64,000 bases of DNA, taken from a virus. The position numbers and the translations under genes were made by a program. The notes under the pieces were generated by a model that did not search any database, was not told the origin of the DNA, and saw only the letters and a program-made list of their open reading frames with translations. Location of the stretch: positions 1 through 64,000 of IMG/VR virus record IMGVR_UViG_3300029957_000008. One strand, written 5' to 3'. This document shows positions 1 through 64,000 of the stretch, piece after piece. The first letter of the stretch is position 1, and every line of letters begins with the position of its first letter.

Positions 1-93
1 CTGTCCTTGATGTACTTGGAAAGGCGGATGGGGTCCATTAGCGATTTCCTGACTGAGATACTCCAAATTGAGGAGACGAATCCAAACCATACG

Positions 94-396
94 TCATAGC
101 TCTTCAGCAAACCCTTTCGCCTTGCAGATTGCTAATCTAATTCCCGAGTGCAGGTCGGCCCTAACCCCGTGCGCTTCCGAAATGTCTAGTTTTCGGTCTG
201 CAACCAGCAAAACCACACCACCATCTTCGTCGCAGGTCAAGCTAGCGAACCGAGAGTGATCTTTACCGAAGAAATAAAACGACGTATCGCCGTCTTCGGA
301 GTCAACGATTCGATCACATTTGAACCCCAGGTCGGACAGCGCGAGCTTGATTCGCTCTATCGTTTCTAGCTTTTCCATCGTTACCCACGAACGCAC
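94..396 (-). CDS. hypothetical protein
   Basis: ORF co-oriented with and abutting the NADAR gene; no recognisable motif. Confidence 0.6.
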   Translation of the reverse strand: MRSWVTMEKLETIERIKLALSDLGFKCDRIVDSEDGDTSFYFFGKDHSRFASLTCDEDGGVVLLVADRKLDISEAHGVRADLHSGIRLAICKAKGFAEEL

Positions 397-399
397 GGA

Positions 400-867
400 C
401 TACTTACTGAGTTCTTCGTCTCTTATGGCCATCAACAGCTGGCCCAGCTGGTTTTGGCCAATGTTGTTGCAAACACCCCAGAACTTGTCGCCCCACCAGT
501 TGGTCTCTTCTAGGTACTTGCCCTTGGTCTCAAGAAGCATTTCCTTGAGATCTAGGTTCCTTGTGAACTTGTCTAGAAGAATGGTTTTCATGACCGACAA
601 TTTTCGGCTGTCCCAGCCGTGGATGTCGGGGATTTTTACTTGCTTACCAAAGGCCTTGGCCTCATTAGGTGAGCACTTGAAGAACAGGCTGCGGTCGCAC
701 CATAGGGCCTTTGCGGCCTGGAAGGCGTTCTCGGATGAAGGGAAGATGTCCCCCTCATACTGAACATCGCAGATGTGGTAGTTGCTCAACCACCGATAAC
801 CACCAAAGAAACCTTTGATTTCTTTGTCGTTGTATGTACTACACGCTAACACTTGTTCTCTACTCAT
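400..867 (-). CDS. NADAR family (YbiA-like) ADP-ribose/N-glycosyl hydrolase
   Basis: WLSNY...FPSSENAFQAAK...W...MKTILLDKF...LEETNWWGDKFWG...GQNQLGQLLMAIR matches the NADAR pattern. Confidence 0.9.
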   Translation of the reverse strand: MSREQVLACSTYNDKEIKGFFGGYRWLSNYHICDVQYEGDIFPSSENAFQAAKALWCDRSLFFKCSPNEAKAFGKQVKIPDIHGWDSRKLSVMKTILLDKFTRNLDLKEMLLETKGKYLEETNWWGDKFWGVCNNIGQNQLGQLLMAIRDEELSK

Positions 868-910
868 TTAAATCACCTCGGAAATAATTACGGGGTCGAA
901 GGAAGGACAT

Positions 911-920
911 CAATCTTTTA
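911..920 (+). promoter_or_regulatory. putative phage late promoter (CAATCTT motif)
   Basis: CAATCTTTTA begins 13 nt before the HNH ATG; motif recurs before structural genes. Confidence 0.55.
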
Positions 921-923
921 GGT

Positions 924-1532
924 ATGGAAGACTCTTCTATACAGAAAGAATGTACAAAATGCAAACAACTTTTACCTCTAGATACGTTTGCGGTCCGAAA
1001 GGAAAGAAACGGTGTTCGAAGGAATCAATGCAATGGCTGCAGAAAGAAACCGGAATATTACAGGAACAACAAAGAAAAAATCCAAAAGAAGAACCTAGAG
1101 CGCTACCACAAGAATCGTACAGCAATAATCGCACAAATTAGAGGATATCAAGCTTCCCACAAGGAAGAGCGTCGCGTGTGGCGAAGACTATACGAACAAA
1201 ATAGACTTAAGACAGATCCGGAATTCAAGCTCATTTTCAATATGAGGAGAAGAATTGCTATTGCCCTAAAGACTCATGGTAAGGGAGCCGGAACCCGTGA
1301 GCTTTTAGGCTGCTCCGTTGAGTTTTTATGGGCACACCTAGAATCTAAGTTCCAACCAGGAATGACAAAGGAAAACTACGGGAAGTGGCACATAGATCAC
1401 ATAAGACCCGTAGATTCCTTTGATATGTCAGACACCGCCCAACAAAGAGAGTGCTTTCATTGGTCTAACTTACAGCCACTATGGGCGGTTGATAACTGGA
1501 AGAAGGGGAATAAATACGCCCCGAAGGATTAG
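924..1532 (+). CDS. free-standing HNH homing endonuclease with N-terminal Zn ribbon
   Basis: CTKC...CNGC Zn ribbon; WHIDHIRP...CFHWSNLQPLWAVDNWKK; antisense to neighbours. Confidence 0.88.
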   Translation: MEDSSIQKECTKCKQLLPLDTFAVRKERNGVRRNQCNGCRKKPEYYRNNKEKIQKKNLERYHKNRTAIIAQIRGYQASHKEERRVWRRLYEQNRLKTDPEFKLIFNMRRRIAIALKTHGKGAGTRELLGCSVEFLWAHLESKFQPGMTKENYGKWHIDHIRPVDSFDMSDTAQQRECFHWSNLQPLWAVDNWKKGNKYAPKD

Positions 1533-2641
1533 TCCTCGTCAATCGTATCTGCTACGGGTTCCAGACTCATGAAATTCTGAGTCTTTTCCATCTCCAGCAG
1601 CTTATTCAGAATTACCTGTTGTAGGTTCTTGTCTTTGGACAGAGCCTCTAGAACGTTGGGCTTCCCCGTGAACTTGGAATCTCCTATAACATACTGACCT
1701 TTAGATGGGCGCCCAATAATCCCCCAGCTCAAGCCAAGGCGGAACACTTCCTCGTGTTGGTTGACGATCCCCTTGCCGCCTGCGAACGTAAATTCACTCA
1801 TGCGACCTTTTGGAGACATAGTCGAGTCCGTTAGCCATACATGTATTTTTTGTGCCGTTTGTTGACCATCTCCAATCATGTCTTTGCGACTTTCGTCAAC
1901 AAACTTGCGGTCTAGGGCGTCCACCTTGCCACTTGCCGTAAGGTTTTTTTCGGTATTGATAGCGAACTCACAGTGGTGCAAAACAGCATTAGCGGCGGCC
2001 GGCTTCTTCTTGTTGCCACGCTTGATCTCCCACGGATCCATTTCATCCCGTGCGTGGGCAATCATAACCAGAGCAATCCGCTTCTTCCTTTGCGTCTCTA
2101 TGATACTTTTGAGCCCAACACCCATGGTAACAGCGTGGTCTCCGATTTGATGCTGCGAAACGGACTCCTGGTCAGCTTCACGACGCCCTAGGATGTCGGA
2201 AATTGAGTCAATACCAATAAGAGGAATGTCGGCACCCTCCTCAATCAACTCTCGAACCTCGTTCTTCATCCGGTCGAAGATCTGTTCGGGGCGATTCACC
2301 TGATAGACAATAAAGCGGTCGAGATCGATTCCGTACCCCCGAGCCATTTCCTCGTCAAGCTGACCAAGATCGCGAAACTCTGTATCAAACTTGATGACAA
2401 TGGCATTGGGGTTCTCGCGCATTGTATTTCCCGCCATATCATAAAACAAAACTGACTTACACGATTTTCTAACACCCCACAGAAGAGTGCTGAACCCGCG
2501 AGGCATGCCATGAGTCCTACCAAACAGCCAGTTAAATCCTGGACTGCTGGATCTAATCAAATTCTCGGGAGCCCAAGGATCCCAACGGTCCGTAATTGCC
2601 CCTTCAAGTCGTCGTAATTTCGCTGCGAATTTATTTGCCAC
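1529..2641 (-). CDS. uvsX: RecA/UvsX-like recombinase
   Basis: P-loop GVRKSCKS, FDTE, GIDLDR, Walker B IGIDSI, LVMIAHARD; GTG start with upstream GAGG. Confidence 0.85.
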   Translation of the reverse strand: MANKFAAKLRRLEGAITDRWDPWAPENLIRSSSPGFNWLFGRTHGMPRGFSTLLWGVRKSCKSVLFYDMAGNTMRENPNAIVIKFDTEFRDLGQLDEEMARGYGIDLDRFIVYQVNRPEQIFDRMKNEVRELIEEGADIPLIGIDSISDILGRREADQESVSQHQIGDHAVTMGVGLKSIIETQRKKRIALVMIAHARDEMDPWEIKRGNKKKPAAANAVLHHCEFAINTEKNLTASGKVDALDRKFVDESRKDMIGDGQQTAQKIHVWLTDSTMSPKGRMSEFTFAGGKGIVNQHEEVFRLGLSWGIIGRPSKGQYVIGDSKFTGKPNVLEALSKDKNLQQVILNKLLEMEKTQNFMSLEPVADTIDED

Positions 2642-2675
2642 TGTGTGATTCCTCTAATTGTGTAACGTTGTTAAG

Positions 2676-2763
2676 TCGACCACCCAGCGTCCGTCAGCCC
2701 CAACTACGTAGCTATCGCAATTGTTATCTTGCAAGGATAGACTGACGGATGCAAGATGGTCGA
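2676..2763 (-). ncRNA. structured intergenic RNA element (about 25-bp stem) upstream of uvsX
   Basis: 2676-2700 pairs with 2739-2763 with 2 mismatches; G-U wobbles favour the minus strand. Confidence 0.55.
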
Positions 2764-2768
2764 AGTTT

Positions 2769-3359
2769 CTACTTGTATCCTTCTGGTAAATCAAATGGGT
2801 CGTCTGACATTTTTTGTTTTGGTTCTAAACTTCTTTTAGGCGCTGCAAACGGCTGGGGTCTATTCCCATCGCCAGGATGGCTTAAAGGTAACTGTCCAGC
2901 CGCGACCAGCTTCTTTACACTGCTAAAGCCTTCCTTAAACGCTTCCTGCTTGCCTGACAGGTACATGAGCATCACTCGAATCTCATCCAGCCTATCCTTG
3001 CCCTTGGTAACTCTGTCGTCTGTATCCACCAAAGCATTCCTCAGGTCTGCGGACGGCTTTGTATGGCCCTTGGCCTTTAAGAAGTCCGCTGTGCAGTCCA
3101 GCAACGCTTCGGCCCTGGCTCTAGTAAGGGCGTTGTCCGCAAACAGCTTTTCTTTTGTAAGGACTGTTACTAAATGCTGCAGCTCTAACCAAGCTCTATT
3201 AAATGCCGTAAGTAGCTCCGCAGCATTATGGATATTGACTGTGGCTACTTCCTGTAGCCTGACTTCGGCCTTGACTATCTCCTCAATATTAATCCCTATC
3301 AGGCGGCCACTGCCATCACCTGCAGGAATTAGGTATGAGGTTTCAGTAAATGTGTCCAT
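2769..3359 (-). CDS. UvsY-like recombination mediator
   Basis: helical protein; ALVDTDDRV...LMYLSGKQEAFKEGFSSVKKL resembles the UvsY C-terminus; lies between SSB and UvsX. Confidence 0.5.
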   Translation of the reverse strand: MDTFTETSYLIPAGDGSGRLIGINIEEIVKAEVRLQEVATVNIHNAAELLTAFNRAWLELQHLVTVLTKEKLFADNALTRARAEALLDCTADFLKAKGHTKPSADLRNALVDTDDRVTKGKDRLDEIRVMLMYLSGKQEAFKEGFSSVKKLVAAGQLPLSHPGDGNRPQPFAAPKRSLEPKQKMSDDPFDLPEGYK

Positions 3360-3368
3360 GGAAAAAGG

Positions 3369-3426
3369 GTCCTAGGTGGCTAAGCTGAAAGGAAGGAGAT
3401 CGAAAAAGAACCCAACCACCTAGGAC
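3369..3426 (-). promoter_or_regulatory. 18-bp RNA hairpin with pyrimidine-rich loop followed by U-tract (terminator/attenuator or translational switch)
   Basis: minus strand GTCCTAGGTGGTTGGGTT / AGCTTAGCCACCTAGGAC, then CCTTTTT and ATG. Confidence 0.6.
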
Positions 3427-3433
3427 AAATTAG

Positions 3434-4687
3434 TTAACCAAAGATGTCGTCGAACTGACTCGAAGCATCCGCCGTATTTTCAGCCACTGGCTGTGTTTCG
3501 GCGGGCTTAGCAGGCTCTGGAGCTGCCTTAGCAGGTTCCGGCTTGGTCTCAGGCTTTACTTCTGCCTTAACTTCTGCCTTAACTTCTGCCTTAACTTCTG
3601 CCTTAACTTCTGCCTTGACTTCGGCTTTCGCCTTAGGTGTTTCAGCAGCAGTAACTGGCTCGCTCTTGGTATCAATTCCCGTAGGAACGCCATCAGCAAA
3701 CGGATCCTCAACCGTTTCAGTCTTGACAGGAGCAGGCTTACTAGACCCACGCTTGCCCATCACACTGTCAACAAACTCAGGATCGCAGCTTCCACCACAA
3801 TCACGAACGTGTTGAACTAGAGTAGCCACCTTCTCATCGCTAAGACGAAGCTCTTCAATCTGCTCAATAAGACAAGGAAGGACTTCCTTAGCCTGCTCAA
3901 GAACCTCATCCGAAACAGTGTGGAAGTCAGGAACCATGGCCCCATCATCGCCAAACTCGACGGTATTCAAGATAGCATCGTCGGAATCTGGCGAGGCTGG
4001 GCCGGTACGAAGGAACTTGAAGAAAACACCGACACGACCATTGGCCTTAATGGCCACCTTACGGTCGCCAGCAATACGCTTAGGGTATTCCCGTGTTTCA
4101 ATTTCCTTGATGGAACGGTCCAGCCTCTTCTTCATATTGTAAGGAATCTGGAAGATGCCAAGTGCACCAGTCTTGCTGGTAACATACAGGCGGTACTTCG
4201 AGTCTGTACCGTGAGCCTTGAGCCAGTTAAACAAAGGCTCCTGGATGGCCTTGTATTTCTCTGAGATCTTGGTTAGTCCGGCCGCAATCTGGGCATCGGT
4301 CATACCTTGAGCCTTAGCTGCAGTGCGAGCCTTGTCCATCGCTTGCGTTTCGTCAGCCTTAGCTGCATTGAACTTAGCCTGGTACTCACCACGCAACTGG
4401 CACATAGGGCATTCCTTGATGGTCATTCCCTGGCGCTTCTCTTCAATACAAAGGAATGGACGGTAAGCGGGCTTCGAGGGGTCACTGAGATTGCGACCTA
4501 CAAGACCGTAGTGCTGCTTGACAAAGACTGCGTAGTCTCGCTTCTTGAGCAGCCCCTTCATGGAAGGGAGAATTCGGAACAACTGGACGTCATCAGCTTT
4601 CTTCATCTTGAAGAACTGGTAGCCGTGGCTACCACCTGAAGCTGCGTCATAACCTGCGGGCAATGCCAATGGATCGATTTCACTCAT
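3434..4687 (-). CDS. single-stranded DNA-binding protein (gp32-like)
   Basis: FRILP, QHYG, C...CPMC, acidic tail FDDIFG; adjacent to recombinase genes. Confidence 0.7.
   Translation of the reverse strand: MSEIDPLALPAGYDAASGGSHGYQFFKMKKADDVQLFRILPSMKGLLKKRDYAVFVKQHYGLVGRNLSDPSKPAYRPFLCIEEKRQGMTIKECPMCQLRGEYQAKFNAAKADETQAMDKARTAAKAQGMTDAQIAAGLTKISEKYKAIQEPLFNWLKAHGTDSKYRLYVTSKTGALGIFQIPYNMKKRLDRSIKEIETREYPKRIAGDRKVAIKANGRVGVFFKFLRTGPASPDSDDAILNTVEFGDDGAMVPDFHTVSDEVLEQAKEVLPCLIEQIEELRLSDEKVATLVQHVRDCGGSCDPEFVDSVMGKRGSSKPAPVKTETVEDPFADGVPTGIDTKSEPVTAAETPKAKAEVKAEVKAEVKAEVKAEVKAEVKPETKPEPAKAAPEPAKPAETQPVAENTADASSQFDDIFG
3555..3628 (-). repeat. 12-bp tandem repeat encoding (KAEV)x6 in the SSB linker
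   Basis: (ttaacttctgcc)n visible on + strand. Confidence 0.9.
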
Positions 4688-4698
4688 TTTGTTTCTCC

Positions 4699-5436
4699 TT
4701 AATCCTCGTTCGTGGCATTATCGCCAGATTGTGAGGGTTTAAATAGTTTCACTACTGAATTTTTGCTAACTTGAAAGTCTTTGTCGAAATCTACTGTCGT
4801 AGAGCGTGAGAATAGGATGTTGATAAGAGCTTTTTCTTCTGGACTTGATACGTCTGTAACTAAGATTGGTATTACCTTCGCTTCAAGTGCCTTGCTAATC
4901 AGTTCCTCTGAGAGCGTCTTCTTGAGGTAGGCCATGCTTAGGGTATCCTGAGCGCAACCCCTAACCAGCTTACGGATGTGGTTTACTGTGGCCCTAGTGT
5001 CGGGACAAATCTGTGAGGAGAAGGTAGGCGCTGGCATCTCATTCAATTCAACCATAGCCATAATGTCTCTTAGGACATCACTGAGTCGCCCAAACTGAGT
5101 CGTCCCAAACTCTCGCCCCCTGTAATAAGAAGGCTCTACCGCATCGGCGATCTTCTTGTACATCGCATTTGCATCTAGAACCATCCCACCACTACTCGTT
5201 AGGATCTCAGCCACCTTACTAATCGCCGATTCATCGCCCGTGGCGAATACGGCGATTAAGCGGTGGGGAATGGTCGAATTCTTGAATTCTTCCAACAACT
5301 TAGGAAGTCTCTCGCAAGCATTCCTAATGGCAACTCCCATTCCTCCACGATACTTGTAATTTACGTCATCCAACTTAGTAATCGCTAGCTTTTCAGTCTC
5401 TCTGATGTCTTTGATAATGTCTCGAATCTCTCTCAT
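4699..5436 (-). CDS. hypothetical protein, possibly degenerate NMP-kinase fold
   Basis: VLDANAMYKKIA resembles cytidylate-kinase LDTGAMYR, but no intact P-loop. Confidence 0.55.
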   Translation of the reverse strand: MREIRDIIKDIRETEKLAITKLDDVNYKYRGGMGVAIRNACERLPKLLEEFKNSTIPHRLIAVFATGDESAISKVAEILTSSGGMVLDANAMYKKIADAVEPSYYRGREFGTTQFGRLSDVLRDIMAMVELNEMPAPTFSSQICPDTRATVNHIRKLVRGCAQDTLSMAYLKKTLSEELISKALEAKVIPILVTDVSSPEEKALINILFSRSTTVDFDKDFQVSKNSVVKLFKPSQSGDNATNED

Positions 5437-5457
5437 GTGTGTCCTTTGTATTTGTGA

Positions 5458-5486
5458 ATTATACCTTTAATAACTTGCGGTGTCAA
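5458..5486 (-). promoter_or_regulatory. sigma70-type promoter
   Basis: perfect TTGACA-17-TATAAT. Confidence 0.85.
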
Positions 5487-5695
5487 CCACTATGGCAATT
5501 TACGTTTTCTTCCTCATCAAAAAGCCCGCGTCCAAGAAACCGAAGGACATCATCAAAGGCATAAAACCTGTCACCGTAGCCTCCATCAACCTCTTTTGTA
5601 GCCTTGTACAGCGTTTCCTGATTCGCAATCGCAGCTACCCGACACTGAAGTAAAAACTTAACCAGTTTATCTCTGCTAATAGGATTATTCTCCAT
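5483..5695 (-). CDS. small protein, tandem paralog 3
   Basis: PISRDKLVKFL...GLFDEEE. Confidence 0.65.
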   Translation of the reverse strand: MENNPISRDKLVKFLLQCRVAAIANQETLYKATKEVDGGYGDRFYAFDDVLRFLGRGLFDEEENVNCHSG

Positions 5696-5702
5696 CTCAA
5701 TC

Positions 5703-5915
5703 CTAGTTCAAAAACTTCTTGTCTGTCGCTTCATCTTCATCAAACTCACCGGACTCAACCAGCTCCAGCAAGTCCCTAACCATGTCAAGATTGAACTCCT
5801 CAAGTGCCGCCCCAAGCCAGTCCTTGTCGGCAATCTTCTCTTCCATGTCCTTTTGGGCCAGGACCGCAGCAGCAGCCAAAAACTCCACCAAAGCCTTCTT
5901 GTTAATAGTCTTCAT
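5703..5915 (-). CDS. small protein, tandem paralog 2
   Basis: TINKKALVEFL...ESGEFDEDE; AGGAG RBS. Confidence 0.7.
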   Translation of the reverse strand: MKTINKKALVEFLAAAAVLAQKDMEEKIADKDWLGAALEEFNLDMVRDLLELVESGEFDEDEATDKKFLN

Positions 5916-5917
5916 AG

Positions 5918-6133
5918 TTACTCCTTGACGTCGACGTCGAATAACCCAGACTCAATAAGTGTGATCATCTCGTGCGCCATATCAAATTCAAATTTAGCCA
6001 CTTCCATATCGATAGGATTTTTTGATTTCTTACTTGCGAGGAGATCTTCGCTTCCAAGCTCGGCGGCTTCCCTCCAAAAGGCCAGCATGAACTCCTTGTC
6101 AATCTGCTTCTTTACTTCCGTCTTTGTTTCCAT
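5918..6133 (-). CDS. small protein, tandem paralog 1
   Basis: QIDKEFMLAFW...ESGLFDVD. Confidence 0.65.
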   Translation of the reverse strand: METKTEVKKQIDKEFMLAFWREAAELGSEDLLASKKSKNPIDMEVAKFEFDMAHEMITLIESGLFDVDVKE

Positions 6134-8444
6134 CTTTAGTCTCTTCCTTTGTGTTTAATGGTTCTCTAATTACCTTCAGTTCCCTAACTGCAAAATCGGT
6201 TCTACCCGAACTCTTGTTAATGATCATCGCTACGATGCTGCCCGCCTCAACCCTCTTTAGCTCCCCCGGCAACGATCCATCTCTACCCGGCCAGTAAACC
6301 ATCTCCTTTTTAATGCCGTCCACCTCGACAAAGAACTTGCAAGCCTCTTTCTCCTTGCCCGGCCCATAGTTAAAGTACTTCTTGCGCTTGTCGCTGTCCC
6401 ACGGCTCTACATATGCAATTATACCACAACGGTAGTTCTTTTCAACAAATCCTTCACTGGTTTCTAATTCTTCTAGTCGTTTCCCACCCACCACCGGGTC
6501 AAAGGTGGATTCCTCCTTGCCGCTGTCATAGGAATAAGCCCGGTACTTGAACCTAAGAGCCCTACCTTCTACTACTAAATACTCGGGCAAGCCTATCTGC
6601 ATTACTAATGGCCGAAGGTCCGCCCCAAAGGGCGGGAGAACGGCCTTTTTAGCTTGGTATCGCCCCAAGGCATCCAATGAGGGCAACTTCTTACTAGGCT
6701 TGGCATACTTAACGCCCTCAAGGGCGTGCAGTTCCTTCATCGTCGCATGGTACTCTTCAATGCACGCCGAAAGAGTCTTGTCAGGCCCAAAGAAAGCCTC
6801 CATCGACCCAGCATAAAGCATGTTGTGGATCTTGCCAATATCTAGGGCGCTACGCCCCCAAGCAGTAACTTTTTTGGTAGTGCCGTCTTCTTCAGTTTTA
6901 GTCTTTTCTACTAGATTGGACTTCCTGTGATTAATAATGGCTTGACAGAATGACTTTAAGTCGGCATACGGCGCTGAATGCGCAAGCTGATTGTGCGCCG
7001 CTTCGCCCATGCCAAACAACATGGAAATGGGCGCACGGATTTTGTCACCTTCAATCTCCCAGTCACCCTTGGACAACTTGATGTCAGGGAGAAGAACTAG
7101 GTTACCACAGTACTTCCAGAAGCGTGTGTCAATCTCCTCTTTGGTGGCTGAGCGGAGGACCGCACACCACCATTCTAGAGGGTAGTAGTGCTTGAGCCAC
7201 AGGCAGGCGTAGGAGAGGGTAACATACGAGACCGCGTGGCTCTTGTTGAAGGAATATTTTGCAAAGGTGATAATTGAGTCCCACACAGCTTGTGCGGACT
7301 CCTTACCGACCTTAGACGTTGCTCTTTCAATGAAGAAAGTGTACGCCTTTTCCATCGCGGCCAGCTTTTTCTTGCCCGCGTTGCCTCGGAACTCCTCTGC
7401 TTCGGCAAGAGTGCATCCTGTCAGCTCCTGATACACCCTCATTAGAGACTCTTGGTAGATCATCAACCCCTTGGTCTCAGGGCAGAGGGCGTCCATCTCT
7501 TTGATGATGTCTGGACTGGGAGCTAGTCCTTTGGCCCGTCGGGAGTACTCGACGAGGACGCTGTGCTTCTGTGTTGGGCTATCAAAATTAGTAACTAGGT
7601 AGTCTAGTGGGCCGGGGCGGTCCAAAGCTGTAAAGATGGCCATGTCACTAATACTGTTGATAATTCCATTGAAGTACTTTAGACACTGCCTGGCCGAATT
7701 CGAGTCGAACTGGAAGACCGTTTCGACCTTACCACTACAAAGGTCGGCGAACACCTCAGGTTCTTGAGGGAGATCCCAAATGTCGTGAAGGGCTCCTTCC
7801 TTACCCGGAACAATCCTAAGTCCTGGAACCAGCGACCCATTGAGCTTCTGATCCTGTGGTTTACCGCCAAGATGGCGGCTTTGGATAATCTTGATGGCTA
7901 TTTGAACATCCTTGACGGCATTTACGGTCAGGAAGTCCATCTTAATGGCCCCAACGCTCTCACATTCAGGGCCAGTAAAGGAGAGAGCTTTTACACCTCC
8001 GACCTGGGTCGTTGGAATGAATTCATCTATGGGTTCGTTACTAATCACATATCCGGCCGCATGACGGCCGCGACTGCGCCACAAGGAAAGGGAGTCTTTA
8101 ACTACCTCCCACTGCTTGGGGTACTTGTAGATGTATTCCTGGAGATTCTTGTCAATCTCGATACTGCCAGGGACTTCGCCTTCAGGAGATGTGTAACCCA
8201 TGATGAACCGCTCATCACTGAGTCCTTGAGGGGGGACGAGAAAGCCCTTGCACATCCTTTCAATATCGGGCGGGACACTACCCATTACGGCTCTAGCTAC
8301 GTCGCGTACGGCGTTTTTGAGCCGTAGGGTGTTGATGGTACCGATCTGAGCGAAGTGGTCGGGGAAGCGATTCTGAAGCCAACCCTCCCAGTGGGGCTTG
8401 AGTGTTCCGGTCTTGGAGTTGTTTGTGATTTCGGTGAATTTCAT
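6099..8444 (-). CDS. dnaE: DNA polymerase III alpha (DnaE), C-terminal half
   Basis: AQIGT, GRHAAG, KMDFL, TVFQF, RPGP, IYQE, YSFNKSH, WLKHYYP. Confidence 0.92.
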   Translation of the reverse strand: MKFTEITNNSKTGTLKPHWEGWLQNRFPDHFAQIGTINTLRLKNAVRDVARAVMGSVPPDIERMCKGFLVPPQGLSDERFIMGYTSPEGEVPGSIEIDKNLQEYIYKYPKQWEVVKDSLSLWRSRGRHAAGYVISNEPIDEFIPTTQVGGVKALSFTGPECESVGAIKMDFLTVNAVKDVQIAIKIIQSRHLGGKPQDQKLNGSLVPGLRIVPGKEGALHDIWDLPQEPEVFADLCSGKVETVFQFDSNSARQCLKYFNGIINSISDMAIFTALDRPGPLDYLVTNFDSPTQKHSVLVEYSRRAKGLAPSPDIIKEMDALCPETKGLMIYQESLMRVYQELTGCTLAEAEEFRGNAGKKKLAAMEKAYTFFIERATSKVGKESAQAVWDSIITFAKYSFNKSHAVSYVTLSYACLWLKHYYPLEWWCAVLRSATKEEIDTRFWKYCGNLVLLPDIKLSKGDWEIEGDKIRAPISMLFGMGEAAHNQLAHSAPYADLKSFCQAIINHRKSNLVEKTKTEEDGTTKKVTAWGRSALDIGKIHNMLYAGSMEAFFGPDKTLSACIEEYHATMKELHALEGVKYAKPSKKLPSLDALGRYQAKKAVLPPFGADLRPLVMQIGLPEYLVVEGRALRFKYRAYSYDSGKEESTFDPVVGGKRLEELETSEGFVEKNYRCGIIAYVEPWDSDKRKKYFNYGPGKEKEACKFFVEVDGIKKEMVYWPGRDGSLPGELKRVEAGSIVAMIINKSSGRTDFAVRELKVIREPLNTKEETKDGNKDGSKEAD

Positions 8445-8445
8445 C

Positions 8446-10209
8446 CTACCACCACGCCTTAAAGTCGGCCTGCTTAGCTATCGCGTCCTTGACTGGCATA
8501 ATCCCTTGGTCTGTTTCAATTTTGAAGTCTTCAGGGAGCACATGAAGAGTCCCATCCTCGCCTTTCACCTCAATCACGTTTGTATCGTATCCCACTAGCA
8601 GGTCTCTGTGTGGAAAATCTAAATCGACGTCTGGCAGGTGGTTGGATTCAATACGGGTTTTGGTCAAAAACCTCTCAAAGGACAGGTTTTCCTTAATTGG
8701 GTCCAAGTGCGTAATTCCTAAAAGATAAGAAAGAAGGCAACCGGCTGCGCTGCCCCTGGCCACATTCATCAACTGATCTTGGTTTTGGTATAGATTGCAA
8801 ACTTCATAGGCTAAATGAAAATAAGGCAAGAGATCAATTGTCCCGTTCCGGTGAATGGTGTCGATTTCTTTCTTGAGCCTTGCCAGATAAACCGGGTCGT
8901 TCTTCATTCGCCCATGTTTGTTGATCAGTTCTTTGGTGTAGGCCAAGGAGTCCTTTGGAAAGAACTTTGTCGGTAGCTGCGGGGTGTTTTCGAACGTAAA
9001 GCCCTTGAACCCCTCCAACCAGGCGTAGGAGTTGTCTACCCAGCCCTCAAACTCCTTCTCCGAGGTGTTGTGAACTTTCTTGAAATGGGCGTAGGCCTCA
9101 TCGCCCGAAAAACGGTGATAGGAATTGTAGAAACGCCAGTCGCCCATCTGAGCTAGACGAACGTCTTGAACGGCCTTGTACTTAGCGTCAGAAAAATGAC
9201 TGTCGTCGCTCACTAGAATCGGCACATTGTACTTCTGAGCAAGGCCCATAACAAACACGTTAGCGCCGTATTGCAAATCCCCTCCGGGTGCCCACGGCGC
9301 ACATTCGTTCTGAATGAATCCTTCTACTTTCTTGACTGCCAGAATCTTCAAAGGCTTCTCAAAGTCCGTCCACACTCTGTAATTGCAAACAGACACTAGA
9401 AACTTGTGCTTGTTAGGGTCGTACTTGTCCGCTAGCGCTTCGGCCGTTGACGTGCCGGCGTCGGTCCTAATGGTCTTGTCAAAGTAATACCGAATGGTCT
9501 CCTTTGTTCCGTCGTCCTTCTCAACATCAATGAATACGCCCTTGGTGAAGTTATGGCTGCAGACATGTGGAAATACCTCAACAAAAAAACGATCTTTGAA
9601 CAAGCAATGGAGTCGCTCAAAATACGCCGTGGCAATGCCGACCTTTATGTTCTTGGGTACTTCAGGATTAAGAAGGTGTCTGGACACCATCCCGATGACG
9701 CACCCAGAACCAATTGTTACATTGTGCGCGGCCAACTCTTCAATCTCATCCCATCCCCAAATCGGCTTGCGCTCAGAACCATGTTGTTCTGCCCTTGCGT
9801 CAGCTTTTGAAAGCAATCGAACGCCTACCTTATACGCCTTAAAATCACGAAACCCAATAGTAGCATGAAGGTACTTCAAGTGTTCCACAAAGCTACCGTC
9901 TGGATGGTCTTTGGCCCATTTTTCAGCATCAGATCCGCGAGGAACCGTTTTGGTTTTCTGGATGCCGAACCTAGTAAGGATGGGGCAGTCGTCACTTCTC
10001 ACGTACGCCTCAATTCCAATCACGGGCGTCAGGCTATTCTTCTTAGCCAACTCATAAGTCTTATACGCCGCAGACAAAGACCCGTGGTCGGTACAAGTCA
10101 GAGCCCCTGTCCCTAGTTCAACTTCCTTCTTAGCAAAGGCTTCGGGTGTGGATGCCGAGTCCAGACTTTGGGGGTGGCAATGTGGGGTCGTAAAGTTTCC
10201 GTAAGACAT
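8446..10209 (-). CDS. dnaE: DNA polymerase III alpha (DnaE), N-terminal half (PHP domain and palm start)
   Basis: HCH..SLDS, TDHG, GIEAY, DDSH, ARGSAAGCLLSYLLGIT, FERFL, PDVDLDF. Confidence 0.92.
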   Translation of the reverse strand: MSYGNFTTPHCHPQSLDSASTPEAFAKKEVELGTGALTCTDHGSLSAAYKTYELAKKNSLTPVIGIEAYVRSDDCPILTRFGIQKTKTVPRGSDAEKWAKDHPDGSFVEHLKYLHATIGFRDFKAYKVGVRLLSKADARAEQHGSERKPIWGWDEIEELAAHNVTIGSGCVIGMVSRHLLNPEVPKNIKVGIATAYFERLHCLFKDRFFVEVFPHVCSHNFTKGVFIDVEKDDGTKETIRYYFDKTIRTDAGTSTAEALADKYDPNKHKFLVSVCNYRVWTDFEKPLKILAVKKVEGFIQNECAPWAPGGDLQYGANVFVMGLAQKYNVPILVSDDSHFSDAKYKAVQDVRLAQMGDWRFYNSYHRFSGDEAYAHFKKVHNTSEKEFEGWVDNSYAWLEGFKGFTFENTPQLPTKFFPKDSLAYTKELINKHGRMKNDPVYLARLKKEIDTIHRNGTIDLLPYFHLAYEVCNLYQNQDQLMNVARGSAAGCLLSYLLGITHLDPIKENLSFERFLTKTRIESNHLPDVDLDFPHRDLLVGYDTNVIEVKGEDGTLHVLPEDFKIETDQGIMPVKDAIAKQADFKAWW

Positions 10210-10223
10210 CCAGTTCCTAACCT

Positions 10224-10233
10224 CAATCTTTAT
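10224..10233 (+). promoter_or_regulatory. putative late promoter
   Basis: CAATCTTTAT begins 13 nt before in-frame GTG at 10237. Confidence 0.55.
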
Positions 10234-10236
10234 ATT

Positions 10237-11166
10237 GTGGATATAATATCAAAGAAATGTACAAAATGCAACATCGAAAAACAATTAACAGAATTTACTC
10301 CTACAAAAACGGGACTATATAACGTATATAGCATCTGTAGGGTGTGTAAAGCCCTCTCATACAAGAAAAGACGAACAGGGATTAGAGAAGGCACTATTCT
10401 AATAAAGCCAAAAACAGAAAAATACTGTCCAACCTGCAAAGAAACAAAGTTGGTGTCGGAATTTCTTAAACAAAGAGGAGCCTCTGATGGGATTGATAGT
10501 TATTGTAAACAATGTAAATATGAGGCGAATAAACAAAAATGTGAAAATAATAAAAAGCGAAAAAAAATAGCCGTTCCACTAACTAAGTTTTGCCCTGTAT
10601 GCAAATTAACCAAAAACTGCACAGAGTTTCAAAAAGCTTCCAGAAGAGGAGATGGTCTACAGGGTGTCTGCGCTCGGTGTACATCAATAACAGGGAAAGA
10701 ATATTCTACAGTGAGGAATAAGAACTACAACAGAAAGTATAAACAAGATCCCGTATTTAGATTAACCAAAAACCTAAAATTAAGACTTAGGAACGCCCTC
10801 AAAGGAGGAATGAAAACAAAAAGAACGCTAGAGCTTTTGGGATGTACTGGAGAAGAATGTATGGATTATTTAGAAACATTATTTTGGCCCGGAATGACAA
10901 GAGAGAACATGAAGAGATGTGGTTGGCATGTAGACCACATAATCCCCATTGTTGAATTTGATCTTAGTAAATCTGAAGACCAGCGTAGGTGCTTTCACTA
11001 TACAAATCTTCAACCTCTTTGGGCGCACGACAACATATCTAAAAATGACAGATTGGATTGGACTCCGGCAGAGTCAAGTTTTGAGAAACCAGAGCGCCTT
11101 AAGCTGCCGCCTTCTATACCGCCTTCCCGACTGCCCGAATCTGATCCTCCAGCTTCGCAAGCATAG
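10237..11166 (+). CDS. HNH homing endonuclease with three Zn-ribbon repeats
   Basis: three CxxC...CxxC repeats; WHVDHIIP...CFHYTNLQPLWAHDN; ORF open from 10168, start refined to GTG 10237. Confidence 0.87.
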   Translation: MDIISKKCTKCNIEKQLTEFTPTKTGLYNVYSICRVCKALSYKKRRTGIREGTILIKPKTEKYCPTCKETKLVSEFLKQRGASDGIDSYCKQCKYEANKQKCENNKKRKKIAVPLTKFCPVCKLTKNCTEFQKASRRGDGLQGVCARCTSITGKEYSTVRNKNYNRKYKQDPVFRLTKNLKLRLRNALKGGMKTKRTLELLGCTGEECMDYLETLFWPGMTRENMKRCGWHVDHIIPIVEFDLSKSEDQRRCFHYTNLQPLWAHDNISKNDRLDWTPAESSFEKPERLKLPPSIPPSRLPESDPPASQA

Positions 11167-11320
11167 CGACATTGTACTTATGGGCTTCTGTTTCCTTAGC
11201 CAAGTCCTTGTGTAGCTTTTCAAGGTACTTGTCGCAAGCCTCCTGTGCTTCCTGGTACCTCTTCCGCTCGTCCAGCAGTCGCTTGAGTTCTTCAAAGGTC
11301 ATAGGTTGGTCGTTTTTCAT
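11114..11320 (-). CDS. hypothetical coiled-coil protein
   Basis: GGAG RBS, overlaps upstream stop. Confidence 0.55.
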   Translation of the reverse strand: MKNDQPMTFEELKRLLDERKRYQEAQEACDKYLEKLHKDLAKETEAHKYNVAMLAKLEDQIRAVGKAV

Positions 11321-11974
11321 TGAGTGTCTCCTGTAAAAGTTGCCTGCTGCAGGACCATAACACCTTGAGCTGTAATGGTCGTTACGATTTTGTTTGAGAT
11401 GTCCATGATTTCTGGTGTCTCAAGGCCGAGCTTGATAGCTACCTTGGTCAGTCGTCGAAGGCTCCGCAGAGGAGTTCCATGCTGTTTGTTAGTAGCTCCG
11501 CAGAAGAACGTTGTCTGAGCCGCCATAGCCGCAATGAAATCTTTGCTGGCGTAAGCGGTCACCTTAAGATGGTATGATCCGTCGATATGAACCTTCGCCC
11601 CCCACCTTACAATGAGCAAAATCAAACCCACCAACCAACTCCTCAACGCTCTTACAGACCGGTCCTCGACACAGTTGAATAACCATACCGTTATGGTTGT
11701 AAGTCAGATACTCTGGGGCTGTGCCAATGGCCGAATGAAGCGGCCCTTCATGGCCGAATTCCGGCCAAATATCCAGGTCTTTGACTTCTCCCTTATAGAA
11801 ACATCCACCAGCAATAAAGAAGTCTCTAATCCCTTTACTGGTAAAGAACTCAAGATGCGGCTCAAGCAGCTTGCCAACACGAAAGGCTAGCTGGCGTCGA
11901 ACGTAGGTCTGAATGTTGTCCAAATCTCCCAGTATATCATCCGGATTCGTTGGACAAATTTGCGAATCATACAT
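11317..11974 (-). pseudogene. nucleotidyltransferase (PolyA-pol head-like), frameshifted at a G6 run
   Basis: FIAGGC...KDLDIW and FDFAHCKVG in 11564..11974; removing one G at 11598-11603 continues into AKVHID...RSLRRLTK of 11317..11646. Confidence 0.6.
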
Positions 11975-12602
11975 ATTGAATCTCCTTTAATGTCATGTTA
12001 ACAATAGCTGGTGGAATACTAAGGGTGTAGTCAGCCGTAATAATATCATGTTTCCAGTCCCAAAAGCAAAGCTTATTGCCTGAGTTTGGATAGAAATGAG
12101 CAATCAGACAGTCCTTGGGGAATGACTCACCCGGAATGAACTGCAGGCGGCCTTCTAGAAGGTACAGGTCTGCGTGCTTAAGAACTCTCTTCCTAAACGC
12201 CTTGGTCGTCCCATAGGGAATAAGCAGCGTAATCACGGCGCCATTGGCCGATTCGGCCATACAACGCGCCGCCCACTTATCGATGTCACCAAATTCGCAA
12301 TTCAAGTAGAACAATCCACCTAACTGCTTGTAAATCTCCGACCAGTTATGGTCAAAGCTATCAATCCCGTAGGCTTCCTTATCGAAAGGCAAGGGGCCTT
12401 CTGGCCCGGTACAGGGTGCTAGGTACCTCTCACAAATCCTGTTATAACTCCTAGCAGCCAGATCGAGCGTAATTTTACCAAAACGCTTCTCGACCGCAGC
12501 TACGAACTCTTTAGGAGTTTGATAATCTTGCTTGCTATGTTTCCCGGTTGAAATTCTTGCCACGACAGGGACTATCTTACCCCAATCCTGGCGCGAAGGC
12601 AA
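11967..12602 (-). CDS. phage DNA N6-adenine methyltransferase (Dam-like)
   Basis: DYQTP...FGKITLDLAA...LNCEF...W...LLIP...GRLQF; probable start GTG near 12563. Confidence 0.72.
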   Translation of the reverse strand: MPSRQDWGKIVPVVARISTGKHSKQDYQTPKEFVAAVEKRFGKITLDLAARSYNRICERYLAPCTGPEGPLPFDKEAYGIDSFDHNWSEIYKQLGGLFYLNCEFGDIDKWAARCMAESANGAVITLLIPYGTTKAFRKRVLKHADLYLLEGRLQFIPGESFPKDCLIAHFYPNSGNKLCFWDWKHDIITADYTLSIPPAIVNMTLKEIQYV

Positions 12603-12805
12603 GTAACAATTGCTTTATAACGTTCCTCAAGCTCGATTTCTGTCATCAGCAGGCCGTCAGCAATAATATGGTCCGGGACGCCGTTGGGGTACTTCTCTAG
12701 GAGCTTATTAACCGAATAGCCGTACCGGCGAAGCGAAATGAAGTCAGGATCGTCTTGGATTTTCACTTGCATCTCTTCCGGAGTCTTTCCTGCCTGCGTA
12801 CTCAT
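12572..12805 (-). CDS. hypothetical protein
   Basis: coupled ORF in operon. Confidence 0.6.
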   Translation of the reverse strand: MSTQAGKTPEEMQVKIQDDPDFISLRRYGYSVNKLLEKYPNGVPDHIIADGLLMTEIELEERYKAIVTCLRARIGVR

Positions 12806-13194
12806 TTTGCTTCCTCGATATTAGTAATGTTGTTGCTTGCCGCCTTCATCTTGGCTTCCAAGGCTGCGTATTGGGCCTTAAAGCCCTTCATGTCCTTATC
12901 AAACCCCTTGACTTTAGTCTCCCAGACCAGCTTGGCTATCTTGGCGTCCGTCCGGCTCTTGTCAAAGGCGTCGGTCCTGTTGGCCGTGTCTACATAGGCC
13001 GACAGCGACACCACGTCGTTCTTTTTCACGTACTGGAAGGCGGCTTTTGCTTCCTCGTAGCCTTTGTCCAGAACTTCTATGTACTTTTCAGCCTTGATTA
13101 GCTCGTTCCTTGCGCCTGCCAGGTTGATGGAAGTGTCATTGATCTTATTAAAAACTTCCTGCAGTTGGAGCTGGATCGTAGAGTAAATTTCCAC
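12802..13194 (-). CDS. hypothetical coiled-coil protein
   Basis: heptad-rich coupled ORF. Confidence 0.6.
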   Translation of the reverse strand: MEIYSTIQLQLQEVFNKINDTSINLAGARNELIKAEKYIEVLDKGYEEAKAAFQYVKKNDVVSLSAYVDTANRTDAFDKSRTDAKIAKLVWETKVKGFDKDMKGFKAQYAALEAKMKAASNNITNIEEAK

Positions 13195-14324
13195 TAAAAC
13201 CCCTCGAAGGGTGTGATGATGTCGTTGTACTTGGAATCTTTTTCCGCGCCATCTACAACGATGAATCGTTGGTCTCCGATGGCGTGATTTTCAATACTCT
13301 CGAAAAGCCATTGCCCGCAGGTGTTGTCTGGGCTTCCAATGCTCAAAGAGAAGGCGTCAGGAGGAACCAAGGCGCCGTTGGTAATAACCGTTACCTCACC
13401 TGGCAGGTTAATAATGCTACCTGTGTGTACGTGTCCTACAGCGAAGATAGCAAATGGCCCACCGACGTTCCTGGCAGTATTCCACTTTGCTACCTGGTGA
13501 GCTAAAGCCTTGACGTTAATGCTGTTTCCTGGAAACCCTGGCTTAAAAACCGTGTCACCGTGGGTGAAAAAACCTTTGGAGTTGAAAAGCGGGACGGTAT
13601 AGTAAGGAGTCTTTGGAATGTTGATTTTTACGTTAGTAACGCCAGAGTTCATCACAGCAGTTTTTACTGCGTAGTACACCATCGTCTCAATGGCGTCCCA
13701 CTTGCTCTGAACTCCTCGCTCAGGGTGTCTTTGGAGGTTCCTGCCGTGGTTTCCCGGAGTTACCCAGACTTCTACCGAGGGATAGTTGGCGGAAACGAAT
13801 AGAACGAACTGAGTCAGATAGTGAACTGCAGCTGCAAACTGAACCGAAAGAGGATCCCCATCCCTGGCGTCATGTAGCTGATTCTGGATGATGTCCCCTA
13901 GAATGTGGACAATCAGCTTGGTCTCTTGCCTGTACTGCCTCTTGTAATCCGCCACTTGAAGGGCGACGCGCCCTAATCGGCGGGATTCTTGGATAACAGC
14001 ATACTCAAGTGGACACTCTACAGGATCAAGGTGTGATCCAAAGTGAAGGTCTGACAGTAGGATGTTAACTATGCGCTTATGAACTGCGTGGAGTCTCTTG
14101 CCCGTGTACTTTGGTGGTGTACACCAGTTCTTCTTGAATCCCTTGGCTAGGGAGTCTGTCAGCTGGTTAACCAACAGAACATCCCTAGCCGTAGCAACCG
14201 CAACCCTCTTATCTACACTTGACTTATTGGAAGACTTAAGCTCAATTCCTTTTTCTAAGAGGTAGTCAAATACTAGGGCTTCGGCTGCCGTATCTTTTGG
14301 CATAAAACTCCAAATTGTAAGCAA
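13194..14324 (-). CDS. calcineurin-like metallophosphoesterase
   Basis: LSDLHFG, LGDII, PGNHGR, THGD, GHVH. Confidence 0.85.
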   Translation of the reverse strand: MLTIWSFMPKDTAAEALVFDYLLEKGIELKSSNKSSVDKRVAVATARDVLLVNQLTDSLAKGFKKNWCTPPKYTGKRLHAVHKRIVNILLSDLHFGSHLDPVECPLEYAVIQESRRLGRVALQVADYKRQYRQETKLIVHILGDIIQNQLHDARDGDPLSVQFAAAVHYLTQFVLFVSANYPSVEVWVTPGNHGRNLQRHPERGVQSKWDAIETMVYYAVKTAVMNSGVTNVKINIPKTPYYTVPLFNSKGFFTHGDTVFKPGFPGNSINVKALAHQVAKWNTARNVGGPFAIFAVGHVHTGSIINLPGEVTVITNGALVPPDAFSLSIGSPDNTCGQWLFESIENHAIGDQRFIVVDGAEKDSKYNDIITPFEGF

Positions 14325-14330
14325 GAATTA

Positions 14331-14507
14331 TTAATTAGCTCGTGCGCTTTGCAACTCAGCGTTTTCTGCAATAATGGCTTGGTAGAACTTTTCAAGCGCC
14401 CCAGATTTATCACACCCGGCGTCAATCAGTGACTGTAGCGGTTCAAGCATTTGAGTTAGGGTGAAAATCTTTTGATTGAGTATATTTGACGGAGAAAGGT
14501 CTTCCAT
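14331..14507 (-). CDS. small hypothetical protein (58 aa, below ORF-track cut-off)
   Basis: MEDLSPSNILNQ...SARAN with AGGAG RBS. Confidence 0.55.
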   Translation of the reverse strand: MEDLSPSNILNQKIFTLTQMLEPLQSLIDAGCDKSGALEKFYQAIIAENAELQSARAN

Positions 14508-14512
14508 GATGG

Positions 14513-14842
14513 TTACTCCTTAGCTGCTAGCTCTCGCTCAGTTTCCATAGCCTCAATCATGGCGATAGAATAAGTTTTAGATAAAGCCTGTGCCCTTGGC
14601 TTAACATCATCTCCAAGAGGCTGACTGGTGTAATACAGGCGTTCGCACTCCTGGGCCATCCGATCAAGAAACAGACACTCAAAACGGATCTTTTCTAGAG
14701 GAGTTGGCTCTGGTTGGGCCTGCGGAGTAGTCTCCAAGAGCTCTTTGCAGCCATTAAGGAGCTTCTCTATGTACCCTTCCTGAGTCATTGGTTGATGACA
14801 CTGAAGAGTCCCGTGGTCAGGCGTCGGATCCTCGGTTGGCAT
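14513..14842 (-). CDS. hypothetical protein
   Basis: TAATG coupling with upstream gene. Confidence 0.6.
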   Translation of the reverse strand: MPTEDPTPDHGTLQCHQPMTQEGYIEKLLNGCKELLETTPQAQPEPTPLEKIRFECLFLDRMAQECERLYYTSQPLGDDVKPRAQALSKTYSIAMIEAMETERELAAKE

Positions 14843-15471
14843 TACCCGTTCTCCGGGTTCACAGCAAACGTCGTGTCCGGAAGCATTTCCGCCGCAGGGG
14901 CTTCTACTGTCTCATCCTGAGCCACCACGTTGTAGCACTCAAGAATCTCAACAGTCCCGCCTTCAGGAAGAGTGACCACATCGCCAACGTTCTTGTCGGT
15001 CAGCAGTTCCTTAACACCAGCCGTGAACTGAACCAAAGCTAGGTGGTTGCGCACAGGGTATCGAAGCCCTCCATCCTGATCCTTCTGTGTGACAACCAGG
15101 ATGTCCGTGTCGTTCTTCACAACGCCGGCTTCAACAAGCTTGCCTTCGGCCAAAAACATCTTCACACTCTCAGCGGCCTTGGCCGACTGGACTTCCAGCT
15201 CCGCAATCCGATTCTCTTTGACCCGTTCAATAATCTTGGCCTCAACATCCTTACCAAGGACTTCCATCAAGGCCCGAAGCAAACGGTCCATACCGTCAAC
15301 GCTCTTGTTAGAGTCCTGCAGGTCAGTCGCCACTTCCTTGAAGGAAGCATCAATCGACTCAACCATCTTGGCATAAGCTCGCTCTAGGTTTGAAATTCGG
15401 CCCACGGCATCTTCCCGCTGCTTGGCATTGGTAAGTGATGGATCCTTCTTCGGCTTCAACATGTTCTTCAT
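14842..15471 (-). CDS. coiled-coil protein with possible FKBP-like C-terminal domain
   Basis: FTAGVKELLTDKNVGDVVTL resembles FKBP/trigger-factor segment. Confidence 0.5.
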   Translation of the reverse strand: MKNMLKPKKDPSLTNAKQREDAVGRISNLERAYAKMVESIDASFKEVATDLQDSNKSVDGMDRLLRALMEVLGKDVEAKIIERVKENRIAELEVQSAKAAESVKMFLAEGKLVEAGVVKNDTDILVVTQKDQDGGLRYPVRNHLALVQFTAGVKELLTDKNVGDVVTLPEGGTVEILECYNVVAQDETVEAPAAEMLPDTTFAVNPENG

Positions 15472-15503
15472 TACTTTGTATCTCCTAAATGGTTAAAAGT
15501 CAG

Positions 15504-15740
15504 TTAGCTAATCCAGGCGGCTTTCTTTACTGCCGCACTAGAGGTAACATCTACTGTGTACTTGTTTTTGTCGGTAACTGGAACAACATAGAGGTCGTAT
15601 TCTCCAGATTTTGGTTTGTATTCACTAAGGTATTCTTGAATTGCGTCCTTTTCATCCGTCGCCCTGACAATGGCGTAGGCGTAGTCAAGCCCGTCAAAAT
15701 TCACCACAACATAATCCTGCATGTCTTTCTTCTTACCCAT
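15504..15740 (-). CDS. hypothetical protein
   Basis: AGGAG RBS. Confidence 0.65.
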   Translation of the reverse strand: MGKKKDMQDYVVVNFDGLDYAYAIVRATDEKDAIQEYLSEYKPKSGEYDLYVVPVTDKNKYTVDVTSSAAVKKAAWIS

Positions 15741-15752
15741 GATATCTCCTTT

Positions 15753-16820
15753 TTAAACTCCGTACTGACCTAACGACCCAGCCCCTTGTGCCCTATCTAC
15801 CGGCCTACCACCCGCCTCTGTGTCTAACTGTCTCATGTTCCTATCTGCTGCCTGACCGGCATTCTGAGCCGTTATGTAAGCCATTTGTCCAATGTCAGGA
15901 AATGGAGTAGCTCCCGGTTCGGGCTTTCGAGGGGTCTGGTCCTTGTTAATAACCTTGAAAGTCTCACCCTCAATTGTCTTAACTACCTGCATACCATTGC
16001 GTAGGGTGATGTAGGTCTCGGGCTTCATATTGTCAATCCGTTGCTTCTCTACCGGCCCGTACTCACCAGGGTTCATTGGAACCCAAGCTGCCTTATAGGT
16101 CCTTCCATTCTCCTGGAAGATTTGATCGGGCGGTTCTGGCGCCTTAGACTTTTGAGGAAGGGAAGCCTTGACCTTGTCTGAAAGAGCCCCCTCAACCTTT
16201 GCTACCGTGGTTGGAGCTACGGGCTTCTGTGGTGCCGGTTTAGGGGTTTGAGCTACTGGAGTCGGCTTGGGGGGCTCGGGAGCCTCTACTTGCATCTCCT
16301 GAGGCAGCTTGCGCTGCTTTAACTGCGGCTTCTTTGCCGGCAATTTGGCCGTAACGGCCACTGGAGCCGGCTTTTGAATAACTACAGGCGTACTCTCTGT
16401 CTTCTTAGGAGACAGTTTAGGGTTATTAAGAATACTTACGGCAAGGGACTTCAGGATCAATGTCTCTTGAGGTGTGAAGTCGCTCTTCACAACCACTTCC
16501 TGGACCTCCTGCTCAATTCCTAGGAGCTTTCTCAGTTGTAGCTGAGCAAACCCCTGGAACTCAACAGTAACCTCTCTAACCGCATCTGAGTCGCCGTCAA
16601 ACAACTCACCAGTAATCCATTGGCGGTACAACATGGCTTTTTCAAGCCGGGTTTCCGCCTCTGAAAACTTGGCGTCTACCTGAGAATCCGACAGCTCCTG
16701 GGCACTTACTAGCGGCTCCCCTTCCTGAACTACTGGAGCCGTTTGTTGCTGGTAAGGTGTGCCGTCTGTCTCCGGTGTAGAGTCGGGAGAAAGTCGGGCT
16801 AATTCTTCTAAAAGGTCCAT
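15753..16820 (-). CDS. hypothetical Pro/Lys-rich protein
   Basis: 355-aa ORF directly downstream of a consensus promoter. Confidence 0.7.
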   Translation of the reverse strand: MDLLEELARLSPDSTPETDGTPYQQQTAPVVQEGEPLVSAQELSDSQVDAKFSEAETRLEKAMLYRQWITGELFDGDSDAVREVTVEFQGFAQLQLRKLLGIEQEVQEVVVKSDFTPQETLILKSLAVSILNNPKLSPKKTESTPVVIQKPAPVAVTAKLPAKKPQLKQRKLPQEMQVEAPEPPKPTPVAQTPKPAPQKPVAPTTVAKVEGALSDKVKASLPQKSKAPEPPDQIFQENGRTYKAAWVPMNPGEYGPVEKQRIDNMKPETYITLRNGMQVVKTIEGETFKVINKDQTPRKPEPGATPFPDIGQMAYITAQNAGQAADRNMRQLDTEAGGRPVDRAQGAGSLGQYGV

Positions 16821-16831
16821 GCGATTTGAAT

Positions 16832-16859
16832 ATTATACCACAACTACACGGAGTGTCAA
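16832..16859 (-). promoter_or_regulatory. sigma70-type promoter
   Basis: TTGACA-16-TATAAT with TGTGG extended -10. Confidence 0.8.
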
Positions 16860-16866
16860 CGAATAT

Positions 16867-17538
16867 TTAACAAAAATTACTAGCGGTCATCGTAGAATGC
16901 TGTTGATCGTCGGGGATACCACAGACACCTAGGCAGAGGTGAGAGACCTCGTGACGAACCAAGCCGATAAACGTCTCCTTGGTCTTAATAACGTTGCCGT
17001 CATAGACTACCTGGATACTATTGCCTTGGGTAGCGCCAACAAGCAGCCTGTTGTAAAAAGTCGCCACAAACGGCGCATTCACAATGGAAATAGTAGCGCC
17101 GGAAAAGGCGGCTAGAATGGTGCCCGATGAGACCTTGCAGTAACCACTCCAGAACTTGATGCAGTTGTCAATCTCGTTCTGAATGTCTAGGTAGACAGGG
17201 TTCCCAAACTGGCTACTGAAGCCAAATTGAACAGGGAGATACCAGCCAGCACTCTTGAGCAAGGAATAAGAGGCTACGTCGGGGGTAATTGCAGTACCTT
17301 GGGTGGTTTGATAAGAGTTGTTCCACTTTGAGAAGGTTAGATACAGGTCGTCATACCTGTAACAAGTCAAAAAGGCTACAGTCCCTAGAACTAGCCCAGA
17401 GATGAGATAGTACATAAAGGATTCCATGTTTAGTGGCTTAGCGTAGATAGTAGCCACCATAACTGCGATAGCAAACAGTCCGATCATGGCCCATGGCCAG
17501 GCGTCGGAAAAGGTGAATAGCTTCTTTTGGATTTTCAT
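16867..17538 (-). CDS. membrane protein with HExxH zinc-peptidase motif
   Basis: two N-terminal hydrophobic helices; VRHEVSHLCL. Confidence 0.6.
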   Translation of the reverse strand: MKIQKKLFTFSDAWPWAMIGLFAIAVMVATIYAKPLNMESFMYYLISGLVLGTVAFLTCYRYDDLYLTFSKWNNSYQTTQGTAITPDVASYSLLKSAGWYLPVQFGFSSQFGNPVYLDIQNEIDNCIKFWSGYCKVSSGTILAAFSGATISIVNAPFVATFYNRLLVGATQGNSIQVVYDGNVIKTKETFIGLVRHEVSHLCLGVCGIPDDQQHSTMTASNFC

Positions 17539-17654
17539 TAGATTGTCTCCAGTAACATTTTTAGAAATCTACGATCAAGTTCCTTCTGTCGCTTGACTAC
17601 CTTCGCCGAAGTCTTCTTCTTCCAACTTGGCCTAACTCTTGCTTTCTTTGCCAT
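17538..17654 (-). CDS. small basic peptide (38 aa)
   Basis: MAKKARVRPSWKKK...; GGAG RBS and TAATG coupling. Confidence 0.45.
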   Translation of the reverse strand: MAKKARVRPSWKKKTSAKVVKRQKELDRRFLKMLLETI

Positions 17655-17656
17655 TT

Positions 17657-17887
17657 CTACAATCTCCCATCTTCTGTGTAATTCTTAACAAACCCGTACG
17701 CAAACACCAACAGATACGCAATGGAGACGACAAAAACGCCCCACAGCTTCTTTTCGAGGCTCATCCAAATCCAAAAGGGCTGACCGGCCATGCCGATAAT
17801 ACAGCCCCATTTCTTGCCAGCAATGGTAAGAAGTAGAGCCACAACCCCTGAAAGGCCGATGGTGGATTGGATTAACAAGTCGAACAT
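17657..17887 (-). CDS. small membrane protein
   Basis: three hydrophobic segments, GQPFW. Confidence 0.6.
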   Translation of the reverse strand: MFDLLIQSTIGLSGVVALLLTIAGKKWGCIIGMAGQPFWIWMSLEKKLWGVFVVSIAYLLVFAYGFVKNYTEDGRL

Positions 17888-17930
17888 TTACAGGGATTGT
17901 AGCACGGTTTTATTAGAAGGGCAAGGGGAA

Positions 17931-20813
17931 TTAACGAATTGGGCAGGCTCCGGCACATTCTCCCCCGTCTACCATGTCCCCCTCTGAAATATCTTCTATC
18001 TCTACGGGTCTTACCTTTGCAGATAATTTTTCGTACTGCTCCTTAGAAATTTTCTCTTTGGGAATCTGCTTAAATCCGTGGTTAGAGTATTTTAGGAAGC
18101 TAACTGTCTTAATGGTATCTAGATTATTCTTTAGCCATTCCTGCAGCTTCGGGATATCGGAATCGTTATAATAAACGGTCGTGCTAATTGATTGATCGGC
18201 CCAATGTTTTTGGGCCATCTGGACGGCCTCCAGTTGCTTCCAGGTATCAAACCCCTCATCTGCCGTAGGGACACCCTCAGGGGTTTCTACATAAAAGTCA
18301 GCAACGATAGTGTCAGGATCTGGAGTCCCGTCTAGCCGAATTTGAGGTTCGAGATGGTGTCCTGCGTCAATAAGCTTTTGAACAAGGGCGTCGTTACTTG
18401 CGATTCGAATGCGTTGAATAAAGTAACGACTAAAAGCGGGATGAATGCCTTCACAAGGAACATCCCACGCCTTACTGGTCGTGCCACTTGGCTTCACGAC
18501 GGTTGTACGAATACTCTCCGGAATCCCCAGCTCTTTTGCATAGTTAATATTTTCGTCTTGAATAGCGGCATACGCTCGATCTAGAACATCTGGATTGAAC
18601 AAATCGGGGCGCATAAGACAGCCTGTGATCCCGGTACCAATACGGCGGTTCCGCCCAATAATCTCATTGCTCTGGGGGTAATAGTAATCATCGCAAGTAA
18701 CTCGTTTGCCCCAACGATGCATCAATCTCGCAGCTTCCTCAAATTCGTTAGCATCGTTCAAAGCAGCCAGGTTAATATCCTGCAGGTTACAGGGTTCACC
18801 ACCACCGCCCTGACCGGGTTTGCCAGACTCACCTGACATCTCTCCACAGTTGGCAACCAGTAGGCCGTCGGTCCAATAAGCATGATCGGGATCGTCTACT
18901 GTAATTGAGTATACCTGTTCTACAGAAACATCGGTAACAGACTTGATTTCAAACGTTTTCTTTGATCTTAGGCTCTTTTTAGTTACATAATCTATCCCTT
19001 TCAATAGCTTGTCGTTTTTATATTTCTGAATGAATCCAATTAGCTGATTAAACAAAAGCAGGCTCGATAGACCACTAATATTAAGATCGTACGCTTCCTT
19101 ACATATATAGGTGCCATTCTTGAACTTTACAGGATGCTCCTTGTTTGTAGAATAATAAGAAGACAGTCCCAATGAAGACAACATAGACTGAATACGAATA
19201 AGAGAGGGTTTACATGTTAACTTTAGATTGATTCTGTTTCTAATAATCTCTCCAGAGACAGAACGGATTACAGAACCATTAGCCGAATAGAGCCCCCTTA
19301 AGAATCCACACACAGATTCTGGTCTTCCAAATAAATAATCGTCAGGAAGTAGCCGGGTAGGGATATGGCTATCTGGAACGTATAAAGAGTTTACATACCA
19401 TTCTGTTGCGCTAGAGTGAGCCCCAATAAGATGAGATATTTCACTTGTGTGATAATCTCCATCATCTTTTCCAATACAAAGCATTACCTGCTTTGTTTCC
19501 TTGTGATAGAAGCCATCTCCAAAAACTAACCCATGCATAATATCTCTAGGGTTTATATCCTTTTTACCAAAACCAAACTTCCCAAGCCCTCCGGCAATGT
19601 CGATGGTCTTTGCTTGACCTACCTCTGTCTTTATTCCTCTGGATAGAATCCTATGGTTTTCAGTCCCATAGAAGACTCCGGCTGTTGTAGCGTATGCTTT
19701 AACTGACTTAACTCCAGTCTCTTGTTTGTTAATAACCGTTGTCCACTTCTTTCCGGACCAAATAAGATCCCCAACGGAGACATCATTAATTGTTCGGATC
19801 CCGCTTGGCGTTAGAACTCTAGCCCAACCTGGTTGACAAGGATTAACACAAACAGACTCGTCATCCTTTAACTCACCCATGCGGCCATACTTATTCAGGT
19901 TCTTCATATTGACGATCCCGAATGGCTCCCCGGCCTCATATGTCTTCCAGAAAGCTGGCCGGAGATCATGTTCGGAATCGGAACAATTGACACTAAAATT
20001 AGCCATTGCTCGTTGTGTGGGGATGGGTCCAAGGTCCCAACGCTTGGCCTTAAGGAACTCCTTATCGTGAGCGTCACCGAGAATCAATATCGCACTTCTG
20101 CGTACATTTCCTGACACCACCATTTCTCCGACACAACAAAGGACATCCGCACAGTCAATTGGACGCAGCTTACGACCTTGGCGAGTCATTAAAATAGAAC
20201 AAATCTTCTCCACCATTCTTACTAATGGCCGGGGGCCGCTGCTAACACCACCAAAGCCACGAATCGGCTCGCCGGCAGTACGAATGCAAATTGTACTATA
20301 TGTAAATCCCTTTCCAGTAACAAACCAAGCTTCTAGGACTCGTTGAAGTAGTTTACACCACCCCTCACGAGAGTCAGGAACGATATAGTCAGCATCTTTA
20401 GTAAGCTTGTGGATAATGCTAACTTCTTTCTTCACCCTAGGAAGCTTATCAGAATACTTAGCCTCCACGGTCATGCCTACCCCGCCACCAGTCATAAGGT
20501 AACCTTGGGCCACAACGAAGTTCATCCAGTCGTCTGCAGCTAAGGTCCAGCAATTTACGAGACCTAGACCACCCAACTTAGCTTGAGCGTCAGTGCCACT
20601 AAACCACCAACCTCGTCCACCAGGACCAGCCTTGCGCTCTGATAGGAAATACTTTAGTCGTGAGATCTCTTGTTCTGAAACATTGTGTCCCTTTACATTT
20701 CCTGCGACTACTCTCTCTACAACATCGCTGAAAGACTCAATACCGCCAGTAGGGCGGGGACGCTTGTATGTTCTGGTAAATACTACGTTTGCTAGATTAC
20801 TGAATGGACGCAA
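17931..20813 (-). CDS. nrdJ: class II (B12-dependent) ribonucleotide reductase with intein
   Basis: RTY, GLVNC, GGGVG, PDSREGW, GNVRRSA, NP|CGE, TTVVKPSGT, C-terminal CAGACPIR. Confidence 0.92.
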   Translation of the reverse strand: MRPFSNLANVVFTRTYKRPRPTGGIESFSDVVERVVAGNVKGHNVSEQEISRLKYFLSERKAGPGGRGWWFSGTDAQAKLGGLGLVNCWTLAADDWMNFVVAQGYLMTGGGVGMTVEAKYSDKLPRVKKEVSIIHKLTKDADYIVPDSREGWCKLLQRVLEAWFVTGKGFTYSTICIRTAGEPIRGFGGVSSGPRPLVRMVEKICSILMTRQGRKLRPIDCADVLCCVGEMVVSGNVRRSAILILGDAHDKEFLKAKRWDLGPIPTQRAMANFSVNCSDSEHDLRPAFWKTYEAGEPFGIVNMKNLNKYGRMGELKDDESVCVNPCQPGWARVLTPSGIRTINDVSVGDLIWSGKKWTTVINKQETGVKSVKAYATTAGVFYGTENHRILSRGIKTEVGQAKTIDIAGGLGKFGFGKKDINPRDIMHGLVFGDGFYHKETKQVMLCIGKDDGDYHTSEISHLIGAHSSATEWYVNSLYVPDSHIPTRLLPDDYLFGRPESVCGFLRGLYSANGSVIRSVSGEIIRNRINLKLTCKPSLIRIQSMLSSLGLSSYYSTNKEHPVKFKNGTYICKEAYDLNISGLSSLLLFNQLIGFIQKYKNDKLLKGIDYVTKKSLRSKKTFEIKSVTDVSVEQVYSITVDDPDHAYWTDGLLVANCGEMSGESGKPGQGGGGEPCNLQDINLAALNDANEFEEAARLMHRWGKRVTCDDYYYPQSNEIIGRNRRIGTGITGCLMRPDLFNPDVLDRAYAAIQDENINYAKELGIPESIRTTVVKPSGTTSKAWDVPCEGIHPAFSRYFIQRIRIASNDALVQKLIDAGHHLEPQIRLDGTPDPDTIVADFYVETPEGVPTADEGFDTWKQLEAVQMAQKHWADQSISTTVYYNDSDIPKLQEWLKNNLDTIKTVSFLKYSNHGFKQIPKEKISKEQYEKLSAKVRPVEIEDISEGDMVDGGECAGACPIR
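18849..19838 (-). mobile_element. intein with LAGLIDADG homing endonuclease (330 aa)
   Basis: starts CQPGW after NP; GTENH block B; GLVFGDG and FLRGLYSANGS; ends LVAN before the +1 Cys. Confidence 0.9.
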
Positions 20814-20817
20814 TATA

Positions 20818-21180
20818 CTACTCCTTATTATTCAACACCGACGCCGGCATACTCTTCAAATCAATTTCGTGTCTGCTCTCTGCATACTTCTCAAGGTATT
20901 TAACGATGTTCTTGGCCTTCTCAACAGTGATACCTACAGGGAGGTACATTAGATTACATCTAACACAGCAAATTCCACGTACGAACCCGGCACGACTAGC
21001 GGGGCTCATCTTCTTGAATGACCTTACGTGCTCATGGTCTGTCGCCCACTTATTGCTCTCTGGAAACTTCCCGCAGATAGGGCAGATGCACCCTTGGCTT
21101 TTGAATATCTCCAGCCACTTTTCCTGTGTGATTCCGTATCGCTTTAGACTCTGTGGCTTGGGAGGTTTTGCATCAGGCAT
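20818..21180 (-). CDS. endonuclease VII-like protein
   Basis: RYGIT...CPIC...TDHEH...VRGICCVRCN. Confidence 0.8.
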   Translation of the reverse strand: MPDAKPPKPQSLKRYGITQEKWLEIFKSQGCICPICGKFPESNKWATDHEHVRSFKKMSPASRAGFVRGICCVRCNLMYLPVGITVEKAKNIVKYLEKYAESRHEIDLKSMPASVLNNKE

Positions 21181-21198
21181 CGTTTCTCTAAGATTGTT

Positions 21199-22296
21199 CT
21201 AGTCTTGATAGCTTTCTTCAATGAGTGAAATGCATAACTCATCGATTTTATTGCGGTTTGGTGCTTTTGGTAATTTGCTGGTCAACATTATTTCTGATAA
21301 TTCTTTGTCCTGTTGATTCGCCCACTCCATGAGTCTTTCGTAGGTCCAGCCACCGTTCCTAATATTCAAAATCTCGGCCGCATCCGGCCGTTTAACAATT
21401 ACCTTGCCATCGGTTAGAATTTCCCGGCACATACTCAGGAGTCTGTAGAGGTGGCCAGCGTGCTTCCCATCAAATCCGAACTTAGCCTCCATCTCCGAGC
21501 GGGCCTTGTTCCTGTTCTGCTTCCAATTGTTGTAACTCTTCCACTCGTTGTGTCTGCAAGTGTAGAGCCTTTCTCGATCTAGAAGCTCAATGAAGTTGCT
21601 GTCAAACCCAAGACTCCTGGCTGCCGACACCCAAACCTTTCCTTCGAGTTCACCGTCTGCCCACTGAGTAATTTCAATGAGCTTATTGGTGAATTCGTCC
21701 TGAATCGCCTGACGGTCTGCTGGCGAGATGTTGTCTAAATCCTTCCAGTTCCAGGAGTCTACCCTCTTTCTGATAGCAGCATTAGCTGCAGCCAGTTGAT
21801 CTTGTGGAATTACTGTTCTTTCTGGTAGCCCAAATTCCGCCCTAGTGGGCGGGGCCTTGGGCGGGTGTAGTAGGTATCGTCGGTGAAGGTCAATCCTCTT
21901 GAGTTGAGAAATGGCATATCCCGAAAAGGTATGCTTAGCTTTCTGACTGAGAAACAAATCTCTGTTATCAATCAATTTCTGCCCAAGAGGAGTTACCAAC
22001 AATCTGTCTGAGGGGTCTGTATAAAGAAGCTCTAGTACGTTGGGGTTGGCATTCGCCGCCAGTTCGATAAACTTCCTAACATCGAAAATCGTCAGGTCTG
22101 GGTCATTCTGCTCTGCTTGCTCAAATCGGTTGTTGATGCCGAAATAGTAAGCCTTTGGAGCAATAGCAATCCCGCGATAGTCAGTGTCGGAAGTAGGGAT
22201 GTTGGTCCCGTAAGAGTGGCTTCCTGAGAGGGTTAAGTAGATGGTCCTCTCTGGCAGCCACTTAAGGCCTCCCTTATACAGACCCCAATCGAACAC
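21199..22296 (-). CDS. Pol-beta superfamily nucleotidyltransferase
   Basis: SGSHSYGTNIPTSDTDYRG, ANPNVLELL, FSGYA, KHAGHLYRLL. Confidence 0.85.
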   Translation of the reverse strand: MFDWGLYKGGLKWLPERTIYLTLSGSHSYGTNIPTSDTDYRGIAIAPKAYYFGINNRFEQAEQNDPDLTIFDVRKFIELAANANPNVLELLYTDPSDRLLVTPLGQKLIDNRDLFLSQKAKHTFSGYAISQLKRIDLHRRYLLHPPKAPPTRAEFGLPERTVIPQDQLAAANAAIRKRVDSWNWKDLDNISPADRQAIQDEFTNKLIEITQWADGELEGKVWVSAARSLGFDSNFIELLDRERLYTCRHNEWKSYNNWKQNRNKARSEMEAKFGFDGKHAGHLYRLLSMCREILTDGKVIVKRPDAAEILNIRNGGWTYERLMEWANQQDKELSEIMLTSKLPKAPNRNKIDELCISLIEESYQD

Positions 22297-22298
22297 CG

Positions 22299-22640
22299 TT
22301 ACTCCGTCTGGCCATTCACCGCGTTGGCAGCGTCCTTGAGGAAGTCTTCGATTCCGGGCACATTTTCGCCACGGCTACGAAGGCATTCACACAGGAACTC
22401 AAGCTGCAGGACGTTCATCTTGTGTCCCTCAGAATAGATAGCGCCGGCTTCCTTGACCTGTTCCTTGAGCTTGTTCAGATCTTCATCAAACTGCTTGGCA
22501 AGGGCCAACTGAATATCGTTCATTGCCGTCTTGGTAATGACCTTGTAAACTTCCTCTGTCTGACGCCCCAGCATGTCCTGGCGCCACGACTCGTCAATCT
22601 TCTTAAAACGCTTGTACTGCTTGTCCTTCTGATCGTCCAT
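22299..22640 (-). CDS. hypothetical protein
   Basis: AGGA RBS, helical ORF. Confidence 0.65.
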   Translation of the reverse strand: MDDQKDKQYKRFKKIDESWRQDMLGRQTEEVYKVITKTAMNDIQLALAKQFDEDLNKLKEQVKEAGAIYSEGHKMNVLQLEFLCECLRSRGENVPGIEDFLKDAANAVNGQTE

Positions 22641-22658
22641 GTTTTCTGTCGTTCCTTT

Positions 22659-23219
22659 CTATTGAGTCAATTCAGGTATCTGTTCGGATGTCTTATAGTA
22701 GCCTTTGGTTTTCTTCTCTTCAATTGGGAAGACGATATTCTGTATGTAAACTCTCAGTTTTTCTATGATCTCATTCTCTTGCGCTGACGGACTGTGCTTT
22801 TCTAGATAGTCTAGAAGTAAAAGTGTCCTATCGGGCTGTTTATTCAGCATTCCATCTAGGGCATTACAGAATATGCATAAAACGCCACGGATTAACCCTG
22901 TAGTGTGACTATGATCAAGACACATCTCCTTATGTGTTAGTTCTTTACCACAACACTCACACTTACCGTTACATTTGATAATAGCCGCCCTAACGGCCCA
23001 TACTGGAACCTTAAGACGCTGTGCTCTACCGTAGTCCCTTCTAGCGTCTGGATTTTGTTTCTGTCTTTCAGTGGCCCGCCTAATGTTTTCTTCTCTATTT
23101 TTTAAGTACCGTAATTTATGCTGTTCTTTTTGACAAAGAACACAAGCTCCTCCTTTATTCCTGAGAGGATCTATGTGCCCTCTTGAACAGGCTTTCTTTC
23201 TATAGCCAAGAGAACTCAC
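22659..23219 (-). CDS. endonuclease VII-type homing endonuclease
   Basis: CSRGH...CVLC, CECC...LDHSHTTGLIRGVLCIFCN. Confidence 0.8.
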   Translation of the reverse strand: MSSLGYRKKACSRGHIDPLRNKGGACVLCQKEQHKLRYLKNREENIRRATERQKQNPDARRDYGRAQRLKVPVWAVRAAIIKCNGKCECCGKELTHKEMCLDHSHTTGLIRGVLCIFCNALDGMLNKQPDRTLLLLDYLEKHSPSAQENEIIEKLRVYIQNIVFPIEEKKTKGYYKTSEQIPELTQ

Positions 23220-23482
23220 TACGGCCTCTTACTTCGAGCTTTCTTGGGTTTTGACGCTAGTTTTTGTTGTCTTCGCAAAATTTCCCTGTCCAAATACCAG
23301 CGCCCTTTAAGCAAATCTTCCATCGCATTATTCTTTAAATCGGCACGCCAGATGTATTTCATGACGTTGCCAAGGCAAAAACTCATATGTTCACAAATAG
23401 TGATTGCCTCAATCCCACTTGGGTGATCTGTGTAATGAGCCGGGTGGTCTACTGGATTATTCTTCAATCTGCTTTTTGCCAT
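23219..23482 (-). CDS. DUF3310/SaV-like protein
   Basis: VDHPAHY...IEAI...FCLGNVMKYIWRA...EDLLKGRWYL. Confidence 0.85.
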   Translation of the reverse strand: MAKSRLKNNPVDHPAHYTDHPSGIEAITICEHMSFCLGNVMKYIWRADLKNNAMEDLLKGRWYLDREILRRQQKLASKPKKARSKRP

Positions 23483-23506
23483 TAATTTCTAACTCCGAAT
23501 AAAGTA

Positions 23507-23534
23507 ATTATACCACAACGGGCCTAAAAATCAA
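23507..23534 (-). promoter_or_regulatory. sigma70-type promoter
   Basis: TTGATT-16-TATAAT with TGTGG extension. Confidence 0.6.
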
Positions 23535-24100
23535 CCGTGTTTTGTAATATCTGTGGAAAAAGGAGACCAGCTCTCGATGATGCCGGAGTCGTGGTATCCT
23601 TCAAATAGCTGGCCATTTCCTCGAAGCTTAAAATTCCCATCAAGCTCGGCATTGCCTGCGGCACGACAAAACCCTGACAGCTCGCTTTTACCGTGGCACC
23701 AAGCCCCGCTGACTCCAGCTCGTTCCCTTACTAGGCAGTTCTCGTAGATCTTGCCACCCTGACAGCAGGCTTCGTCTTTAATACGGGCGTGGCCAAAAAT
23801 GTCTACGTCCCCGTACAAGAAGCACCCACCCTCGGCCACCGCTTCTTCCCTTAATGTGGCCGAATTCCAAATCCAGCAGCTGTTTTTTGCTTTGGCGTCG
23901 TCTTTTACGGTTCCGTCTAGATATACGAATGCGTCGTTATAAACCCAACAATTATCGTCGTGGCTCAGGTTTCTCTCTGACTGGATGAACCCGCCTAGCG
24001 AACCAGCTTTGACGTCTCCGAAACTTCTTACCGCTCTAATCCTTTGTACAATGATACCAAAATGGTTGTGAAATTCTTTTGTAAATTCGTATTTCTTCAA
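23531..24100 (-). CDS. left-handed beta-helix (hexapeptide repeat) phage protein
   Basis: RIRAVRSFGDVKAGSLGGFIQSERNLSH followed by hexapeptide-like repeats. Confidence 0.75.
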   Translation of the reverse strand: MKKYEFTKEFHNHFGIIVQRIRAVRSFGDVKAGSLGGFIQSERNLSHDDNCWVYNDAFVYLDGTVKDDAKAKNSCWIWNSATLREEAVAEGGCFLYGDVDIFGHARIKDEACCQGGKIYENCLVRERAGVSGAWCHGKSELSGFCRAAGNAELDGNFKLRGNGQLFEGYHDSGIIESWSPFSTDITKHG

Positions 24101-24139
24101 TCAAACCACCTAGGTGAATTATAGCACGGATTCTCCAAG

Positions 24140-24523
24140 TTACTTATCAATTTTTGGGTTCTTACCCCATTCCTTCGCTCGTTCATCAAACGGCCGGGTG
24201 TCCGCAGGTGTGTTTGCGAGGTAGTCAATGAATCCCGATCCGTCCTCTAGAGCGTTCATGCACATCTGGTCGAAGAACTTGTAAAGCTCGGTGTTCCCAT
24301 CCTCTTCTTCCTTTTCGAACTCGCGCTTCACGTCCTTGGCAAACCCGTCAGGATCTGTCACTCGATATTGCTGTAGGAATTTTGCCTTTCTGTCGTCGAA
24401 GCCCTGACAGTCCTCAGACTGTTCAAACGCCCACGCCAACGTTTCTACACCAATGGCTACAGTAAAGACACCGTTCTTAATAGATACACTCAGAGGAGCC
24501 TGTCGCCCTTTGTATGATTTCAT
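24140..24523 (-). CDS. hypothetical protein
   Basis: AGGAG RBS. Confidence 0.65.
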   Translation of the reverse strand: MKSYKGRQAPLSVSIKNGVFTVAIGVETLAWAFEQSEDCQGFDDRKAKFLQQYRVTDPDGFAKDVKREFEKEEEDGNTELYKFFDQMCMNALEDGSGFIDYLANTPADTRPFDERAKEWGKNPKIDK

Positions 24524-24535
24524 CGTTTTTCTCCT

Positions 24536-24796
24536 TTACTCTGGCAACTGAAACCCGCACAAGTATCCCTTCTTCAGGACTTCCTTCTTCGTCCTACTGC
24601 AGTACTTGCAACGGGATAGAACCTTCTCACCCTCGTCTGTTTCTACTTTCTCTTGGTAGAACTCGTGAGGAATAGGCTTCCGGATTGACTTATCGGTCGT
24701 TGGTACAGATCCACACTTCAGACAAGGATCGCAAGGGCTTGGTGAATCACTCCCCCAAATCATCGTGTCGCTGCACGGGCATTCGTAGTATCTCAC
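24536..24796 (-). CDS. Cys-rich Zn-binding hypothetical protein
   Basis: CPC, CLKC, CKYC. Confidence 0.55.
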   Translation of the reverse strand: MRYYECPCSDTMIWGSDSPSPCDPCLKCGSVPTTDKSIRKPIPHEFYQEKVETDEGEKVLSRCKYCSRTKKEVLKKGYLCGFQLPE

Positions 24797-25062
24797 AGTA
24801 GAAGCCCCTTCGGCCCGGTACCCACATACGCAAAAGTCTTGGCATCAAAATACACAGAATCTATCTTGTTGTCCTTGACAGGCTCCTTGCGATACAACTC
24901 ATAGACTGCACGACCCCAAAGTGAATCGAGTGGTCCGCGTGCCCCATAGTTTTCCATGGTGTCGCCGTCGATCTCCAGATTGCCCTTGTAAAAGTAGCAA
25001 CCGTTAGGTCGTTTGCTTTCGTAAGCCTTCTTTAACTGCTGGGCTGTTGTAATTTGCATCAT
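24793..25062 (-). CDS. hypothetical protein
   Basis: ATGA overlap with sbcC. Confidence 0.55.
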   Translation of the reverse strand: MMQITTAQQLKKAYESKRPNGCYFYKGNLEIDGDTMENYGARGPLDSLWGRAVYELYRKEPVKDNKIDSVYFDAKTFAYVGTGPKGLLL

Positions 25063-27269
25063 ACTATCCTACTAATCCCATCAACCTGCTCGACTTCAAT
25101 CACCTGATTGAATAAGTTGCAAAACTCCGAGCTGTGGTCAACTACTAATACCAAACGTTCGCCTACGACGCTTTGAAGCATCTCGATACAGCTTTCCTTG
25201 GCTACGCTATCTAATCCGTGCAAGCTCTCATCCAGCATTAAGAAGTTTGGATAAACACCACGACGAGATCCTACAACATTACTAACGGCCAAGTCAACAC
25301 CTAATTCAACCGCTACCTGCATACCACCAGAAACGCCCGACTTAAAGGAAACCTTCCTGCCACGGTTGTAAATAACTGGTGTGATCCTGCTGCTTACATT
25401 ACCACTTGAGGCGGCTACCTTCTCGGTCTCGAACTCAATGCTCAGGTGACGTACGTTGGCTACTTGACTAAGAATGTCGTTCGCCTGAGCAGAAATCTCA
25501 GTAAGGACATCACTAAATATGGCCCCCAAAAAGCCGTTACGGCCTACTAGGGCCACGATATCTGACTGTAGGTTGTATTCTACTTGTTTCTCCTGGTAGT
25601 TCTTGGTCGCTTTCTCCATGGCCGATACGGCCATATTAACTACTCCTTGGCGCTCCTTCTTAACGGCTTCCAGCTGCTTGAAATTGCTGATATTCTGCTC
25701 AAGGGCTCTAATCTGTAGCGAAGTCTCTTCCTTTTCCTTACACAGCTTGTTGTAGCTCTCTTTTTCGGCCATAATGGCCGTATTGAGCTTGTTACTAAAC
25801 TCAGTTTTGATAGCTTTCTCATCCTCAAACAGAGAAGTCAATCTCAACGACTTCTCGGCTTTAAAGGCCGTTTCGGCCTGGTCAAGCCGCTTTGTAACTT
25901 CGCCAATTTCAACAACCAAAGTAACCCCCATAGGATGTGGCTCGGGATCCTTGATTGCTTCCAGGGCTGACTTCTTCGAATTAAGCTCCAGGACTCCCCG
26001 TGCCTTCAGGGCGTCCGTCTCTTGCTTCATCGCAAGCTGCAGGGCTTCCAGCTCTTTCTTCTTTACTGCCAGTTTGGCCAACTTCTCTTCCTGAACCTTC
26101 TGGGCCTCAACCGTCTTCACCAGGTCAATCTGTGCCTTGTCCCAGATACGCTCGCACCTAGGGCACAGGCTGTCCCTCAGTCTTGCTTCTTCGCTCTTAA
26201 GCCTGTTGAGTTCTGCTGCAGCAGGTACTAGGCTGGAGATCTCTAGATTGACCTTGCTAATATCTGCGTTGAACTTGGCCTGTAGGGCATTCAGTTGCTC
26301 CCTGAAGTAAGCCTTCAGTTTGGTAATTTCATTCTCTAGGTCGGAGCGTAGCTTCTGGACTACAAGTTTTTGGTCGTTGTCATACTGACGACACTTGTCC
26401 AGCTTTTCCTTGAGTTCGGTAAGGGTGGCTTTGTAGGTGTTGATTTCCTCTGGCTTGTCTAGGTTGTTAACCGCCTGAATTTTACATTTGACTACCGATA
26501 GTGCGTCCTCTAGCTCTTCGTTGCTGTCGTGCCTTAAGTTACTAATGTTGTCGTCAATCTGCTTGATGGAAGTCTCAAGGTAGGTAACTGTGGTCTGAAG
26601 TGTCTTGATTTGGCTTTTTACAGTTTCGGACTCCTCAGGATTGACAACAATTTCATTTAGCTTCTCAAGGGCTATCTTGTAGACTTGCTCCTTGGTCTCT
26701 AGATCTCTCTTGAGAAACGAAATATCGCCATCCAAGGCCGATACGGCCTTACTGGCGAGGTCTGACACCTTTTCGAACTTTTCAAGGTCTAGGAGCTTGG
26801 TAAGGAAGGACTTCTTCTCAGGGTCCGACATAGACAGGAAGAGCCCTGGCTTCCTTTGGGGTCTGTAGGTAACAAGGGCGCGTAGCTCAGCATCCATTTC
26901 AAAGATGCGGTCAAGCTGGGCTTCGGCAGTCTTGCCCTTAAGGGAGTCTGTTAGGTTGCCACCTTTTACAGTTAATCCTTTCTTCCTGCCAATAGAGAAG
27001 ATTCCGTCTTTTGTTTCTAGCTTAGACTGAACATCCGGTGGATCGTCCGTATACCACGACTGTAATTCAGTCGCAGCAAACGGGCAACCACCGTAGATGT
27101 GGGAGATAGTATTCAGGAAGAAGGTTTTACCAGCTCCTGAGCCGCCGCCTGTCTCATTGACTTTACCCTTAATCAGGAGAAGACCTGACTGGGGGAGATC
27201 TACCTTGTGAGATCCTACGAAAGGACCAAAGTTTGCAAAGGATAGTTCTTGTAGTTTTAACCAATTCAC
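25059..27269 (-). CDS. sbcC: SbcC/Rad50 (gp46-like) SMC ATPase
   Basis: GSGAGKT, coiled coil, CPRC hook, VSGGM signature, LMLDES, VVDH. Confidence 0.92.
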   Translation of the reverse strand: MNWLKLQELSFANFGPFVGSHKVDLPQSGLLLIKGKVNETGGGSGAGKTFFLNTISHIYGGCPFAATELQSWYTDDPPDVQSKLETKDGIFSIGRKKGLTVKGGNLTDSLKGKTAEAQLDRIFEMDAELRALVTYRPQRKPGLFLSMSDPEKKSFLTKLLDLEKFEKVSDLASKAVSALDGDISFLKRDLETKEQVYKIALEKLNEIVVNPEESETVKSQIKTLQTTVTYLETSIKQIDDNISNLRHDSNEELEDALSVVKCKIQAVNNLDKPEEINTYKATLTELKEKLDKCRQYDNDQKLVVQKLRSDLENEITKLKAYFREQLNALQAKFNADISKVNLEISSLVPAAAELNRLKSEEARLRDSLCPRCERIWDKAQIDLVKTVEAQKVQEEKLAKLAVKKKELEALQLAMKQETDALKARGVLELNSKKSALEAIKDPEPHPMGVTLVVEIGEVTKRLDQAETAFKAEKSLRLTSLFEDEKAIKTEFSNKLNTAIMAEKESYNKLCKEKEETSLQIRALEQNISNFKQLEAVKKERQGVVNMAVSAMEKATKNYQEKQVEYNLQSDIVALVGRNGFLGAIFSDVLTEISAQANDILSQVANVRHLSIEFETEKVAASSGNVSSRITPVIYNRGRKVSFKSGVSGGMQVAVELGVDLAVSNVVGSRRGVYPNFLMLDESLHGLDSVAKESCIEMLQSVVGERLVLVVDHSSEFCNLFNQVIEVEQVDGISRIV

Positions 27270-27287
27270 CGTGTTTTACTCTACCTC

Positions 27288-27668
27288 TTACAGGGATAAT
27301 AGAACTGTCCCCATTAGGCTGTTATACATATTCCTAACAGTTTGAATAAATAAGTAATCTTTCACTTTCTCTTCTTGTGGCAACTGTTCGTATGGAACAA
27401 AACAGGGGTGTTCTTTCTTTTCAGGGTCTTTGATGGGTCCGTACTTCCATCCAGTTTCAGCTTTCTCAATCAACCATGATTCGTGTTGCTGCTTTGGAGT
27501 GCTTCCCCTAAGTACTAGATTAACCCCCTCTATTGAGCTTTTTTTCTGCCAAGATGGAGATTGTTCCCAGGCTATCTGGGATTCATCTCCACGAGCCTCA
27601 CAATAAAGGCGATTCATTTCATGGGCCGCCTCAGCACATTTCTCGATAATTTTCAACTCTGTAATCAT
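27288..27668 (-). CDS. RyR-domain protein
   Basis: HESWLIEKAETGWKYGPIKDPEKKEHPCFVPYEQLP; start refined to MITELK. Confidence 0.8.
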   Translation of the reverse strand: MITELKIIEKCAEAAHEMNRLYCEARGDESQIAWEQSPSWQKKSSIEGVNLVLRGSTPKQQHESWLIEKAETGWKYGPIKDPEKKEHPCFVPYEQLPQEEKVKDYLFIQTVRNMYNSLMGTVLLSL

Positions 27669-27678
27669 AACGTCCTTC

Positions 27679-27954
27679 CTAAGAGTAATTCTTTCTACCC
27701 GCATTTGGGTCCGAGTTTGCAATCCGCTCATGCATCATGTCCTCAATGTCTGCAAAGCGCTCTACCGCCTTGGGCATGGCCCCGTTATCCAAGACTTCCT
27801 TAATCGACGTACTAGGCCCCGAACCGTCCCGAATAAGCTCGGTGCCACACTTACAAGTCTTCTGTGCTGGTGGAACGGTATCGAAAGAGGAACTTGTTGT
27901 CAAGAACCTCTTCCGAGTACCGCAGTTAGGGCAGTGAGTGTTGTAAAGGGGCAT
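27679..27954 (-). CDS. FmdB-like zinc-ribbon protein
   Basis: MPLYNTHCPNCG...CKCG. Confidence 0.7.
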   Translation of the reverse strand: MPLYNTHCPNCGTRKRFLTTSSSFDTVPPAQKTCKCGTELIRDGSGPSTSIKEVLDNGAMPKAVERFADIEDMMHERIANSDPNAGRKNYS

Positions 27955-27955
27955 C

Positions 27956-28582
27956 CTACCGAACAAACATCGTGATTAGTGCAGCGGTCTCAAGGAGTGC
28001 AAGCAAGCTGACAATGACCAGAGCCAGGTTCTTCTTGATTGCCGACTCAACCACCACAGCTTCTTCCTTCATGTCCACTTCAATAGCCTTGACCTCGGCA
28101 ACAACATTTTCAGGAAGCTTGCGGACTACGGCAACCACCTTATTGATTTCCGTCGTGGTCTTATCCATCCAAGAAGCAAGTTCTTCCTGAACCCGCTTAC
28201 GTTCATTGTTGACTGACGTCTCAAGCTCGGTCAGAACACCTGCAGCCTTAGTCTTGGCGGAATCAAGATTCTTCTGCGCCGTATTGACTTCCTCGACTAC
28301 GGCGCTAGCTGCCTTGGTAAGGTCTTCAACCGAAGTCTTAACAACGGCCTTGGCCTCAGTAACCGTGGCGGTTTCAACTTTGGCTGATACGGCCTCTGCA
28401 GTCTTGACTTCGGTTACAACAGCTTGGGTTGCTCCCGTCGTGACACTCTCCACCGTAGTCACAACTGGTGCAACTGCGGCTTCTGCACTTTTAACCTCGG
28501 TAACAACCACATTTCCCGCCGTTACGGCGGCGTTTTCAACCTGTACTGCAACATTTCCTACGCTTGTATCAACTTCGCTCAT
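27956..28582 (-). CDS. A/V/T/E-rich helical protein with C-terminal TM anchor
   Basis: repeated VVTEVK.AEA; hydrophobic tail. Confidence 0.65.
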   Translation of the reverse strand: MSEVDTSVGNVAVQVENAAVTAGNVVVTEVKSAEAAVAPVVTTVESVTTGATQAVVTEVKTAEAVSAKVETATVTEAKAVVKTSVEDLTKAASAVVEEVNTAQKNLDSAKTKAAGVLTELETSVNNERKRVQEELASWMDKTTTEINKVVAVVRKLPENVVAEVKAIEVDMKEEAVVVESAIKKNLALVIVSLLALLETAALITMFVR

Positions 28583-28917
28583 GATTTCTTCTTCTCCTCA
28601 ATGAATTGAATTCGGTAACTGTCACTTAATTCTGGGCACACCAACGGAAACAGGGTGTACGCAATCAAGCCTTTTATTTCTGCCATTTTACATATACAGA
28701 GATCTTTCCTGTTAAGAACCAACTTTCCTAAGATGTATTCTAATTTTCTAACCGCAGCAAGTAGCGTGCGTTCAAGTTCCTTAACTTCTCCCTTCGCTAC
28801 GTTTACAGAAACGGAATCTACTCGTTCTTTTGGACAAATAACCCAACCCGAGCCAAATCGATTCTGTCTAGGCTTTCCATACCACAAATCCGTAATTTTA
28901 GTGTAATATTCTTTCAT
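28579..28917 (-). CDS. hypothetical protein
   Basis: coupled ORF. Confidence 0.5.
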   Translation of the reverse strand: MKEYYTKITDLWYGKPRQNRFGSGWVICPKERVDSVSVNVAKGEVKELERTLLAAVRKLEYILGKLVLNRKDLCICKMAEIKGLIAYTLFPLVCPELSDSYRIQFIEEKKKS

Positions 28918-28934
28918 GACAATTTCTATTTCTC

Positions 28935-29354
28935 CTAAAAGGTGTGATCATATTTTTCTAGAAACTTGTAATAGTCTTTTAATGCCTTCTTGTGCTCTTT
29001 CAAGAACTTTATGGAATCCTTTCCCAATTCAATAACTTGTCTTACAATATCCTTAGCCGTCCTCTTAGCGTTTTCTAGTGCTTGAACTTTGGTAATGATT
29101 TCCATGTCTCGACAACTAGGCATCGGGACGACCCCCGGCTCCGCCAGTTTTTGGCGGTGATACAGAGTATAGTCGGTTGGCGTATTACAGGCTCTTTCTA
29201 CTGCCCGCTTACGGGCCTTTGCTCCAGCTAGATTCATTTGGGCATTATTAATGGCTTCCTCAACAATTTTGGCCGTATCGGCCATTTTTTCTATGGCCAG
29301 CTTGTTTTTACTCTTACCATCCATTTCTACGCCCTCTCGTTTGCTGGGTTCCAA
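28935..29354 (-). CDS. hypothetical basic helical protein
   Basis: follows groEL; start may be at MDGKSK. Confidence 0.55.
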   Translation of the reverse strand: MEPSKREGVEMDGKSKNKLAIEKMADTAKIVEEAINNAQMNLAGAKARKRAVERACNTPTDYTLYHRQKLAEPGVVPMPSCRDMEIITKVQALENAKRTAKDIVRQVIELGKDSIKFLKEHKKALKDYYKFLEKYDHTF

Positions 29355-31174
29355 CCGGAATCCCTAATAAAGCTATTATAGTCCGCCCCTTCGATTTTGT
29401 CCACTTCTTTATCACGAGGATAAACAACACACCCACCAAGAGTTCCCAGCAAGGTGGCAATACTAATGCTGTTTTTCAAAGCTTCCCGGACTGCAGGAAG
29501 AGAATCGAGAATGCCGTTTTCGATGGCATTAACTACCTCGTTCTTACTAATATCCCGGACCATTACGTTTTCGAGCTTGCCGTTCTTCCGGAACGTGAAG
29601 TCCTTCGTCAAGGATTCGTAGCTGGTATCCAACCCGGCATTTTCGTACAGGGTGATGATGGGCATCCAAAGGGCCAGCTTAATAATTTCCGCCTGAACAG
29701 GATCGTTGTCATCCAGAGTATTAATAAGCTTTGCAAGCATCCAGCCACCCCCAATCAAAGCGCCGTGTTTAAGGGCGCCTCGAACCGCGCAAACCGCGTC
29801 TTCCGCCCTATCTCTGCGCTCTTTAAGCTCTCCATTGGAACTACCAATAACCTTTAGCTTCGCAATGCCGCCAGTAAGCTTCGCCACCCGTTCATTGGTA
29901 AGGTCTGCCTCAAGCTTGCTTTCCGAGCTGGCTAGTTGCTGTTTAACTACTTCCAATCGCTGCAGGAGTAGTTCTTCGTCGGCGAAACCAACAACGCTGC
30001 TGCGGTACCGGCCACACTCGTAGGTGGTAACCCCTGCAGGAACCCAAATAGGAGTTCCGGCATCATTTTCCTCGATTTTGATGTTACCAAAGTCCGTCTT
30101 GTAGCTCCCCTCGCCATCATCGGGAACCATCTCGATTGTCTCAAGCGGACGGGTGACTTGGTCTAGGACCGTAGCACCTGTGACTGCGGCAAGGTCGTCC
30201 AGGAAGTTCTTCTGGCCATTCATCAACGGAGACTGAGGAACAACTAGAGGAAAAACATTGATCTGTTCAGGATTACCAGTGATAAAGGCAAACTGAGCAA
30301 GGACCGACTCCGAGAAGCCCGTAGCTACGACAACTAGGTTGTGGCTAGTAATCCAGCCATCCTTCCAGCCGTCAGCTACTTTAACCAAAGCGGGCAGGAT
30401 ATTCTGGAAATCGGTAATTCGACCAAGGTACAACAAAAACAACGGCTTGTCAGCGACAATTCGCTGGGTGGTGTTGTCGTTAATAAACGTAGGGAAGAAC
30501 TTCGCACAGCTCTCCTCGTATCCCATAGCAATCGGGAAGCCCTTGATGGACTCGACTTCGTAGGAAGTAGGGCCAGAGCTTTCGATAATGGTCACATTTC
30601 CATCATCGCCACAAATATCAAAGCACTTCATGACGGCATCACCTAGTTCGGTGTCACCGTTGCCTGAAAGAGCGGCAACTGAATGCAGCAGCTTACGGCC
30701 AGTCTCTGTTCCTAGGGAGCAGGTTATGGCCGATTTGTCAATCAAGGGCTCCAGGACGTTCTTGTAGACATTTTGGATGGTCTTAATAACCTTGATGGGC
30801 GGTACGCCCGGATTCTTCTTGCAGTATTCTAGGGTGTACCTGACAAATGCCTCAGCCAGAATGGTAGCTGTTGTGGTTCCATCGCCGGCCTCTACAGCGG
30901 TCCTTACGGACGCATCTCGGGCCGCTTCTAGGATGTTCTGGTCTACTGCATCGGGGAACCCAAGGGAGCGGAAGACTGTAACTCCGTCTTTGGTAACCAT
31001 CGGAGCCAGATCCATCTCCTGACGTTCAATCAGGACGGGGTGGCCACCAGGGCCGAGTGTGCCTCCAACGATTTTAGCGATTTTCTCCATCGTGGAGAGA
31101 ATGTGGTTCTCTAACTTTTCAGAACGTGGTAAAACGGTCTTAAAGGCTGCGTGTGGCTTAACGGTAGATGCCAA
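29327..31174 (-). CDS. groEL: chaperonin GroEL
   Basis: TLGPGG, VTKDGVTV, AGDGTTTATILA, ERVAKLTGGIA, RAEDAVCAVRGA, GILDS. Confidence 0.95.
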   Translation of the reverse strand: MASTVKPHAAFKTVLPRSEKLENHILSTMEKIAKIVGGTLGPGGHPVLIERQEMDLAPMVTKDGVTVFRSLGFPDAVDQNILEAARDASVRTAVEAGDGTTTATILAEAFVRYTLEYCKKNPGVPPIKVIKTIQNVYKNVLEPLIDKSAITCSLGTETGRKLLHSVAALSGNGDTELGDAVMKCFDICGDDGNVTIIESSGPTSYEVESIKGFPIAMGYEESCAKFFPTFINDNTTQRIVADKPLFLLYLGRITDFQNILPALVKVADGWKDGWITSHNLVVVATGFSESVLAQFAFITGNPEQINVFPLVVPQSPLMNGQKNFLDDLAAVTGATVLDQVTRPLETIEMVPDDGEGSYKTDFGNIKIEENDAGTPIWVPAGVTTYECGRYRSSVVGFADEELLLQRLEVVKQQLASSESKLEADLTNERVAKLTGGIAKLKVIGSSNGELKERRDRAEDAVCAVRGALKHGALIGGGWMLAKLINTLDDNDPVQAEIIKLALWMPIITLYENAGLDTSYESLTKDFTFRKNGKLENVMVRDISKNEVVNAIENGILDSLPAVREALKNSISIATLLGTLGGCVVYPRDKEVDKIEGADYNSFIRDSGWNPANERA

Positions 31175-31199
31175 ATTATACTCCTGAGTTGAAGAGGAT

Positions 31200-31228
31200 A
31201 TTGTATCACAACTTCACATCCGCGTCAA
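31200..31228 (-). promoter_or_regulatory. sigma70-type promoter of groEL
   Basis: TTGACG-17-TACAAT. Confidence 0.75.
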
Positions 31229-31410
31229 CAGGAAGTTATTACTTTTCACCATTTTGGTAGAAAGTTTGACCTTTCCACCGTTTCGGTGGAATCCTACTTT
31301 CGGAGGTCGGCAGGTGTGATATTGTGAGCTGGTGTCGTCTAAAGTAAGTTACTAATAACTACCGAAATGTAGTTTGGTGTGGGAGGTATTCTTACCCGGA
31401 ATTGCACAGG

Positions 31411-31694
31411 AAAGTGAACGGGTATTCACTTTTTGTGCATTTTGTGAACAGGTGTTCACTTTTTATTAGCAAGAATTCAAATTCCTTTATGATTTCAAGG
31501 AGTTGCTGAAAAGTGAACGCTTGTTCGCACCCTAGTAGTTCTTACTCTTCTCTTTCTTAAGATCCGGATCTCAGATCCTAGTTTGTGAATAGGCGTTCAC
31601 TTTCGTGTGCCCACTTTCAAATTCCTCAATAAACTCACCTAGTTACAGGAAAGTGAATAAGTATTCACCTTAAAAGTGAATGCCTATTCACTTT
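31411..31694. repeat. six 16-bp palindromes GTGAAY-N4-RTTCAC; candidate replication origin or operator array
   Basis: copies at 31414, 31444, 31513 (one mismatch), 31585, 31653, 31676 in the gap at the strand switch. Confidence 0.8.
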
Positions 31695-31741
31695 TTGACT
31701 TGATTTACTACTCGCCTTCCTGTTATAATTCCATTCCTCAA

Positions 31742-32056
31742 ATGAACGAGAAATTAAAATACTTGGATGGGGCCGAACTGGCCCCCGTTAAGATAATACC
31801 CCTTTTGCTCAGTCTAGGGTTTAAACACACTGAGACACTAGCCATCCTACTCTGTCTATCAGAGTTGGATGAGGCAAACCACCTACGGGTGTTTATCTCC
31901 GAAATAGCCGATAGAATAAAAGTAACGACAAGGGTAGTTTACTATGCTCTCGATAAAGCAAAAGGATTTGGCCTCATGAAGGAAGACGGTCGTTATTTTT
32001 TGGGGGATTTTATCACGGAGTTGGTTTCTATTCAAAAAACACAGGAGGAAAGATAA
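31742..32056 (+). CDS. winged-helix DNA-binding protein
   Basis: ISEIADRIKVTTRVVYYALDK HTH; ATG 31742 lies downstream of TATAAT. Confidence 0.65.
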   Translation: MNEKLKYLDGAELAPVKIIPLLLSLGFKHTETLAILLCLSELDEANHLRVFISEIADRIKVTTRVVYYALDKAKGFGLMKEDGRYFLGDFITELVSIQKTQEER

Positions 32057-32058
32057 AT

Positions 32059-33252
32059 ATGGATTTCGATAGGATGTACGATGAAATTGATGCGCTCTGG
32101 CCTAAGACACGACCCTATGTTCAGAGGGTGCAAGAGAGAAACGTAATCGAGAAGTTCGTGAAAGATGAGGACGCCTTCGCTCGCCTAAAGAGTGCAGTTG
32201 AGATCAAGGTCGAAGATTCCCCCAACAAGCTACCCCTACTTTTCTCTTTCATAGAAAAATTCTTTCGAGTTACCAATAAACCCGGTGACACTACCCCGGA
32301 ACCCCAGTCTGCGGTAGAACATAAGTCATCGGTCCAATTACCTATTCAGGACAATCAAGATGTCGAAAACATCTTCTCGACCATCTTCGAGTGTTGGCCA
32401 GACAACCTAGGTATCACAGAACAGCGCAGCAAAGCGCTGGCTGCGTTTTCAGTCGCTTGTAGGACCGAGACACCAGAGAACATCCAAAAGGCTTGCCAGG
32501 CTTATTCTGATGCGTTTAACGCAGGTGGTATGACCTACCCCCAATTCCTTAGGAACTTCCTCTCCGATCCGGACACAGTTGAGGAATGGCTGGCCAAGTT
32601 TAATAACAAGACCGGGTTTAGCGACTTTGTTATGAAGCAGTTCGAGGCCGCCTATGCTTGGTATCCGGAATTCACATCAAAGTCCACCGAAAAAACCAAG
32701 AAGGCCAGTTTGGTAATGTGGTACCGTTCTGTTCCCAAGGATGAGCGATTGGACTTCATGCTCTCGTGTAAGTTCTATGCTGAGCATAGAAGGAGCATGG
32801 CGGCTGACTTTGATCAGCCCATGGACGAGGAAGTGACGTTTACTAAAAGCTTCAATACTTTCGTTGGAGAGTGGAAGTCTTTGGTGGACAAGCACCAGGC
32901 AGCATTTGTCAAGCGAGACTTTATTAGTAAAGACGTCAAGCTCCTGGCTCTGGAGAACGACATAGATCTTACTAATCTGTATGGAGGCGGTATGTGGGAA
33001 GACTTCTTTTCTGAAAAAGCCTTTCCTTGCTTCCTCCTGCGATGTCCGACCATCAAAGACGCCATCAAGGCCATGCTGGAGAAGACCCGTGAGTACGTGG
33101 CGGATATGGTTGCCGGGGAGAACAAGAGTATCGTGAACAAGGAACTCGCCATCCGCCAGACAGGCGCCATGGACGTCGAAAAAGTGACTGAAGCAATTTT
33201 TAGTAAGATAGTCGAAACCAAGAGTATTGTACTGCCAAGGCCAAGGAGTTAG
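32059..33252 (+). CDS. replication initiator/replisome organizer-like protein
   Basis: three F...(W/Y)P-type units (IDALWP, IFECWP..SKALAAF, FEAAYAWYP..KKAS); next to candidate origin. Confidence 0.5.
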   Translation: MDFDRMYDEIDALWPKTRPYVQRVQERNVIEKFVKDEDAFARLKSAVEIKVEDSPNKLPLLFSFIEKFFRVTNKPGDTTPEPQSAVEHKSSVQLPIQDNQDVENIFSTIFECWPDNLGITEQRSKALAAFSVACRTETPENIQKACQAYSDAFNAGGMTYPQFLRNFLSDPDTVEEWLAKFNNKTGFSDFVMKQFEAAYAWYPEFTSKSTEKTKKASLVMWYRSVPKDERLDFMLSCKFYAEHRRSMAADFDQPMDEEVTFTKSFNTFVGEWKSLVDKHQAAFVKRDFISKDVKLLALENDIDLTNLYGGGMWEDFFSEKAFPCFLLRCPTIKDAIKAMLEKTREYVADMVAGENKSIVNKELAIRQTGAMDVEKVTEAIFSKIVETKSIVLPRPRS

Positions 33253-33254
33253 TT

Positions 33255-34787
33255 TTGGAGCTTCGTCAGGTATCTCCTACAATTATTAGACTCCCTTCGG
33301 AAATAATTACAGAATCCCTAAAGGATTCGCTTACTTACGAGGATAAAAAAGTAACCTATGAATGGTTGAAGTGGCACAAGATCCAGAAGCAAGACGACCA
33401 ATGGCTCCTGAATCCTAAGGGGCGTTCCAGGAACTGGTACTTGGCCAAAAACAGCCGTTTTGATCTCGATGAGAAGATACGGCTGCTTGATGGCCAAAGG
33501 TTTAAGTCCTTGCTGTTTCAGGACACCCACGGGTACTACACGTACTCTGGGCTAGCCACGATGTTAACAAAAGAAACAGGCCTGCCAGTAGTCCGTACGT
33601 ATGAGTTGCCAGCTTGGGGTAGTATTTGTTGGGCGTCTCCTCCAAAATATGAGGCTAGGTGGTACCAATCCAAGTCAGTAGACCTATTAGCACCGCTGGA
33701 TGGCTCTAGGAGCCATGGGGCGATTGAAGTAGGTACTGGCCTAGGAAAAACTTTCATTATGGCTTCCATCATTAAGAGAATTGGGCTACCTACCGTAATC
33801 ATGGTCCCAACCCTTTCGATCGCCCTTCAGGCACTAAAGGACTTCAAGGCGTGGTTTGGTAATGGCAAGGTCGGCCAGTTCTTTGGGGGAAAGAAGCAGT
33901 CCAATAAGTTCATCGTTGTCGCCGTGTCGAAGTCTTTGAGCAATGTGAAAAAGGGGGATGAACATTACGAGAATCTGACGACAAAAAAGATCGTGCTAAC
34001 CGACGAGGCCCACCTAGCCCCCCCACAGTCTCTGTCCAGTGTTCTGTTTGGGTTGTTTTCTAATATTCCATATCGCTACTTTGTATCTGGTACGGTGCTT
34101 AGGAACGATGGTCTAGGGTTGCTCCTTGATGCTATTACTGGAGAGATCGTCTTCAAGATGTCAGTTGAGCAAGGGATCAACGAGGGATTTCTATCTCCTC
34201 TGAAATTCTTTCAGGTGAGGGTTAAAAGCGACAGTAGTCTTGATACGGACGACGTTATCAAGATGAATCGTGCTCACCTGCAGCAAAATAAAAATGTCTA
34301 CCGCCATGCTGCGGAGCTTATTAACAAGGCGGTGCTGGAGAAGAAAAGACGGGTTTTGGTGCTGGTAGATACGGTTGACCAATACCAACGGTTGTTGGAT
34401 GGTGGGCTCACCGCAACGTCGATGTTTGGTCACGGGCCACTTACTAAAGACAATAGAGATTTAGTTCCTGTAGCGCAGAGGAATTTTCATCCCATGGATT
34501 TGGTTGCCGACTTCGATCTTGGAAAATTCCCTGTATTGGTAGCAACAGGCGCCCTGTCCTGCGGGACGGATATTAGATCCGCCGATCTTTTAGTGAACAT
34601 TGTTGGTCTCACATCCGAGATAGAGACCCGACAGGGGGTTGGCCGGGGAACGAGGCTTTTTCCGGGTAAGACGGACACAATCTATATAGATTATGACGTG
34701 TACAACTGCGACATCATGCACCGTCATGCAGAAAAAAGGTTTAGGATTTATAATGAGATTTACGGTTCCTGCAAGGTCCTAGAATGA
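33255..34787 (+). CDS. SF2 DNA helicase (UvsW-like)
   Basis: GTGLGKT, DEAH, SGT, QGVGRGTR. Confidence 0.88.
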   Translation: MELRQVSPTIIRLPSEIITESLKDSLTYEDKKVTYEWLKWHKIQKQDDQWLLNPKGRSRNWYLAKNSRFDLDEKIRLLDGQRFKSLLFQDTHGYYTYSGLATMLTKETGLPVVRTYELPAWGSICWASPPKYEARWYQSKSVDLLAPLDGSRSHGAIEVGTGLGKTFIMASIIKRIGLPTVIMVPTLSIALQALKDFKAWFGNGKVGQFFGGKKQSNKFIVVAVSKSLSNVKKGDEHYENLTTKKIVLTDEAHLAPPQSLSSVLFGLFSNIPYRYFVSGTVLRNDGLGLLLDAITGEIVFKMSVEQGINEGFLSPLKFFQVRVKSDSSLDTDDVIKMNRAHLQQNKNVYRHAAELINKAVLEKKRRVLVLVDTVDQYQRLLDGGLTATSMFGHGPLTKDNRDLVPVAQRNFHPMDLVADFDLGKFPVLVATGALSCGTDIRSADLLVNIVGLTSEIETRQGVGRGTRLFPGKTDTIYIDYDVYNCDIMHRHAEKRFRIYNEIYGSCKVLE

Positions 34788-34822
34788 ATACTTAAAAAGA
34801 TATGAATGGACCGAGGAATATT

Positions 34823-34851
34823 TTGACGTTTTTAGAAGACCGTGGTAAGAT
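34823..34851 (+). promoter_or_regulatory. sigma70-type promoter
   Basis: TTGACG-17-TAAGAT. Confidence 0.65.
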
Positions 34852-34864
34852 TCGTTAAATCCAA

Positions 34865-35812
34865 ATGCGAGCCCAATCCAACGAAACCTACCTAGATAAG
34901 CAAATTCCTGTTCTAGATCACGGGTTTGTAATCCTTCAAGATTATATGGGCGACGACGCGGCCATTGCAGCGGCAGCCCGCTGTAGTATGGCCGGTGAAG
35001 GAACTAAACAAGTGTCGGATGACGAGCGACTGATCCGTCGTTTGATGCGGGACAAACACACTTCACCGTTCGAAATGTGCGAGTTGAAGTTCCTGTGCCA
35101 GATGCCGATCTTTGTTGCTCGGCAGTGGATCAGGCATCGGACGGCCAACGTAAATGAAATGTCTGGCCGCTACGGTGAGCTTCCTGAGCTGGTGTATGTG
35201 CCAAGCTCCGACAGGGTTGCATATCAAAGCCCCGTCAACAAGCAGGGATCTGGAAGGTTTGCGTCGAACGATGTGGCAAACGAGTTCAGGGAGCAGCTTG
35301 GTGACCTTGCGTCGGAGTCTTTTAGTGCGTACCACGAATTTCTTGGGCATGATGTAGAAACGGAGGAAGGTACGTTTGCTGGATTTTGTTTTACTGAGGA
35401 GGCATTTGAAGAAATCAAGGCCAACGGAGGCATCTCCAGGGAGCTTGCTCGAATCAACCTTCCTGTAGCCACCTATACCAAGTGGGTATGGAAGATTGAC
35501 CTACACAACCTTCTCCACTTCCTGAAGCTTCGTCTGGACTCTCACGCTCAGTATGAGATTCGGGTGTATGCTGAGGCTATTGCTGAGATTGTTAAGACAA
35601 TGTTTCCAATTACTTGGCAAGCATTTCAAGACTTTCAACTGGATGCTTTAACGTTTAGTGGACCAGAGGTCGAATGTGTCCGTCACTGGCGAATGGATCC
35701 CGACAGCATTGCCCCAAAGTTTACCAAGGCCGAAGAGGCTGACTTCCGAAAGAAGCTGGAGCGGCTAGGGTTGGATCACGAAGCAATCCTGGGATTGGAG
35801 TATAAGGGGTAA
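34865..35812 (+). CDS. thyX: FAD-dependent thymidylate synthase
   Basis: HTSPFE, RQWIRHRTANVNEMSGRY, ARINLP, HAQYEIR. Confidence 0.95.
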   Translation: MRAQSNETYLDKQIPVLDHGFVILQDYMGDDAAIAAAARCSMAGEGTKQVSDDERLIRRLMRDKHTSPFEMCELKFLCQMPIFVARQWIRHRTANVNEMSGRYGELPELVYVPSSDRVAYQSPVNKQGSGRFASNDVANEFREQLGDLASESFSAYHEFLGHDVETEEGTFAGFCFTEEAFEEIKANGGISRELARINLPVATYTKWVWKIDLHNLLHFLKLRLDSHAQYEIRVYAEAIAEIVKTMFPITWQAFQDFQLDALTFSGPEVECVRHWRMDPDSIAPKFTKAEEADFRKKLERLGLDHEAILGLEYKG

Positions 35813-35814
35813 CT

Positions 35815-36084
35815 ATGGCAGAACCAAAAGAGAATTGGGTTAACAAGATTCTGGATCAGAACAAGAGAGCTATACAAACCTGGCCCGATTACCTATTAAA
35901 TCTTACAAACGGCAGTCACCAGCCGCACAGGACATTCCTGGAGCAGCATGTCGCACAGATTAATCGGATTCTTGGGCTTTTAACCTTCGACCAGAGGGTC
36001 GAAGTCATCAGCTCACTAGCCTATTGTATTAACTGCGGAGACGATAAACGCGGAAAGCCATGTAATTGCAGGAGAGACGAATAA
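35815..36084 (+). CDS. hypothetical protein
   Basis: C-terminal CINC...CNC. Confidence 0.55.
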   Translation: MAEPKENWVNKILDQNKRAIQTWPDYLLNLTNGSHQPHRTFLEQHVAQINRILGLLTFDQRVEVISSLAYCINCGDDKRGKPCNCRRDE

Positions 36085-36099
36085 TAATTATTTTTTAGC

Positions 36100-36128
36100 T
36101 TGCACTCCGCGTTATTACATGGTACAAT
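36100..36128 (+). promoter_or_regulatory. sigma70-type promoter of the phage sigma gene
   Basis: TTGCAC-17-TACAAT. Confidence 0.6.
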
Positions 36129-36145
36129 ACAGTCATAGGTGAAAT

Positions 36146-37222
36146 TTGGTACTAGTTGAAGACGCCAAGCATTTTCAGTTCTTTGCAGCCCAGGTTAAAG
36201 ATGCTATTGAGAAATATGGCACGCTTAACGACGAAACTCTTCTGCAACTGCAGAGGGAGAGGGTGGACGGTTTGTCTGCTCTGGAGGTGGACTTTAAGCA
36301 AGAGCTTCTAAAACACCCCCAGGTCAAGGAAGCCTTTGATGTCTTCTACGACTACATCCTGGTCGAGCGCAAGAACCTCCTTTCAGCCAGGCCGTTTTTT
36401 CGTGAACGTCACGAGATCTTCGGCCTGGGAATAATGGAAAGTATTCGAACAAGAGACTATCTAAGTACCTGTAAGTACAACCTAAATTACCACTTCATCT
36501 CGATCCTCGTCAAACGGTTTAAGTTCGAACAGAGCAGTAAGCTAACCAAAACCTTTAACAAGATCCTTGGGTTGCGCCAAGAGCTGGTTCTCATGAACCT
36601 CCCCTTGGTTATTAGTAGAGCCAGGATCTTCTTCTCTAAGACTCCTAAGTCCCACCTGTCCTTTATGGACCTTGTCCAGATAGGAGTTGGTGGCTTGCTG
36701 TCCGCAATTGACAAGTACTGCGGCCAGTACGCTAGAGTTTGGCGTGGTGTAGTTATTGGTAGAATTTCAGGTGACTACATTGCCCGATACAATGAAACCT
36801 TCATCCACTTCTATCCTGACGAAAAACGGGCTCTGTACCGAGCCCACAAGTTCATGGCTAGGAATGTTGAAGGGGAGTACCAAGAAGAAACTCTCCTAGC
36901 CCAAATCAATGGAGACAACCGGAAGGACAAGTCCAAACCCCTACAGACCAAGGATGCTACAGGGGAAGAAGTCAGAAACCTGCTTCTAGCAGCCAGCATA
37001 GTATCATGTGATACTAGACCTCCACTTGATGATGAAGACGTCGGTGAAGAAAATGTCAACAGGCTCTCGGCACCAGCAGATACCCGGCCAGATGTCCGGC
37101 TCGAACGAGCCGAAAGCTTGGCCGTCATGTTCCACTTCGTTGGGACCTTAACCGTCCTCGAACAAAAAATCCTCAAACTAAAGGGACTTGATTTTGATCT
37201 CAATCATCAGCACGTCTGCTAA
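36146..37222 (+). CDS. phage RNA polymerase sigma factor (region 4 truncated)
   Basis: region 2: LVLMNLPLVISRA...DLVQIGVGGLLSAIDKY; ends soon after LTVLEQKILKL. Confidence 0.8.
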   Translation: MVLVEDAKHFQFFAAQVKDAIEKYGTLNDETLLQLQRERVDGLSALEVDFKQELLKHPQVKEAFDVFYDYILVERKNLLSARPFFRERHEIFGLGIMESIRTRDYLSTCKYNLNYHFISILVKRFKFEQSSKLTKTFNKILGLRQELVLMNLPLVISRARIFFSKTPKSHLSFMDLVQIGVGGLLSAIDKYCGQYARVWRGVVIGRISGDYIARYNETFIHFYPDEKRALYRAHKFMARNVEGEYQEETLLAQINGDNRKDKSKPLQTKDATGEEVRNLLLAASIVSCDTRPPLDDEDVGEENVNRLSAPADTRPDVRLERAESLAVMFHFVGTLTVLEQKILKLKGLDFDLNHQHVC

Positions 37223-37448
37223 GGGAACTACCGTTACTGGCGTTCAATCTACCTGTCTAGGAGAGAATCCGTCACTGAATGATTCAGTACTTTTTAGTGA
37301 CAGGATTGGAAACAAGCTACAGATTGACGCTCACCTGATGTACCTTGGACTGGTCCAGATTGCCAAGCATAGAAACGTTAAGATCGTTGATATTATTGAG
37401 AAAATCTCTAAAACACTAGAGGAGACTACCAGTGCGGACGCTGAATAG
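37188..37448 (+). CDS. small protein, possible sigma4-like helix-turn-helix
   Basis: LVQIAKHRNVKIVDIIEKISKTL. Confidence 0.45.
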   Translation: MILISIISTSAKGTTVTGVQSTCLGENPSLNDSVLFSDRIGNKLQIDAHLMYLGLVQIAKHRNVKIVDIIEKISKTLEETTSADAE

Positions 37449-37788
37449 ACAAATTGCATGTAAGCCCCTTGAGAACACCGCAGTAAAGTCAAAGACAGTT
37501 GGCTCGTTGAGAGTGGGTGACTTCGGACATGGTGGAGTTCTTCTTCCACTGACCACGGTTATTGATTTTGAAGGAGTCATTAATGATCTGTTCCTCTCTA
37601 TCGATGCCGGAAGTACCGTTTATGTTAAGGCTGACTGTATTCAGCACCCTTGGACCAAGGCGATCTGTACTTGTGGTGGTGTAGTGGGTGAAGACGGTAA
37701 GACCCCAGTTCCATTTATCTTGGTTCCAGGGGAACAAGTTGTTGTGTTGTCCAGCGCTCGCGAAGTAACGCCGAAGTATCCAGCATGA
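37432..37788 (+). CDS. GroES-like co-chaperonin
   Basis: RTLNRQIACKP...KSKTVGSLRV, IDAGSTVYV, FILVPGEQVVVL parallel GroES strands. Confidence 0.55.
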   Translation: MRTLNRQIACKPLENTAVKSKTVGSLRVGDFGHGGVLLPLTTVIDFEGVINDLFLSIDAGSTVYVKADCIQHPWTKAICTCGGVVGEDGKTPVPFILVPGEQVVVLSSAREVTPKYPA

Positions 37789-38774
37789 AAGTCCTTATCG
37801 TAGGAGATCCCCACGCCACTCCTCAGGAGCTTGGGGACTGTGAAACCCTTAAGGGGCTGGTGTACAAGTCCATTGAGGAATACAAGGTAGACACTACTAT
37901 CATCCTTGGGGACATCTACAACTCCCATTCGGTGGTGAACACTCCTTGCATCCACTTTTGGAAGGAGTTTCTTGCTGGGCTGCCCAAGTCGATTGTGCTC
38001 GTAGGCAATCACGACTGTTTCAGCCCTACGATACAGATGCCCCATGCCTTGATTTGCCACAAGGGCAATCCCGACTGTACGATTGTGGATAAACCCGTGA
38101 AGCTCTTTCCGGGCGTAGCGGCGATGCCATACTATCACGACCCTGTAGAGTTTTTGGCCCAAGCTACGGCCCTTAGGGCCGAAAGTGGGCCATGTGTGCT
38201 GATTTGCCATCAGACATTTGATGGTGCGAAGCTGCAGGAAGGTTTTTATGCTAAGGACGGCGTCAATCCTGTGGCAGTGCCGTTTGAGAGCATTATTTCT
38301 GGGCACATCCACACTCCGATGAAGTTTAGCAAGGTGTTTTACCCAGGAAGTCCAAGGTGGAGGACTCTTTCTGACGCCAATCAGGAACGATACATCTACG
38401 TGGTTGAATTTAGTGAAGCTGGCACTTACAAAGGCATCAAGGCTATTCCCACAACGGGGACATGTAAGAGGATCTACCGCTACGTGGACTCCGAGGAAGC
38501 TCCGGCCAAGATAGAAGCACCGGCAGAACGGTCGGACGTCAGGGTGGATATCTACGGGCCTCAGGAGTACATCTCAGGGCGGATGTTGGAATTGAAGGCA
38601 TCTCACAATGCTAAGTGTCGGTCATTCCCCCTAAGGGCCAAGAAGTCTCAAATTTCTGAGAGTGATGGAATTGCGGTGTCTTTCAATAAATTCGTTGGTA
38701 ATTTCGTGCCACCAAATGGCACAGATGTTGCATTGCTTAATAAAGTCGTGGGGGATAGACTGAATGGAATCTGA
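37785..38774 (+). CDS. sbcD: SbcD/Mre11 (gp47-like) nuclease
   Basis: VGDPH, LGDIY, GNHD, CHQ, SGHIH, YPGSP. Confidence 0.88.
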   Translation: MKVLIVGDPHATPQELGDCETLKGLVYKSIEEYKVDTTIILGDIYNSHSVVNTPCIHFWKEFLAGLPKSIVLVGNHDCFSPTIQMPHALICHKGNPDCTIVDKPVKLFPGVAAMPYYHDPVEFLAQATALRAESGPCVLICHQTFDGAKLQEGFYAKDGVNPVAVPFESIISGHIHTPMKFSKVFYPGSPRWRTLSDANQERYIYVVEFSEAGTYKGIKAIPTTGTCKRIYRYVDSEEAPAKIEAPAERSDVRVDIYGPQEYISGRMLELKASHNAKCRSFPLRAKKSQISESDGIAVSFNKFVGNFVPPNGTDVALLNKVVGDRLNGI

Positions 38775-39216
38775 GAAACCACACACACCAGAGTGGGTTA
38801 ACGAACACCCTCTGGAAAGCAAGCTGCTGCAGCTTAGGGACCTTACTAGGCGCTTTGGCACCCTAGACCCGCTACAGGAGGCTCAATTGCGCCTGTGGCC
38901 GTTTGCGGTCGATCCTGAACTCGACAACAACGTGGCGGATATCGATTTTGACACCTACACGGTTTACTACAAGTGGGTCCGCCCCAAGAAGAAACTCGAC
39001 AAGAACTACGGCAAGCGACTCCTGGAGCTGGAGGACCAGATTCGATTTCTCCTAGGGGCTAACTGGAAGCTACAAATTTTGTGTAACGGCCAGACAATCT
39101 TTACTTCAGGTAAAGATGTTGGAAAACCAGAACCCAAGCCAGCAAAAACCGTTAGAAGCAGAAATAGTCAGCGACGGAAGCCGGCAAGAAATAACCGCGC
39201 TAGACGCAAGCGTTAG
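38764..39216 (+). CDS. hypothetical protein
   Basis: coupled ORF with basic tail. Confidence 0.55.
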   Translation: MESEKPHTPEWVNEHPLESKLLQLRDLTRRFGTLDPLQEAQLRLWPFAVDPELDNNVADIDFDTYTVYYKWVRPKKKLDKNYGKRLLELEDQIRFLLGANWKLQILCNGQTIFTSGKDVGKPEPKPAKTVRSRNSQRRKPARNNRARRKR

Positions 39217-39823
39217 TTGGCTCACTGATTCTGAACGCGCAGCACTAGAAGTCTTCAAGAGGAACTTCCGCAAGGGCGGTCTAGAGAGCTTCCCCCTCGC
39301 CCCGCCCACAGCTATCCAGTTTTTTGCTCTGTATCTCCAAGGTAAGACTCTTACCGAAATTGCCGAACTCAATCCTCAGTACTCATTAGGCACAATCGTC
39401 AATTCTGCGGTCTTAGACCGCTGGGATGCAAAGTATCAGGACTACTTAGAGGAGTTGTATTTCAATGCCAAGAACCGGGTAGTCCAGACTGCAGCAGAGG
39501 GAGTAGGCTTTATCTCTGACCTTCTGGCCGTTACCCACATCAAGGACGGCACCAAACTCAAGAAGTACATTCAGACCGAAGATCCTGAGTGCTTGAAGGG
39601 TAGCAACTTTGAAATAGCTTCCTTGCGCCAGTACAAAGAGGCCGTGGAAGTGCTTATGAAGCTAACCGGCCAAGACAACATCAAGAAGATTCAGGTTTCT
39701 GATGTAACTGAGCCAAAACAGCAACTAGAGCCGGAAAAGAAGCCAGAACCTGCGAAGCTGCCTTCTTTGGGGGATCTGGTAGCTACTCGAAGGAACAAGA
39801 TCCAGCAGGGTAAGGCGGAGTAA
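39116..39823 (+). CDS. terminase small subunit
   Basis: HTH LYLQGKTLTEIAE...RWD; TAATG coupling to the large subunit. Confidence 0.65.
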   Translation: MLENQNPSQQKPLEAEIVSDGSRQEITALDASVSWLTDSERAALEVFKRNFRKGGLESFPLAPPTAIQFFALYLQGKTLTEIAELNPQYSLGTIVNSAVLDRWDAKYQDYLEELYFNAKNRVVQTAAEGVGFISDLLAVTHIKDGTKLKKYIQTEDPECLKGSNFEIASLRQYKEAVEVLMKLTGQDNIKKIQVSDVTEPKQQLEPEKKPEPAKLPSLGDLVATRRNKIQQGKAE

Positions 39824-41865
39824 TGCCAATTACCTTTTCCGCTCAGGAAGAGCATCTACGGCGACTACTCTTTAGTCCTTGTAAGACCAGAGAGGAATGC
39901 CACCAGTGGGTTGAGTTCTTTCTAGACCTAGACCTTCCGGGGTGCATTGTTGACGAAGCCTCCAACTGCACACCCCTAGACATGGTTTGGGAGTGCTATT
40001 CCCACCAGGTCCACGGGCCTGAGAATGAGGACGTTTCCAGGATTCTGTACTACTCCTGTCGAGAAGGAGGCAAGTCCCTTGATGAATCAGTCATTGAGGT
40101 AATGCTCCTATTTCACGCAAGAAACAACATCTTCCACCTTGCGGCTATTAGAGAGCAGTCGGCTACCGTCCAGGGGTATATCAAAAAGTTCCTCAGTCGG
40201 CCACTCCTGAGGCCGTTCGTGGGTGGTGACAGTAGGGCTCTTACCGGCTTATTTTTCTATGTTCCTGTGGATGGGGTAGGGGTTTACCTGTCAGATGCTG
40301 AATGGCGAACTTTACCGCCAGAAGAGCAGGAAAAGTATCTGGCGGTAAACAACAACGTCGAAGTCCTTGTGGCAACTGTTCAGTCGTGTAACTCAAAGCA
40401 CGGCATGTTGGTCTTGGACGAGATCGACGTTATGTTGGGGGACGAGTCTAGGGCCGCTTATAGGCAGTCAAAGTTCATTCCCTCAGAGTCCTATGCCGCA
40501 AATGGCGAACGCAGACTTCCCTTAACGGTGTTGACATCGACCAGGAAGACCGCGTTCGGTTTGGTTCAGGATGAGATCAATGAGTCGGCCAGAACCGGAT
40601 TGGTAATCCGCCACTGGAACATCCTCGACGTCACCCAGGCATGTCCTACCACCAGACATCAACCTGAAAAAGAGAAGGTAACGATCTACTCTTCGGATGA
40701 ACTCCTCGCCACCAAAACGACAGAAGAGTACTTGAAGCTTCCTGTAATTGAGCAGTCAAAGTATGAGAAGCACGAGAATTGTCACAACGGCTGCCTGAAT
40801 CGCTGCAAACTCTTCTTCGCCTGCAAAGGTCGGCTTGTTGATAAACAGACCTGCACATCCCCGTTTTTGAAGTCGATTACGCACGTTCAGAACCAGTTTC
40901 GGAACGCGACAGTTGAAATGTCGACGTCCGAGCTGCTTTGTAAACACCCCTCAACGACGGGTTTGGTCTACCCAAGGTTCGCCCCTGAGAAGCACGTCAT
41001 CAGGCCGGCAGAAGCCTATAAGAAGATCATGGGTGAGTATCCGCCCAACCTCAACATGACCAAGGCTGAGCTAGTTTCCTTCGTCAAAACAAGAGACGTC
41101 CCTTGGTATGGTGGCATGGACTTCGGTTACTCCCACAACTTCGCCTATGTTCAAGGTTTCAAGGATGTCTCCAAGCTCTTCGTCACTCACGCCCTAGCAA
41201 TGCCCGAACTGGAGACGGACCAGAAGCTAGAAGCCATGGCTCCCTACAAGGGCTACTTCCCCGCCATCTATCCCGACCCCGAAGATCCAGGAACCATCCG
41301 AATCCTTAAAAATAAGGGTTACCGGATGATCAAGTGGACTAAGGGCAGGGGGTCGGTTGTAGGAGGTATTGCCACAGTGCAAATGAAGCTCACTCCTCCA
41401 TTGGGCGCCGAACCTGAACTGTACTTCGTCCATGATATCCTAGACGACCCAGGAATGGACATCTTACTAAAGCACCTTCAGGAGCACCACTGGAAGCTAG
41501 ATGCAGGCCACAAGCCCACCGATCTAATCTCTGACGACAACAAGGACTTACCAGACGCACTAAGGTACATGGTTATGGGAGTCTTCCCCTACAAGGGTAG
41601 GACAACCGTCGTCCAGGGCCATGATGGCCCCCAAAGTAGACCAACAGATGTGGATGGCCAGGTCCAGTACAGCGTAGACAACTGGATGTCTCAAAAGATA
41701 GCCGAGATCACAGGCCAGGAGATGCCCCCAACCCCTCAGTCCAGGCAGATTAAAATCCAGTCCTTGGACGGGAAAACATTGAGTTTTGACTATAAAGATA
41801 CTGAGGAACCAGAGCAGGATGATGACCTTCAGACCAGCTCCGGAATCATCTTCGAACTTGGGTAA
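39823..41865 (+). CDS. terminase large subunit
   Basis: REGGKS, LVLDEID, TST, GMDFG, DLPDALRY. Confidence 0.88.
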   Translation: MPITFSAQEEHLRRLLFSPCKTREECHQWVEFFLDLDLPGCIVDEASNCTPLDMVWECYSHQVHGPENEDVSRILYYSCREGGKSLDESVIEVMLLFHARNNIFHLAAIREQSATVQGYIKKFLSRPLLRPFVGGDSRALTGLFFYVPVDGVGVYLSDAEWRTLPPEEQEKYLAVNNNVEVLVATVQSCNSKHGMLVLDEIDVMLGDESRAAYRQSKFIPSESYAANGERRLPLTVLTSTRKTAFGLVQDEINESARTGLVIRHWNILDVTQACPTTRHQPEKEKVTIYSSDELLATKTTEEYLKLPVIEQSKYEKHENCHNGCLNRCKLFFACKGRLVDKQTCTSPFLKSITHVQNQFRNATVEMSTSELLCKHPSTTGLVYPRFAPEKHVIRPAEAYKKIMGEYPPNLNMTKAELVSFVKTRDVPWYGGMDFGYSHNFAYVQGFKDVSKLFVTHALAMPELETDQKLEAMAPYKGYFPAIYPDPEDPGTIRILKNKGYRMIKWTKGRGSVVGGIATVQMKLTPPLGAEPELYFVHDILDDPGMDILLKHLQEHHWKLDAGHKPTDLISDDNKDLPDALRYMVMGVFPYKGRTTVVQGHDGPQSRPTDVDGQVQYSVDNWMSQKIAEITGQEMPPTPQSRQIKIQSLDGKTLSFDYKDTEEPEQDDDLQTSSGIIFELG

Positions 41866-41885
41866 CGAGCAATCTTTTAGGAGAA

Positions 41886-42860
41886 ATGCCTACTCTTAGT
41901 GTCTTCAAAAAGATCATTGCCTTTGACGATCAAAACCAGACAGCCGCACCCAAACTGGTAGCTGTTAACTGGACTCGGGATACCATTGTGGGGATTCCGG
42001 TAGAGGCTCCTTCAAACGATAGGTTCGTTTTGCCGTCGTTTGCGTCGAAGAACGTTTTCGACGGCACTGTGGCCCTTGCCTATGACAACACCACTCAGTT
42101 TTCTGTTTCTCTGTCAAACCTGTCCCCCAGCCGCTATAGGCTAGCTTGGGTAGGAGGAGCTGACCCACAGTTCCGCACAAGTAGGGCCCTGTCGTTGTCG
42201 GGTGGAAGCTTGACGGTGGTTATTCAAGGCAATCAGACTGCTACAGTTACCCACAGTGCTGGATCGGTCTTTGGTAACATCCAGGTTGGCGACGATGTTT
42301 TCATTCCAGGAGCCACAACGGGTGATACCAGCCTCTTTTCTCCAATGAATGAAGGTCACTGGGTCGTTTTGGCCGCATCGGCCACTCAACTGACCCTGGT
42401 AAGAGAAACTGGCTCGGTTTTCTCCGGTGTCTCTGAAACAGAGGCCGTAACGGCCAATACCCAGTTCCTGGCGTACTCGTCTGATGGTGTTCAGATTGAC
42501 AATGTGGTTGGCTTTGTCTCTGGGTTTGCAATGAGTCTGCTCCACAACTATGAAATTGTAGAGGTGACGTCAAGCTTTATTGAGTTCCAATCCTCAGCAC
42601 CCCTTCCTACGACAGTTTCAGTCGTTCCTGGTGCAGGCAGCTTGGTTGTATATGCTTCCGCGAAACAATACGTTTACATTGAGTCAGACCAAGAAGTTTC
42701 AATCTCCCTGAACGGCCTTAGTTCGGGCGTAATCGTCCCGTTCCAGGCCGGCAACAGGGACTACCCAGGGCTCTATGAGATTACAAGTGTTGTCTACTCA
42801 TTGACCGTTACTAACAACTCGACCCAACAGGCCTCAGTTCGGGTTATTTCGGCAGAGTAA
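41886..42860 (+). CDS. putative virion structural protein
   Basis: beta-rich, S/T/G/V-rich; late motif at 41870; in head module. Confidence 0.6.
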   Translation: MPTLSVFKKIIAFDDQNQTAAPKLVAVNWTRDTIVGIPVEAPSNDRFVLPSFASKNVFDGTVALAYDNTTQFSVSLSNLSPSRYRLAWVGGADPQFRTSRALSLSGGSLTVVIQGNQTATVTHSAGSVFGNIQVGDDVFIPGATTGDTSLFSPMNEGHWVVLAASATQLTLVRETGSVFSGVSETEAVTANTQFLAYSSDGVQIDNVVGFVSGFAMSLLHNYEIVEVTSSFIEFQSSAPLPTTVSVVPGAGSLVVYASAKQYVYIESDQEVSISLNGLSSGVIVPFQAGNRDYPGLYEITSVVYSLTVTNNSTQQASVRVISAE

Positions 42861-42863
42861 CTT

Positions 42864-44861
42864 ATGATCAAAAAGAAAGCTAAGAGCGACGGGGTTGTTT
42901 GGGGAGAGACGCCAGAAGAGGCGGCACTTCTAAAGTCCTCCGTTAATGTCAGGACCACAAACAGTCTTACCAAGTCAATCCTGAACGTTCTAGATGGACC
43001 TAATCAGGAAGTTGAGCGGTTAGCTTTCGAAGTAGATCCTACGCGGGTCAATTCGTACGCCAACGTCTACAAGCCTAAGGCGAGACTACTCCCCGATTCA
43101 ATCCTGAAGCGAATTGCAATTCAGGACTCCCTTGTTTCGAACATTGTAAGGGCCAGGCAAAATCACGTCTCCATCTTCGGCCATCCACGGCCGGATCGGT
43201 TTAGCTGTGGGTTCGTCATTAGACCAGACACAGGCGTACTTGACTCCCTGAAGGAGCAAGAGAAGCAAGAACTGAATGGTAGGATTCAGGTTGCAGTAAA
43301 ACTTCTGAATACCTGTGGTCATACTGAAGAGGCCAAAGACTATTGTCAAGCTAGCTTTTCGGAATACCTGTCGGTTTCGGCCAGAGACGCAGTCACTGTT
43401 GGCCGTATTGCGACAGAAATTGTGTACAAGACGGACTTAAAGACTGATGAGAAGAAGTTCGTCTACTTTGTGGCTACTGATGCCGGTACGATCTACCAGG
43501 CAGTTCCTGAGGACAACGCTGCGAAACAGAGCATTCGTGAGCAGGCCTATGACCTGATTGTAAAGGTCACTGGCAAGAAACAAGTAAGAGAACCTAGAGG
43601 GATTCCCCAGCGTTACGACTGGGTGCAGGTTATTGAGGGGACACCCAAGCAGGTCTTCACTTCTGAGGAAATGAAGTGTCGGAACTTCTACCCGACAAAC
43701 AACTACGAGTTAGATGGATATCCCGTCACGCCAATTGATACGGTGATGTCAGCCATCACTACGCACATCAACATCACGACCCACAACAAGATGTACTTCC
43801 AGTCTGGCCGCGCAGCCAGAGGTATGCTTGTCATCAAGTCGGATGATACGAATCCTACTGTAATCCATAACATTAAGCAGCAGTTCGCCGCGAACATCAA
43901 TGGAAGTCAGGCAGCTTTCCGAATGCCTATTTTCGGTATCTCCACTGATGCTGATATCAATTGGCAGCCGATGGATACGTCCGGCAGCCGGGACATGGAG
44001 TTCCAGTACCTGACTGACTTGAACGCCCGTGAAATTCTCACCGCGTTCATGATGTCTCCCGATGAACTTCCCGGCTGGTCGTTCTTGAGCCGTGGTACGT
44101 CTTCGCAGGCACTCTCGGAGTCCAACAAGGAGTTCCAACTAACAGCCGCTCGCGACGTGGGCATACGCCCCTTATTGAGCGGGTTTGAAGACTTCATCAA
44201 CAAGGAAATCTTCCCTCTAATTGATCCTTATCTAGCTAAAATTTGTCGTGTTCAGTTCTTAGGACTAGACGCTGACACACCTGAGAAGGAAATTGTAAAC
44301 ATCCAGCAGAACTCTCAAGTCTGGATGACCTACAACAACATCCTTGAGCGAGTTGAGCAGCCTCTTCTAGACAAACGTTGGTGTTCAGAGATTCCGCTCA
44401 ACCCTGTCTACAAGGGCTACCTAGATAGCTACTTAATGGTCGGTGAGATCATGGAGAAGTTCATGGGTATTGAGGGAGCGGCCAAGGATCCTCGGTTCCA
44501 GTACTTCAGGGATCCTCTCTATTTTCAGTTCCTTCACTTTCAGCAACAACAGCAGCAAATGGCCATGCAACAGCAACAGATGCAGCAGCAAGCCCAGCAG
44601 CCGCAGCAACAGCCCCAAGATCCAAATGTCCAACAACCTGCTGACCAAAGCAATCAGGGGCCTGAGGACCTAGCTAGGGGGGTGGACCAAGCCTACGAGC
44701 TAATGACCAAGTCTGAGGATAACCTCTCACCTGAGAAGCGTCGGATCCTACATACGCAGAATAAAGCAATGAAATTTATGATGCAGGGCTTTGAGGACGA
44801 TGTCAAGGACGCCATCAAGGAAGTCCTGGAAGTTACTAAAAACATAAAACCGAGGAAGTAA
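42864..44861 (+). CDS. portal protein
   Basis: position after terminase; GYPVTPI, YFQSG..RGML, DMEF, AFMMSPDEL, GIRPLL. Confidence 0.85.
   Translation: MIKKKAKSDGVVWGETPEEAALLKSSVNVRTTNSLTKSILNVLDGPNQEVERLAFEVDPTRVNSYANVYKPKARLLPDSILKRIAIQDSLVSNIVRARQNHVSIFGHPRPDRFSCGFVIRPDTGVLDSLKEQEKQELNGRIQVAVKLLNTCGHTEEAKDYCQASFSEYLSVSARDAVTVGRIATEIVYKTDLKTDEKKFVYFVATDAGTIYQAVPEDNAAKQSIREQAYDLIVKVTGKKQVREPRGIPQRYDWVQVIEGTPKQVFTSEEMKCRNFYPTNNYELDGYPVTPIDTVMSAITTHINITTHNKMYFQSGRAARGMLVIKSDDTNPTVIHNIKQQFAANINGSQAAFRMPIFGISTDADINWQPMDTSGSRDMEFQYLTDLNAREILTAFMMSPDELPGWSFLSRGTSSQALSESNKEFQLTAARDVGIRPLLSGFEDFINKEIFPLIDPYLAKICRVQFLGLDADTPEKEIVNIQQNSQVWMTYNNILERVEQPLLDKRWCSEIPLNPVYKGYLDSYLMVGEIMEKFMGIEGAAKDPRFQYFRDPLYFQFLHFQQQQQQMAMQQQQMQQQAQQPQQQPQDPNVQQPADQSNQGPEDLARGVDQAYELMTKSEDNLSPEKRRILHTQNKAMKFMMQGFEDDVKDAIKEVLEVTKNIKPRK
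44543..44617 (+). repeat. poly-glutamine tract in portal C-terminus
   Basis: CAG/CAA-rich QQQQQQMAMQQQQMQQQAQQPQQQP. Confidence 0.85.
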
Positions 44862-45644
44862 TTGAGATACTTCATACCAAAAAGCGGCGTGAAAGCCATT
44901 GATGCGGCCATTGAGGCTTTGTTCAACCGAATGAAGCTTAGGTTCCTTGGAAAGAACTTCGAACCTAAGCAGATTCGTTTCAGCGTGAAACCCGATAAGG
45001 CGGTGGACTACAGGGAAGACCTGGCACTGCCTAGCATCTTCGACAAGGCTGCCAGAAGCGAGGGGATGAAGCCTAACGAGCCCCTTAAGCAGTCGGTCAC
45101 AGAAATCATAGAGCAATACCTAGATGCTCATCAAGAGTCCGCTAAGGCCAAGATTCGCTCTACCGTGCAAACATTTTTGAGCGAGGCGGAGGCCGGTACG
45201 GAAGGTGGGGTCGAGAAGGTTCTTAAAGAAGAACTTTCGAACGTCATGGAGAAAGTAACGTCTGGCGTACAAAACGTGGTGGATAACGAAATGGGAAGAG
45301 CAAAGAACTTAAGCACCCTAGATGCAATTACGAAAATCAACGCATTCTCCAACATTTCCGATCCAACGGTGGTGTTCATTGGCCCGAACGATCAACACAC
45401 CTGTAAGGACTGCCAGAGATTGTTCTACCTAGAAGACGGGATCACGCCAAGAGCGTGGAAAGTCTCAGAACTCAAGATGGGGCTTGGAAAACACGGTGAC
45501 ACTTCTCCTTGTGCGGGCGGTCAGCATCCTCACTGTCGTCATTCATATGGCACAATGATGCCAGGTTTTGGTTTTACATCGGGCGGCAAGATAACCTATA
45601 TCGAGCCGGGGTTTGATATTTGGAAATTCCAGCATGGTGGTTGA
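44862..45644 (+). CDS. MuF-like head morphogenesis protein
   Basis: D..TCKDC...HPHCRH, immediately after portal. Confidence 0.7.
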   Translation: MRYFIPKSGVKAIDAAIEALFNRMKLRFLGKNFEPKQIRFSVKPDKAVDYREDLALPSIFDKAARSEGMKPNEPLKQSVTEIIEQYLDAHQESAKAKIRSTVQTFLSEAEAGTEGGVEKVLKEELSNVMEKVTSGVQNVVDNEMGRAKNLSTLDAITKINAFSNISDPTVVFIGPNDQHTCKDCQRLFYLEDGITPRAWKVSELKMGLGKHGDTSPCAGGQHPHCRHSYGTMMPGFGFTSGGKITYIEPGFDIWKFQHGG

Positions 45645-46359
45645 CAATTTGAGTGACACGATAGATAAGACAACAGGGAAAACATGCGGAGGCTGTAACA
45701 GGGTTCTTCCTTTAGACTCATTTGGTAAACATTCGGCCGTCAAAAGCGGAAAAAGATCGCGATGTAAAGAATGTCGCCACGAAGAGGGTGTTAGATATAG
45801 AAAACAGAATCCGAATAATGGCCGAAACTACTACAAGAACAACAGAGAGAAACAAAGGGAATACGGTAGGAGATATTATCAAGAAAACCGCGACTACCTT
45901 AAGAGTAAAACCAAGGCGTATAGACGAGACAATAAGGAAAAGCGAAACGCCAAAGAAAACGAGCGTTTTGCAACGGACTTGCAGTACAGGCTGACTAAGA
46001 ATATCCGAACCCGCCTGCGTAAATGCGTTAAACGTGGTTTTAAGGCTGGATCCTCAAGTGAGATGGGATGTACCGGCTTGGAATTTAAAGAATACATAGA
46101 GTCTCTGTTTTGGCCGAATATGACTTGGGATAATTACGGCAAGGAGTGGGAGCTTGACCACGTAAGTCCTTTATCAAAATCCGATCTTTGTAGCAGGGAC
46201 AGCTTCCTTGCAGCAAATCACTTTACGAATGTCCAACCTTTGTGGAAGGACGATAACGAAAACAAGCTAGATCGTTTGGATTGGAGTCCTACTGAATCGG
46301 TCCACGAATTTCCTGAAAGACTGCGATATCTAATTATTCCCCAAGCAGCTAATGGTTGA
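45613..46359 (+). CDS. HNH homing endonuclease
   Basis: CGGC...CKEC; WELDHVSP...NHFTNVQPLW; paralog of the ORFs at 924 and 10237. Confidence 0.85.
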   Translation: MIFGNSSMVVDNLSDTIDKTTGKTCGGCNRVLPLDSFGKHSAVKSGKRSRCKECRHEEGVRYRKQNPNNGRNYYKNNREKQREYGRRYYQENRDYLKSKTKAYRRDNKEKRNAKENERFATDLQYRLTKNIRTRLRKCVKRGFKAGSSSEMGCTGLEFKEYIESLFWPNMTWDNYGKEWELDHVSPLSKSDLCSRDSFLAANHFTNVQPLWKDDNENKLDRLDWSPTESVHEFPERLRYLIIPQAANG

Positions 46360-46620
46360 GATCCAGGTTACGGGACTGCTAAAGAAAGTTTCATACATGT
46401 ATTCGTCGTCTCTCCAGCGAAGAGTTTCTTTTAGGCTTGACATATCCACGATAGTCCCTGGAGTGAGATCTTCCGCACACTCATCAAGTGCCTGCCACAA
46501 GCTTTCTGAGTATCCGAGCGGGATCACCCGGTCTTCAATTTGCTTCGTGACTTTGACACCCTCTATGCTGTTTTCGAACGTGTACTTTTTCATTGTCATC
46601 CTATTTGGATCGAATCCCAC
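46330..46620 (-). CDS. hypothetical protein
   Basis: last gene of minus-strand insert; start probably near 46599. Confidence 0.5.
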   Translation of the reverse strand: MGFDPNRMTMKKYTFENSIEGVKVTKQIEDRVIPLGYSESLWQALDECAEDLTPGTIVDMSSLKETLRWRDDEYMYETFFSSPVTWISTISCLGNN

Positions 46621-46970
46621 CCGGTGTTGGTCGAGTAAAACACTGTGTTAATAATCCCACTGGCCATAATGGCCGCCAAGCATTTTTCGCAAGGCTTGGA
46701 GAGTACAACCTCTCCTCTTGGAGAAACTCTAGCTACGTATAGGTTAACTGGTTTCTTGGTAGAAAGCAAGCGGGACTTTGATTGAAGTTGTTTGATCGTT
46801 GCAATTTCGGCATGGGTGTTCATGCTGGCGTCAGGAGTGCAACTCTTACTAATGTTGGGTTTCTTAGTAAGAATCCTACCCCCACATTCCGTAACCGCAC
46901 CGTGCCTAAAATGGGGGTACTTACTTCCCTTGGCGGTTTTAATGGCATATTGCGCTACCCAAGATTTCAT
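46596..46970 (-). CDS. cytidine/deoxycytidylate deaminase family protein
   Basis: HGAV, HAE, SKPCEKC. Confidence 0.85.
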   Translation of the reverse strand: MKSWVAQYAIKTAKGSKYPHFRHGAVTECGGRILTKKPNISKSCTPDASMNTHAEIATIKQLQSKSRLLSTKKPVNLYVARVSPRGEVVLSKPCEKCLAAIMASGIINTVFYSTNTGWDSIQIG

Positions 46971-46977
46971 TAGTTAC

Positions 46978-47006
46978 TTTGTATCGTATATTATATGGTC
47001 TGTCAA
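46978..47006 (-). promoter_or_regulatory. sigma70-type promoter, probably leaderless transcript
   Basis: TTGACA-17-TACAAA, 7 nt before ATG. Confidence 0.6.
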
Positions 47007-47014
47007 CAAAAACG

Positions 47015-47482
47015 TTACTTACCAGTACTTCCAAAACCACCAGCACCCCGTTCGGTACTAGAAAGCTCCTCAACTTCCAAGATTACCGCCTGAACGACTG
47101 GAGTAATAACTAGCTGGGCGATTCGTTCACCCGGCTTCAAGTCGATACAATTATTAATCGTGCTGGCCAGGATTACCTTGACTTCACCTCGGTAGTCACA
47201 GTCAATCGTACCAGGGCTGTTTAGGACCATTACGCCCATACATGCGAAGCTGCTTCTTGGGCGGATTTGGCCCTCGTAGCCATCAGGGATTTCAATAGCA
47301 AGCCCTGTGGACACCAGGTACGGCTCGTCCTTAATAAGATGTAGGGGGGCGTCGCCACAATAAGCCAAGTCCATGCCGGCCGCACCGGCCGTTTTGTATT
47401 GGGGAATAGTAGCGTTAGGGTTTAGCTTCTTAAAACGGATAGCGGGTTGCTGGGGGGATTTGAATTTGAAGGTAGGTTTCAT
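47015..47482 (-). CDS. dut: trimeric dUTPase
   Basis: AGMDL, RPRSS, PGTIDCDYRGE, RIAQL, RGAGGFGSTG. Confidence 0.95.
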   Translation of the reverse strand: MKPTFKFKSPQQPAIRFKKLNPNATIPQYKTAGAAGMDLAYCGDAPLHLIKDEPYLVSTGLAIEIPDGYEGQIRPRSSFACMGVMVLNSPGTIDCDYRGEVKVILASTINNCIDLKPGERIAQLVITPVVQAVILEVEELSSTERGAGGFGSTGK

Positions 47483-47712
47483 TTGTTTCCTGTATTAAAC
47501 GATAATAAACATCTTGACGATTAAATCTCGTTCTCCTCCTAGGGAGACATTTATTGTGTGTGGGGGAAGGTTTCCATCCAATAGAGCCCATACACGGAGA
47601 TTTCTGATATTCCTGAGTGCCGTAAACTCATTGTAGTCTTGACTTCCTTTGGATGAGAGATATTTGGTCCGTGGAGGGTCTTTTCTTAGGAGATCTCGGA
47701 GCTTTGATCTGA

Positions 47713-48168
47713 TCAGATGCTCTGCTGCACGGAAAACTTCTTGGGTGGCCCAGTTTCCGGGAAGCGTCTAGATCGAGCCACTCTTTTTCTGTCATTTTGT
47801 CTCGCCTGAAGGGGTTTATCGTAGCATTTGGAGTTTGGACAGGTTGTTGGTGCACCACCGGAGGGGCCACACCATTGATATCCACACATAGGGCAGTATA
47901 AAGCGCTAGTGACGTTTCTTTTGCCTAGCAGTATCTGGTCGCATGTTAGTTCTGGGCCGCTTCGGTCTTCTCGGTACGGAAGGGCGCCTTTCCAATTTTG
48001 TGGCAAAGCTTCTATACAGGGAACGATTTCTGCAGTTTTGAGCTTTGCCCGACAAAGTTCCTCTTCTCCTAGCCATTTTGCTGCAAACTCAATGTCTTTG
48101 AGATCTTTGTTGGTCATGTCGATATCAAGCATGACTTCCATGTCAAGATGGCACAGTACGAGGGTCAC
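47713..48168 (-). CDS. hypothetical protein with Zn ribbon
   Basis: CPMC...CPNSKC. Confidence 0.5.
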   Translation of the reverse strand: MTLVLCHLDMEVMLDIDMTNKDLKDIEFAAKWLGEEELCRAKLKTAEIVPCIEALPQNWKGALPYREDRSGPELTCDQILLGKRNVTSALYCPMCGYQWCGPSGGAPTTCPNSKCYDKPLQARQNDRKRVARSRRFPETGPPKKFSVQQSI

Positions 48169-48378
48169 TTATTCCTCCGGACAAGCCAAGGCTGTGACGG
48201 TCTTGATTATGGTTACTCTCCAGAGTTTTTCTCCCGGATATACACAACCTGGGCGCTGGCGATCCCCGATAGCGTCCTCTTTTGTATCCCACGGATCATA
48301 TTCTCCAGAGTGAGTAGCGTTGATTAGGGCTTCCTCTTCGTTTTTAGCATACACCCAAACTTTTACGGTTTTGGTCAC
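48169..48378 (-). CDS. hypothetical protein
   Basis: VWVYAKNEEEA motif; start refined to overlapping GTG. Confidence 0.55.
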   Translation of the reverse strand: MTKTVKVWVYAKNEEEALINATHSGEYDPWDTKEDAIGDRQRPGCVYPGEKLWRVTIIKTVTALACPEE

Positions 48379-48545
48379 TTCTTCGTCTCCGTCTTGTATT
48401 GGACTTGCCACTTTTGTATGCAGCAATAATCGTCATTTATTTCAATTCGTCGTGCTTCTGCAGCATCTTCAGTGGCCCAGATACTGTCTAGCATATCGCC
48501 TTCGTGCATCTCCTCAAAGACGACTACATACACATACCTGTTCAT
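48375..48545 (-). CDS. small hypothetical protein
   Basis: MNRYVYVVVF...IWATEDAA; ATGA/GTGA overlaps at both ends. Confidence 0.5.
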   Translation of the reverse strand: MNRYVYVVVFEEMHEGDMLDSIWATEDAAEARRIEINDDYCCIQKWQVQYKTETKK

Positions 48546-48718
48546 TCCACACTCGCCAAATCCAAAGCTTCCTGAATTGCAGCCGCTTCTGATGGGTCTA
48601 GTTCACAGTTGTCTAAAAGGTATTCTAGGTATTCCGGCTCTTCCTCAAGTACATCCTCAAGATTTTCAAATTTAAATCGGCCCTTAGTAAATTGGTTATG
48701 TTGGTTCAAAAAACTCAT
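48542..48718 (-). CDS. small acidic protein (58 aa)
   Basis: FTKGRFK...EPEYLEYLL; ATGA overlap. Confidence 0.55.
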   Translation of the reverse strand: MSFLNQHNQFTKGRFKFENLEDVLEEEPEYLEYLLDNCELDPSEAAAIQEALDLASVE

Positions 48719-49167
48719 ACTTCTACTCCTTTGTTAATAACTTCAATAGCTCGTTCTACGTGTTCGTCTAAAAGTCCAAGATCCCAAGTAGTTTCAACTA
48801 GATGCGGCCACAAATGGACCATGTCTTCGCAATCGTCCAGGATTACAAACCTGTCGTGGCCGGGGTTCTCGTCCAACCACTTCTGGATTTCATAACCTCT
48901 AGGACCGCCAAGGCGTGGAGTCTTGTCAATAATAGTAACTTTGCCGCCAGCATCGTTAATAACGTTTTCAATGAAGTCCAAGTGGAGCATGATTCGCCAG
49001 GTAGACGAAATAACAACATCAGCCCCGGTGGCTTCTACGATCTTATTCAGTCGCTCCACCGCTTTGCGATCCACTTCGTTCATTGTCCACTGGTCGCCAA
49101 GAAGATCTACAAACTCTTGGCTGTTCAGAACGCCATCAATGTCTAGGAAGATAATTGGCTTGGTCAT
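48715..49167 (-). CDS. HAD-superfamily phosphatase (Swiss-army-knife RNA-repair type)
   Basis: FLDIDGVLN, ISSTWR, RGYEI, FVILDD. Confidence 0.85.
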   Translation of the reverse strand: MTKPIIFLDIDGVLNSQEFVDLLGDQWTMNEVDRKAVERLNKIVEATGADVVISSTWRIMLHLDFIENVINDAGGKVTIIDKTPRLGGPRGYEIQKWLDENPGHDRFVILDDCEDMVHLWPHLVETTWDLGLLDEHVERAIEVINKGVEV

Positions 49168-49358
49168 TAAAAAACTCTATTGAGGGAGTCGAGAAACACT
49201 TGCCGGGGCCAAGGGACACTCAGTCTGTGGTGCCACTGGTGCTGTTCACAGGCGTCTTTGATGCCGGCAACGGTTTTATCTATTTGGTCGTAATCAATAA
49301 CTGTGGTAGCTACTAGTTCGTTTTTTGCGTCATAAACGGTAAGAATGGTTGGTGTCAA
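49167..49358 (-). CDS. hypothetical protein
   Basis: GGAGG RBS. Confidence 0.55.
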   Translation of the reverse strand: MTPTILTVYDAKNELVATTVIDYDQIDKTVAGIKDACEQHQWHHRLSVPWPRQVFLDSLNRVF

Positions 49359-49413
49359 TGAGCGGTACCTCCTGAATGTTTGTAATTATCTGTGTTTGTT
49401 CTAAGAAAGTCAA

Positions 49414-49986
49414 TTATTTTCTGCAACCAAATTCAGAATCCTGAGTTACTAATGTTTTTAGGTATCGGAATCGTTTGGTGACAGTGTAGGTGTATCTAGA
49501 GATCGTGGGATCGTTAATCCAGTTTCCATACCCCTTGTTGTAAATGGTCAAAGCCTTCAGTAGGTTGCGCTGTTCTCCTATTAGTTCGGCCAGGTAGGCT
49601 ATTCCTAGGTAGATGTTGTTCCTAATGTCGTAAAACGGATCCCCCACGATCTTGAACTTCTCCACCAAGTACTTGCTGGTCCGTTTGGATAGCTGAATCA
49701 GTCCCCGACAGCCTTTCTTAGACTTTGCTCTCTTATCGTACCGGCTTTCGACTTCTATAAGGGCTACAACAAATACCGGGCTAAGCCCGAACTCCCTACC
49801 TACTTCAGTTGCAGCTATTGCCATCTCCTTGGCGTCTGAGGAGTCTAGCTTGGTCTGCAGGACGTAGGAGCGTTTAGCTATTAGCTCCTGAAGAGGCACC
49901 ACATCGGCGGATTCCGGTGCTAAGCACCTATTACCGCCGTTCATGCCATTTAGAAACATTAGAAGAGTTAGTATCTGTAGGTTCAT
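49414..49986 (-). CDS. lytic transglycosylase (SLT domain)
   Basis: LIEVES, GLIQL, NIYLGIAYL, YNKG. Confidence 0.85.
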   Translation of the reverse strand: MNLQILTLLMFLNGMNGGNRCLAPESADVVPLQELIAKRSYVLQTKLDSSDAKEMAIAATEVGREFGLSPVFVVALIEVESRYDKRAKSKKGCRGLIQLSKRTSKYLVEKFKIVGDPFYDIRNNIYLGIAYLAELIGEQRNLLKALTIYNKGYGNWINDPTISRYTYTVTKRFRYLKTLVTQDSEFGCRK

Positions 49987-50128
49987 TGCACACCTTGTGG
50001 GATAAATAGGTTACTTTAGCGCAAGTGACAAAGTTTTCAAATGACGCGGCCTTTTTGGCGCATAGCGCCATGTTGAAGGCCGTAGGAAAGGCGAAGAAGG
50101 CAAGCAAAAACATTCCAATAGTTTTCAT
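49931..50128 (-). CDS. small putative secreted/membrane protein
   Basis: MKTIGMFLLAFF...; TTGACA-17-TAGCGT promoter (50136-50164) 7 nt upstream. Confidence 0.5.
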   Translation of the reverse strand: MKTIGMFLLAFFAFPTAFNMALCAKKAASFENFVTCAKVTYLSHKVCNEPTDTNSSNVSKWHERR

Positions 50129-50181
50129 GTGAAGAACGCTACTTTCTATTCTCCTTTGTGTCAAGTCAATCTTTATTGTAA

Positions 50182-52365
50182 ATGCTGTGCCCCAACATTA
50201 AAGATTCCAAGGGAATGCTCATCGATGGAGTTTTTTCATCGGAGGCCATCGACTCTTCAGGAGAAGTTGTAAAACTTGAAGGTATTGATATCTCCTCTAT
50301 GGAAGAGGGGCACGGGGTTGCCAATTACGAGCACAAGGGAATAGACGCTGGAGGCTTTGGCCGGGAGATCGTAGGAAGGATCATCTACGTCCACAAGGTT
50401 TTTAAGGCTTCGGACTGCGAAGATGACCGCCAAAGGATGTTTTGGAAGAAAGTCAAGGAGCAGCCCTTTCTCTACGGTATGGTCCGGCTTTACGATGCTG
50501 CGGGCCACACCGGAGCAGAGGCCCTAGCGGCCCAAATCCGGGATGCTGTCTACCACGATGATGAAATTACGGTTAGGTACTCCGTAGAGGGTACAACCCT
50601 TGAGCGGGATGGAAACATCATTAAGACCTCCATCGCTAGGAAGGTTGCTCTAATCATTGGCCCCTGCAATAAGACCTGTCTATCCGGTGTGGTTAAAGAC
50701 ACCAACGCCCCTAAGGGATACCAAAAAGAGGACATCGAGAAGTCTGAATTATTGTCCGATCCTTCAAGCCGAAGCATCGGTGACGCCCCAGAGTACCAGT
50801 ACAACCCAATCGTGTCGGATTTTACCAAGAACCCGCTTATTGATCTGGTCCAGAGCTTAGAGCTACTAAAGAGCATGACGGCGGGTGGTGGAGACGCAGC
50901 CCCTTCTACTCTTACTGGCGGCCAAGCTCTACAAAGGGAAGAGCTAGGTGGCGTCTACAAGAACCACATCGTTGACGCCATCAAGGACTACAAAGACCCT
51001 TGGGACCACGGTAAGTTTCGAAAGTTTCTAAAAGCTCGGTTGGACAAAGCTGACCTTCCTGAGGTTTCTGACTCGTTCTTGGACTACTTCATGGGGATCG
51101 CCAAGGACTACCAGATTAAGAAGCATCAGGACATTAACCAGGAGTACATTACTAATACTTCGCTGGTTGGCCAAGTCCATCAGTTAGAAGGATATCTGGT
51201 TGAGCTGAGGAAGTCCATCAGAGACGAGCTAGAGGGGTACCAAGTTAGCCTTCCTGAGGTTTACGCCGTCAAGATGAAGGTGGGTAATGATTACCTACCC
51301 GCTGGTCGGTTCATGGTGGTTCAAAACGCAGTCCACCACCTAGAAGACTACCATGGGATCCTAGCAGCTATGATTCCCGAAGGGCCTTTGGGTGTAGACG
51401 GCCAGACTGGAATAGAAGCCCTCAAGATGGTCCCCGAGTTCTCGGTTACCGAGCATCAGATTCCTGAGCCGGTAGCCAATACAGTACCTGGTATTGTTGG
51501 GGTGGTTTCCAACAAGCTTCAAGCCCCACAAAGGGCCGCTGTTTTTGAATATATTCGGCCCGGTATGGGGCAGTCCCATATTGTTGAGTTTAGTGAGCAT
51601 GGCGCAGCCCTGGATGGTGAAAAGCTGACAGATGATGAGCTGAATCTCATTGTCTCCAATGTTGAAAGCGGTTTGGCTACTCTCAAGTGGAAGCAGAATA
51701 GCAACCAGGACTTGAGTAAGTCTGACATGGGCGTGCATGAGGCTATGGCTGGTTTAAGAGCGGCCGTATCGGCCGGACATGTGCATCCTGATGTCGAAAG
51801 GGCGTTTACCAAGCACGTCTTTGAGGACCACATGGTTCCTGGGGTGGGTAATAAGTTCGCTTGGAATGAATTTCAACGACAGAACAAGCCAGGAGTACTT
51901 GGGTCTATTGATCTTAACTCTTTTAAGCACATTAACGATACTCGCGGCCATATTGCCGGCGATAGCGCGATCAAGGCCGTTGGTGGGGCACTGAAGAGTG
52001 CTGCTGAGAAGGTTGGGACAGTAAAGCTGTTTAGGACTGGTGGAGACGAGTTTGCCATTCACAGCCCTACTCAAGAAGATGCTCATAGGTTTATGAGAGA
52101 AGCAAGGTCTCACATGGCTCAAATACCGCCAGTTGGCGGGGTACATAAGCCATCGTTCAGTATCGGCTTGGGCCAGGACTTTGGGACGGCAGACAAGGCT
52201 TTGTATCTAGCCAAGAAGCAAAAGGTCGATCCTGTGACGGGTAAGAACGCCTATCACCCTGCCAGAACTCCTCACTTGGGGCACTCTTTGCTGCCAGGAT
52301 CGGAAGGGCCGATCAATATGTCTGAAGCACCTACGGCTTCGACTGGGTCAAAGGTAGCGGCGTAG
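50182..52365 (+). CDS. prohead protease fused to C-terminal GGDEF diguanylate cyclase
   Basis: N-term IDSSGE, NYEH, YSVEG, VAL...PCN; C-term DLNSFKHINDTRGHIAGD...RTGGDEF...ADKALYLAK. Confidence 0.85.
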   Translation: MLCPNIKDSKGMLIDGVFSSEAIDSSGEVVKLEGIDISSMEEGHGVANYEHKGIDAGGFGREIVGRIIYVHKVFKASDCEDDRQRMFWKKVKEQPFLYGMVRLYDAAGHTGAEALAAQIRDAVYHDDEITVRYSVEGTTLERDGNIIKTSIARKVALIIGPCNKTCLSGVVKDTNAPKGYQKEDIEKSELLSDPSSRSIGDAPEYQYNPIVSDFTKNPLIDLVQSLELLKSMTAGGGDAAPSTLTGGQALQREELGGVYKNHIVDAIKDYKDPWDHGKFRKFLKARLDKADLPEVSDSFLDYFMGIAKDYQIKKHQDINQEYITNTSLVGQVHQLEGYLVELRKSIRDELEGYQVSLPEVYAVKMKVGNDYLPAGRFMVVQNAVHHLEDYHGILAAMIPEGPLGVDGQTGIEALKMVPEFSVTEHQIPEPVANTVPGIVGVVSNKLQAPQRAAVFEYIRPGMGQSHIVEFSEHGAALDGEKLTDDELNLIVSNVESGLATLKWKQNSNQDLSKSDMGVHEAMAGLRAAVSAGHVHPDVERAFTKHVFEDHMVPGVGNKFAWNEFQRQNKPGVLGSIDLNSFKHINDTRGHIAGDSAIKAVGGALKSAAEKVGTVKLFRTGGDEFAIHSPTQEDAHRFMREARSHMAQIPPVGGVHKPSFSIGLGQDFGTADKALYLAKKQKVDPVTGKNAYHPARTPHLGHSLLPGSEGPINMSEAPTASTGSKVAA

Positions 52366-52687
52366 TCTTTCGGCAGCTTTTGCAGGTTCGTTCGCGTTGA
52401 GTGAACGATAAGAACATTGGCAGGACCTTGTTGCAGGCGTAGCACTCTCTGAGGCCGCTGTCCGCATTGCATTTGCTGCATAGGCCGTTGCTGTTCAGTT
52501 TTCGGTGTTTGAGGCAGCAGGCGCAGACTGTATCTGGCCACTTTTTGACCATTATGTCCTCTTTCCTGCAGGATTTACACTTTGAAGTGACGGGTCTAGC
52601 TGTGCCCTCCCGGATGAACTCATGGAAGGCCCTCCTGGGAAGGGCTTTCTTGCATCCAGAGCATCTGTAGGTCTCGTCAGCGGTCAC
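52331..52687 (-). CDS. multi-Zn-ribbon protein
   Basis: six CxxC pairs; GTG start 14 nt after a TAATCTT motif. Confidence 0.55.
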   Translation of the reverse strand: MTADETYRCSGCKKALPRRAFHEFIREGTARPVTSKCKSCRKEDIMVKKWPDTVCACCLKHRKLNSNGLCSKCNADSGLRECYACNKVLPMFLSFTQRERTCKSCRKTTPLPLTQSKP

Positions 52688-52779
52688 TATTGGTAAGATT
52701 AGTGTTTTATACATTTTTTGTAGCTCACTAATGTCAATCATTAATAAGAGCAGTTTGCTCGTAACTTTAAGGAGACTCC

Positions 52780-53259
52780 ATGGCTACATCGCGAAAAGCA
52801 CAAGATATTGCACGAGACCTACTCGATACTTTCGGTAAGCAGGTCGCGGCTACTCTGCCCGTTCAAGTTCAGACGGCAGACAGTTCGGGCAACCCCATTC
52901 TAACCCTTTCGGCAGACTCCACCCCGGCGACTGGTGAAAAGGTCGTTGTCATTGTTGTCTCGCCTTATGCGAGCGGCACGGCGTACGACATCTTTGGTAA
53001 TGCGGCTCTCAATTACTCGCCCACCAAGATTCAGTTCTGCACTGAAGCGAACTACGCGGCTACCACGGACAACGTTGCTGACATCCTTACTCCTACCGAG
53101 CTTCTCCCCATTATCTCGGAGATTTCGAAGAGGGGTACTCTTGTTGAGTGGCACGTGACCGCGAACGGCACCGTTCCTTCGGCCGCCGCCATCGCAGCGG
53201 GTACTGTTCTCAGCGCAACGTTTGCTCCGCTATACAACGGCGTTCAATCTGCGATCTAA
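52780..53259 (+). CDS. putative head structural/decoration protein
   Basis: AAGGAG RBS; upstream of scaffold and capsid genes. Confidence 0.55.
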   Translation: MATSRKAQDIARDLLDTFGKQVAATLPVQVQTADSSGNPILTLSADSTPATGEKVVVIVVSPYASGTAYDIFGNAALNYSPTKIQFCTEANYAATTDNVADILTPTELLPIISEISKRGTLVEWHVTANGTVPSAAAIAAGTVLSATFAPLYNGVQSAI

Positions 53260-53286
53260 TTGGGCACTTGATTTAAGGAGCCCACA

Positions 53287-54219
53287 ATGGACATGAAAAA
53301 TCTAACAAAGAAAGGTCTGGAGAAACTCATTGATGATGTTTCTTTGGGTCTTACGGCCGTCTTGGCAAAAGCCGAGGCGGAAGGCGCTGTTGAAGGACAG
53401 ACGCTAGCGAAAGCAGACCCAGGGCAGGAAGCTCCTGCGGAAAAGGTCCCTGCTGGTTCGTCTAGCGAAAGTTCCGATTCCAGCCCCGCCAAAGAGGAAT
53501 CTAGTCCTGCAGCCCCGGCCGCAGATGCTAGTCCTGCTGAGGAAACTCCTGGTGAAGTACCTGTTGCAGAAGGGGCGCCTGCTCCTAGTGCCGAAGGTTC
53601 GGAACCAGCAGAAGACACGGGTGGTACGGTTGAGCAGCTTCAGGCTGAATACGCCGCACTTCCTGTCGAGGAACAGAAGATGCACTTGCTAGCTCTCAAA
53701 GCTGCTTTGATGTCGACGTTGGCATCTCAGGGTGGCGAAGGCGATGCCGGTGTTGCTCCTGAAGGTATGCCTGCTCCAGACGCTTCTGCGGCTCCCGCCG
53801 CTCCCGAAGCTGCTGCCCCAGCGCCTGCCCCAGAGCAAACAGAAATGCCTCCGATGGCTAAGTCCGAAGACCGAGCACTTGCTCTAGAACTTGAGACCCT
53901 TAAGAAGGCCTTGAGTGACAAGGAAGAGATTATTGCAAGCACCAATCAAATGGCGGCTGCTTTCAAGAACTTCCTTGAGCGAAACAACGGTCGTCGGCTT
54001 TCAGTCGCTGCGGCTTCGGTTATGCCGAAGACTCAGACCGACCTAGCCAAGTCAGAAGGTATTGACGTCACCTCTCTTTCCCCAGTGGAAATCAACCGGA
54101 AGCTCACAGAGGTAGCGGCTTCGGGAACCCTCAAGAAATCAGATAAAGACCTCGTCCTTAAGTATGTAGCTGGCAGGGACAAAAAAGATGTCGGCTCAAT
54201 CGCACATCTTTTAAAGTAA
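53287..54219 (+). CDS. head scaffolding protein
   Basis: acidic A/P/E-rich coiled coil immediately upstream of capsid gene; several LAK(A/S) motifs. Confidence 0.7.
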   Translation: MDMKNLTKKGLEKLIDDVSLGLTAVLAKAEAEGAVEGQTLAKADPGQEAPAEKVPAGSSSESSDSSPAKEESSPAAPAADASPAEETPGEVPVAEGAPAPSAEGSEPAEDTGGTVEQLQAEYAALPVEEQKMHLLALKAALMSTLASQGGEGDAGVAPEGMPAPDASAAPAAPEAAAPAPAPEQTEMPPMAKSEDRALALELETLKKALSDKEEIIASTNQMAAAFKNFLERNNGRRLSVAAASVMPKTQTDLAKSEGIDVTSLSPVEINRKLTEVAASGTLKKSDKDLVLKYVAGRDKKDVGSIAHLLK

Positions 54220-54235
54220 TAAGGAGACCCTTCAC

Positions 54236-55651
54236 ATGAATCCATTGTCGCAAATTCAAGACCTCGTAAAGGCACTAGAGGCCGGCAACTATGATGCCGC
54301 CCCCAGCACACTAGAGCAAGGCTCTGCCCTGCAGATTGAAGACCTCAATCCTGTCATGGTCATGGTCACAGCAGAAGAAAAACACATTAAGCTCCAGAAG
54401 CTGATTCCTGTTGAGTCGTCTAAGTCGACGACTTTTCAGTTCAACCGTCAGCTCTCGGTTGGTATCATGGGTGGCAGCGCTCAGATGGAAGGTAACGTTG
54501 GTCAAGAGGAAACTTCTGACTACGTACGTATCACCATCCCAATGACGTACTACTCGCACATTCGTCGGGTGACTGTTGCTTCGACCTTGGTTGCCAGCTC
54601 TGATGGTAAGAAGTCAGATGAACGGGCGGCTCAGGATGCGGCTAAGAAAGTCTCCTTTGACGTTGAGTTCGACCTCTTCCGTGGTCTTGAGTGTTTCAGC
54701 AACGCCGGTACTTTCGACGGCAACCCGCTGACCACCTCGAACCTTCTCCCCAACATGCATGGCCTTTCGCTCCAGGTTCGTCAGTCGGACTTCCAGGTGA
54801 ACAGCCGTGATGCAATGTTCGCCGAGTTCGGTTCGGATCAGACGGTTGTTCTTTCAGCCGGTGGTTCGACTCTAACCCAGGGTATCATTGAAGACGGCGC
54901 TCTCCGTAGCTCTTTGGGCTTCGGCGAAGCGGACAAGCTCATTGTGGATCCCGTGGTTCTCGCTAACTACAACAAGATCACGTTCGGCAAAGAGCGTATC
55001 ATCCTCGCGGGTAGCCCGCAAGATGCGACTGCCGGTGACCTTCGTCGTCAGTGGGTCTCGGGCGGCACTGTGAACATTGAAGCTTCGCAGTTCCTCCGTG
55101 GCAAGTTCAAGCCCGCTCCTGTGCGTGCGAACAGCCCCGTGGCTCCTGCTAGCATCACTGTGACCCCGGCTTCGGCCACCAACCCGACCGGCCTCGCCGC
55201 TGGTGTTTATTACTACTTCGCTACCGCTGGTAACGAAGTTGGTGAGTCGGTTGCTTGTACGGCAGTGTCTTCGGGCAGCGTGACGAAGGACTACAAGGTT
55301 ACGGTTGTGGTTACCCAGCCCGCGTCTGGCGTCTACCGCTTCTACAACATCTACCGTTCGCCTGTCGGCGGTACGGCAGCTCAGGCCAAGTTCATTGGTC
55401 GCGTTGTTCCGACCCAGGGCTCGTCCACGACTAACTTCGTTGACCTCAACGGCATGAATCCTGCAGCGGTTACTGGTTACTTCCTTCAGAAGGACGGAGC
55501 CAGCATTCGTGAACTGGCTTCTTACAGCCGCCTCAAGCTGGCCGTCTCGGACCTCAGCATGCCGGAAGCTCACTTCCGCTTCCTGGGCCTAGCGGTTGAG
55601 ACTCCTCGCAAGTTCGTCCTCATCGACAACTTGAATGGTACCATCAGCTAA
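54236..55651 (+). CDS. major capsid protein
   Basis: KALEAG...GSALQIEDL N-arm, EFDLFRG, Ig-like insertion (YYY...YNIYRS); strong RBS and terminator. Confidence 0.85.
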   Translation: MNPLSQIQDLVKALEAGNYDAAPSTLEQGSALQIEDLNPVMVMVTAEEKHIKLQKLIPVESSKSTTFQFNRQLSVGIMGGSAQMEGNVGQEETSDYVRITIPMTYYSHIRRVTVASTLVASSDGKKSDERAAQDAAKKVSFDVEFDLFRGLECFSNAGTFDGNPLTTSNLLPNMHGLSLQVRQSDFQVNSRDAMFAEFGSDQTVVLSAGGSTLTQGIIEDGALRSSLGFGEADKLIVDPVVLANYNKITFGKERIILAGSPQDATAGDLRRQWVSGGTVNIEASQFLRGKFKPAPVRANSPVAPASITVTPASATNPTGLAAGVYYYFATAGNEVGESVACTAVSSGSVTKDYKVTVVVTQPASGVYRFYNIYRSPVGGTAAQAKFIGRVVPTQGSSTTNFVDLNGMNPAAVTGYFLQKDGASIRELASYSRLKLAVSDLSMPEAHFRFLGLAVETPRKFVLIDNLNGTIS

Positions 55652-55679
55652 TAACTAAAGCTTACATAGCTTAAGAAAC

Positions 55680-55700
55680 AAGGCCCGCAAGGGCCTTTTT
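55680..55700 (+). terminator. rho-independent terminator
   Basis: AAGGCCC-GCAA-GGGCCTT followed by a T run. Confidence 0.9.
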
Positions 55701-55769
55701 CTTTTGTTAAACAAGTACTTGACAAGGTCTCTCCTTTTTGTTAAACATTGTTCCTTGGAAAGGGTTTTC

Positions 55770-56012
55770 ATGCAAACATTGGGAAAGACAGAAAAAGAGA
55801 GGGATTTTCTTGCTGGATATCAGGCTGGTGGCATTAATTACCTGAAGGTGGTCGTTGGGATTTTAGAATCCGCCGCCTCCGAAGTATACGAAGAGGCCTA
55901 CCCCAAAGAAGAAGACAGGCAAACATACGGTGTGTTGTGTGGGCTGATTAATGATGTGAAAAAAGAAATAAACTATATTATTGCCGAAAGGATTGTAAGT
56001 AGTTCTAAATAG
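55770..56012 (+). CDS. hypothetical protein
   Basis: start refined to MQTLG downstream of a TTGACA. Confidence 0.55.
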   Translation: MQTLGKTEKERDFLAGYQAGGINYLKVVVGILESAASEVYEEAYPKEEDRQTYGVLCGLINDVKKEINYIIAERIVSSSK

Positions 56013-56026
56013 AGGGCTTTATCTAC

Positions 56027-56054
56027 TTGACGCCATGGGTGGTTGTGATACAAT
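56027..56054 (+). promoter_or_regulatory. sigma70-type promoter, leaderless
   Basis: TTGACG-16-TACAAT, 6 nt before ATG. Confidence 0.7.
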
Positions 56055-56060
56055 AATCCC

Positions 56061-56624
56061 ATGATTCGCGTTCTAATTTGTTCAGCTTACGGCAACCAGC
56101 CTTCAAATCTGGTTAAGGCCCTTAAATATTCACGATACGCCTTATATAAGGGTTATGCCACCTTTGCTCCACACATCGAGTACTCTTCTTGTCTTTCCGA
56201 TTCCGATGAGGACGAACGGGAGATGGGTATTAATGCCGGACTGGCATTTTTATTAGTGTGTGGGGAGATGTGGGTCTTTGTGGTTGATGGCGTTCTCTCA
56301 ACTGGCATGAAGAAAGAGATCAAAACAGCGATTAAGAACAACGTCCTAATCCGTTGGTTTGATGCCTCGAACGACGAGGATATTAAAGAGCTAATGCACA
56401 TTCCTTCAGACAGAGTACCCCTCAAGAGAGACTTCGTTACCGACCTAGGAAAGGCTACGGTCAGCAAGTTTTCCGAGATCGAAGCCTTGCTTAAGAGTGG
56501 GGCTAAGTATGGAGACTTGGTAGACAGCATTGACGATCTCCTTGGAACCGCCATGCCAGACAGGGATCTTGAGGCCGAGCAAATCTACGAAAACACAGTT
56601 AAGGATCGAGATGAAGAAATATAA
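56061..56624 (+). CDS. nucleoside 2-deoxyribosyltransferase-like protein
   Basis: ICSAY, FAPH, ER..G...L..C.EMWVF, STGMKKEI. Confidence 0.65.
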   Translation: MIRVLICSAYGNQPSNLVKALKYSRYALYKGYATFAPHIEYSSCLSDSDEDEREMGINAGLAFLLVCGEMWVFVVDGVLSTGMKKEIKTAIKNNVLIRWFDASNDEDIKELMHIPSDRVPLKRDFVTDLGKATVSKFSEIEALLKSGAKYGDLVDSIDDLLGTAMPDRDLEAEQIYENTVKDRDEEI

Positions 56625-56883
56625 GTGGAAAGAATCATCCGTAGTCTTGCAGCTTCTGCGGGATGACGCACAGTCAAAGATCCTGGTGGATGCTCTCCGT
56701 CAGAGACAGCTCAAATCGGATGTGACGGTAAAGCTGGACGGGAAAACCTACCGACTCGTTGAAGCGTTCCCGTGTAGGGCATCCTCCGACAAGATCTGGA
56801 AGGAACAGGTTAAATACTGTCTACGGAAATTACGAGATTTCTTGAATCGATTTCTAGGTCGTCCGATTCCCTCACATAGCTAA
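56611..56883 (+). CDS. hypothetical protein
   Basis: ATG overlapping upstream gene end. Confidence 0.5.
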   Translation: MKKYKWKESSVVLQLLRDDAQSKILVDALRQRQLKSDVTVKLDGKTYRLVEAFPCRASSDKIWKEQVKYCLRKLRDFLNRFLGRPIPSHS

Positions 56884-56902
56884 TCCCAACAATCTTTATT
56901 GC

Positions 56903-57328
56903 ATGAAGCTTTCGGCACGTCCTCTCATTGATGTTTCGTCTGTTAACGACTACGGTACGTCCGAACAGTTAGAGATGACGGCCGGTGACAGCCCCACTCT
57001 TTACCTGCAACTCATTGATTTAGAAAAGAATCTAGCCAAATACGGCTACGAGCCGGCAGGGCTAAGGTATATGCCCCTGGCGACCACAACGCCTACCTTG
57101 GCTGTTACCTTTACCCATATTGACGACGCCAAGCAGTTCACCAGATTTGCCACACAGCCCTTTACTCAGGATCCTTCGATTTGGGCCTGTCCAATCCTAG
57201 CAAGCGATCCAATTGCCGGCACCGTTACAATCAAGTGTGTTTTGACTGAAAACAAAGGCACCTCCCTAGCCCCTATTCCGGTTCAGAAGACCTTTACGAT
57301 GCACGCTGCAGTGCTGGTTGGCGTATAA
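56903..57328 (+). CDS. putative virion structural protein
   Basis: late motif CAATCTTTAT at 56890; beta-rich. Confidence 0.55.
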   Translation: MKLSARPLIDVSSVNDYGTSEQLEMTAGDSPTLYLQLIDLEKNLAKYGYEPAGLRYMPLATTTPTLAVTFTHIDDAKQFTRFATQPFTQDPSIWACPILASDPIAGTVTIKCVLTENKGTSLAPIPVQKTFTMHAAVLVGV

Positions 57329-57329
57329 T

Positions 57330-58175
57330 ATGGCTGATTTCTCAAATTCCAAGGACGGCTTAGGTCGGGTTCTATCAGAGAACGCGGTTGCCGTCCAGTG
57401 GGAGGACTTAGAACCCCTCCTTTCTCCCCAACAGCTGATCAGGCTCCATCTCTTTGGTCTACCCCTCGTTTCTGGTGTAAGGAATCCTATCACCAGAAAA
57501 TTTGACGTAATGACGAGCGATATTCTCAAGGAGCATATTCTCAATGCGATTGCCCTTGCGGAAGAGGAAGCCAGGATTGACATCTTCCCTCGTCAGTACA
57601 AGGAGAAGCAGGCGTTCGACAGAGTAGCCTATCAGAACTTTGGCTACTTTCAACTGCGCCACCTTCCTGTAGACAGCATCCAAGACCTCGTAGTTGCTAC
57701 CTCGTCTGAAGACCAAGTCTATAGAGTCCCCTTGGACTGGATCGACGTGGGATATCTCAGGCAAGGGCAGATGAACATTCTACCCCTAACCCTCAAGATT
57801 CAAAACGGTGTTATGTCCCCTCTTTTGGCCGGTCCAGGCGGCAGCGCCTTCCTGGCCATCTTTGGGAACTATCCATGGCTGGCTTCTTTCTGGGAGGTTT
57901 TCTACACTACCGGCTTCAAGGATGGAACGCTCCCTAAGATCGTCAATCAGTACATCGGCACCATTGCGGCCATGGAGGTCATCTCGGCCCTGGCCGCAAC
58001 CTATTCAAGGACAACTTCCAATAGCTTGAATATTGATGGTTTAGGACAGTCGATTTCTGGTCCTGGTCCTGAGCTGTATAAGACCCGACTGAACGATCTT
58101 GAAGTGAAGCGCAAGATGCTCTGTGGCCGCCTCAAGAACCGCCTTGGAGTCGGAATTTTAGTGAATAACGTTTAA
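57330..58175 (+). CDS. head-tail adaptor/neck protein
   Basis: LFGLPL, YTTGF...LP...IG.IAA, SLNIDGLGQSIS. Confidence 0.65.
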   Translation: MADFSNSKDGLGRVLSENAVAVQWEDLEPLLSPQQLIRLHLFGLPLVSGVRNPITRKFDVMTSDILKEHILNAIALAEEEARIDIFPRQYKEKQAFDRVAYQNFGYFQLRHLPVDSIQDLVVATSSEDQVYRVPLDWIDVGYLRQGQMNILPLTLKIQNGVMSPLLAGPGGSAFLAIFGNYPWLASFWEVFYTTGFKDGTLPKIVNQYIGTIAAMEVISALAATYSRTTSNSLNIDGLGQSISGPGPELYKTRLNDLEVKRKMLCGRLKNRLGVGILVNNV

Positions 58176-61100
58176 ATGGATCAAGACACCAAACCCAAGG
58201 AGTTTTCTGTCGTCATCATTTCTGATGGCCAAGGGAAAGTTCTGTTTGGCAAGCGAAACGACAATAAGAAGTGGACGTTGGCTGCAGGCGGCCTTAATCC
58301 GGGCGAAACGCCCGAAGAAGGAGCCTTAAGAGAAATGTTCGAGGAGACAGGGTTAAGACCGAAGAAGCTGTCCTTTGTAACGACAAAAAAGACTCCCAAC
58401 AATACAGTCCACTTCTTCTCATGTCAATGCCCCGGTGAGCCTACTACCGAAAACGATCCCGACAAGGAATGCTCCAAGCTTCAATGGGTTGATGTTCGTG
58501 GTGGAGTCCCTTCCAACATATGGAACAACCTCCATGGTCCAAAGGGCGATGAAAACATCGTAAGACAAGTCTACGACCTCAAGAAGTCGGAGCAAGTTTG
58601 GCTAGAGGATTGTGGATTCCTAGACCTATCTAAGTCAGAAAACGAGTCAGAGGTTTCGACACTTCTAAGGCACCCAAATCCCTCTGAACGATCTCTAGCC
58701 CTTAAGCTCAACACCGTCACACCTCACGATCTAGCCGTGGCTATCCTAGATCCAGATCCTAAGGTCTGGGGAACGGCGTTTGACCACAAAGATGCTACCC
58801 ACGCTCACACAATTCTCTCTTCTAATACTAGGGATGCTGCGGGAAACCCTCTTTGGGAACGACACAACCTGCTACTAAAAGACCCCAGGTTCAATAAAGA
58901 GCATCTTACGCTCATGGCTCATGCCGTCCGCAAAGACTCCTCGTTATCCCCTAAAGACCAAGCTGACAGACTTAAGGTCTTGGCCCTCAATGGGTACTCG
59001 GATCTCAAGAAGTCTTCTGCGTGGGCACATCATCTGTTATACGCAGGTTCCACCCAAGGACAAGATCTTGCCGACTCAAGTGCCGAACCTGTTCACGAGA
59101 CCCTAAAGCCTCTCAAACACGAGTATGAATCGGCTCTATCGTCTGAGGACGCTATTGAGCCGCACAACGCTGGTTTGCATGACATTGGCCAGGTGTCTCA
59201 TAAGGTGGTCTACAAGGTTGGATCTAACAAGCTCATGGTGAAGCCCTATGCCGAAGAAGAACAGCCTTTGTCTGGTTGGTCTGAAGGGGCTTCTCAAGCT
59301 ATCTACCATGCCGCCGGTTTGGGACACCTACATCAAAGGTCCTTTGTGTCCCATCACGGCGGTGGGAAGTACAACATTCCGGCTACTGTGATTCATTTGG
59401 ATGCTGAGGCAACGCCTATCCATAAGGCTCCCTTAGGGACAGTCAGGGAGCAGAATCCGGCTTTGGATGACGAAGCCAGGAAGATGTCTGTGATGGACTT
59501 CCTTACGGCGAACCACGACCGGCACACCAACAACCTCATGGTCCAAAAGAACGGCCATTTGTTGGCCGTGGATAACGCCAGTGCGTTTGGAAGCCACCCG
59601 TACACATTTCCTTACTACACCAATAAGGGTGTAAGCGTAGTTCTTGGAAAAAATCATGACATGCTGCCTGAAGGGAAGCAGGCCTATACACGGCTATTAG
59701 CCGATTGGTGGCCTGGGATTAGTACGGATGTGAAGTCTGAGCTGAATAAGCGGGTCGCCCAGATTAAGCACCCGGCTCACAGTCGGAGAATCAAGGAGGC
59801 CTTTGACCAAAGGGCTGCTTGGCTAGACCGAAAGTCTCAGGAAGCCAAAGCTGGAAATGTTAGTGGGTTTGATGACTTTGCTCCTGCTCCGTTAGAGAAA
59901 AGGATGGAGGAAGCCGAGTTTCTTGGCGATCACCCTAAGATGAAAATCGAAGGGTTGCACGAGAATCTTTTGGACAAGCACCCGGCGTCAATGAACGCCG
60001 ACGTAGAGCACTTTGAGAAGAACGTCAATACCTCTAAGCACAATGTACGCCCTTTGAAGGAGAAGCTCAAGGGGGCCGACATGAAGGCTGTTTACGGCCA
60101 TGCGGATAAGAAGTACTTGGTTAAGCCGTCTGTTTTCAATAATGAAGAGCTGACCCACCTCAATACGCCACTTTCTGCCTGGTCAGAGCTTACACACCAG
60201 GCGATGTACCACGCTGGTGGTATCGGACACCTACACCAGAAGGTTCATGCCACTGTTGCCAAGAATGTGTTTCCTGATGCTCATGGGCTCGTAGTCCACA
60301 TGGAGCCAGGAGCCAAGGAAGTCCGGGAGCTTAATGATAAGGAGAAGACTGCGCTAACCAACCATCCTGACTTCAAGAAGATCCCCTTTATGGACTTTGT
60401 GACTTTTAACAAGGACCGTCACGAAGGAAATCTGATGGTTAAGCCTGACGGTACTCCGCTTGCGATTGACCACAGTCTTGTTTTTGGGAAAGACGCCGAC
60501 TCCAAGTTCTCCTTAGAGAACCAAGATCTGCATTATGAAGAGCCGGGGTATGGATTCAGAACGCCTATGCAGACTGCGTCCAAACCGGATGCTAGCACTT
60601 GGGCTTGGTGGGACGCAAACAAAGACAAGATCAAAGAGTCTTTCCACAAGCACGCGGACCTTATTCCTCACAAAGAGACCCGGAACAGACTAAAAGACTC
60701 GTTCAACTACAGAATGGACATGCTGGAAGATGGCGCTACGCCCATGGGCCAGCCAATTAGGGAAGGCCTACATAAGACACTTGAAGGTGCTGACTTCCTT
60801 CATAAACAGCACGATCAGCCGTCTTTAATCAAGCCCATCAACGTTGCTGGCGTCCATGACAAGCTCAAGGTCTCTACTCCTGACGCCATAAAGATTCACA
60901 GGCAGAAGTTTGAGCTTGGGTTAAATCAGCACCCAACTGTGGCTAAGCCTGTAATGAGCTACGATCCTTCGGTCAAGCGAACACTTGCAGGTGAAGAACC
61001 TAAGGCTATCTACAAGATGGGCAATGACCACGTAATGGTTAAACCCCAGGCCGCTCCAACATCAAGGCTTTCGGCCTGGAACGAAATGACTTCCCAGGCG

Positions 61101-61955
61101 ATGTACCACGCTGGAGGTATTGGGCATCTACACCAGAAGGTTCACGCAACAACTTTGGCCAATCAGGGGGGTAAGACTGTTCTTGGCAAGGACCCCCACG
61201 CAATCGTGGTGCACATGGCGCCTAACGTCCGACCCGTTTCGGAGGCATTGAAGGACGATCAAGATACCAGCTTAGACAGCATGGCCAGCAATCCAGAACA
61301 CCTACAGTCTCTCAAGAAAATCGGGGTTATGGACTGGTTGACATCGAATCCTGATAGGCATGAGGGGAATATTATGATTGCTCCCGATGGGTCTCCCTTG
61401 GCTATCGATCACGGTCGAGCTTTTTCAAGCGATAGAGTTCACGCTTTTGGTGGTGAGTATGATCGTGATTTGGAGGCTCAAGGTCGAATTGCTTTGGCCG
61501 GACACCTCAATCACCCCGACATGCCTAAGGCGACCAGTCAAATTATGGAAAGTGTTGGGAAGCAAAAGGCTTGGGACGAAGCTGTGAACAAAGACCCTCA
61601 CAAGCAGTTGGATGGGTTTGACAATTTTAGTGGGTATGGTGGTGGAGACTTTTTCTCCGACGCCACCAAAATGGGCGGATCCCCAGATGAGGAAACCTGG
61701 AACTGGTTTGACGCAAACAAAGATAAAATGCATGAGGCTTTTAGGAAGCACGCTAACATGCTCCCCGACCAAGACGCCCGAAACAAAATGATGGGGTCGT
61801 TTAATGTCAGGATGGAACACCTAAAGCAAGTTCGAGAGAATAGCCGAGGTAAGGATCCTAACAAGTTAGATGTTCAAAACCACTCACCCGTAGCTTATCG
61901 GCCTACGGCCCCAAGCATGGTTGAATCTCATCCAACGGAAAGAAGGGTAGCCTAA
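58176..61955 (+). CDS. polyprotein: Nudix hydrolase, HEAT-like region and three HipA/PI3K-like kinase domains
   Basis: Nudix box GGLNPGETPEEGALREMFEETG; three N.DRH..N.M...A(I/V)D(N/H) motifs each preceded by VKP and a conserved E. Confidence 0.85.
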   Translation: MDQDTKPKEFSVVIISDGQGKVLFGKRNDNKKWTLAAGGLNPGETPEEGALREMFEETGLRPKKLSFVTTKKTPNNTVHFFSCQCPGEPTTENDPDKECSKLQWVDVRGGVPSNIWNNLHGPKGDENIVRQVYDLKKSEQVWLEDCGFLDLSKSENESEVSTLLRHPNPSERSLALKLNTVTPHDLAVAILDPDPKVWGTAFDHKDATHAHTILSSNTRDAAGNPLWERHNLLLKDPRFNKEHLTLMAHAVRKDSSLSPKDQADRLKVLALNGYSDLKKSSAWAHHLLYAGSTQGQDLADSSAEPVHETLKPLKHEYESALSSEDAIEPHNAGLHDIGQVSHKVVYKVGSNKLMVKPYAEEEQPLSGWSEGASQAIYHAAGLGHLHQRSFVSHHGGGKYNIPATVIHLDAEATPIHKAPLGTVREQNPALDDEARKMSVMDFLTANHDRHTNNLMVQKNGHLLAVDNASAFGSHPYTFPYYTNKGVSVVLGKNHDMLPEGKQAYTRLLADWWPGISTDVKSELNKRVAQIKHPAHSRRIKEAFDQRAAWLDRKSQEAKAGNVSGFDDFAPAPLEKRMEEAEFLGDHPKMKIEGLHENLLDKHPASMNADVEHFEKNVNTSKHNVRPLKEKLKGADMKAVYGHADKKYLVKPSVFNNEELTHLNTPLSAWSELTHQAMYHAGGIGHLHQKVHATVAKNVFPDAHGLVVHMEPGAKEVRELNDKEKTALTNHPDFKKIPFMDFVTFNKDRHEGNLMVKPDGTPLAIDHSLVFGKDADSKFSLENQDLHYEEPGYGFRTPMQTASKPDASTWAWWDANKDKIKESFHKHADLIPHKETRNRLKDSFNYRMDMLEDGATPMGQPIREGLHKTLEGADFLHKQHDQPSLIKPINVAGVHDKLKVSTPDAIKIHRQKFELGLNQHPTVAKPVMSYDPSVKRTLAGEEPKAIYKMGNDHVMVKPQAAPTSRLSAWNEMTSQAMYHAGGIGHLHQKVHATTLANQGGKTVLGKDPHAIVVHMAPNVRPVSEALKDDQDTSLDSMASNPEHLQSLKKIGVMDWLTSNPDRHEGNIMIAPDGSPLAIDHGRAFSSDRVHAFGGEYDRDLEAQGRIALAGHLNHPDMPKATSQIMESVGKQKAWDEAVNKDPHKQLDGFDNFSGYGGGDFFSDATKMGGSPDEETWNWFDANKDKMHEAFRKHANMLPDQDARNKMMGSFNVRMEHLKQVRENSRGKDPNKLDVQNHSPVAYRPTAPSMVESHPTERRVA

Positions 61956-61958
61956 GTG

Positions 61959-61987
61959 TTGACTTTTTGTAACGGTATTGATATAGT
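61959..61987 (+). promoter_or_regulatory. sigma70-type promoter
   Basis: TTGACT-17-TATAGT. Confidence 0.65.
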
Positions 61988-61995
61988 AGGACAAA

Positions 61996-62181
61996 ATGAC
62001 TATTAAGGTCTATCACGCATCGAATAACTCAACCAAAAGCTACTCCGGGAGCCCTGAACAGGTTCTTGAGCAGTTGATGGCTACCTATACGTTCCTCAAG
62101 CGCTATCCAACCCATTCCTTGGCTTGCGCGTTGAAGAACCTAGGTCGGCAGCAGAATTACTTCGTTGAGATCGAGGAATAG
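61996..62181 (+). CDS. small protein paralogous to the N-domain of the downstream kinase
   Basis: KSYSGSPEQV...LKNLGRQQN versus KQVYEGTEQDV...VKDLDRSQN. Confidence 0.65.
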   Translation: MTIKVYHASNNSTKSYSGSPEQVLEQLMATYTFLKRYPTHSLACALKNLGRQQNYFVEIEE

Positions 62182-63503
62182 TGCAAGTCACAGTCCACAA
62201 CCACTTCAACGACCAGAAGCAGGTCTACGAAGGCACCGAACAGGATGTTCGATTTGAAATCTTTAATGATTTCCCGTATTTACTATCTAAATACGGTTCG
62301 GACGCCAATGTAGATCTTCTAGTTAAGGACCTTGATCGTTCCCAGAACCTTTCTGCCGTGATTTCTTCAATCACCCTAGCAAAAACCGAGGTAGAGCTAC
62401 CTCAAACTCCTGAAGCTCAGTTCTTCCCCAAGGACCAGTATCTAGAACTGGTAAGGGAAGCCGCAGAGTTCCTGTCTGGCATTCCATGTGACAAAGAAAT
62501 GCTACGCAGGACTCTCCAGGAGAACGATGGCGACGAGAAGGTTGCTTGTCTGGTATCTGTAGGTCTGGAGCCCTCTGAAGCCAACCTAGCGGCCCTAAGG
62601 GCCGTAATGAACGTTAGGTTAGCCAAGTCTGAAGAAGAGCCAATTGTCTTTAGTAAAGTTGAGGCTTTTAGTGATTCTGGCACAGATTTTGCCGAGATGA
62701 TTAAAAGGGCCGTTACGGCCCAAACTATTAAGGAAATTCAATTCAAGGCCGGCAAGCATTCCAAGGGAACACTCCTAGCCAAGGACCCAGAGACCTTCAC
62801 GCAGTTACTATTAAAGCCAGGAGCTGGCAAGCAAAATCCTGCACTTGGAGAAAGCCAAGTTCAAGCGTCCCAGAGCGTCCGGGAAGCGGCGTTTTACGCC
62901 GTAGCGGACGCATGGGGACTGGCCAAAGACCTGCCAGAGTGCAAGCTGCTGTATATTGACGATCAAGAGTATGCGGCTATGCAGTTTCTACCCCAGAAGT
63001 GGGTTAACGGCAACGATCTAAGGCGACAGGATCCCAATGCAGCCAGAAGATACCTGAGCCCCTACTTGATTCAGGGAGATGTCCATCGTTGGGCTGTATT
63101 AGACTATATTTTGGCCAATCCGGACAGGAACGCTGGAAATATCATGTTCCGGGATGGCCATATCAAGCTGATTGACCATGGGTCGGCTTTGGCCGGGATC
63201 GACTTCAGTCCAGCTATTGACAACCACGCCTTTGTTCCTTACTACCTAAGAGTTTTTGCTTCTGGCGGTTTTGGCAAGATGGAGCCAGAGCAACGTCTGA
63301 AGGCGCTACCTCGACTGAATTCTGAGGGCGAAAAGAAGCTGGCCGAGTGGATTGGTAGGCTCAACAAGGAAGTCGTACAAAAGATTCTAATTCCCTACGG
63401 GATCGATCCCACTCCTGAATTGGCTAGGTTGGAACTGTTGAAATTTGCGTGCAGTGTCCAGTCGGCCGATTTGGCTGTGTTAAGTGTGTGGACGATAGGA
63501 TAG
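62181..63503 (+). CDS. HipA/PI3K-like kinase
   Basis: LLKPG, REAAFY, LDYILANPDRNAGNIM...LIDHG. Confidence 0.82.
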   Translation: MQVTVHNHFNDQKQVYEGTEQDVRFEIFNDFPYLLSKYGSDANVDLLVKDLDRSQNLSAVISSITLAKTEVELPQTPEAQFFPKDQYLELVREAAEFLSGIPCDKEMLRRTLQENDGDEKVACLVSVGLEPSEANLAALRAVMNVRLAKSEEEPIVFSKVEAFSDSGTDFAEMIKRAVTAQTIKEIQFKAGKHSKGTLLAKDPETFTQLLLKPGAGKQNPALGESQVQASQSVREAAFYAVADAWGLAKDLPECKLLYIDDQEYAAMQFLPQKWVNGNDLRRQDPNAARRYLSPYLIQGDVHRWAVLDYILANPDRNAGNIMFRDGHIKLIDHGSALAGIDFSPAIDNHAFVPYYLRVFASGGFGKMEPEQRLKALPRLNSEGEKKLAEWIGRLNKEVVQKILIPYGIDPTPELARLELLKFACSVQSADLAVLSVWTIG

Positions 63504-63550
63504 CTGCTACAAGTTTTGAATAGTAATCTTAGGTTAGAGGTACAACATCT

Positions 63551-63949
63551 ATGGCACTAGCGAGTTCGGTTCAGTTTGAACTTAATATGAAGGGTTCTGT
63601 CACAGGTCGTGAGTATGTGGGCCTTTTCGAGGCTAAGACCAAGACCTCGGTGATGGACACTCTTGAGGAGAATCGCGTTTACCGTAGGGTTCTAGGTGAA
63701 AACCCCCAGGATGCAGCGGAAGACATTAAGCGGATTGCTGAGGCGTATGCCTATTTACAGATCCGGCTGATTAAGTTCCCGGACTGGTGGAAGGAAGCTG
63801 GTCACGGTTTGGGCCTTGAGGACCTTGAAGTTCTGGCTAAGGTGAACAATACTGCCCGAGAGAAGATCGGCGCAGAGTACGAAAAGCTCGCTGCAGAGGC
63901 CGATGCGGCCAAGAAGGGGCTTAAGGAAGAGGCGGCTAAGTTAGGGTAA
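63551..63949 (+). CDS. putative tail assembly chaperone-like late protein
   Basis: late motif TAATCTT at 63524, GAGG RBS; PDWW motif. Confidence 0.4.
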   Translation: MALASSVQFELNMKGSVTGREYVGLFEAKTKTSVMDTLEENRVYRRVLGENPQDAAEDIKRIAEAYAYLQIRLIKFPDWWKEAGHGLGLEDLEVLAKVNNTAREKIGAEYEKLAAEADAAKKGLKEEAAKLG

Positions 63950-64000
63950 TCGTGTGGCTACAGAGTGGCCCCAAGCTCTTAGAATCATAGCATTCAAAGA

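Follow-up and report, generated by a model that had tools for sequence, protein, structure and literature searches.

The replicative DNA polymerase DnaE of an uncultured relative of Myxococcus phage Mx1 is encoded by two adjacent genes, which place its catalytic aspartates on two separate polypeptides, and the break between them lies in an insert that resembles the central part of a DnaE-type split intein, but lacks its splicing residues. We consider it likely that the two chains form a single polymerase in which this dead intein lobe serves as a docking clasp and that the arrangement originated from a fractured-gene cassette. The window analyzed here is a stretch of 64,000 nucleotides from this virus.

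A DnaE polymerase encoded in two pieces

According to the open reading frame list and its translations, dnaE occupies two minus-strand genes of the window, 8446-10209 and 6099-8444, with the following features:

8446..10209, minus strand: dnaE N-half gene, 587 aa followed by TAG; encodes the PHP domain and the initial portion of the palm (Pfam), including two of the catalytic Asp
8614..8634, minus strand: PDVDLDF, catalytic strand with the first two Asp, N-half residues 526-532; aligns to PDIDIDF of solved DnaE structures
8449..8580, minus strand: 44-aa acidic tail, N-half residues 544-587; corresponds to split N-intein residues ~53-100 (block B/N3 and N4)
8524-8538, minus strand: LPEDF, within the tail, in place of TxxH
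8442..8448, minus strand: junction TAG-G-ATG, with the N-half stop TAG at 8448-8446, the spacer G at 8445 and the C-half start ATG at 8444-8442
6099..8444, minus strand: dnaE C-half gene, 781 aa; remaining palm with the third Asp, fingers and HhH
8385..8444, minus strand: 20-aa basic head of the C-half; corresponds to the first strand of a split C-intein and continues directly into the extein at GWL
7929-7943, minus strand: KMDFL, third catalytic Asp, C-half residues 168-172
7236-7259, minus strand: KYSFNKSH, uninterrupted, C-half residues 396-403

The features of the DnaE class are all present across the two halves (PHP, palm with three catalytic Asp, fingers and HhH). Pfam models PF02811, PF07733, PF17657 and PF14579 are distributed over both genes, and the palm model PF07733 (DNA_pol3_alpha) is itself divided, as its positions 14-111 are found in the N gene and positions 126-259 in the C gene. 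The N-half is 47% identical to residues 1-543 of Mx1 DnaE, while the C-half is 37.5% identical to the same protein with its match directly abutting that of the N-half, and solved DnaE structures are matched at E 1e-17. Both ORFs are intact and include all polymerase motifs. Judged from their sequences, phage dnaE loci with this two-gene layout encode working polymerases and should be annotated as such, not as pseudogenes.

Relative to the frame of the N gene, that of the C gene is +1, and it contains a stop codon 10 codons before the ATG. The same junction heptamer, GGTAGGATG, is also located between two ORFs at 27958-27952, and the N and C halves are probably translationally coupled through it. 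An initial annotation of the window had already assigned PDVDLDF and KMDFL to separate polypeptides, recognized the junction shared with 27952-27958 and described the classical cyanobacterial intein site KYSFNKSH as uninterrupted, all of which agrees with our reading of the sequence.

Intein likeness of the acidic tail and basic head

The tail is absent from Mx1 DnaE. When searched individually as single sequences against Pfam and the PDB, neither the tail nor the head of the window yielded anything relevant, and profiles were needed. The best match of a tail profile among 177,635 PDB sequences was the Npu DnaE intein (hmmsearch, E 3.2e-5) and the top 8 matches were all DnaE split inteins (E 3e-5 to 2e-4), with tail positions 1-40 aligned on intein residues 56-97. 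Using hhalign, the tail matched 12 real split N-inteins of relatives with Prob 97.6 and P 2.9e-12, compared to values of at least 0.13 for reversed or shuffled controls. When 1.84e9 proteins were searched exhaustively with the tail HMM, 31 matched at E <=1e-3; of these, 17 were read, and each was either a member of the family or a genuine split N-intein with T.DH (E 8e-8, 1e-7). In the alignment with the Npu DnaE intein, the block-B T lies opposite the P and the H opposite the F of the tail LPEDF. The parallel between the tail and the block-B half of DnaE N-inteins, which had been drawn from the sequence alone, is thus upheld by the PDB profile search, hhalign and the exhaustive search.

The 20-position head profile had no match in the PDB. 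Its assignment as the first C-intein strand is based upon its position, its likeness to two real C-inteins of relatives and a fold alignment. The latter was obtained by AF2 modeling of relative L008. A first run with the 1200-aa read-through product gave a pLDDT of only 46-69 over the insert, as the tails and heads of relatives had been placed outside the insert columns by MAFFT. In a second run, the tail and head were joined by the read-through residue and modeled from a shallow, unpaired 21-row alignment built with anchor fragments. The resulting model has a pLDDT of 85.4 (the five models span 85 down to 63) and places the head as strand 50-58 in the sheet of the tail. VIA-align superposed model residues 1-65 on residues 53-118 of the Npu DnaE intein 4kl5 with Z 8.2, with the head on residues 103-118 and the tail end and head start at residues 102/103; the 53-118 lobe of Npu contains the natural split site. 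The top ~29 Foldseek matches of the tail and head model were all inteins, and an unbiased fold scan of 48,161 chains returned Hint proteins for all of its top 26, the best being NrdJ-1 and gp41-1. Homology to the Hint superfamily and similarity to its fold were both found, with one of the two pseudo-symmetric lobes present, but since AF2 has seen inteins, the fold result does not count as evidence separate from the sequence similarity. Also, a lone Hint lobe is not known to be stable when its partner is missing, which speaks against a docking role.

Absence of splicing chemistry

Neither block A nor an N-terminal Cys or Ser nucleophile occurs ahead of the tail, as the insert begins at the block-B strand: across the 79 related tails it opens with D, E, P, A or N, and there is no ~50-aa N-terminal lobe. 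Both T and H of the block B TxxH motif are kept in 0 of 79 tails, with P found in 60 and F in 36. The heads likewise lack blocks F and G, the terminal Asn (HN) and the +1 Cys/Ser/Thr. They measure 13-24 aa and run into the extein GWL, while genuine C-inteins of relatives have a length of 36 aa and terminate in HN-C. With blocks A, F and G, Cys1, TxxH and the +1 nucleophile all missing, splicing is excluded on the basis of the encoded residues, and so is any ability of the insert to ligate or excise. The initial annotation had come to the same view from PEDF standing in place of TxxH in the window and from the lack of a Cys1 block A in the N gene and of an HN-C/S junction in the C gene.

Conservation and distribution among relatives

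An IMG/VR query with a single protein returned no close relatives, whereas an alignment query returned 61 loci. The acidic tail of ~44 aa recurs at the end of at least 79 related N-halves (protein clusters, 45-84% identity), while 61 related C-halves begin with the same short basic head, which occurs in 20-aa and 14-aa classes. Mean net charges are -5.6 for the tails (n=79) and +2.1 for the heads (n=61), which is the same polarity as in natural split inteins, whose N part is acidic and C part basic (PMC2677866; bioRxiv 10.1101/546465). Tail type and head length co-vary in 15/15 paired loci, with WW/FW tails accompanying heads of 20-24 aa and other tails heads of 13-14 aa, although this is confounded by phylogeny. 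The junctions themselves are varied and include an ATGA overlap, a 23-nt overlap, an in-frame TAG-TTG, a 30-nt gap and separations of 0.2-1.2 kb with other ORFs.

The insert is missing from Mx1, whose DnaE is a single continuous protein of 1289 aa, as well as from 56 full-length relatives; about half of the relatives are without it. Among 82 relatives, it has been gained or lost at least 14 times (Fitch changes on the tree), from which it follows that the polymerase does not need the insert as such. Continuous ORFs in relatives had been named beforehand as a sign that the split was an artifact. Such ORFs do exist in Mx1 and many others, but they are those without the insert and hence no sign of error; conversely, the tail shared by at least 79 clusters and an exact C-half protein found on three contigs (the longest 163,717 b) support the original view that the split is no sequencing error.

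In P0251, P0253, P0254 and P0081, which were recovered by the exhaustive HMM search and branch deep, the tail, a linker and the head are contained within one ORF. These forms indicate that the tail and head belong together and that the insert is tolerated in the mature enzyme. A word-based search for long proteins with the tail had found zero, which was a misleading negative given these four. The close relatives P0171 and P0181 encode a real split N-intein at the classical site besides the dead one in the palm.

A probable non-covalent docking clasp and its alternatives

Non-covalent docking of the DnaE halves is the most likely function of the tail and head. Under this explanation, a C-family replicative polymerase is made as two polypeptides, and the break falls within an insert of ~64 residues that occupies a palm surface loop immediately past the strand with the first two catalytic Asp. 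The insert corresponds to the middle lobe of a split intein of the DnaE type (Npu ~53-118), the second pseudo-C2 unit of the Hint fold, cut at the natural split/homing-endonuclease site such that the N-half keeps the acidic N-intein end and the C-half the basic first C-intein strand. Following coupled translation, charge steering would bring the tail and head together to form one small beta-sheet domain, which would keep the halves in register and allow Asp527 and Asp529 of the N-half and Asp170 of the C-half to make up one active site. The docked mini-domain would then be retained in the mature enzyme. As for its origin, the insert would derive from a split-intein and endonuclease ("fractured gene") cassette, with endonuclease VII kept in some relatives and lost here. 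The clasp gained support from the conservation of the tail, the opposite charges, the head strand in the AF2 model and the natural single-ORF inserts, whereas the large native palm interface shared by the DnaE halves argues against a need for the tail, since they might assemble without it.

With close to an even chance, the insert is first and foremost a selfish mobile cassette, the docking ends of which act as an "antidote" whenever it invades an intact dnaE, and the copy in the window has lost its endonuclease. This complements the docking explanation and does not exclude it. Endonuclease VII ORFs are situated exactly between the halves in three loci (L022, L024 and L037; PF02945, E 1e-11 to 6e-8), the tree shows split forms intermixed with continuous ones, in sister pairs that have support values of 0.94-1.0, and real split inteins with HNH genes occur at a second site in the same gene family. 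However, the window junction has only a 1-nt spacer and no endonuclease gene, recurrent loss could give the same tree pattern, and the deep-branching single-ORF forms would also fit an old resident insert that was split later. The intervening ORFs of L007 and L009 have no match in Pfam or PHROGs, and an Rfam scan of the whole window matched no family and thus no known intron at the junction. Due to the endonuclease VII genes between the halves of relatives and the patchy distribution, the insert behaves like the ends of a mobile cassette. For the same reasons, of the "domesticated split-intein remnant" initially proposed, the non-splicing remnant stands, but "domesticated" is perhaps too strong. 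It is conceivable, if somewhat doubtful, that tail-stop-(endonuclease)-start-head constitutes a distinct class of mobile element that is widespread in phage dnaE and whose ends encode a self-assembling half-Hint docking domain. In which case, non-covalent "splicing" would be a third route to harmless endonuclease insertion beside RNA and protein splicing, and one pseudo-symmetric Hint lobe would be able to fold and bind alone.

It is unlikely that the tail and head are a neutral scar, that is, functionless leftovers of the cassette in a polymerase whose halves assemble via the native palm interface alone. Such a scar would be consistent with the repeated loss of the insert and its absence in Mx1 and about half of the relatives, with the shortened junctions of some continuous forms, which look like insert deletions, and with the halves of Aeh1 NrdA, which dimerize without their tails (PMC3045599). 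Nevertheless, the tail retains a mean pairwise identity of 40%, where the N-half as a whole has 54% and a structural insert 35%, together with invariant structural Gly/Asp/Thr positions. Opposite charges have also been maintained across 79 tails and 61 heads, and the co-variation of tail type and head length argues in the same direction, subject to its phylogenetic confounding.

Recoding is highly improbable. A +1 frameshift or hop at TGG-TAG-G-ATG would yield a single-chain DnaE with an internal insert, which is compatible with the +1 position of the C frame and the one-base spacer, and the natural single-ORF forms imply that the fused product would probably fold. However, tRNA-Trp is unable to re-pair in the +1 frame, the widely differing junctions of relatives share no conserved recoding signal, and in all heads the first residue is a Met encoded by a start codon and the second is Lys, Arg or Gln. 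Lastly, an assembly error, a pseudogene or a still active, atypical split intein has a negligible chance of accounting for the locus. The window does consist of just one metagenomic contig, but an identical C-half occurs on three contigs, about 80 clusters share the split, neither ORF is disrupted and no polymerase motif is missing, and there is no nucleophile, TxxH, block F/G or +1 residue.

Comparison with known systems

In the literature, we found no published natural non-splicing split-intein remnant, the closest systems being fractured genes and the tails of Aeh1 NrdA. In fractured genes, which include three metagenomic DnaE loci, the two parts of a split intein flank a free-standing homing endonuclease gene (Dassa et al. 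2009, PMC2677866). As in those, a phage-type replication gene is found here as two ORFs on one strand with the break located between motifs N4 and C2, the Hint-derived ends are oppositely charged, and relatives L022, L024 and L037 have an endonuclease gene separating the halves. NrdJ-1 and gp41-1, which gave the best fold matches in the unbiased scan, are themselves inteins of that study. Unlike fractured genes, the window has no intervening gene, and whereas their inteins keep six splicing motifs and five catalytic residues and trans-splice, only the central ~64 residues remain here. As no catalytic residue survives, the product of the window must stay two chains.

The cyanobacterial DnaE split intein (Ssp/Npu; 1zd7, 4kl5, 2keq) belongs to the same host family and provides the closest PDB sequences to the tail. 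The tail and head superpose on its residues 53-118, and it shares their acidic N part and basic C part. However, it resides at another site (KYSFN-C in the fingers), is encoded by unlinked genes and is fully active. The window shows an intein fate other than precise loss, one in which the docking lobe around the split site is kept and the chemistry discarded. From this, the second C2 unit of the Hint fold may be able to work as an autonomous binding module made of two pieces. A natural, cysteine-free, non-reactive heterodimerizing pair of ~45 and ~15 residues would be useful in protein engineering.

In phage Aeh1, the tails of NrdA-a and NrdA-b arose by mobE insertion and are dispensable for heterodimer formation, but needed at a later assembly step (Crona et al. 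2011, PMC3045599). The parallels include the splitting of an essential enzyme with a composite active site, in Aeh1 by endonuclease insertion without RNA or protein splicing, and oppositely charged C- and N-terminal tails that are missing from intact homologues, here Mx1 and the 56 full-length relatives. No likeness to inteins is detectable in the Aeh1 tails, the role of which was established through biochemical tests, whereas in the present case the intein origin can be demonstrated by sequence and fold and the function is inferred. The authors of that study speculated that the tails could be a degenerate split intein (PMC3045599), and the window now provides a sequence- and fold-backed example of docking tails of this type. 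In phage T4, mobA splits topoisomerase genes 39 and 60, which also encode products with tail-like extensions (discussed in PMC3045599) and similarly exemplify an essential phage gene divided by a mobile endonuclease cassette, although the T4 tails have no Hint similarity and gene 60 additionally uses translational bypassing.

The split DnaE and its insert

The window covers the first 64 kb of an IMG/VR virus contig of 92 kb, with an estimated completeness of 56%, and the closest named relative of its phage is Myxococcus phage Mx1. DnaE is encoded here by two abutting genes, termed the N-half and the C-half.

Features of the dnaE locus
8446-10209, minus strand: DnaE N-half ORF (587 aa), abutting the C-half ORF
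6099-8444, minus strand: DnaE C-half ORF (781 aa)
8614-8634, minus strand: PDVDLDF, in the N-half
7929-7943, minus strand: KMDFL, in the C-half

On the minus strand, the junction reads TAG, a single G, and ATG; the C-half frame is +1 relative to that of the N-half and is closed by a stop 10 codons upstream of the C-half ATG. Pfam assigns PHP and positions 1-111 of the Pol III alpha palm model to the N-half, and palm positions 126-259, fingers, and HhH to the C-half. The palm model is cut between the ORFs and PDVDLDF and KMDFL are therefore on separate polypeptides. Thus, the ORFs, junction, Pfam domains, and motif positions all confirm the initial annotation, which had placed the catalytic strands of a split DnaE on two polypeptides. 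It had also described the classical cyanobacterial site, KYSFNKSH, as uninterrupted, which is indeed the case in the window, and had correctly noted the same junction elsewhere. At 27952-27958 (minus strand), two unrelated ORFs are likewise joined by TAG-G-ATG (context GGTAGGATG), which suggests that this phage commonly uses the heptamer as a termination-reinitiation junction.

Mx1 DnaE is a single continuous protein of 1289 aa, upon which residues 1-543 of the N-half and 21-768 of the C-half align back to back. The window proteins therefore contain ~64 extra residues, N 544-587 (the tail) and C 1-20 (the head), with the stop and start codons located mid-insert. This arrangement is conserved among relatives, as the initial annotation had proposed to check: a search of 5.8 billion proteins yielded about 90 N-halves of 560-630 aa (45-84% identity), 79 of which end in the same ~44-residue tail, and C-halves begin with a conserved head of one of two length classes, 20 aa or 14 aa, after which comes the GWL of the polymerase. 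The window C-half protein was found exactly on three contigs, one of 163.7 kb. The form of the junction varies widely among 61 loci of IMG/VR: an ATGA overlap, a 23-nt overlap, TAG followed by an in-frame TTG, a 30-nt in-frame gap, and 0.2-1.2 kb with other ORFs. Because of this variety, both an assembly error as the source of the split and a conserved recoding signal at the junction are excluded.

Many C-halves carry a zinc-ribbon-like CxxC...CxxC insert ~45 residues past the head, which the window C-half lacks.

C-halves with the CxxC...CxxC insert
Related IMG/VR locus: L008:5271-7763
Related proteins: P0142, P0155, P0156, P0164, P0166, P0167, P0193, P0214

Intein ancestry and loss of splicing

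Single-sequence searches with the window tail and head were blank. A profile of 15 tails, with extein residues excluded, was run against all sequences in the PDB. Npu/Ssp-type DnaE split inteins took the top eight places (E 3.2e-5 to 1.9e-4); tail positions 1-40 lie on intein residues ~56-97, and P and F of the tail profile stand opposite the catalytic block B residues T and H. Among relatives, genuine split N-inteins occur elsewhere in dnaE, at GRHA|C and at KYSFN|C, and a 79-tail profile aligned to 12 of these by hhalign with a probability of 97.6 (P 2.9e-12), compared to P 0.13 or worse for reversed and column-shuffled controls. An exhaustive hmmsearch of 1.84 billion representatives with the tail profile gave 31 matches at E 1e-3 or below; the 17 inspected were family members, genuine split N-inteins, and four single-ORF proteins, with T.DH-containing genuine split N-inteins matched at E 8e-8, 1e-7, and weaker.

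In a first AlphaFold run, performed on a 1200-aa TAG read-through of the relative L008, the polymerase reached a pLDDT of 91.6 and the insert 46-69, with no relatives aligned over the insert. With a corrected tails-and-heads alignment as input (21 rows, inteins excluded), the best of five models of the 69-residue tail-Q-head of L008 reached pLDDT 85.4 and pTM 0.70, its final 11 residues being uncertain and the other four models weaker (76-63). In this model, the tail forms four strands and a helix, while the first nine head residues supply a further strand. The best ~29 Foldseek matches in the PDB are all inteins (probability 1.0, TM 0.60-0.69), and VIA-align superimposes model residues 1-65 on residues 53-118 of the Npu DnaE intein 4kl5, i.e. 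IntN 53-102 plus IntC 103-118 (Z 8.2, rmsd 3.6 Å, 65 residues). A Foldseek-independent scan of 48,161 chains placed Hint proteins at all of ranks 1-26, NrdJ-1 and gp41-1 split inteins first, with the first unrelated chain at Z 3.3. The matched segment is the second pseudo-C2 unit of the Hint fold, where the split and the endonuclease insertion are located. In natural split inteins, this unit also bears the charge network with which association begins (bioRxiv 10.1101/546465; PMC2677866).

The PDB profile, hhalign, and fold searches therefore give good support to the tail being a portion of a split intein, as the proposed resemblance to DnaE N-inteins had implied. Loss of splicing ability is likewise well supported, and the anticipated absence of splicing residues was evident throughout: block B T and H occur together in 0 of 79 tails, no block-A lobe precedes any tail examined, and no block F, block G, HN, or +1 nucleophile was found among the heads examined.

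MAFFT repeatedly placed the 20-aa heads on the first hairpin of the tail (window 8385-8444 versus 8524-8580; alignments A4 and A6), the two sharing a G-T, L-P, and aromatic pattern. This likeness may be an echo of Hint internal symmetry, or chance.

Fractured genes with active split inteins are known, including metagenomic DnaE loci, and all keep their catalytic residues (PMC2677866), whereas the window element does not. A full-text literature search found no description of a natural non-splicing split-intein remnant. In Aeh1, the NrdA-a/NrdA-b tails arose through the mobE insertion and are indispensable for activity; the authors of that study speculated that these tails may be a degenerate split intein (PMC3045599).

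A probable role in docking

In four proteins (P0081, P0251, P0253, and P0254), the tail, an 8-20-aa linker, the head, and the remaining polymerase share one frame. They keep a non-splicing half-Hint insert inside a continuous polymerase, and their existence indicates that tail and head are one unit that can stay in the mature enzyme. The single-ORF forms branch deep in the family tree, so that a dead mini-intein already in residence may have been split at a later time, or a split cassette may have been fused again.

Mean net charge is -5.6 for tails (n=79) and +2.1 for heads (n=61), the same polarity as in cyanobacterial DnaE split inteins (PMC2677866). Mean pairwise identity is 40% for the tail, 54% for the whole N-half, and 35% for a structural PHP-domain insert. 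Tail type co-varies with head length in 15 of the 15 loci readable for both, a correlation confounded by the two classes also being two clades. Together, charge, identity, co-variation, and the single-ORF forms favor tail-head docking as the likely role. Of the initial proposal that a non-splicing split-intein remnant clasps a two-subunit DnaE, the split, intein origin, and dead chemistry all stand; the clasp function itself is the most likely reading, and is proposed with a fair degree of confidence.

Possible mobility, and other dnaE splits

Three loci (L022, L024, and L037) have an ORF of the endonuclease VII family positioned between N-half and C-half (PF02945, E 1e-11 to 6e-8; PHROG endonuclease VII, E 9e-14). 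No identity was found for the intervening ORFs of L007 and L009, and the window junction has no endonuclease gene. On an 82-sequence tree of the N part of DnaE, split forms are interspersed with insert-free ones. Parsimony gives at least 14 changes, and support is 0.94-1.0 for several sister pairs of a split and a continuous form. Some continuous forms adjoining split ones have junctions shorter than usual, which look like deletions of the insert. This distribution is consistent with a cassette that readily spreads or disappears.

L021:3495-8483 and L031:3501-8427 have the full classical fractured-gene organization at a second dnaE site, GRHA|C. Here an N-intein of ~92-95 aa precedes a gene of HNH/endonuclease VII-like type, and the C-intein that follows is 36 aa long with HN|C at its end.

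Fractured-gene members at GRHA|C
Loci: L021, L031
Proteins: P0110, P0112, P0116, P0118, P0119, P0122

The close relatives P0171 and P0181 (C-halves 68-70% identical to that of the window), P0100, and P0101 have a genuine split N-intein at the classical site, KYSFN|C, that keeps Cys1 and T.DH. With this intein besides the dead palm remnant, DnaE is divided into three pieces in these relatives.

A beta-rich PHP-domain insert of ~79 aa (window 9319-9555, minus strand; N-half 219-297) bears a weak likeness to the tail (hhalign P 2.5e-5 versus the tail profile, 0.025 versus genuine N-inteins) and is modelled with high confidence in L008. Because unsplit relatives have this insert as well as split ones, it is not linked to the split.

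A third dnaE split, right after the KMDFL strand (L055:3495-8242; P0096, P0111), lacks Hint similarity; charged, heptad-like helical stretches close the N piece and open the C piece, and may solve the same problem by a coiled coil.

Follow-up and report, generated by a model that had tools for sequence, protein, structure and literature searches.

A lysine-directed candidate processing signal common to the head proteins and the multi-enzyme proteins of an uncultured relative of Myxococcus phage Mx1

Results and discussion

The late genes of this phage raise the question of whether the signal at which a prohead protease would mature the capsid also marks the joints of large enzyme-bearing proteins, which might then be loaded into the head. 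The window (the whole stretch of 64,000 nucleotides that was analysed) contains the head module of an uncultured myovirus of about 170 kb in the group of Myxococcus phage Mx1, the publication of which is a genome announcement; its capsid protein is 52% identical to that of its relative Mx1. Past the capsid gene lies a DUF7768 deoxyribosyltransferase-like gene here, and genes for thymidylate synthase and a dNMP kinase in Mx1. A previous, sequence-only reading had proposed that an L/M-x-K-[S/A/T] motif is a processing site in both sets of proteins. The conservation of the motif was assessed across about 45 related metagenomic phages. A head-maturation protease that cuts at a hydrophobic-x-Lys signal followed by Ser or Ala is the most likely explanation of the sequence comparisons, and they suggest, without amounting to proof, that the head is loaded with a cyclase, a Nudix hydrolase and four kinases, which are freed as separate enzymes.

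Table 1. Features of the head module (a slash marks a predicted cut)
Feature	Coordinates	Strand	Remarks
Portal protein, 665 aa	42864..44861	+	PHROG portal families, best 2e-16
Portal candidate sites LLK/S, LTK/S, MTK/S-E	42927; 42966; 44703	+	
Prohead serine protease domain, residues 1-183 of 727-aa ORF	50182..50730	+	divergent HK97/S78 lineage
Candidate self-cleavage site I-E-K187/S-E	50734..50748	+	just past protease domain
Candidate site L-L-K230/S and capsid N-arm copy (residues 231-258)	50863..50955	+	LLKS 50863
Candidate site L-R-K344/S	51205..51216	+	LRKS 51205; start of conserved C-terminal half
Middle domain, residues 355-506	51244..51699	+	mixed alpha/beta; AlphaFold model
Candidate site D-L-S-K513/S-D	51712..51723	+	LSKS 51712; joint of middle and GGDEF domains
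GGDEF nucleotide cyclase domain, residues 515-716	51724..52329	+	signature at 52039; PF00990 1.3e-15
Scaffold-like protein, 310 aa	53287..54219	+	Ala/Pro/Glu-rich; seven [LM]-x-K-[SAT] sites
Major capsid protein, 471 aa	54236..55651	+	phrog_752 5e-39
Capsid candidate maturation site L-V-K12/A	54263-54274	+	LVKA 54263
Nudix hydrolase domain, residues 5-135	58188..58580	+	PF00293 3.2e-19
Candidate sites D-L-K-K137/S-E and D-L-S-K153/S-E	58578..58637	+	LKKS 58578, LSKS 58626; flank conserved 16-aa peptide
Small helical-repeat domain, residues 158-276	58647..59003	+	AlphaFold, pLDDT 75-85
Candidate site D-L-K-K279/S-S	59004..59198	+	LKKS 59004; start of 65-residue disordered linker
Kinase domain 1, PI3/4K-HipA-CtkA-like	59199..59891	+	DRHxxN 59517; PF00454 1.1e-26, match spanning three stretches
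Kinase domain 2	59892..60779	+	DRHxxN 60414
Variant candidate sites L-E-K575/R and L-H-K867/T	59892; 60768	+	LEKR 59892, LHKT 60768; bound kinase 2
Kinase domain 3 and C-terminal tail	60780..61955	+	DRHxxN 61353
Fourth kinase protein, 440 aa	62181..63503	+	DRNxxN 63123; PF00454 1.3e-7
Candidate sites L-A-K68/T-E and L-A-K149/S-E	62376; 62619	+	LAKT 62376, LAKS 62619; upstream of kinase domain

The protease and the domains fused to it

The protease domain has no direct match in Pfam and no significant match to HK97 gp4 by direct hhalign. Of its homologues, 23 of 35 match phrog_1028 (head maturation protease; best 5.7e-13), and hhalign aligns the domain with the gp32 protease of Bacillus phage CP-51 (probability 97.8%, E 7e-13), which itself matches Peptidase_S78 (PF04586). 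Residues H51, H109 and S134 do not vary among 38 homologues, the domain is modelled with pLDDT above 85, and by fold it matches HK97-family prohead proteases in BFVD with E values of 1e-8 to 1e-6; the top BFVD hit by fold is a phage protein that bears the name PI3K/PI4K catalytic domain-containing (37% identity, 285 columns). As a correction to the sequence-only reading, its protease and its diguanylate cyclase are parts of a single 727-aa ORF (50182-52365).

Candidate site K187 falls within a low-confidence stretch (residues 184-212), and most of the 38 homologues have a K-[small]-E triplet at this column. K230, conserved in at least 90% of them, precedes a copy of the capsid N-arm (54% identity in a 37-aa alignment with capsid residues 4-40; E 1e-5) that is also found behind the protease domain in phages CP-51, K and LP-124; the protease is predicted to cut itself at both K187 and K230. 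Near K344 there is a homology breakpoint at residues 334-340, most relatives have a variable insert of about 500 aa directly before the site, and at least 14 have [IV]-[ED]-L-R-K-[AS] at the equivalent place; the accessibility of K344 is uncertain because the site is in a helix with pLDDT of about 67. The middle domain always adjoins the GGDEF domain, and K513 lies between them in a low-confidence linker (residues 507-514) of variable length, where 25 of 27 homologues have an aligned Lys; in Mx1 and the relative L022 this joint is a gene boundary, and the two domains are encoded by separate genes.

The GGDEF domain matches the structure of SiaD (7e6g; Z 18.5, rmsd 2.6, 156 residues aligned). 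Its signature, GGDE[FMLIYG], is found in 22 of 27 relatives and is degenerate in the other five, so that in these at least a non-catalytic role would fit. In many relatives the unit of middle domain and GGDEF is a separate ORF with no visible tie to the protease; across capsid identities of 43-93% it is a core gene, always between protease and scaffold. Among the matches listed for long protease-domain homologues (120 clusters), 45 carry GGDEF and 23 carry PI3_PI4_kinase.

A lysine signal in the head module

Every motif instance of the sequence-only reading occurs at its position, including five in the scaffold. The portal sites are equally real, but the range given for the finding (50182-63503) does not include them: the portal has a gene of its own, which lies 5 kb upstream of the protease ORF, inside the window. 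Against a chance level obtained from shuffles within each protein, the motif occurs seven times in the scaffold (1.0 expected), four times in the protease ORF (1.0), three times in the portal (0.8), twice in the fourth kinase (0.65) and five times in the Nudix-kinase protein (2.4), the last count not being significant alone (p 0.09). Over the whole 92-kb contig, L-x-K-[SA] is more enriched in head ORFs than elsewhere (19 versus 4.9 expected in the head module; 25 versus 19.8 in the rest), and [LIMV]-x-K-[SA]-[ED] occurs 13 times in the head module versus 1.7 expected (p 3e-8) and 11 times elsewhere versus 6.4. Two complete relatives that were left out of the motif definition have 5 versus 1.1 and 7 versus 1.7 expected in the head module, and 4 versus 5.4 and 16 versus 12.3 outside it. 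Enrichment in the head module is 4- to 8-fold, and there is none in the rest of this genome or of the two complete relatives, which is about 120,000 aa of non-head ORFs in the three genomes.

When all 8000 a.bc patterns were compared without bias in 90 large ORFs from related loci, L.KA (138 versus 46) and L.KS (93 versus 33) ranked among the most enriched, with a flanking preference for Glu/Asp at P4 and Glu at P2'. The pattern E-L-x-K-A-E is common in helices, and composition could account for some of the excess of L.KA. Per-ORF enrichment of the loose four-residue motif in relatives is only moderate; the ORFs with at least two five-residue motifs in the three genomes nearly all encode a portal, protease polyprotein, scaffold or polyvalent protein. 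The cleavage code would be a loose one because P1' varies at some joints (Met, Ile, Phe, Arg, His).

In the capsid protein, all of 26 homologues have L10, K12 and A13, whereas residues 1-9 are variable; the predicted cut would remove the first 12 residues. The scaffold, predicted to be cut at many places, keeps its sites at residues 42 and 284 in 10-11 homologues, including Mx1. The portal is predicted to be cut at both ends: among 13 homologues, the second N-terminal site, directly before the conserved portal core, is kept in the eight closest and the C-terminal site in six.

The Nudix-kinase protein and the fourth kinase

The enzyme domains recognized earlier (GGDEF, Nudix and four PI3/4K-HipA-CtkA-like kinases) are real, with all catalytic motifs intact. 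The Nudix box begins at residue 38 of the 1259-aa protein, in a domain modelled with pLDDT above 86 that matches the structures of Nudix enzymes with Z up to 14.3. The best structural matches to kinase 1 are the type II PI4-kinase PI4KII-alpha (4pla; Z 15.2), Helicobacter pylori CtkA (3akj; Z 15.1, rmsd 3.4, 195 residues aligned) and HipA (Z 12.9), which share the DRHxxN-type loop but are neither phage-borne nor tandem, as the kinases are here.

Homology breakpoints cluster at the end of the Nudix domain (residues 134-154), where K137 and K153 occupy its C-terminus and a low-confidence stretch (147-157); 11 of 15 Nudix homologues have a K-[SA]-E triplet at the Nudix C-terminus despite differing downstream domains. 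Beyond the helical-repeat domain, for which one relative's protein has an LRV-repeat Pfam match, K279 is in a region of pLDDT below 50 (residues 277-341), with breakpoints at 271-289. K575 and K867 correspond to each other in repeats 2 and 3, each lying where its repeat begins, and the closest relative (L004) retains both Lys residues; breakpoints fall at about 570-600 and 855-900, the borders of kinase 2. For the fourth kinase protein, 8 of 11 homologues retain the Lys of the residue-149 joint, and Mx1 and four other loci carry this unit as a fusion, downstream of other domains. The joints coincide with points of gene splitting or swapping in relatives, among which Nudix, kinase and other domains are reshuffled. 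The three canonical sites of the 1259-aa protein are convincing by context (D-L-x-K-S), position and conservation, not by count. Of the eight sites covered by two AlphaFold models, six are in blocks of mean pLDDT below 70, which comprise about 28% of residues, but K289 and K344 are in predicted helices and may be inaccessible.

The signal is common to the capsid, scaffold, portal and head protease and to the joints of large late enzyme proteins, and this positionally conserved distribution supports the earlier view of the motif as a conserved processing site. In the proposed pathway, an HK97/S78-type prohead protease would be made as the N-terminal domain of the 727-aa protein, which also bears the capsid N-arm copy, the middle domain and the GGDEF cyclase, and would cut after Lys in hydrophobic-x-Lys followed by Ser or Ala (or Thr), often with Glu next. 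The predicted cuts in the cargo would part the middle domain from GGDEF, the N-domain of the fourth kinase protein from its kinase, and the Nudix domain, spacer, helical domain and kinases 1, 2 and 3 from one another. Prohead proteases work inside assembled proheads; if the joints are cut by this one, the enzymes would therefore be co-assembled into the head and separated inside it, and they would probably be expelled with the DNA, as predicted for other polyvalent proteins. Once in the host, they may rewire its signalling or immunity.

Comparison with known systems

Processing of ejected proteins by prohead proteases is established in T4 and in SPN3US/phiKZ-like phages. The gp21 protease of T4 trims the capsid, the scaffold core and the packaged, injected proteins IPI-III and Alt (an ADP-ribosyltransferase) at a short consensus. 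As in T4 (review PMC9026906), one protease is proposed here to serve capsid, scaffold and injected cargo including an enzyme, but T4 gp21 belongs to family S77 and cuts after Glu (L/I-x-E), whereas the signal here is Lys and the protease is of the HK97/S78 lineage. Each T4 cargo protein consists of one domain and has a targeting propeptide at its N-terminus, whereas those here are domain strings, and the Nudix-kinase protein has no such propeptide because its Nudix domain begins at residue 5. In SPN3US, mass spectrometry identified 14 cuts at one motif; the nine head proteins concerned include the capsid, the portal and abundant ejection proteins, and also the protease (PMC10052503). This gp245-type system of SPN3US/phiKZ resembles the signal here in extending one motif over head proteins including its own protease, but the motif is A-x-E, the cuts take off N-terminal propeptides and do not part one enzyme domain from another, and the protease has no cargo fused to it (PMC10052503).

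The same protease lineage is found in Herelleviridae (Bacillus CP-51, Staphylococcus K, Listeria LP-124/A511-like). Their capsids, of about 28% identity, likewise have the N-terminal Lys site, their scaffold-like proteins are rich in Lys-Ser, and a copy of the capsid N-arm again follows the protease domain. The scaffold-like gp33 of CP-51 has 11 sites (1.0 expected) and its capsid has L-N-K/A-L-S, with no sites in its neck and tail proteins; the scaffold-like protein of phage K has seven (1.2 expected), and its capsid has V-V-K/S. The A511 protein Cps was reportedly found by Loessner and Scherer in 1995 to be cleaved after Lys23. Unlike the protein here, the Herelleviridae proteases have about 255 aa and carry no enzyme cargo, and the head regions examined contain no multi-enzyme protein. 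The sequence of HK97 gp5 contains F-N-K103/S104, the known maturation cut, and three further x-K-S sites in the delta domain; HK97 gp4/gp5, the prototype of family S78, differs in having no separate scaffold and no cargo. Capsid proteins of Staphylococcus phage phi12 are cut after R or K (PMC8569155). The protease named by the sequence-only reading belongs, in short, to a lineage with precedent for basic P1 residues.

The orthologous proteins of relatives bear ART-PolyVal, PBECR5, GNAT and ParB_N domains, and because of the first three the enzyme-bearing proteins can be classed as polyvalent proteins. Such proteins are multi-domain products of late genes in portal-terminase phages, predicted to be packaged and injected, which join unrelated enzymes (ART, kinase, GNAT, GGDEF, PBECR nuclease and ParB-like domains) and are mosaic between orthologues; the four domains borne by the relatives are typical of them (Iyer et al. 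2017, PMC5512222). A few contain assemblin-like peptidases, for which a processing role was proposed (Iyer, Burroughs, Anand, de Souza, Aravind 2017, PMC5512222), and the idea is less new than the earlier reading implied. Relatives of this window share the diagnostic ART-PolyVal and PBECR5 domains with the proteins described there; in contrast, the peptidase there is rare and always C-terminal, whereas that here is N-terminal and serves as prohead protease of the phage itself; the proteins there come without a described cleavage motif, whereas here the joints carry a site code; the kinases there belong to a truncated clade of Ser/Thr kinases, whereas those here are PI3/4K-HipA-CtkA-like; and Nudix, barely mentioned there, is present here (PMC5512222).

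Alternative explanations

The best explanation, in which the head protease cuts the Lys sites including those at cargo joints and the cargo is packaged and expelled with the DNA, is considered probable, with considerable doubt attached. The sites could be real in the capsid, scaffold, portal and protease while the Nudix-kinase protein and the fourth kinase always stay outside the head, as ordinary late enzymes of the cytoplasm, the motifs at their joints being linkers inherited with swapped modules or used by another protease. These two proteins have no sequence in common with the capsid, scaffold, portal or protease as a targeting signal, the motif count of the 1259-aa protein is not significant by itself, and metabolic genes are inserted past the capsid gene both here (DUF7768) and in Mx1 (thymidylate synthase, dNMP kinase). 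A purely cytoplasmic role is nevertheless unlikely, though to be reckoned with, given that joint sites keep their positions where the flanking domains differ, that 23 clusters among the matches listed have a kinase of this family fused directly to their prohead protease, and that relatives' orthologues bear domains typical of packaged polyvalent proteins. Alternatively, the proteins could be packaged and cut but serve the virion, as parts of the head interior or of the ejection apparatus, or in assembly, with the GGDEF-fold domain as a conserved structural or nucleotide-binding module. The fixed place of the core unit between protease and scaffold, and its retention even with a degenerate signature, would suit such a role, which is made quite improbable by the intact catalytic motifs of most GGDEF copies, the Nudix box and all four kinase loops, and by a downstream cargo set that varies strongly among relatives, as sets of conflict effectors typically do and structural parts do not.

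That the joints are cut by another enzyme or at another time has some precedent, in the host proteases that mature certain phage heads such as that of Staphylococcus phage 80-alpha (cited in PMC8569155) and in the post-injection processing considered by Iyer et al. for other polyvalent proteins (PMC5512222); it is very unlikely in view of the same motif at the capsid N-terminus, in the scaffold and at the C-terminal boundary of the protease, both here and in Herelleviridae with the same protease lineage. Finally, Leu, Lys, Ala and Glu are helix formers and two of the sites are in predicted helices, as would be expected of a compositional or helical artefact that involves no processing. Such an artefact is scarcely credible against the lack of enrichment in non-head ORFs of the three genomes, the known HK97 and phi12 cuts after basic residues, an enrichment of L.KS as strong as that of L.KA, and a Lys that is invariant in linkers otherwise variable in residues and length.

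Head module and prohead protease

The candidate processing system lies in a phage head module whose genes and associated sites are listed in the table. The window covers the first 64 kb of an IMG/VR contig of 91,976 bp that is judged to be about 56% complete; the nearest relative in culture is Myxococcus phage Mx1 (genome 169.6 kb, described in a genome announcement), whose capsid protein is 52% identical and whose gene order is the same. Baseplate-like genes come next, beyond the end of the window. No match was found by megablast of cultured phages or by scanning viral contigs with a single sequence; 49 IMG/VR loci with 10-kb flanks were collected through a capsid alignment, and the capsid family comprises more than 1,400 clusters at E values of 1e-20 or better. 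Pfam gave no match for the middle domain of the 727-aa ORF, the helical domain of the 1259-aa ORF, or the products of orf260, orf159, orf141, orf285 and orf132, and PHROGs gave none for most of the downstream genes.

Features of the head module and related sites (window coordinates unless another locus is named)
Feature	Location	Strand	Remarks
Large terminase	39823-41865	+	
Portal	42864-44861	+	260-aa gene follows
Conserved 260-aa gene	44862-45644		
Block of small genes		-	after portal and 260-aa gene, before 727-aa ORF
Protease-GGDEF ORF	50182-52365	+	727 aa
Capsid N-arm copy, in protease ORF	50872-50955		pairs with capsid N-arm
136-aa ORF	52331-52741	-	in 415-nt gap before 159-aa gene
Mx1 ORF in equivalent gap	L003 12141-12632	-	unannotated
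159-aa gene		+	after 727-aa ORF
Scaffold-like protein		+	310 aa, Ala/Pro/Glu-rich; between 159-aa gene and capsid gene
Capsid protein	54236-55651	+	a few variable genes follow
Capsid N-arm, in capsid gene	54272-54355		pairs with copy in protease ORF
DUF7768 gene	56061-56624		variable slot after capsid gene
Conserved 141-aa and 285-aa genes		+	upstream of 1259-aa ORF
Nudix-kinase ORF	58176-61955	+	1259 aa
16-aa post-Nudix peptide	58590-58637		
Fourth-kinase ORF	62181-63503	+	440 aa
Region with N-arm copy, CP-51	L073 5333-6091		
Region with N-arm copy, Staphylococcus phage K	L075 682-1476		
Region with N-arm copy, LP-124	L076 674-1447		
614-aa ORF, complete relative G002 (locus L056)	29220-31064	-	far from head module

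The first 183 residues of the 727-aa ORF are predicted to be a prohead protease. Pfam directly matches neither the domain nor any of 35 homologues; PHROG 1028 ("head maturation protease") is hit by 23 of the 35, with 5.7e-13 as the best value. Its link to the S78 family is indirect, through gp32 of Bacillus phage CP-51, to which the protease profile aligns with 97.8% probability (hhalign) and which itself matches PF04586 Peptidase_S78 at 1e-7, above the cut-off; the hhalign comparison with HK97 gp4 was not significant. Among the predicted viral structures of BFVD, Foldseek found many that are named "prohead protease, HK97 family", with E values between 1e-8 and 1e-6 (one such match has a TM of 0.64 over 190 columns). 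In the PDB, GGDEF matches took up the results of fold searches with the whole 727-aa model, which therefore do not bear on the protease fold, and no PDB sequence matched a profile of the protease domain. All 38 homologues keep H51, H109 and S134, candidates for a catalytic His-Ser pair. The gene lies between those for the portal and the scaffold and capsid, an order shared by Mx1 and CP-51. The HK97 gp5 sequence reads F-N-K103/S104 (a slash marks the actual or candidate cut) at the site of the maturation cut. Capsid proteins of Staphylococcus phage phi12 are cut after R or K (PMC8569155). Both are precedents for cleavage behind a basic residue within the HK97-type protease fold.

Distribution and conservation of the lysine motif

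The sequence-only reading proposed that an [LM]-x-K-[SAT] motif recurs in the head proteins and at domain boundaries of the enzyme-bearing ORFs. Every instance it listed is present at its coordinate; its gene layout needs correcting in two respects: a single ORF encodes both protease and cyclase, and the portal falls outside the range assigned to the system. The predicted excess of the motif in the head module over other ORFs was found in the contig and in two complete relatives, which had been left out when the motif was defined. Compared with counts expected from shuffling each protein, [LM]-x-K-[SAT] occurs seven times in the scaffold (1.0 expected), four times in the protease ORF (1.0), three times in the portal (0.8), twice in the 440-aa protein (0.65) and five times in the 1259-aa protein (2.4, p 0.09). 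Over the whole contig, L-x-K-[SA] was counted 19 times in the head module versus 4.9 expected, and 25 times elsewhere versus 19.8. The five-residue form [LIMV]-x-K-[SA]-[ED] occurs 13 times in the head module versus 1.7 expected (p 3e-8) and 11 times in the rest versus 6.4; in the two complete relatives it occurs 5 versus 1.1 and 7 versus 1.7 times in the head modules, and 4 versus 5.4 and 16 versus 12.3 times outside them. Unlike the loose four-residue motif, whose per-ORF excess in these relatives was only moderate, the five-residue form set the head module apart from the rest, and ORFs with at least two matches to it are nearly all portals, protease polyproteins, scaffolds or large multi-enzyme proteins. 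Glu or Asp is preferred at P4 and Glu at P2', with P1' loose at some joints; the context D-L-x-K-[SA] is shared by the capsid site, a single scaffold site, the site before the GGDEF domain and the three sites within residues 1-280 of the large protein.

When every a.bc pattern was counted without bias in 90 large ORFs from 45 related loci, L.KA (138 versus 46) and L.KS (93 versus 33) came out among the most over-represented. The patterns that ranked higher (for example, W.HW, Q.QQ and K.CN) are presumed to be conserved domain motifs or low-complexity repeats, and part of the L.KA excess could reflect helical composition. A 614-aa ORF in the complete relative G002, located far from its head module, contains three five-residue motifs versus 0.2 expected and may encode a further virion protein.

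In 26 capsid homologues (59-93% identical), L10, K12 and A13 are invariant and residues 1-9 are variable. In the protease ORF, at least 90% of 38 homologues have lysine at the position of K230, and K187 belongs to a K-[small]-E triplet that is kept in the homologue alignment. The joint between the middle and GGDEF domains has Lys in 25 of 27 homologues while linker length and other residues vary, and a second hydrophobic-x-Lys often lies a few residues beyond it. Scaffold and portal sites are common to the window, Mx1 and other relatives. At the end of the Nudix domain, K-[SA]-E occurs at the same place in 11 of 15 homologues despite differing downstream domains; the joint before the fourth kinase has Lys in 8 of 11; and the "variant" sites before kinases 2 and 3 are homologous repeat positions, both kept in the closest relative. 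The motif is very probably the cleavage site of the protease in the capsid, the scaffold and the protease itself.

Between the two post-Nudix sites lies a 16-aa peptide with the core W-L-E-D-x-G-F, conserved in the related loci L004 and L005 and more loosely in L011; its possible role is docking or recognition after release by two cuts.

Candidate sites at domain boundaries

The expectation that the sites fall in interdomain linkers was borne out at six of the eight modelled sites, where the mean pLDDT of the surrounding block is under 70 (about 28% of residues are in such blocks), and not at K289 and K344, which are in predicted helices. AlphaFold, run on a 38-row alignment, modelled the 727-aa protein at a mean pLDDT of 82, with residues 1-183 as a confident domain; confidence is low at 184-212, with K187 inside, from 234, just past K230, and at 507-514, with K513 inside, and the GGDEF domain is again confident. 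In the large protein, of which residues 1-600 were modelled at a mean pLDDT of 76, the Nudix domain (5-135) is followed by a confidence dip at 141-160, between K137 and K153, then by a helical domain (158-276), a 65-residue disordered stretch from 277 (K279) and kinase 1 (342-578), with low confidence from 579. BLAST breakpoints among relatives form clusters, in the large protein (residues 134-154, 271-289, about 570-600 and 855-900) as well as in the protease ORF (315-340 and 509-511). Mx1 and the related locus L022 have a gene boundary at the K513 joint, and the unit of middle and GGDEF domains is a separate ORF in many relatives, with the joint motif still kept. The joints of the enzyme-bearing proteins are likely to be cut by the prohead protease.

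Herelleviridae and the capsid N-arm copy

The same code is present in cultured Herelleviridae, so the lysine site is an old trait of the protease lineage that did not arise with this phage. The scaffold-like gp33 of CP-51 has 11 hydrophobic-x-K-[SA] sites versus 1.0 expected, its capsid N-terminus reads L-N-K/A-L-S and its portal has two N-terminal sites, with none in the six neck and tail proteins examined. In phage K, the scaffold-like protein has 7 sites versus 1.2 expected and the capsid reads V-V-K/S; the sequence of Listeria phage LP-124 reads A-L-K/S-F. In A511, cutting reportedly occurs at Lys23/Ser24, in agreement with the LP-124 sequence. Literature searches on SPO1-, Twort- and A511-type phages yielded no usable Lys-specific consensus.

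The stretch immediately behind K230 in the protease ORF (residues 231-258) and the stretch immediately behind K12 in the capsid protein (residues 13-40) share 54% identity. An N-arm copy behind the protease is also present in CP-51, phage K and LP-124, which indicates that it is ancestral in the lineage. The copy is a possible docking device. It was the only shared sequence found by a relaxed all-against-all BLAST of the head-module proteins for a targeting sequence, which detected neither a targeting sequence nor a propeptide in the Nudix-kinase protein or the fourth kinase. The N-arm copy is the sole candidate found for head targeting, and would serve protease-borne cargo only.

Candidate cargo enzymes

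The GGDEF domain (PF00990, 1.3e-15; structural match to SiaD, Z 18.5) has the fold, the signature (residue 620) and the conserved upstream metal-binding Asp of a diguanylate cyclase, and its product is predicted accordingly from sequence and model; direct reading of the sequence found no RxxD inhibitory site upstream of the signature. The signature is intact in 22 of 27 relatives. In the other five it has lost the second acidic residue or the first Gly (for example, GGDRF and SGDRL); the domain is retained despite this degeneration and so may also have a non-catalytic role. The predicted Nudix hydrolase has an intact Nudix box at residues 38-59 (G-x5-E-x7-R-E-x2-E-E-x-G) and the corresponding fold (PF00293, 3.2e-19; Z 14.3), and its best NCBIfam similarity is to RppH-type enzymes, below cut-offs. 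The catalytic loop D-R-[HN]-x-x-N occurs four times (DRN in the fourth kinase), each time followed downstream by [IV]-D-[HN], with the predicted metal-binding Asp. PF00454 matches the kinase domains at 1.1e-26 and 1.3e-7, and the model of kinase domain 1 resembles PI4KII-alpha, Helicobacter pylori CtkA and HipA (Z 15.2, 15.1 and 12.9). All four are predicted to be atypical kinases of the PI3/PI4-kinase-like, HipA and CtkA type, acting on protein or lipid substrates.

In relatives, the same gene slots encode ART-PolyVal, GNAT, PBECR5 RNase, radical SAM and DnaJ-type zinc finger domains, and further modules with LRV repeats, ParB_N and DUF6321; the window's own copies contain only Nudix, kinase and GGDEF. 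Among the 120 long homologues of the protease domain that were listed, GGDEF is on the same polypeptide in 45 and PI3_PI4_kinase in 23. Through the latter fusions the kinase family is often physically tied to an enzyme acting in the prohead, which is the strongest indirect argument for the kinases as head cargo. For the step from cleavage to delivery, we lean slightly toward products that would travel in the virion and enter the host.

Comparison with known systems and proposed delivery

In T4, the prohead protease processes packaged proteins at one motif, L/I-x-E. In SPN3US, processing of packaged proteins occurs at A-x-E, at 14 sites in nine proteins (PMC10052503). As in T4 and phiKZ/SPN3US, the candidate cargo of the window has, at the level of sequence, the same consensus as the capsid and scaffold; in contrast to that type, no removable targeting propeptide was found on the Nudix-kinase protein or the fourth kinase. 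The window further differs from known systems in that the protease is predicted to be of the S78 lineage and Lys-specific, that it is fused N-terminally to enzymatic cargo, that the candidate sites separate whole enzyme domains and not just propeptides, and that the cargo includes PI3/4K-HipA-like kinase arrays.

Packaging and injection have been predicted for polyvalent proteins, whose listed domains include ART, kinase, GNAT, GGDEF and PBECR, and in which assemblin-like peptidases are rare, C-terminal and presumed to have a processing role (Iyer et al. 2017, PMC5512222). The multi-enzyme proteins of the window fit this class by sequence: each combines at least two unrelated enzymatic domains (protease and GGDEF; Nudix and three kinases), they are surrounded by virion genes (terminase, portal, capsid and a baseplate-like gene), and the gene slots of relatives hold mosaic orthologues with domains typical of the family.

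A generalization that we offer tentatively, and consider rather improbable as a whole, is that Mx1-like phages practice plug-and-play delivery of domains that are carried into the head, cut free and fired into the host. Any domain between hydrophobic-x-Lys/Ser-Glu joints on a head-targeted carrier would be cut free inside the prohead and would enter the next host along with the DNA, and the carrier could be the prohead protease itself, docked via the capsid N-arm copy. The universal core payload would be a cyclic-dinucleotide synthase, and a fast-evolving payload of HipA/CtkA-like kinase arrays, Nudix, ART, GNAT and RNase modules would disarm host signalling or immunity ahead of phage gene expression. 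Should the joints prove to be genuine cut sites, the mature virion proteome and the set of injected enzymes could be predicted by a simple sequence rule throughout a very large phage group of global distribution, whose genomes are close to 170 kb. In that case the computational idea of polyvalent proteins from 2017 would become a directly testable mechanism, with Mx1 as the test phage because it can be grown on Myxococcus xanthus. A prohead protease would also, for the first time, be seen to bring along signalling enzymes (GGDEF, atypical kinases) as cargo of its own, which would suggest that c-di-GMP and phosphorylation in the host are manipulated before transcription. Herelleviridae, therapeutic Staphylococcus and Listeria phages among them, seem to follow the same rule, and there it could help to define mature capsid and scaffold products.

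Other genes of the head module

The DUF7768 gene, which resembles nucleoside 2-deoxyribosyltransferases, occupies a variable slot in which Mx1 has thymidylate synthase and dNMP kinase. It contains three L-x-K-[SA] motifs versus 0.3 expected, one of them in a C-terminal extension, a pattern compatible with chance or with head cargo. The conserved 260-aa gene has a weak match (3.7e-5) in the C-terminal part of phrog_2662, a portal PHROG of 717 positions, and its counterpart may be fused to the portal in other phages. The gap between the protease-GGDEF ORF and the 159-aa gene contains no long plus-strand frame; the translation of the minus-strand ORF that occupies it has BLAST matches in 25 related loci.

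Follow-up and report, generated by a model that had tools for sequence, protein, structure and literature searches.

The window analysed here, 64,000 nucleotides of the IMG/VR viral record IMGVR_UViG_3300029957_000008, comes from an uncultured, contractile-tailed relative of Myxococcus phage Mx1. Its genes follow the order terminase, portal, protease-like, scaffold-like, major capsid, connector-like, then the gene of a large multidomain protein (P0001) and, downstream, a baseplate gene; the gene order around P0001 is syntenic with Mx1. The features of this region that concern us are:

50182..52365, + strand: candidate processing enzyme of 727 aa, with a weak N-terminal prohead-protease match and a C-terminal GGDEF domain
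57318..58175, + strand: upstream gene, head-tail connector-like or head-completion-like
58176..61955, + strand: P0001 gene, an ORF of 1259 aa with a Nudix domain, a helical repeat and three kinases
58197..58571, + strand: Nudix hydrolase domain, aa 8-132
58287-58355, + strand: Nudix box, aa 38-60, read from the translation
58650..58985, + strand: alpha-helical repeat domain, aa 159-270, LRV/HEAT-like
59106..59912, + strand: kinase domain K1, aa 311-579, with MVK356P, DRH448-450, N453 and D466
59994..60827, + strand: kinase domain K2, aa 607-884, with VK650P, DRH747-749, N752 and D765
60891..61910, + strand: kinase domain K3, aa 906-1245, with VK956P, DRH1060-1062, N1065 and D1078
62181..63503, + strand: next gene after P0001, encoding K4, a divergent PI3/PI4-like kinase of 440 aa

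The P0001 ATG comes directly after the TAA of the upstream gene, as expected from the original prediction that it directly follows a neck gene. The neck identity itself is plausible, because ORF 57318-58175 resembles gp6-like connector or completion proteins, matching the gp6-like, HCP and Phage_connect_1 families in an ESM Atlas structure/feature search (TM 0.5-0.7) and, weakly, phrog_772. The protein is also rich in histidine, as had been noticed (77 of 1259 residues, 6.1%). We could not find any terminator-like site on the + strand between 56248 and 64000, and the neighbourhood of the gene has no more promoter- and terminator-like sites than shuffled sequence does. Concerning the wider distribution of this DNA, there was no nucleotide match among GenBank phages, a protein search of phages matched the Mx1 Nudix only, and a pattern scan across prokaryotes, with one genome for each species, returned zero relatives, with neither a prophage nor a host link.

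The N-terminal domain is a Nudix hydrolase (PF00293, aa 10-107, 74.7 bits versus a cut-off of 21.1), and the translation confirms that the box is complete, reading G38-x5-E44-x7-R52-E53-x2-E56-E57-x-G59 and then L60; it is invariant in orthologs. The model of the domain (pLDDT 80-88) has the alpha/beta/alpha Nudix fold and resembles many solved Nudix enzymes at Z 12-14.6 over 114-130 residues, in a flat list. An identity as RppH is not supported: the NCBIfam equivalogs reach at best 44.5 bits versus cut-offs of 116-259, over aa 13-72 only, and among the matches by structure RppH comes only 28th and 39th. What had been described as a HEAT-like stretch is a confidently modelled helical repeat (aa 159-270, eight helices, pLDDT 84-93), whereas its LRV/HEAT naming comes from weak leads only, such as Atlas scores of 0.81-0.84. 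When this helical linker was included in a structure search, the match list was filled by the Nudix domain.

The three tandem kinase domains announced by the original prediction are present and look catalytically intact. K1, K2 and K3 score 37.3, 29.7 and 35.1 bits against PF00454 (cut-off 27.1), with matches that in K1-K4 span only profile positions ~126-181 of 241, and they keep the Lys of VKP, the helix-C Glu, DRHxxN and the Asp of (I/V)D(H/N); these catalytic residues are invariant in six to seven full-length orthologs. K3 carries an insert of ~70 aa after the metal-binding Asp. Structure prediction, which had been proposed as a check of kinase relatedness, gave for K2 a model (pLDDT 79.5, pTM 0.83) with a kinase fold closest to the type II PI 4-kinase PI4KII-alpha (4pla/4hnd; Z 16.9, 245 residues, rmsd 3.3 A), more than 3 Z units above the next structure, and Foldseek related it to PI3K and PI4KII at E 1e-5. 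Other folds follow, with CotH at Z 13.1, Fam20 at Z 11.7 and HipA/HipT at Z ~10.5, CtkA also standing above HipA. The HipA-like label of the original prediction is thus not the most fitting, as the fold is nearer to PI4KII than to HipA/HipT and neither HipA_C nor HipA_2 is among the Pfam matches listed for P0001 at E<=1. One relative (P0030) does have a HipA_2 match, of 31.1 bits versus 27. With PI4KII-alpha, CtkA, CotH, Fam20C and HipA the phage domains share a bilobal fold, the DRHxxN loop and the (I/V)D(H/N) metal segment at a sequence identity of 9-15%, the last four structures lying at Z 10-13; they differ from PI4KII and the atypical kinases by a signature of their own, SQAxYHAGGIGHLHQK, and by their tandem arrangement in a head-module protein.

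K4, which did not figure in the original prediction, also matches PF00454 (32.2 bits versus 27.1); DRN replaces DRH in its loop, and it has one LAK/SE motif at aa 147-151 (here and below, a slash marks a putative cut). In relatives, as in Mx1, its gene adjoins that of the large protein; the Mx1 copy is annotated 'kinase'. Mx1 (OR576727.2) indeed encodes, in the same place of its head module, a 'NUDIX hydrolase' of 1479 aa (WNM70333.1) and this 'kinase' of 619 aa (WNM70334.1), which is the K4 ortholog (37.5% identical); the Nudix domains of the two phages are 42% identical and their major capsid proteins 52%. However, WNM70333.1 has no kinase domain of the P0001 type and carries its Nudix at aa 924-1044, whereas that of P0001 is N-terminal. 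The Mx1 genome announcement does not discuss the genes of WNM70333.1 and WNM70334.1.

We found 70 relatives of P0001, with N-terminal parts that include ART-PolyVal, PBECR5, GNAT, His_Phos_1 and Peptidase_C39, and with a Nudix in 21 of the 26 long ones. A comparison of kinase copy number, as had been suggested, gives one to three C-terminal kinases behind varied N-terminal enzyme domains (Nudix, GNAT, ART-PolyVal, PBECR5). Family proteins nearly always carry the kinase domain at their C-terminal end, and the kinase family comprises at least 418 sequence clusters; of 41 family domains compared, nearly all retain the Lys, the Glu, DRHxxN and the metal-binding Asp. Degenerate loops occur in rare relatives, the first domain of L026 having NRH..H and L027 an N for the metal-binding Asp. 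BFVD has similar kinase folds in phage proteins that carry a portal or head-morphogenesis (MuF) fusion annotation, P0001 itself being without a fused MuF or portal domain. A literature search for virion proteomics on haloarchaeal viruses that have kinase folds of this kind yielded nothing useful.

Since its relatives combine one to three kinases with variable N-terminal enzyme domains, the P0001 family belongs, by its domain architecture, to the known class of “polyvalent proteins”, for which delivery together with the DNA of phages and conjugative elements has been predicted (Iyer, Burroughs, Anand, de Souza and Aravind, 2017, PMC5512222). As in that class, disparate and unrelated enzyme activities (a Nudix hydrolase and three kinases) are joined in one phage polypeptide, whose homologs bring in class-specific domains (ART-PolyVal, E 2.3e-20; PBECR5, E 1e-24; plus GNAT) and whose gene lies beside virion and packaging genes, between those for capsid/connector and tail. 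The original proposal of an effector array fits this setting, ART-PolyVal, PBECR5 and GNAT being typical of phage polyvalent proteins. However, the kinase reported by Iyer et al. (2017, PMC5512222) is a truncated one of Ser/Thr/Tyr type from elements of Verrucomicrobia, Chlamydia and Bacteroidetes, whereas the constant module of the P0001 family consists of PI4KII-like kinases, one to three in number, at the C terminus, and a Nudix is usually present as well. That study mentions Nudix once, in passing, and describes neither a PI4KII-like kinase family nor a recurrent Nudix pairing.

New here is a short motif, [LMI]-x-K-S-[E/D], which is concentrated in the head module, a contrast replicated in Mx1. 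It occurs 11 times in the head-module proteins of this genome (0.6 expected; maximum of 4 in 1000 shuffles) and once in the other 23,123 aa. The Mx1 genome repeats the contrast, with 9 head-module motifs (0.58 expected) versus 1 in 44,810 aa, and 190 family proteins contain 128 motifs versus 14 expected, a nine-fold excess; because the motif was first seen in the present genome, the out-of-sample evidence is limited to these counts from Mx1 and the family, in which sites are partly dependent through homology. Most of the divergent loci tested are enriched as well. Within the family, 122 of the 128 motifs lie outside kinase domains, and 32 of 96 Nudix boxes are followed by a motif at one fixed offset. 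The scaffold-like protein contains the motif often. Enrichment requires Ser right after Lys, Ala, Thr and Gly being little enriched there, and only the five-position motif discriminates, the relaxed form [LMI]xK[SAT] showing no enrichment over the whole of P0001 (1.24x the genome rate). Four candidate sites are found in P0001:

58578..58592, + strand: motif L135-K-K-S-E139, putative site K137/S138, at the end of the Nudix fold
58626..58640, + strand: motif L151-S-K-S-E155, putative site K153/S154, in a disordered linker
59004..59018, + strand: relaxed motif L277-K-K-S-S281, possible site K279/S280
60768..60782, + strand: K2/K3 junction motif L865-H-K-T-L869, possible site K867/T868

Three of these lie in linkers of pLDDT <50. 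The exception is the one at the end of the Nudix fold, where D134, K136, K137, S138 and E139 are invariant in 7 orthologs and where the offset from the box is the one that recurs in the family. The second lies in a stretch of low confidence (aa 145-156, pLDDT <50) with L151 and K153 invariant in orthologs, and the third inside such a segment (278-298, pLDDT <50) with K279 and S281 invariant. The fourth falls at residues 264-271 of the K2 model (pLDDT <50) and aligns by eye with a canonical ...GQPIMK/SE... in a relative (L015). The K1/K2 junction has the non-canonical LEK/R. The major capsid protein begins with ...LVK/ALEAG..., and the segment right after it presumably resembles the HK97-type N-arm. 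In HK97, cleavage of the capsid protein falls between Lys103 and Ser104. Ser is also preferred at P1' by the SPN3US protease (PMC10052503).

These putative sites thus present what characterizes prohead-protease substrates, a shared motif restricted to head proteins. [LMI]-x-K-S-[E/D] is probably a prohead-protease site, and P0001 would therefore probably be capsid-packaged, protease-processed cargo. As for the enzyme, the assignment of ORF 50182 as the protease is weak: it matches phrog_1028 at E 3.9e-4, with no Pfam protease match at E<=0.01 and no PDB sequence match for its N-terminal 230 aa. Its GGDEF domain matches at E 1.3e-15, and the syntenic Mx1 gene is annotated as a putative prohead protease. 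Motif-specific prohead proteases are known to process internal head proteins in T4, phiKZ and SPN3US (PMC10052503), where too the scaffold, portal, capsid and internal proteins of one phage share a short motif, and where the cargo is retained in the head. In the P0001 phage, however, cleavage would free whole enzyme domains, not just N-terminal propeptides. The presumed P1 residue also differs, being Lys, which is the HK97 pattern, whereas T4/phiKZ/SPN3US-type proteases cut after Glu.

What the analysis shows is which domains P0001 has, that their catalytic motifs are intact, the kinase fold, the ancient paralogy discussed below, the place of the gene in the head module and the motif statistics; packaging, cleavage, injection and substrates of P0001 are inferred. 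On balance, we lean towards a packaged polyvalent polyprotein that is cut by the prohead protease into Nudix, repeat and kinase pieces injected into the host. P0001 would be made late, loaded into the prohead and cut at hydrophobic-x-K/S-(E/D) in flexible linkers, giving the Nudix (~aa 1-137), the helical repeats (~154-279) and at least one fragment with the three PI4KII-like atypical kinases in active form. Such processing would differ from that proposed for polyvalent proteins, which involves fused zincin-like peptidases (PMC5512222). The fragments would remain in the capsid alongside the neighbouring K4 and enter the host with the DNA, acting before any phage gene expression. The Nudix would then remove a nucleotide-diphosphate-linked signal, cap or metabolite, and the kinases would act on host targets, most likely by phosphorylating proteins, as the T7 kinase does against defence systems. 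T7 gp0.7, which acts broadly against defences (PMC13645617), offers only a functional precedent for a phage kinase in host takeover or the disarming of defences: it belongs to an unrelated family and is early-expressed, single-domain and not virion cargo. A broader version, which we put forward tentatively and hold to be doubtful, would have one hydrophobic-x-K/S-(E/D) code free the Nudix, the three kinases, K4 and the GGDEF cyclase fused to the protease as a capsid-delivered toolkit for phospho- and nucleotide signalling with paralog-specific targets, acting as the DNA enters a probably myxobacterial host.

Alternatively, P0001 could be a late, unpackaged cytoplasmic enzyme whose kinases phosphorylate phage head or late host proteins, the motif being the phospho-acceptor. 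We consider this unlikely, although the need for Ser after Lys and the position of sites in disordered linkers are typical of phosphosites too, every motif-bearing phage examined also encodes a K4-type kinase, and CotH (Z 13.1) and Fam20 (Z 11.7), among the nearer folds, point to analogous CotH/Fam20C kinases that modify structural or secreted proteins. A phospho-acceptor does not readily account for sites that coincide exactly with domain boundaries and keep a constant distance from the end of the Nudix fold, for the frequency of the motif in the scaffold-like protein, or for the L-V-K/A of the capsid protein, which has no Ser and precedes the segment that presumably resembles the HK97-type N-arm; the HK97 capsid protein is moreover cut before a Ser. 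The SPN3US protease likewise prefers Ser at P1' (PMC10052503). The two readings of the motif are nevertheless compatible, and both may hold.

It is rather improbable that the domains are lipid or small-molecule kinases acting on the host membrane or metabolites. PI4KII-alpha is by far the top structural match and the Pfam family is PI3_PI4_kinase, but that match is confined to the catalytic-loop segment, and the fold class includes the protein kinases CtkA, HipA, CotH, Fam20C, actin-fragmin kinase and ATM/TOR. K1 does have ...DN..AF... after the metal-binding Asp, a form known from PI4KII, and the nearest cultured relative, Mx1, infects Myxococcus, inositol lipids having been reported in myxobacteria. 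However, we found no membrane-binding feature in P0001, which has only 4 Cys, and the family is large.

The history of the three kinases bears on the original inference of duplication or gene conversion, which was drawn from a near-identical segment of K2 and K3:

60198..60248, + strand: K2 segment, 51 nt encoding QAMYHAGGIGHLHQKVH
61095..61145, + strand: K3 segment, 51 nt encoding the same 17 aa

The near-identity itself is real (46 of 51 nt, all five differences synonymous). It might suggest that K1-K3 are a recently duplicated, gene-converting array, all the more as 12 of the 17 codons are identical versus 7.6 expected from codon usage (P ~0.02) and the same comparison in an ortholog (L010) gives 38/51 only. 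Such an array is, however, very hard to reconcile with a mutual identity of K1, K2 and K3 of 30-38% (37% for K2 versus K3), with flanking DNA in which identity is down to 81% over 83 nt, and with the fact that no motif of the whole family (41 domains) is more conserved than the 17-aa peptide. Moreover, the K1, K2 and K3 types each form a clade of their own that includes domains of distant phages (support 97/80, 98/96 and 98/89), and across these phages the types hold their positions. By this tree K1-K3 are ancient paralogs, and a recent whole-domain duplication is ruled out; a small K2/K3 conversion tract may exist but is not needed, codon identity being only mildly above expectation. Finally, we give scarcely any credence to the kinase-like domains being catalytically dead parts with a structural or packaging role in an internal head body, since nearly all 41 family domains keep the catalytic residues, as do K1, K2 and K3 of every one of the seven orthologs, even if a nearly constant C-terminal place might suit an anchor and the loops of L026 and L027 are degenerate.

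If the packaged and processed polyprotein that we favour is real, Mx1-like soil phages would carry active kinases and a Nudix in the particle, cut by the capsid protease, and would offer a defined, testable case of pre-made host-takeover or anti-defence enzymes. The anti-defence role of phage kinases, known from T7, would then extend to a large unstudied family. The cleavage-like motif may serve as a predictor of processed head-module cargo and of its cut positions, and the Mx1 group includes a cultured member on a genetically tractable host.

The ORF at 58176-61955 (+ strand) has 1259 open codons and encodes P0001, a protein whose domain identities are close to certain. The Nudix box, described in the original prediction as complete, can be read in the translation, and the NUDIX domain at aa 10-107 scores 74.7 bits against a Pfam cut-off of 21.1. 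The kinase part was cut into segments at aa 321-600 (K1), 601-905 (K2), and 906-1259 (K3), each of which contains one PI3_PI4_kinase stretch (37.3, 29.7, and 35.1 bits, respectively; Pfam cut-off 27.1). These segments are mutually 30-38% identical (E-values 2e-22 to 2e-53), and all three retain the VKP lysine, the Glu of the next helix, DRHxxN, and the Asp of (I/V)D(H/N), as had been claimed. Histidine makes up 6.1% of the residues, in agreement with the earlier description of the protein as His-rich; Cys residues number only 4. In a model of aa 1-330 (pLDDT 76.8), the N-terminal part resolves as follows:

aa 8-132: Nudix fold
aa 145-156: disordered stretch
aa 159-270: helical repeat, confidently modelled (pLDDT 84-93)
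aa 278-298: second disordered stretch

The Nudix model matches dozens of solved Nudix enzymes (Z 12-14.6) without a clear subfamily; its best sequence match is RppH, yet far under equivalog cut-offs. The stretch first called HEAT-like is a helical repeat according to the model, while the name HEAT itself is tentative, coming from LRV/HEAT Pfam matches in a few relatives and weak Atlas leads.

P0001 has 70 relatives of 760-1940 residues, which pair C-terminal kinases with diverse N-terminal enzymes. Among 26 long relatives scanned, Nudix is present in 21, PBECR5 in 8, and GNAT in 8, and further domains include ART-PolyVal, histidine phosphatase, C39 peptidase, and HEAT/LRV. Both ART-PolyVal and PBECR5 are named after the phage 'polyvalent proteins', which have been proposed to be injected along with DNA (Iyer et al., 2017; PMC5512222). 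Membership of P0001 in this class is well supported. The kinase described in that study is of a different type, and Nudix is named there once.

The record is a 92-kb fragment, for a phage size of ~164 kb. Upstream of P0001 lie genes for a terminase, a portal, a protease-like protein, a scaffold-like protein, and the major capsid protein; the gene that directly abuts the ORF is connector-like, consistent with the earlier placement of the ORF right after the neck gene. Downstream are K4, a fourth kinase that the original prediction did not mention, large unknown proteins, and a baseplate gene:

50182-52365 (+): protease-like protein, 727 aa, tentatively assigned from a weak match of aa 8-52 to prohead proteases
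53287-54219 (+): scaffold-like protein, 310 aa, Ala/Pro/Glu-rich
54236-55651 (+): major capsid protein
56061-56624 (+): nucleoside 2-deoxyribosyltransferase-like gene (phrog_355, E 4e-11), between the capsid and connector genes
62181-63503: K4, 440 aa, same superfamily but more distant (32.2 bits, 26% identical to K1)

In most related loci, the large protein is followed by a K4-type gene, and these genes keep LLKPG, DRHxxN-like, and IDHG motifs. The 225-nt gap between P0001 and K4 (61956-62180) has a sole ORF of 61 codons (61996-62181), and a 154-aa gene stands in its place in the orthologous locus L010 (14271-14735). At 55680-55697, immediately past the major capsid gene, a GC-rich hairpin bearing a T tract is terminator-like on both strands; no further + strand terminator-like sites were found from 56248 to 64000.

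Among cultured phages, Myxococcus phage Mx1 is nearest, with a capsid protein 52% identical to that of the window, and a probably myxobacterial host is suggested by this kinship only. Mx1 repeats the gene order of the window: portal, 'putative prohead protease', a separate cyclase, capsid, Nudix protein, kinase. In Mx1, the capsid gene is followed by a 1479-aa 'NUDIX hydrolase', which lacks P0001-type kinases, and a 619-aa 'kinase', which is the K4 ortholog (37.5% identity). The protease-like protein of the window ends in a clear GGDEF diguanylate-cyclase domain (aa 560-679, Pfam E 1.3e-15), whereas the Mx1 cyclase has its own gene after the 1239-aa 'putative prohead protease'. Mx1 has a thymidylate synthase and a dNMP kinase in the place of the deoxyribosyltransferase-like gene.

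Proteins encoded in 42864-64565 (5839 aa) contain the strict motif [LMI]-x-K-S-[E/D] 11 times, whereas 1000 shuffles average 0.6 and never exceed 4; in the 23,123 aa elsewhere in the genome it is present once (2.1 expected). P0001 has two (K137|S138 and K153|S154, the bar marking a putative cut), K4 one, the portal one, the scaffold-like protein three, and the protease-like protein two; relaxed forms in P0001 are K279|S280 and K867|T868, the latter at the K2/K3 junction. Three of these four P0001 sites fall in segments with pLDDT <50 and the fourth where the Nudix fold ends. The same contrast is present in the complete Mx1 genome (nine strict motifs in the head module versus 0.58 expected, and one in the other 44,810 aa) and in most of the divergent related loci tested, the motif directly following the Nudix domain in several. 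In 190 family proteins the motif was counted 128 times (14 expected), 122 times outside kinase envelopes, and for 32 of 96 Nudix boxes it stands 97-104 residues past the box start.

The scaffold-like protein contains seven [LMI]xK[SAT] sites (5.9x the genome rate), three of which are its strict LxKS[ED] sites. One strict site of the protease-like protein, LSK|SD (aa 511-515), lies just ahead of GGDEF. The first 12 residues of the major capsid protein form a leader that ends in LVK (...LVK|ALEAG..DAAPSTL..GSALQIEDL), and a segment similar to the one that follows it (ALEAG..DAAPSTL..G.AL..E.L) is found after LLK|S at aa 228-255 of the protease-like protein, as if it were a mimic of the capsid N-arm.

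In HK97, the capsid protein is cleaved between Lys103 and Ser104, and the cut is followed by an N-arm that we take to be comparable to the capsid segment of the window. In SPN3US, many head proteins, including internal ones, undergo motif-specific processing (PMC10052503). Based on the positions of the sites, the LVK|A start of the capsid protein, and these two precedents, the strict motif is most likely a prohead-protease site, in which case P0001 and K4 would enter the prohead and be separated by the protease into individual enzymes. The enrichment requires Ser, which makes a phospho-acceptor role, serving the kinases of the phage itself, a live rival; that the motif is such a phosphosite and P0001 is left unpackaged appears unlikely to us, while the two readings of the motif itself could both be true.

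Concerning the kinases, an alignment of 41 domains from the window and related loci was used to fold K2 (mean pLDDT 79.5, pTM 0.83). This structural check, which had been advised for each domain and was run for K2, gave a kinase fold whose best neighbour in an all-against-representatives search is a type II phosphatidylinositol 4-kinase (PI4KII; Z 16.9, 245 residues, rmsd 3.3 A), followed by H. pylori CtkA (13.2), CotH (13.1), ATM (11.7), Fam20 (11.7), and HipT/HipA (~10.5). Foldseek concurs, and these rankings indicate that K1-K3 are atypical kinases of the PI3/PI4-kinase-like class. Of the initial label 'HipA/PI3K-like', the second half is therefore well founded and the first is looser, given the lower Z and no HipA profile listed for P0001 in the Pfam scan. 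That the P0001 kinases act on lipids or small molecules, a rival concerning the substrate only, seems distinctly improbable. That they are inert structural modules is very improbable, since the 41 domains show little or no variation at Lys, Glu, DRH, Asn, and Asp, with degenerate residues in two relatives. These two, in the related loci L026 (5187-5981) and L027 (2014-2973), have NRH..H instead of DRH..N and N replacing the metal-binding Asp, and are possible pseudokinases.

Searched against 1.84 billion representative proteins, a profile of the 41 domains matched 418 clusters at E<=1e-30; among the matches listed, the kinase is almost always C-terminal and protein length is ~250-2560 residues. 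Similar kinase folds are also present in BFVD, where the phage proteins concerned carry annotations of portal, head-morphogenesis (MuF), ART or Nudix fusions. No other feature of the family is as strongly conserved as the signature SQAxYHAGGIGHLHQK, and our literature search turned up no publication on the family.

The comparison of copy number in related phages, also proposed originally, gave one kinase domain in 20, two in 31, and three in 19 of 72 relatives. A maximum-likelihood tree groups the K1-type domains of different phages in a single clade (support 97/80), K3-type domains in a separate one (98/96), and K2 and K3 types in a joint group (98/89). All three positions therefore date far back and have been kept, in line with divergent roles, and the K1- and K3-type clades common to different phages speak against a fresh duplication. 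The near-identical segment reported in K2 and K3 (starting at 60198 and 61095) is indeed 46/51 nt identical; the duplication proposed from it, if recent, is contradicted by the tree. For a short conversion tract, which is possible, the support is weak. The segment encodes a 17-residue peptide, identical in K2 and K3, that is the family signature, with 12 of 17 codons identical versus 7.6 expected from genome codon usage (P ~0.02). This excess, and the lower identity of 38/51 nt for the same comparison in ortholog L010, favour a recent duplication or conversion array, to which we nevertheless give very little credence given the clades by position; purifying selection accounts for most of the similarity. 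Three K1/K2/K3-type domains were also found by profile search in large proteins of L013, L021, L022, and L023, including P0012-P0016, for which Nudix is not recorded; the kinase triplet thus appears to move independently of Nudix.

The polyvalent class and the Mx1 gene labels 'NUDIX hydrolase' and 'kinase' in GenBank were already known. New are a large family defined by C-terminal PI4KII-like kinases, usually with Nudix, an old arrangement of three kinase paralogs, and a head-module motif replicated out-of-sample. Packaging, cleavage, injection, and targets are what we infer from these data: somewhat better than an even chance, in our judgement, P0001 is a polyvalent cargo, packaged and processed by a protease, which would deliver its Nudix and kinases to the host at infection.
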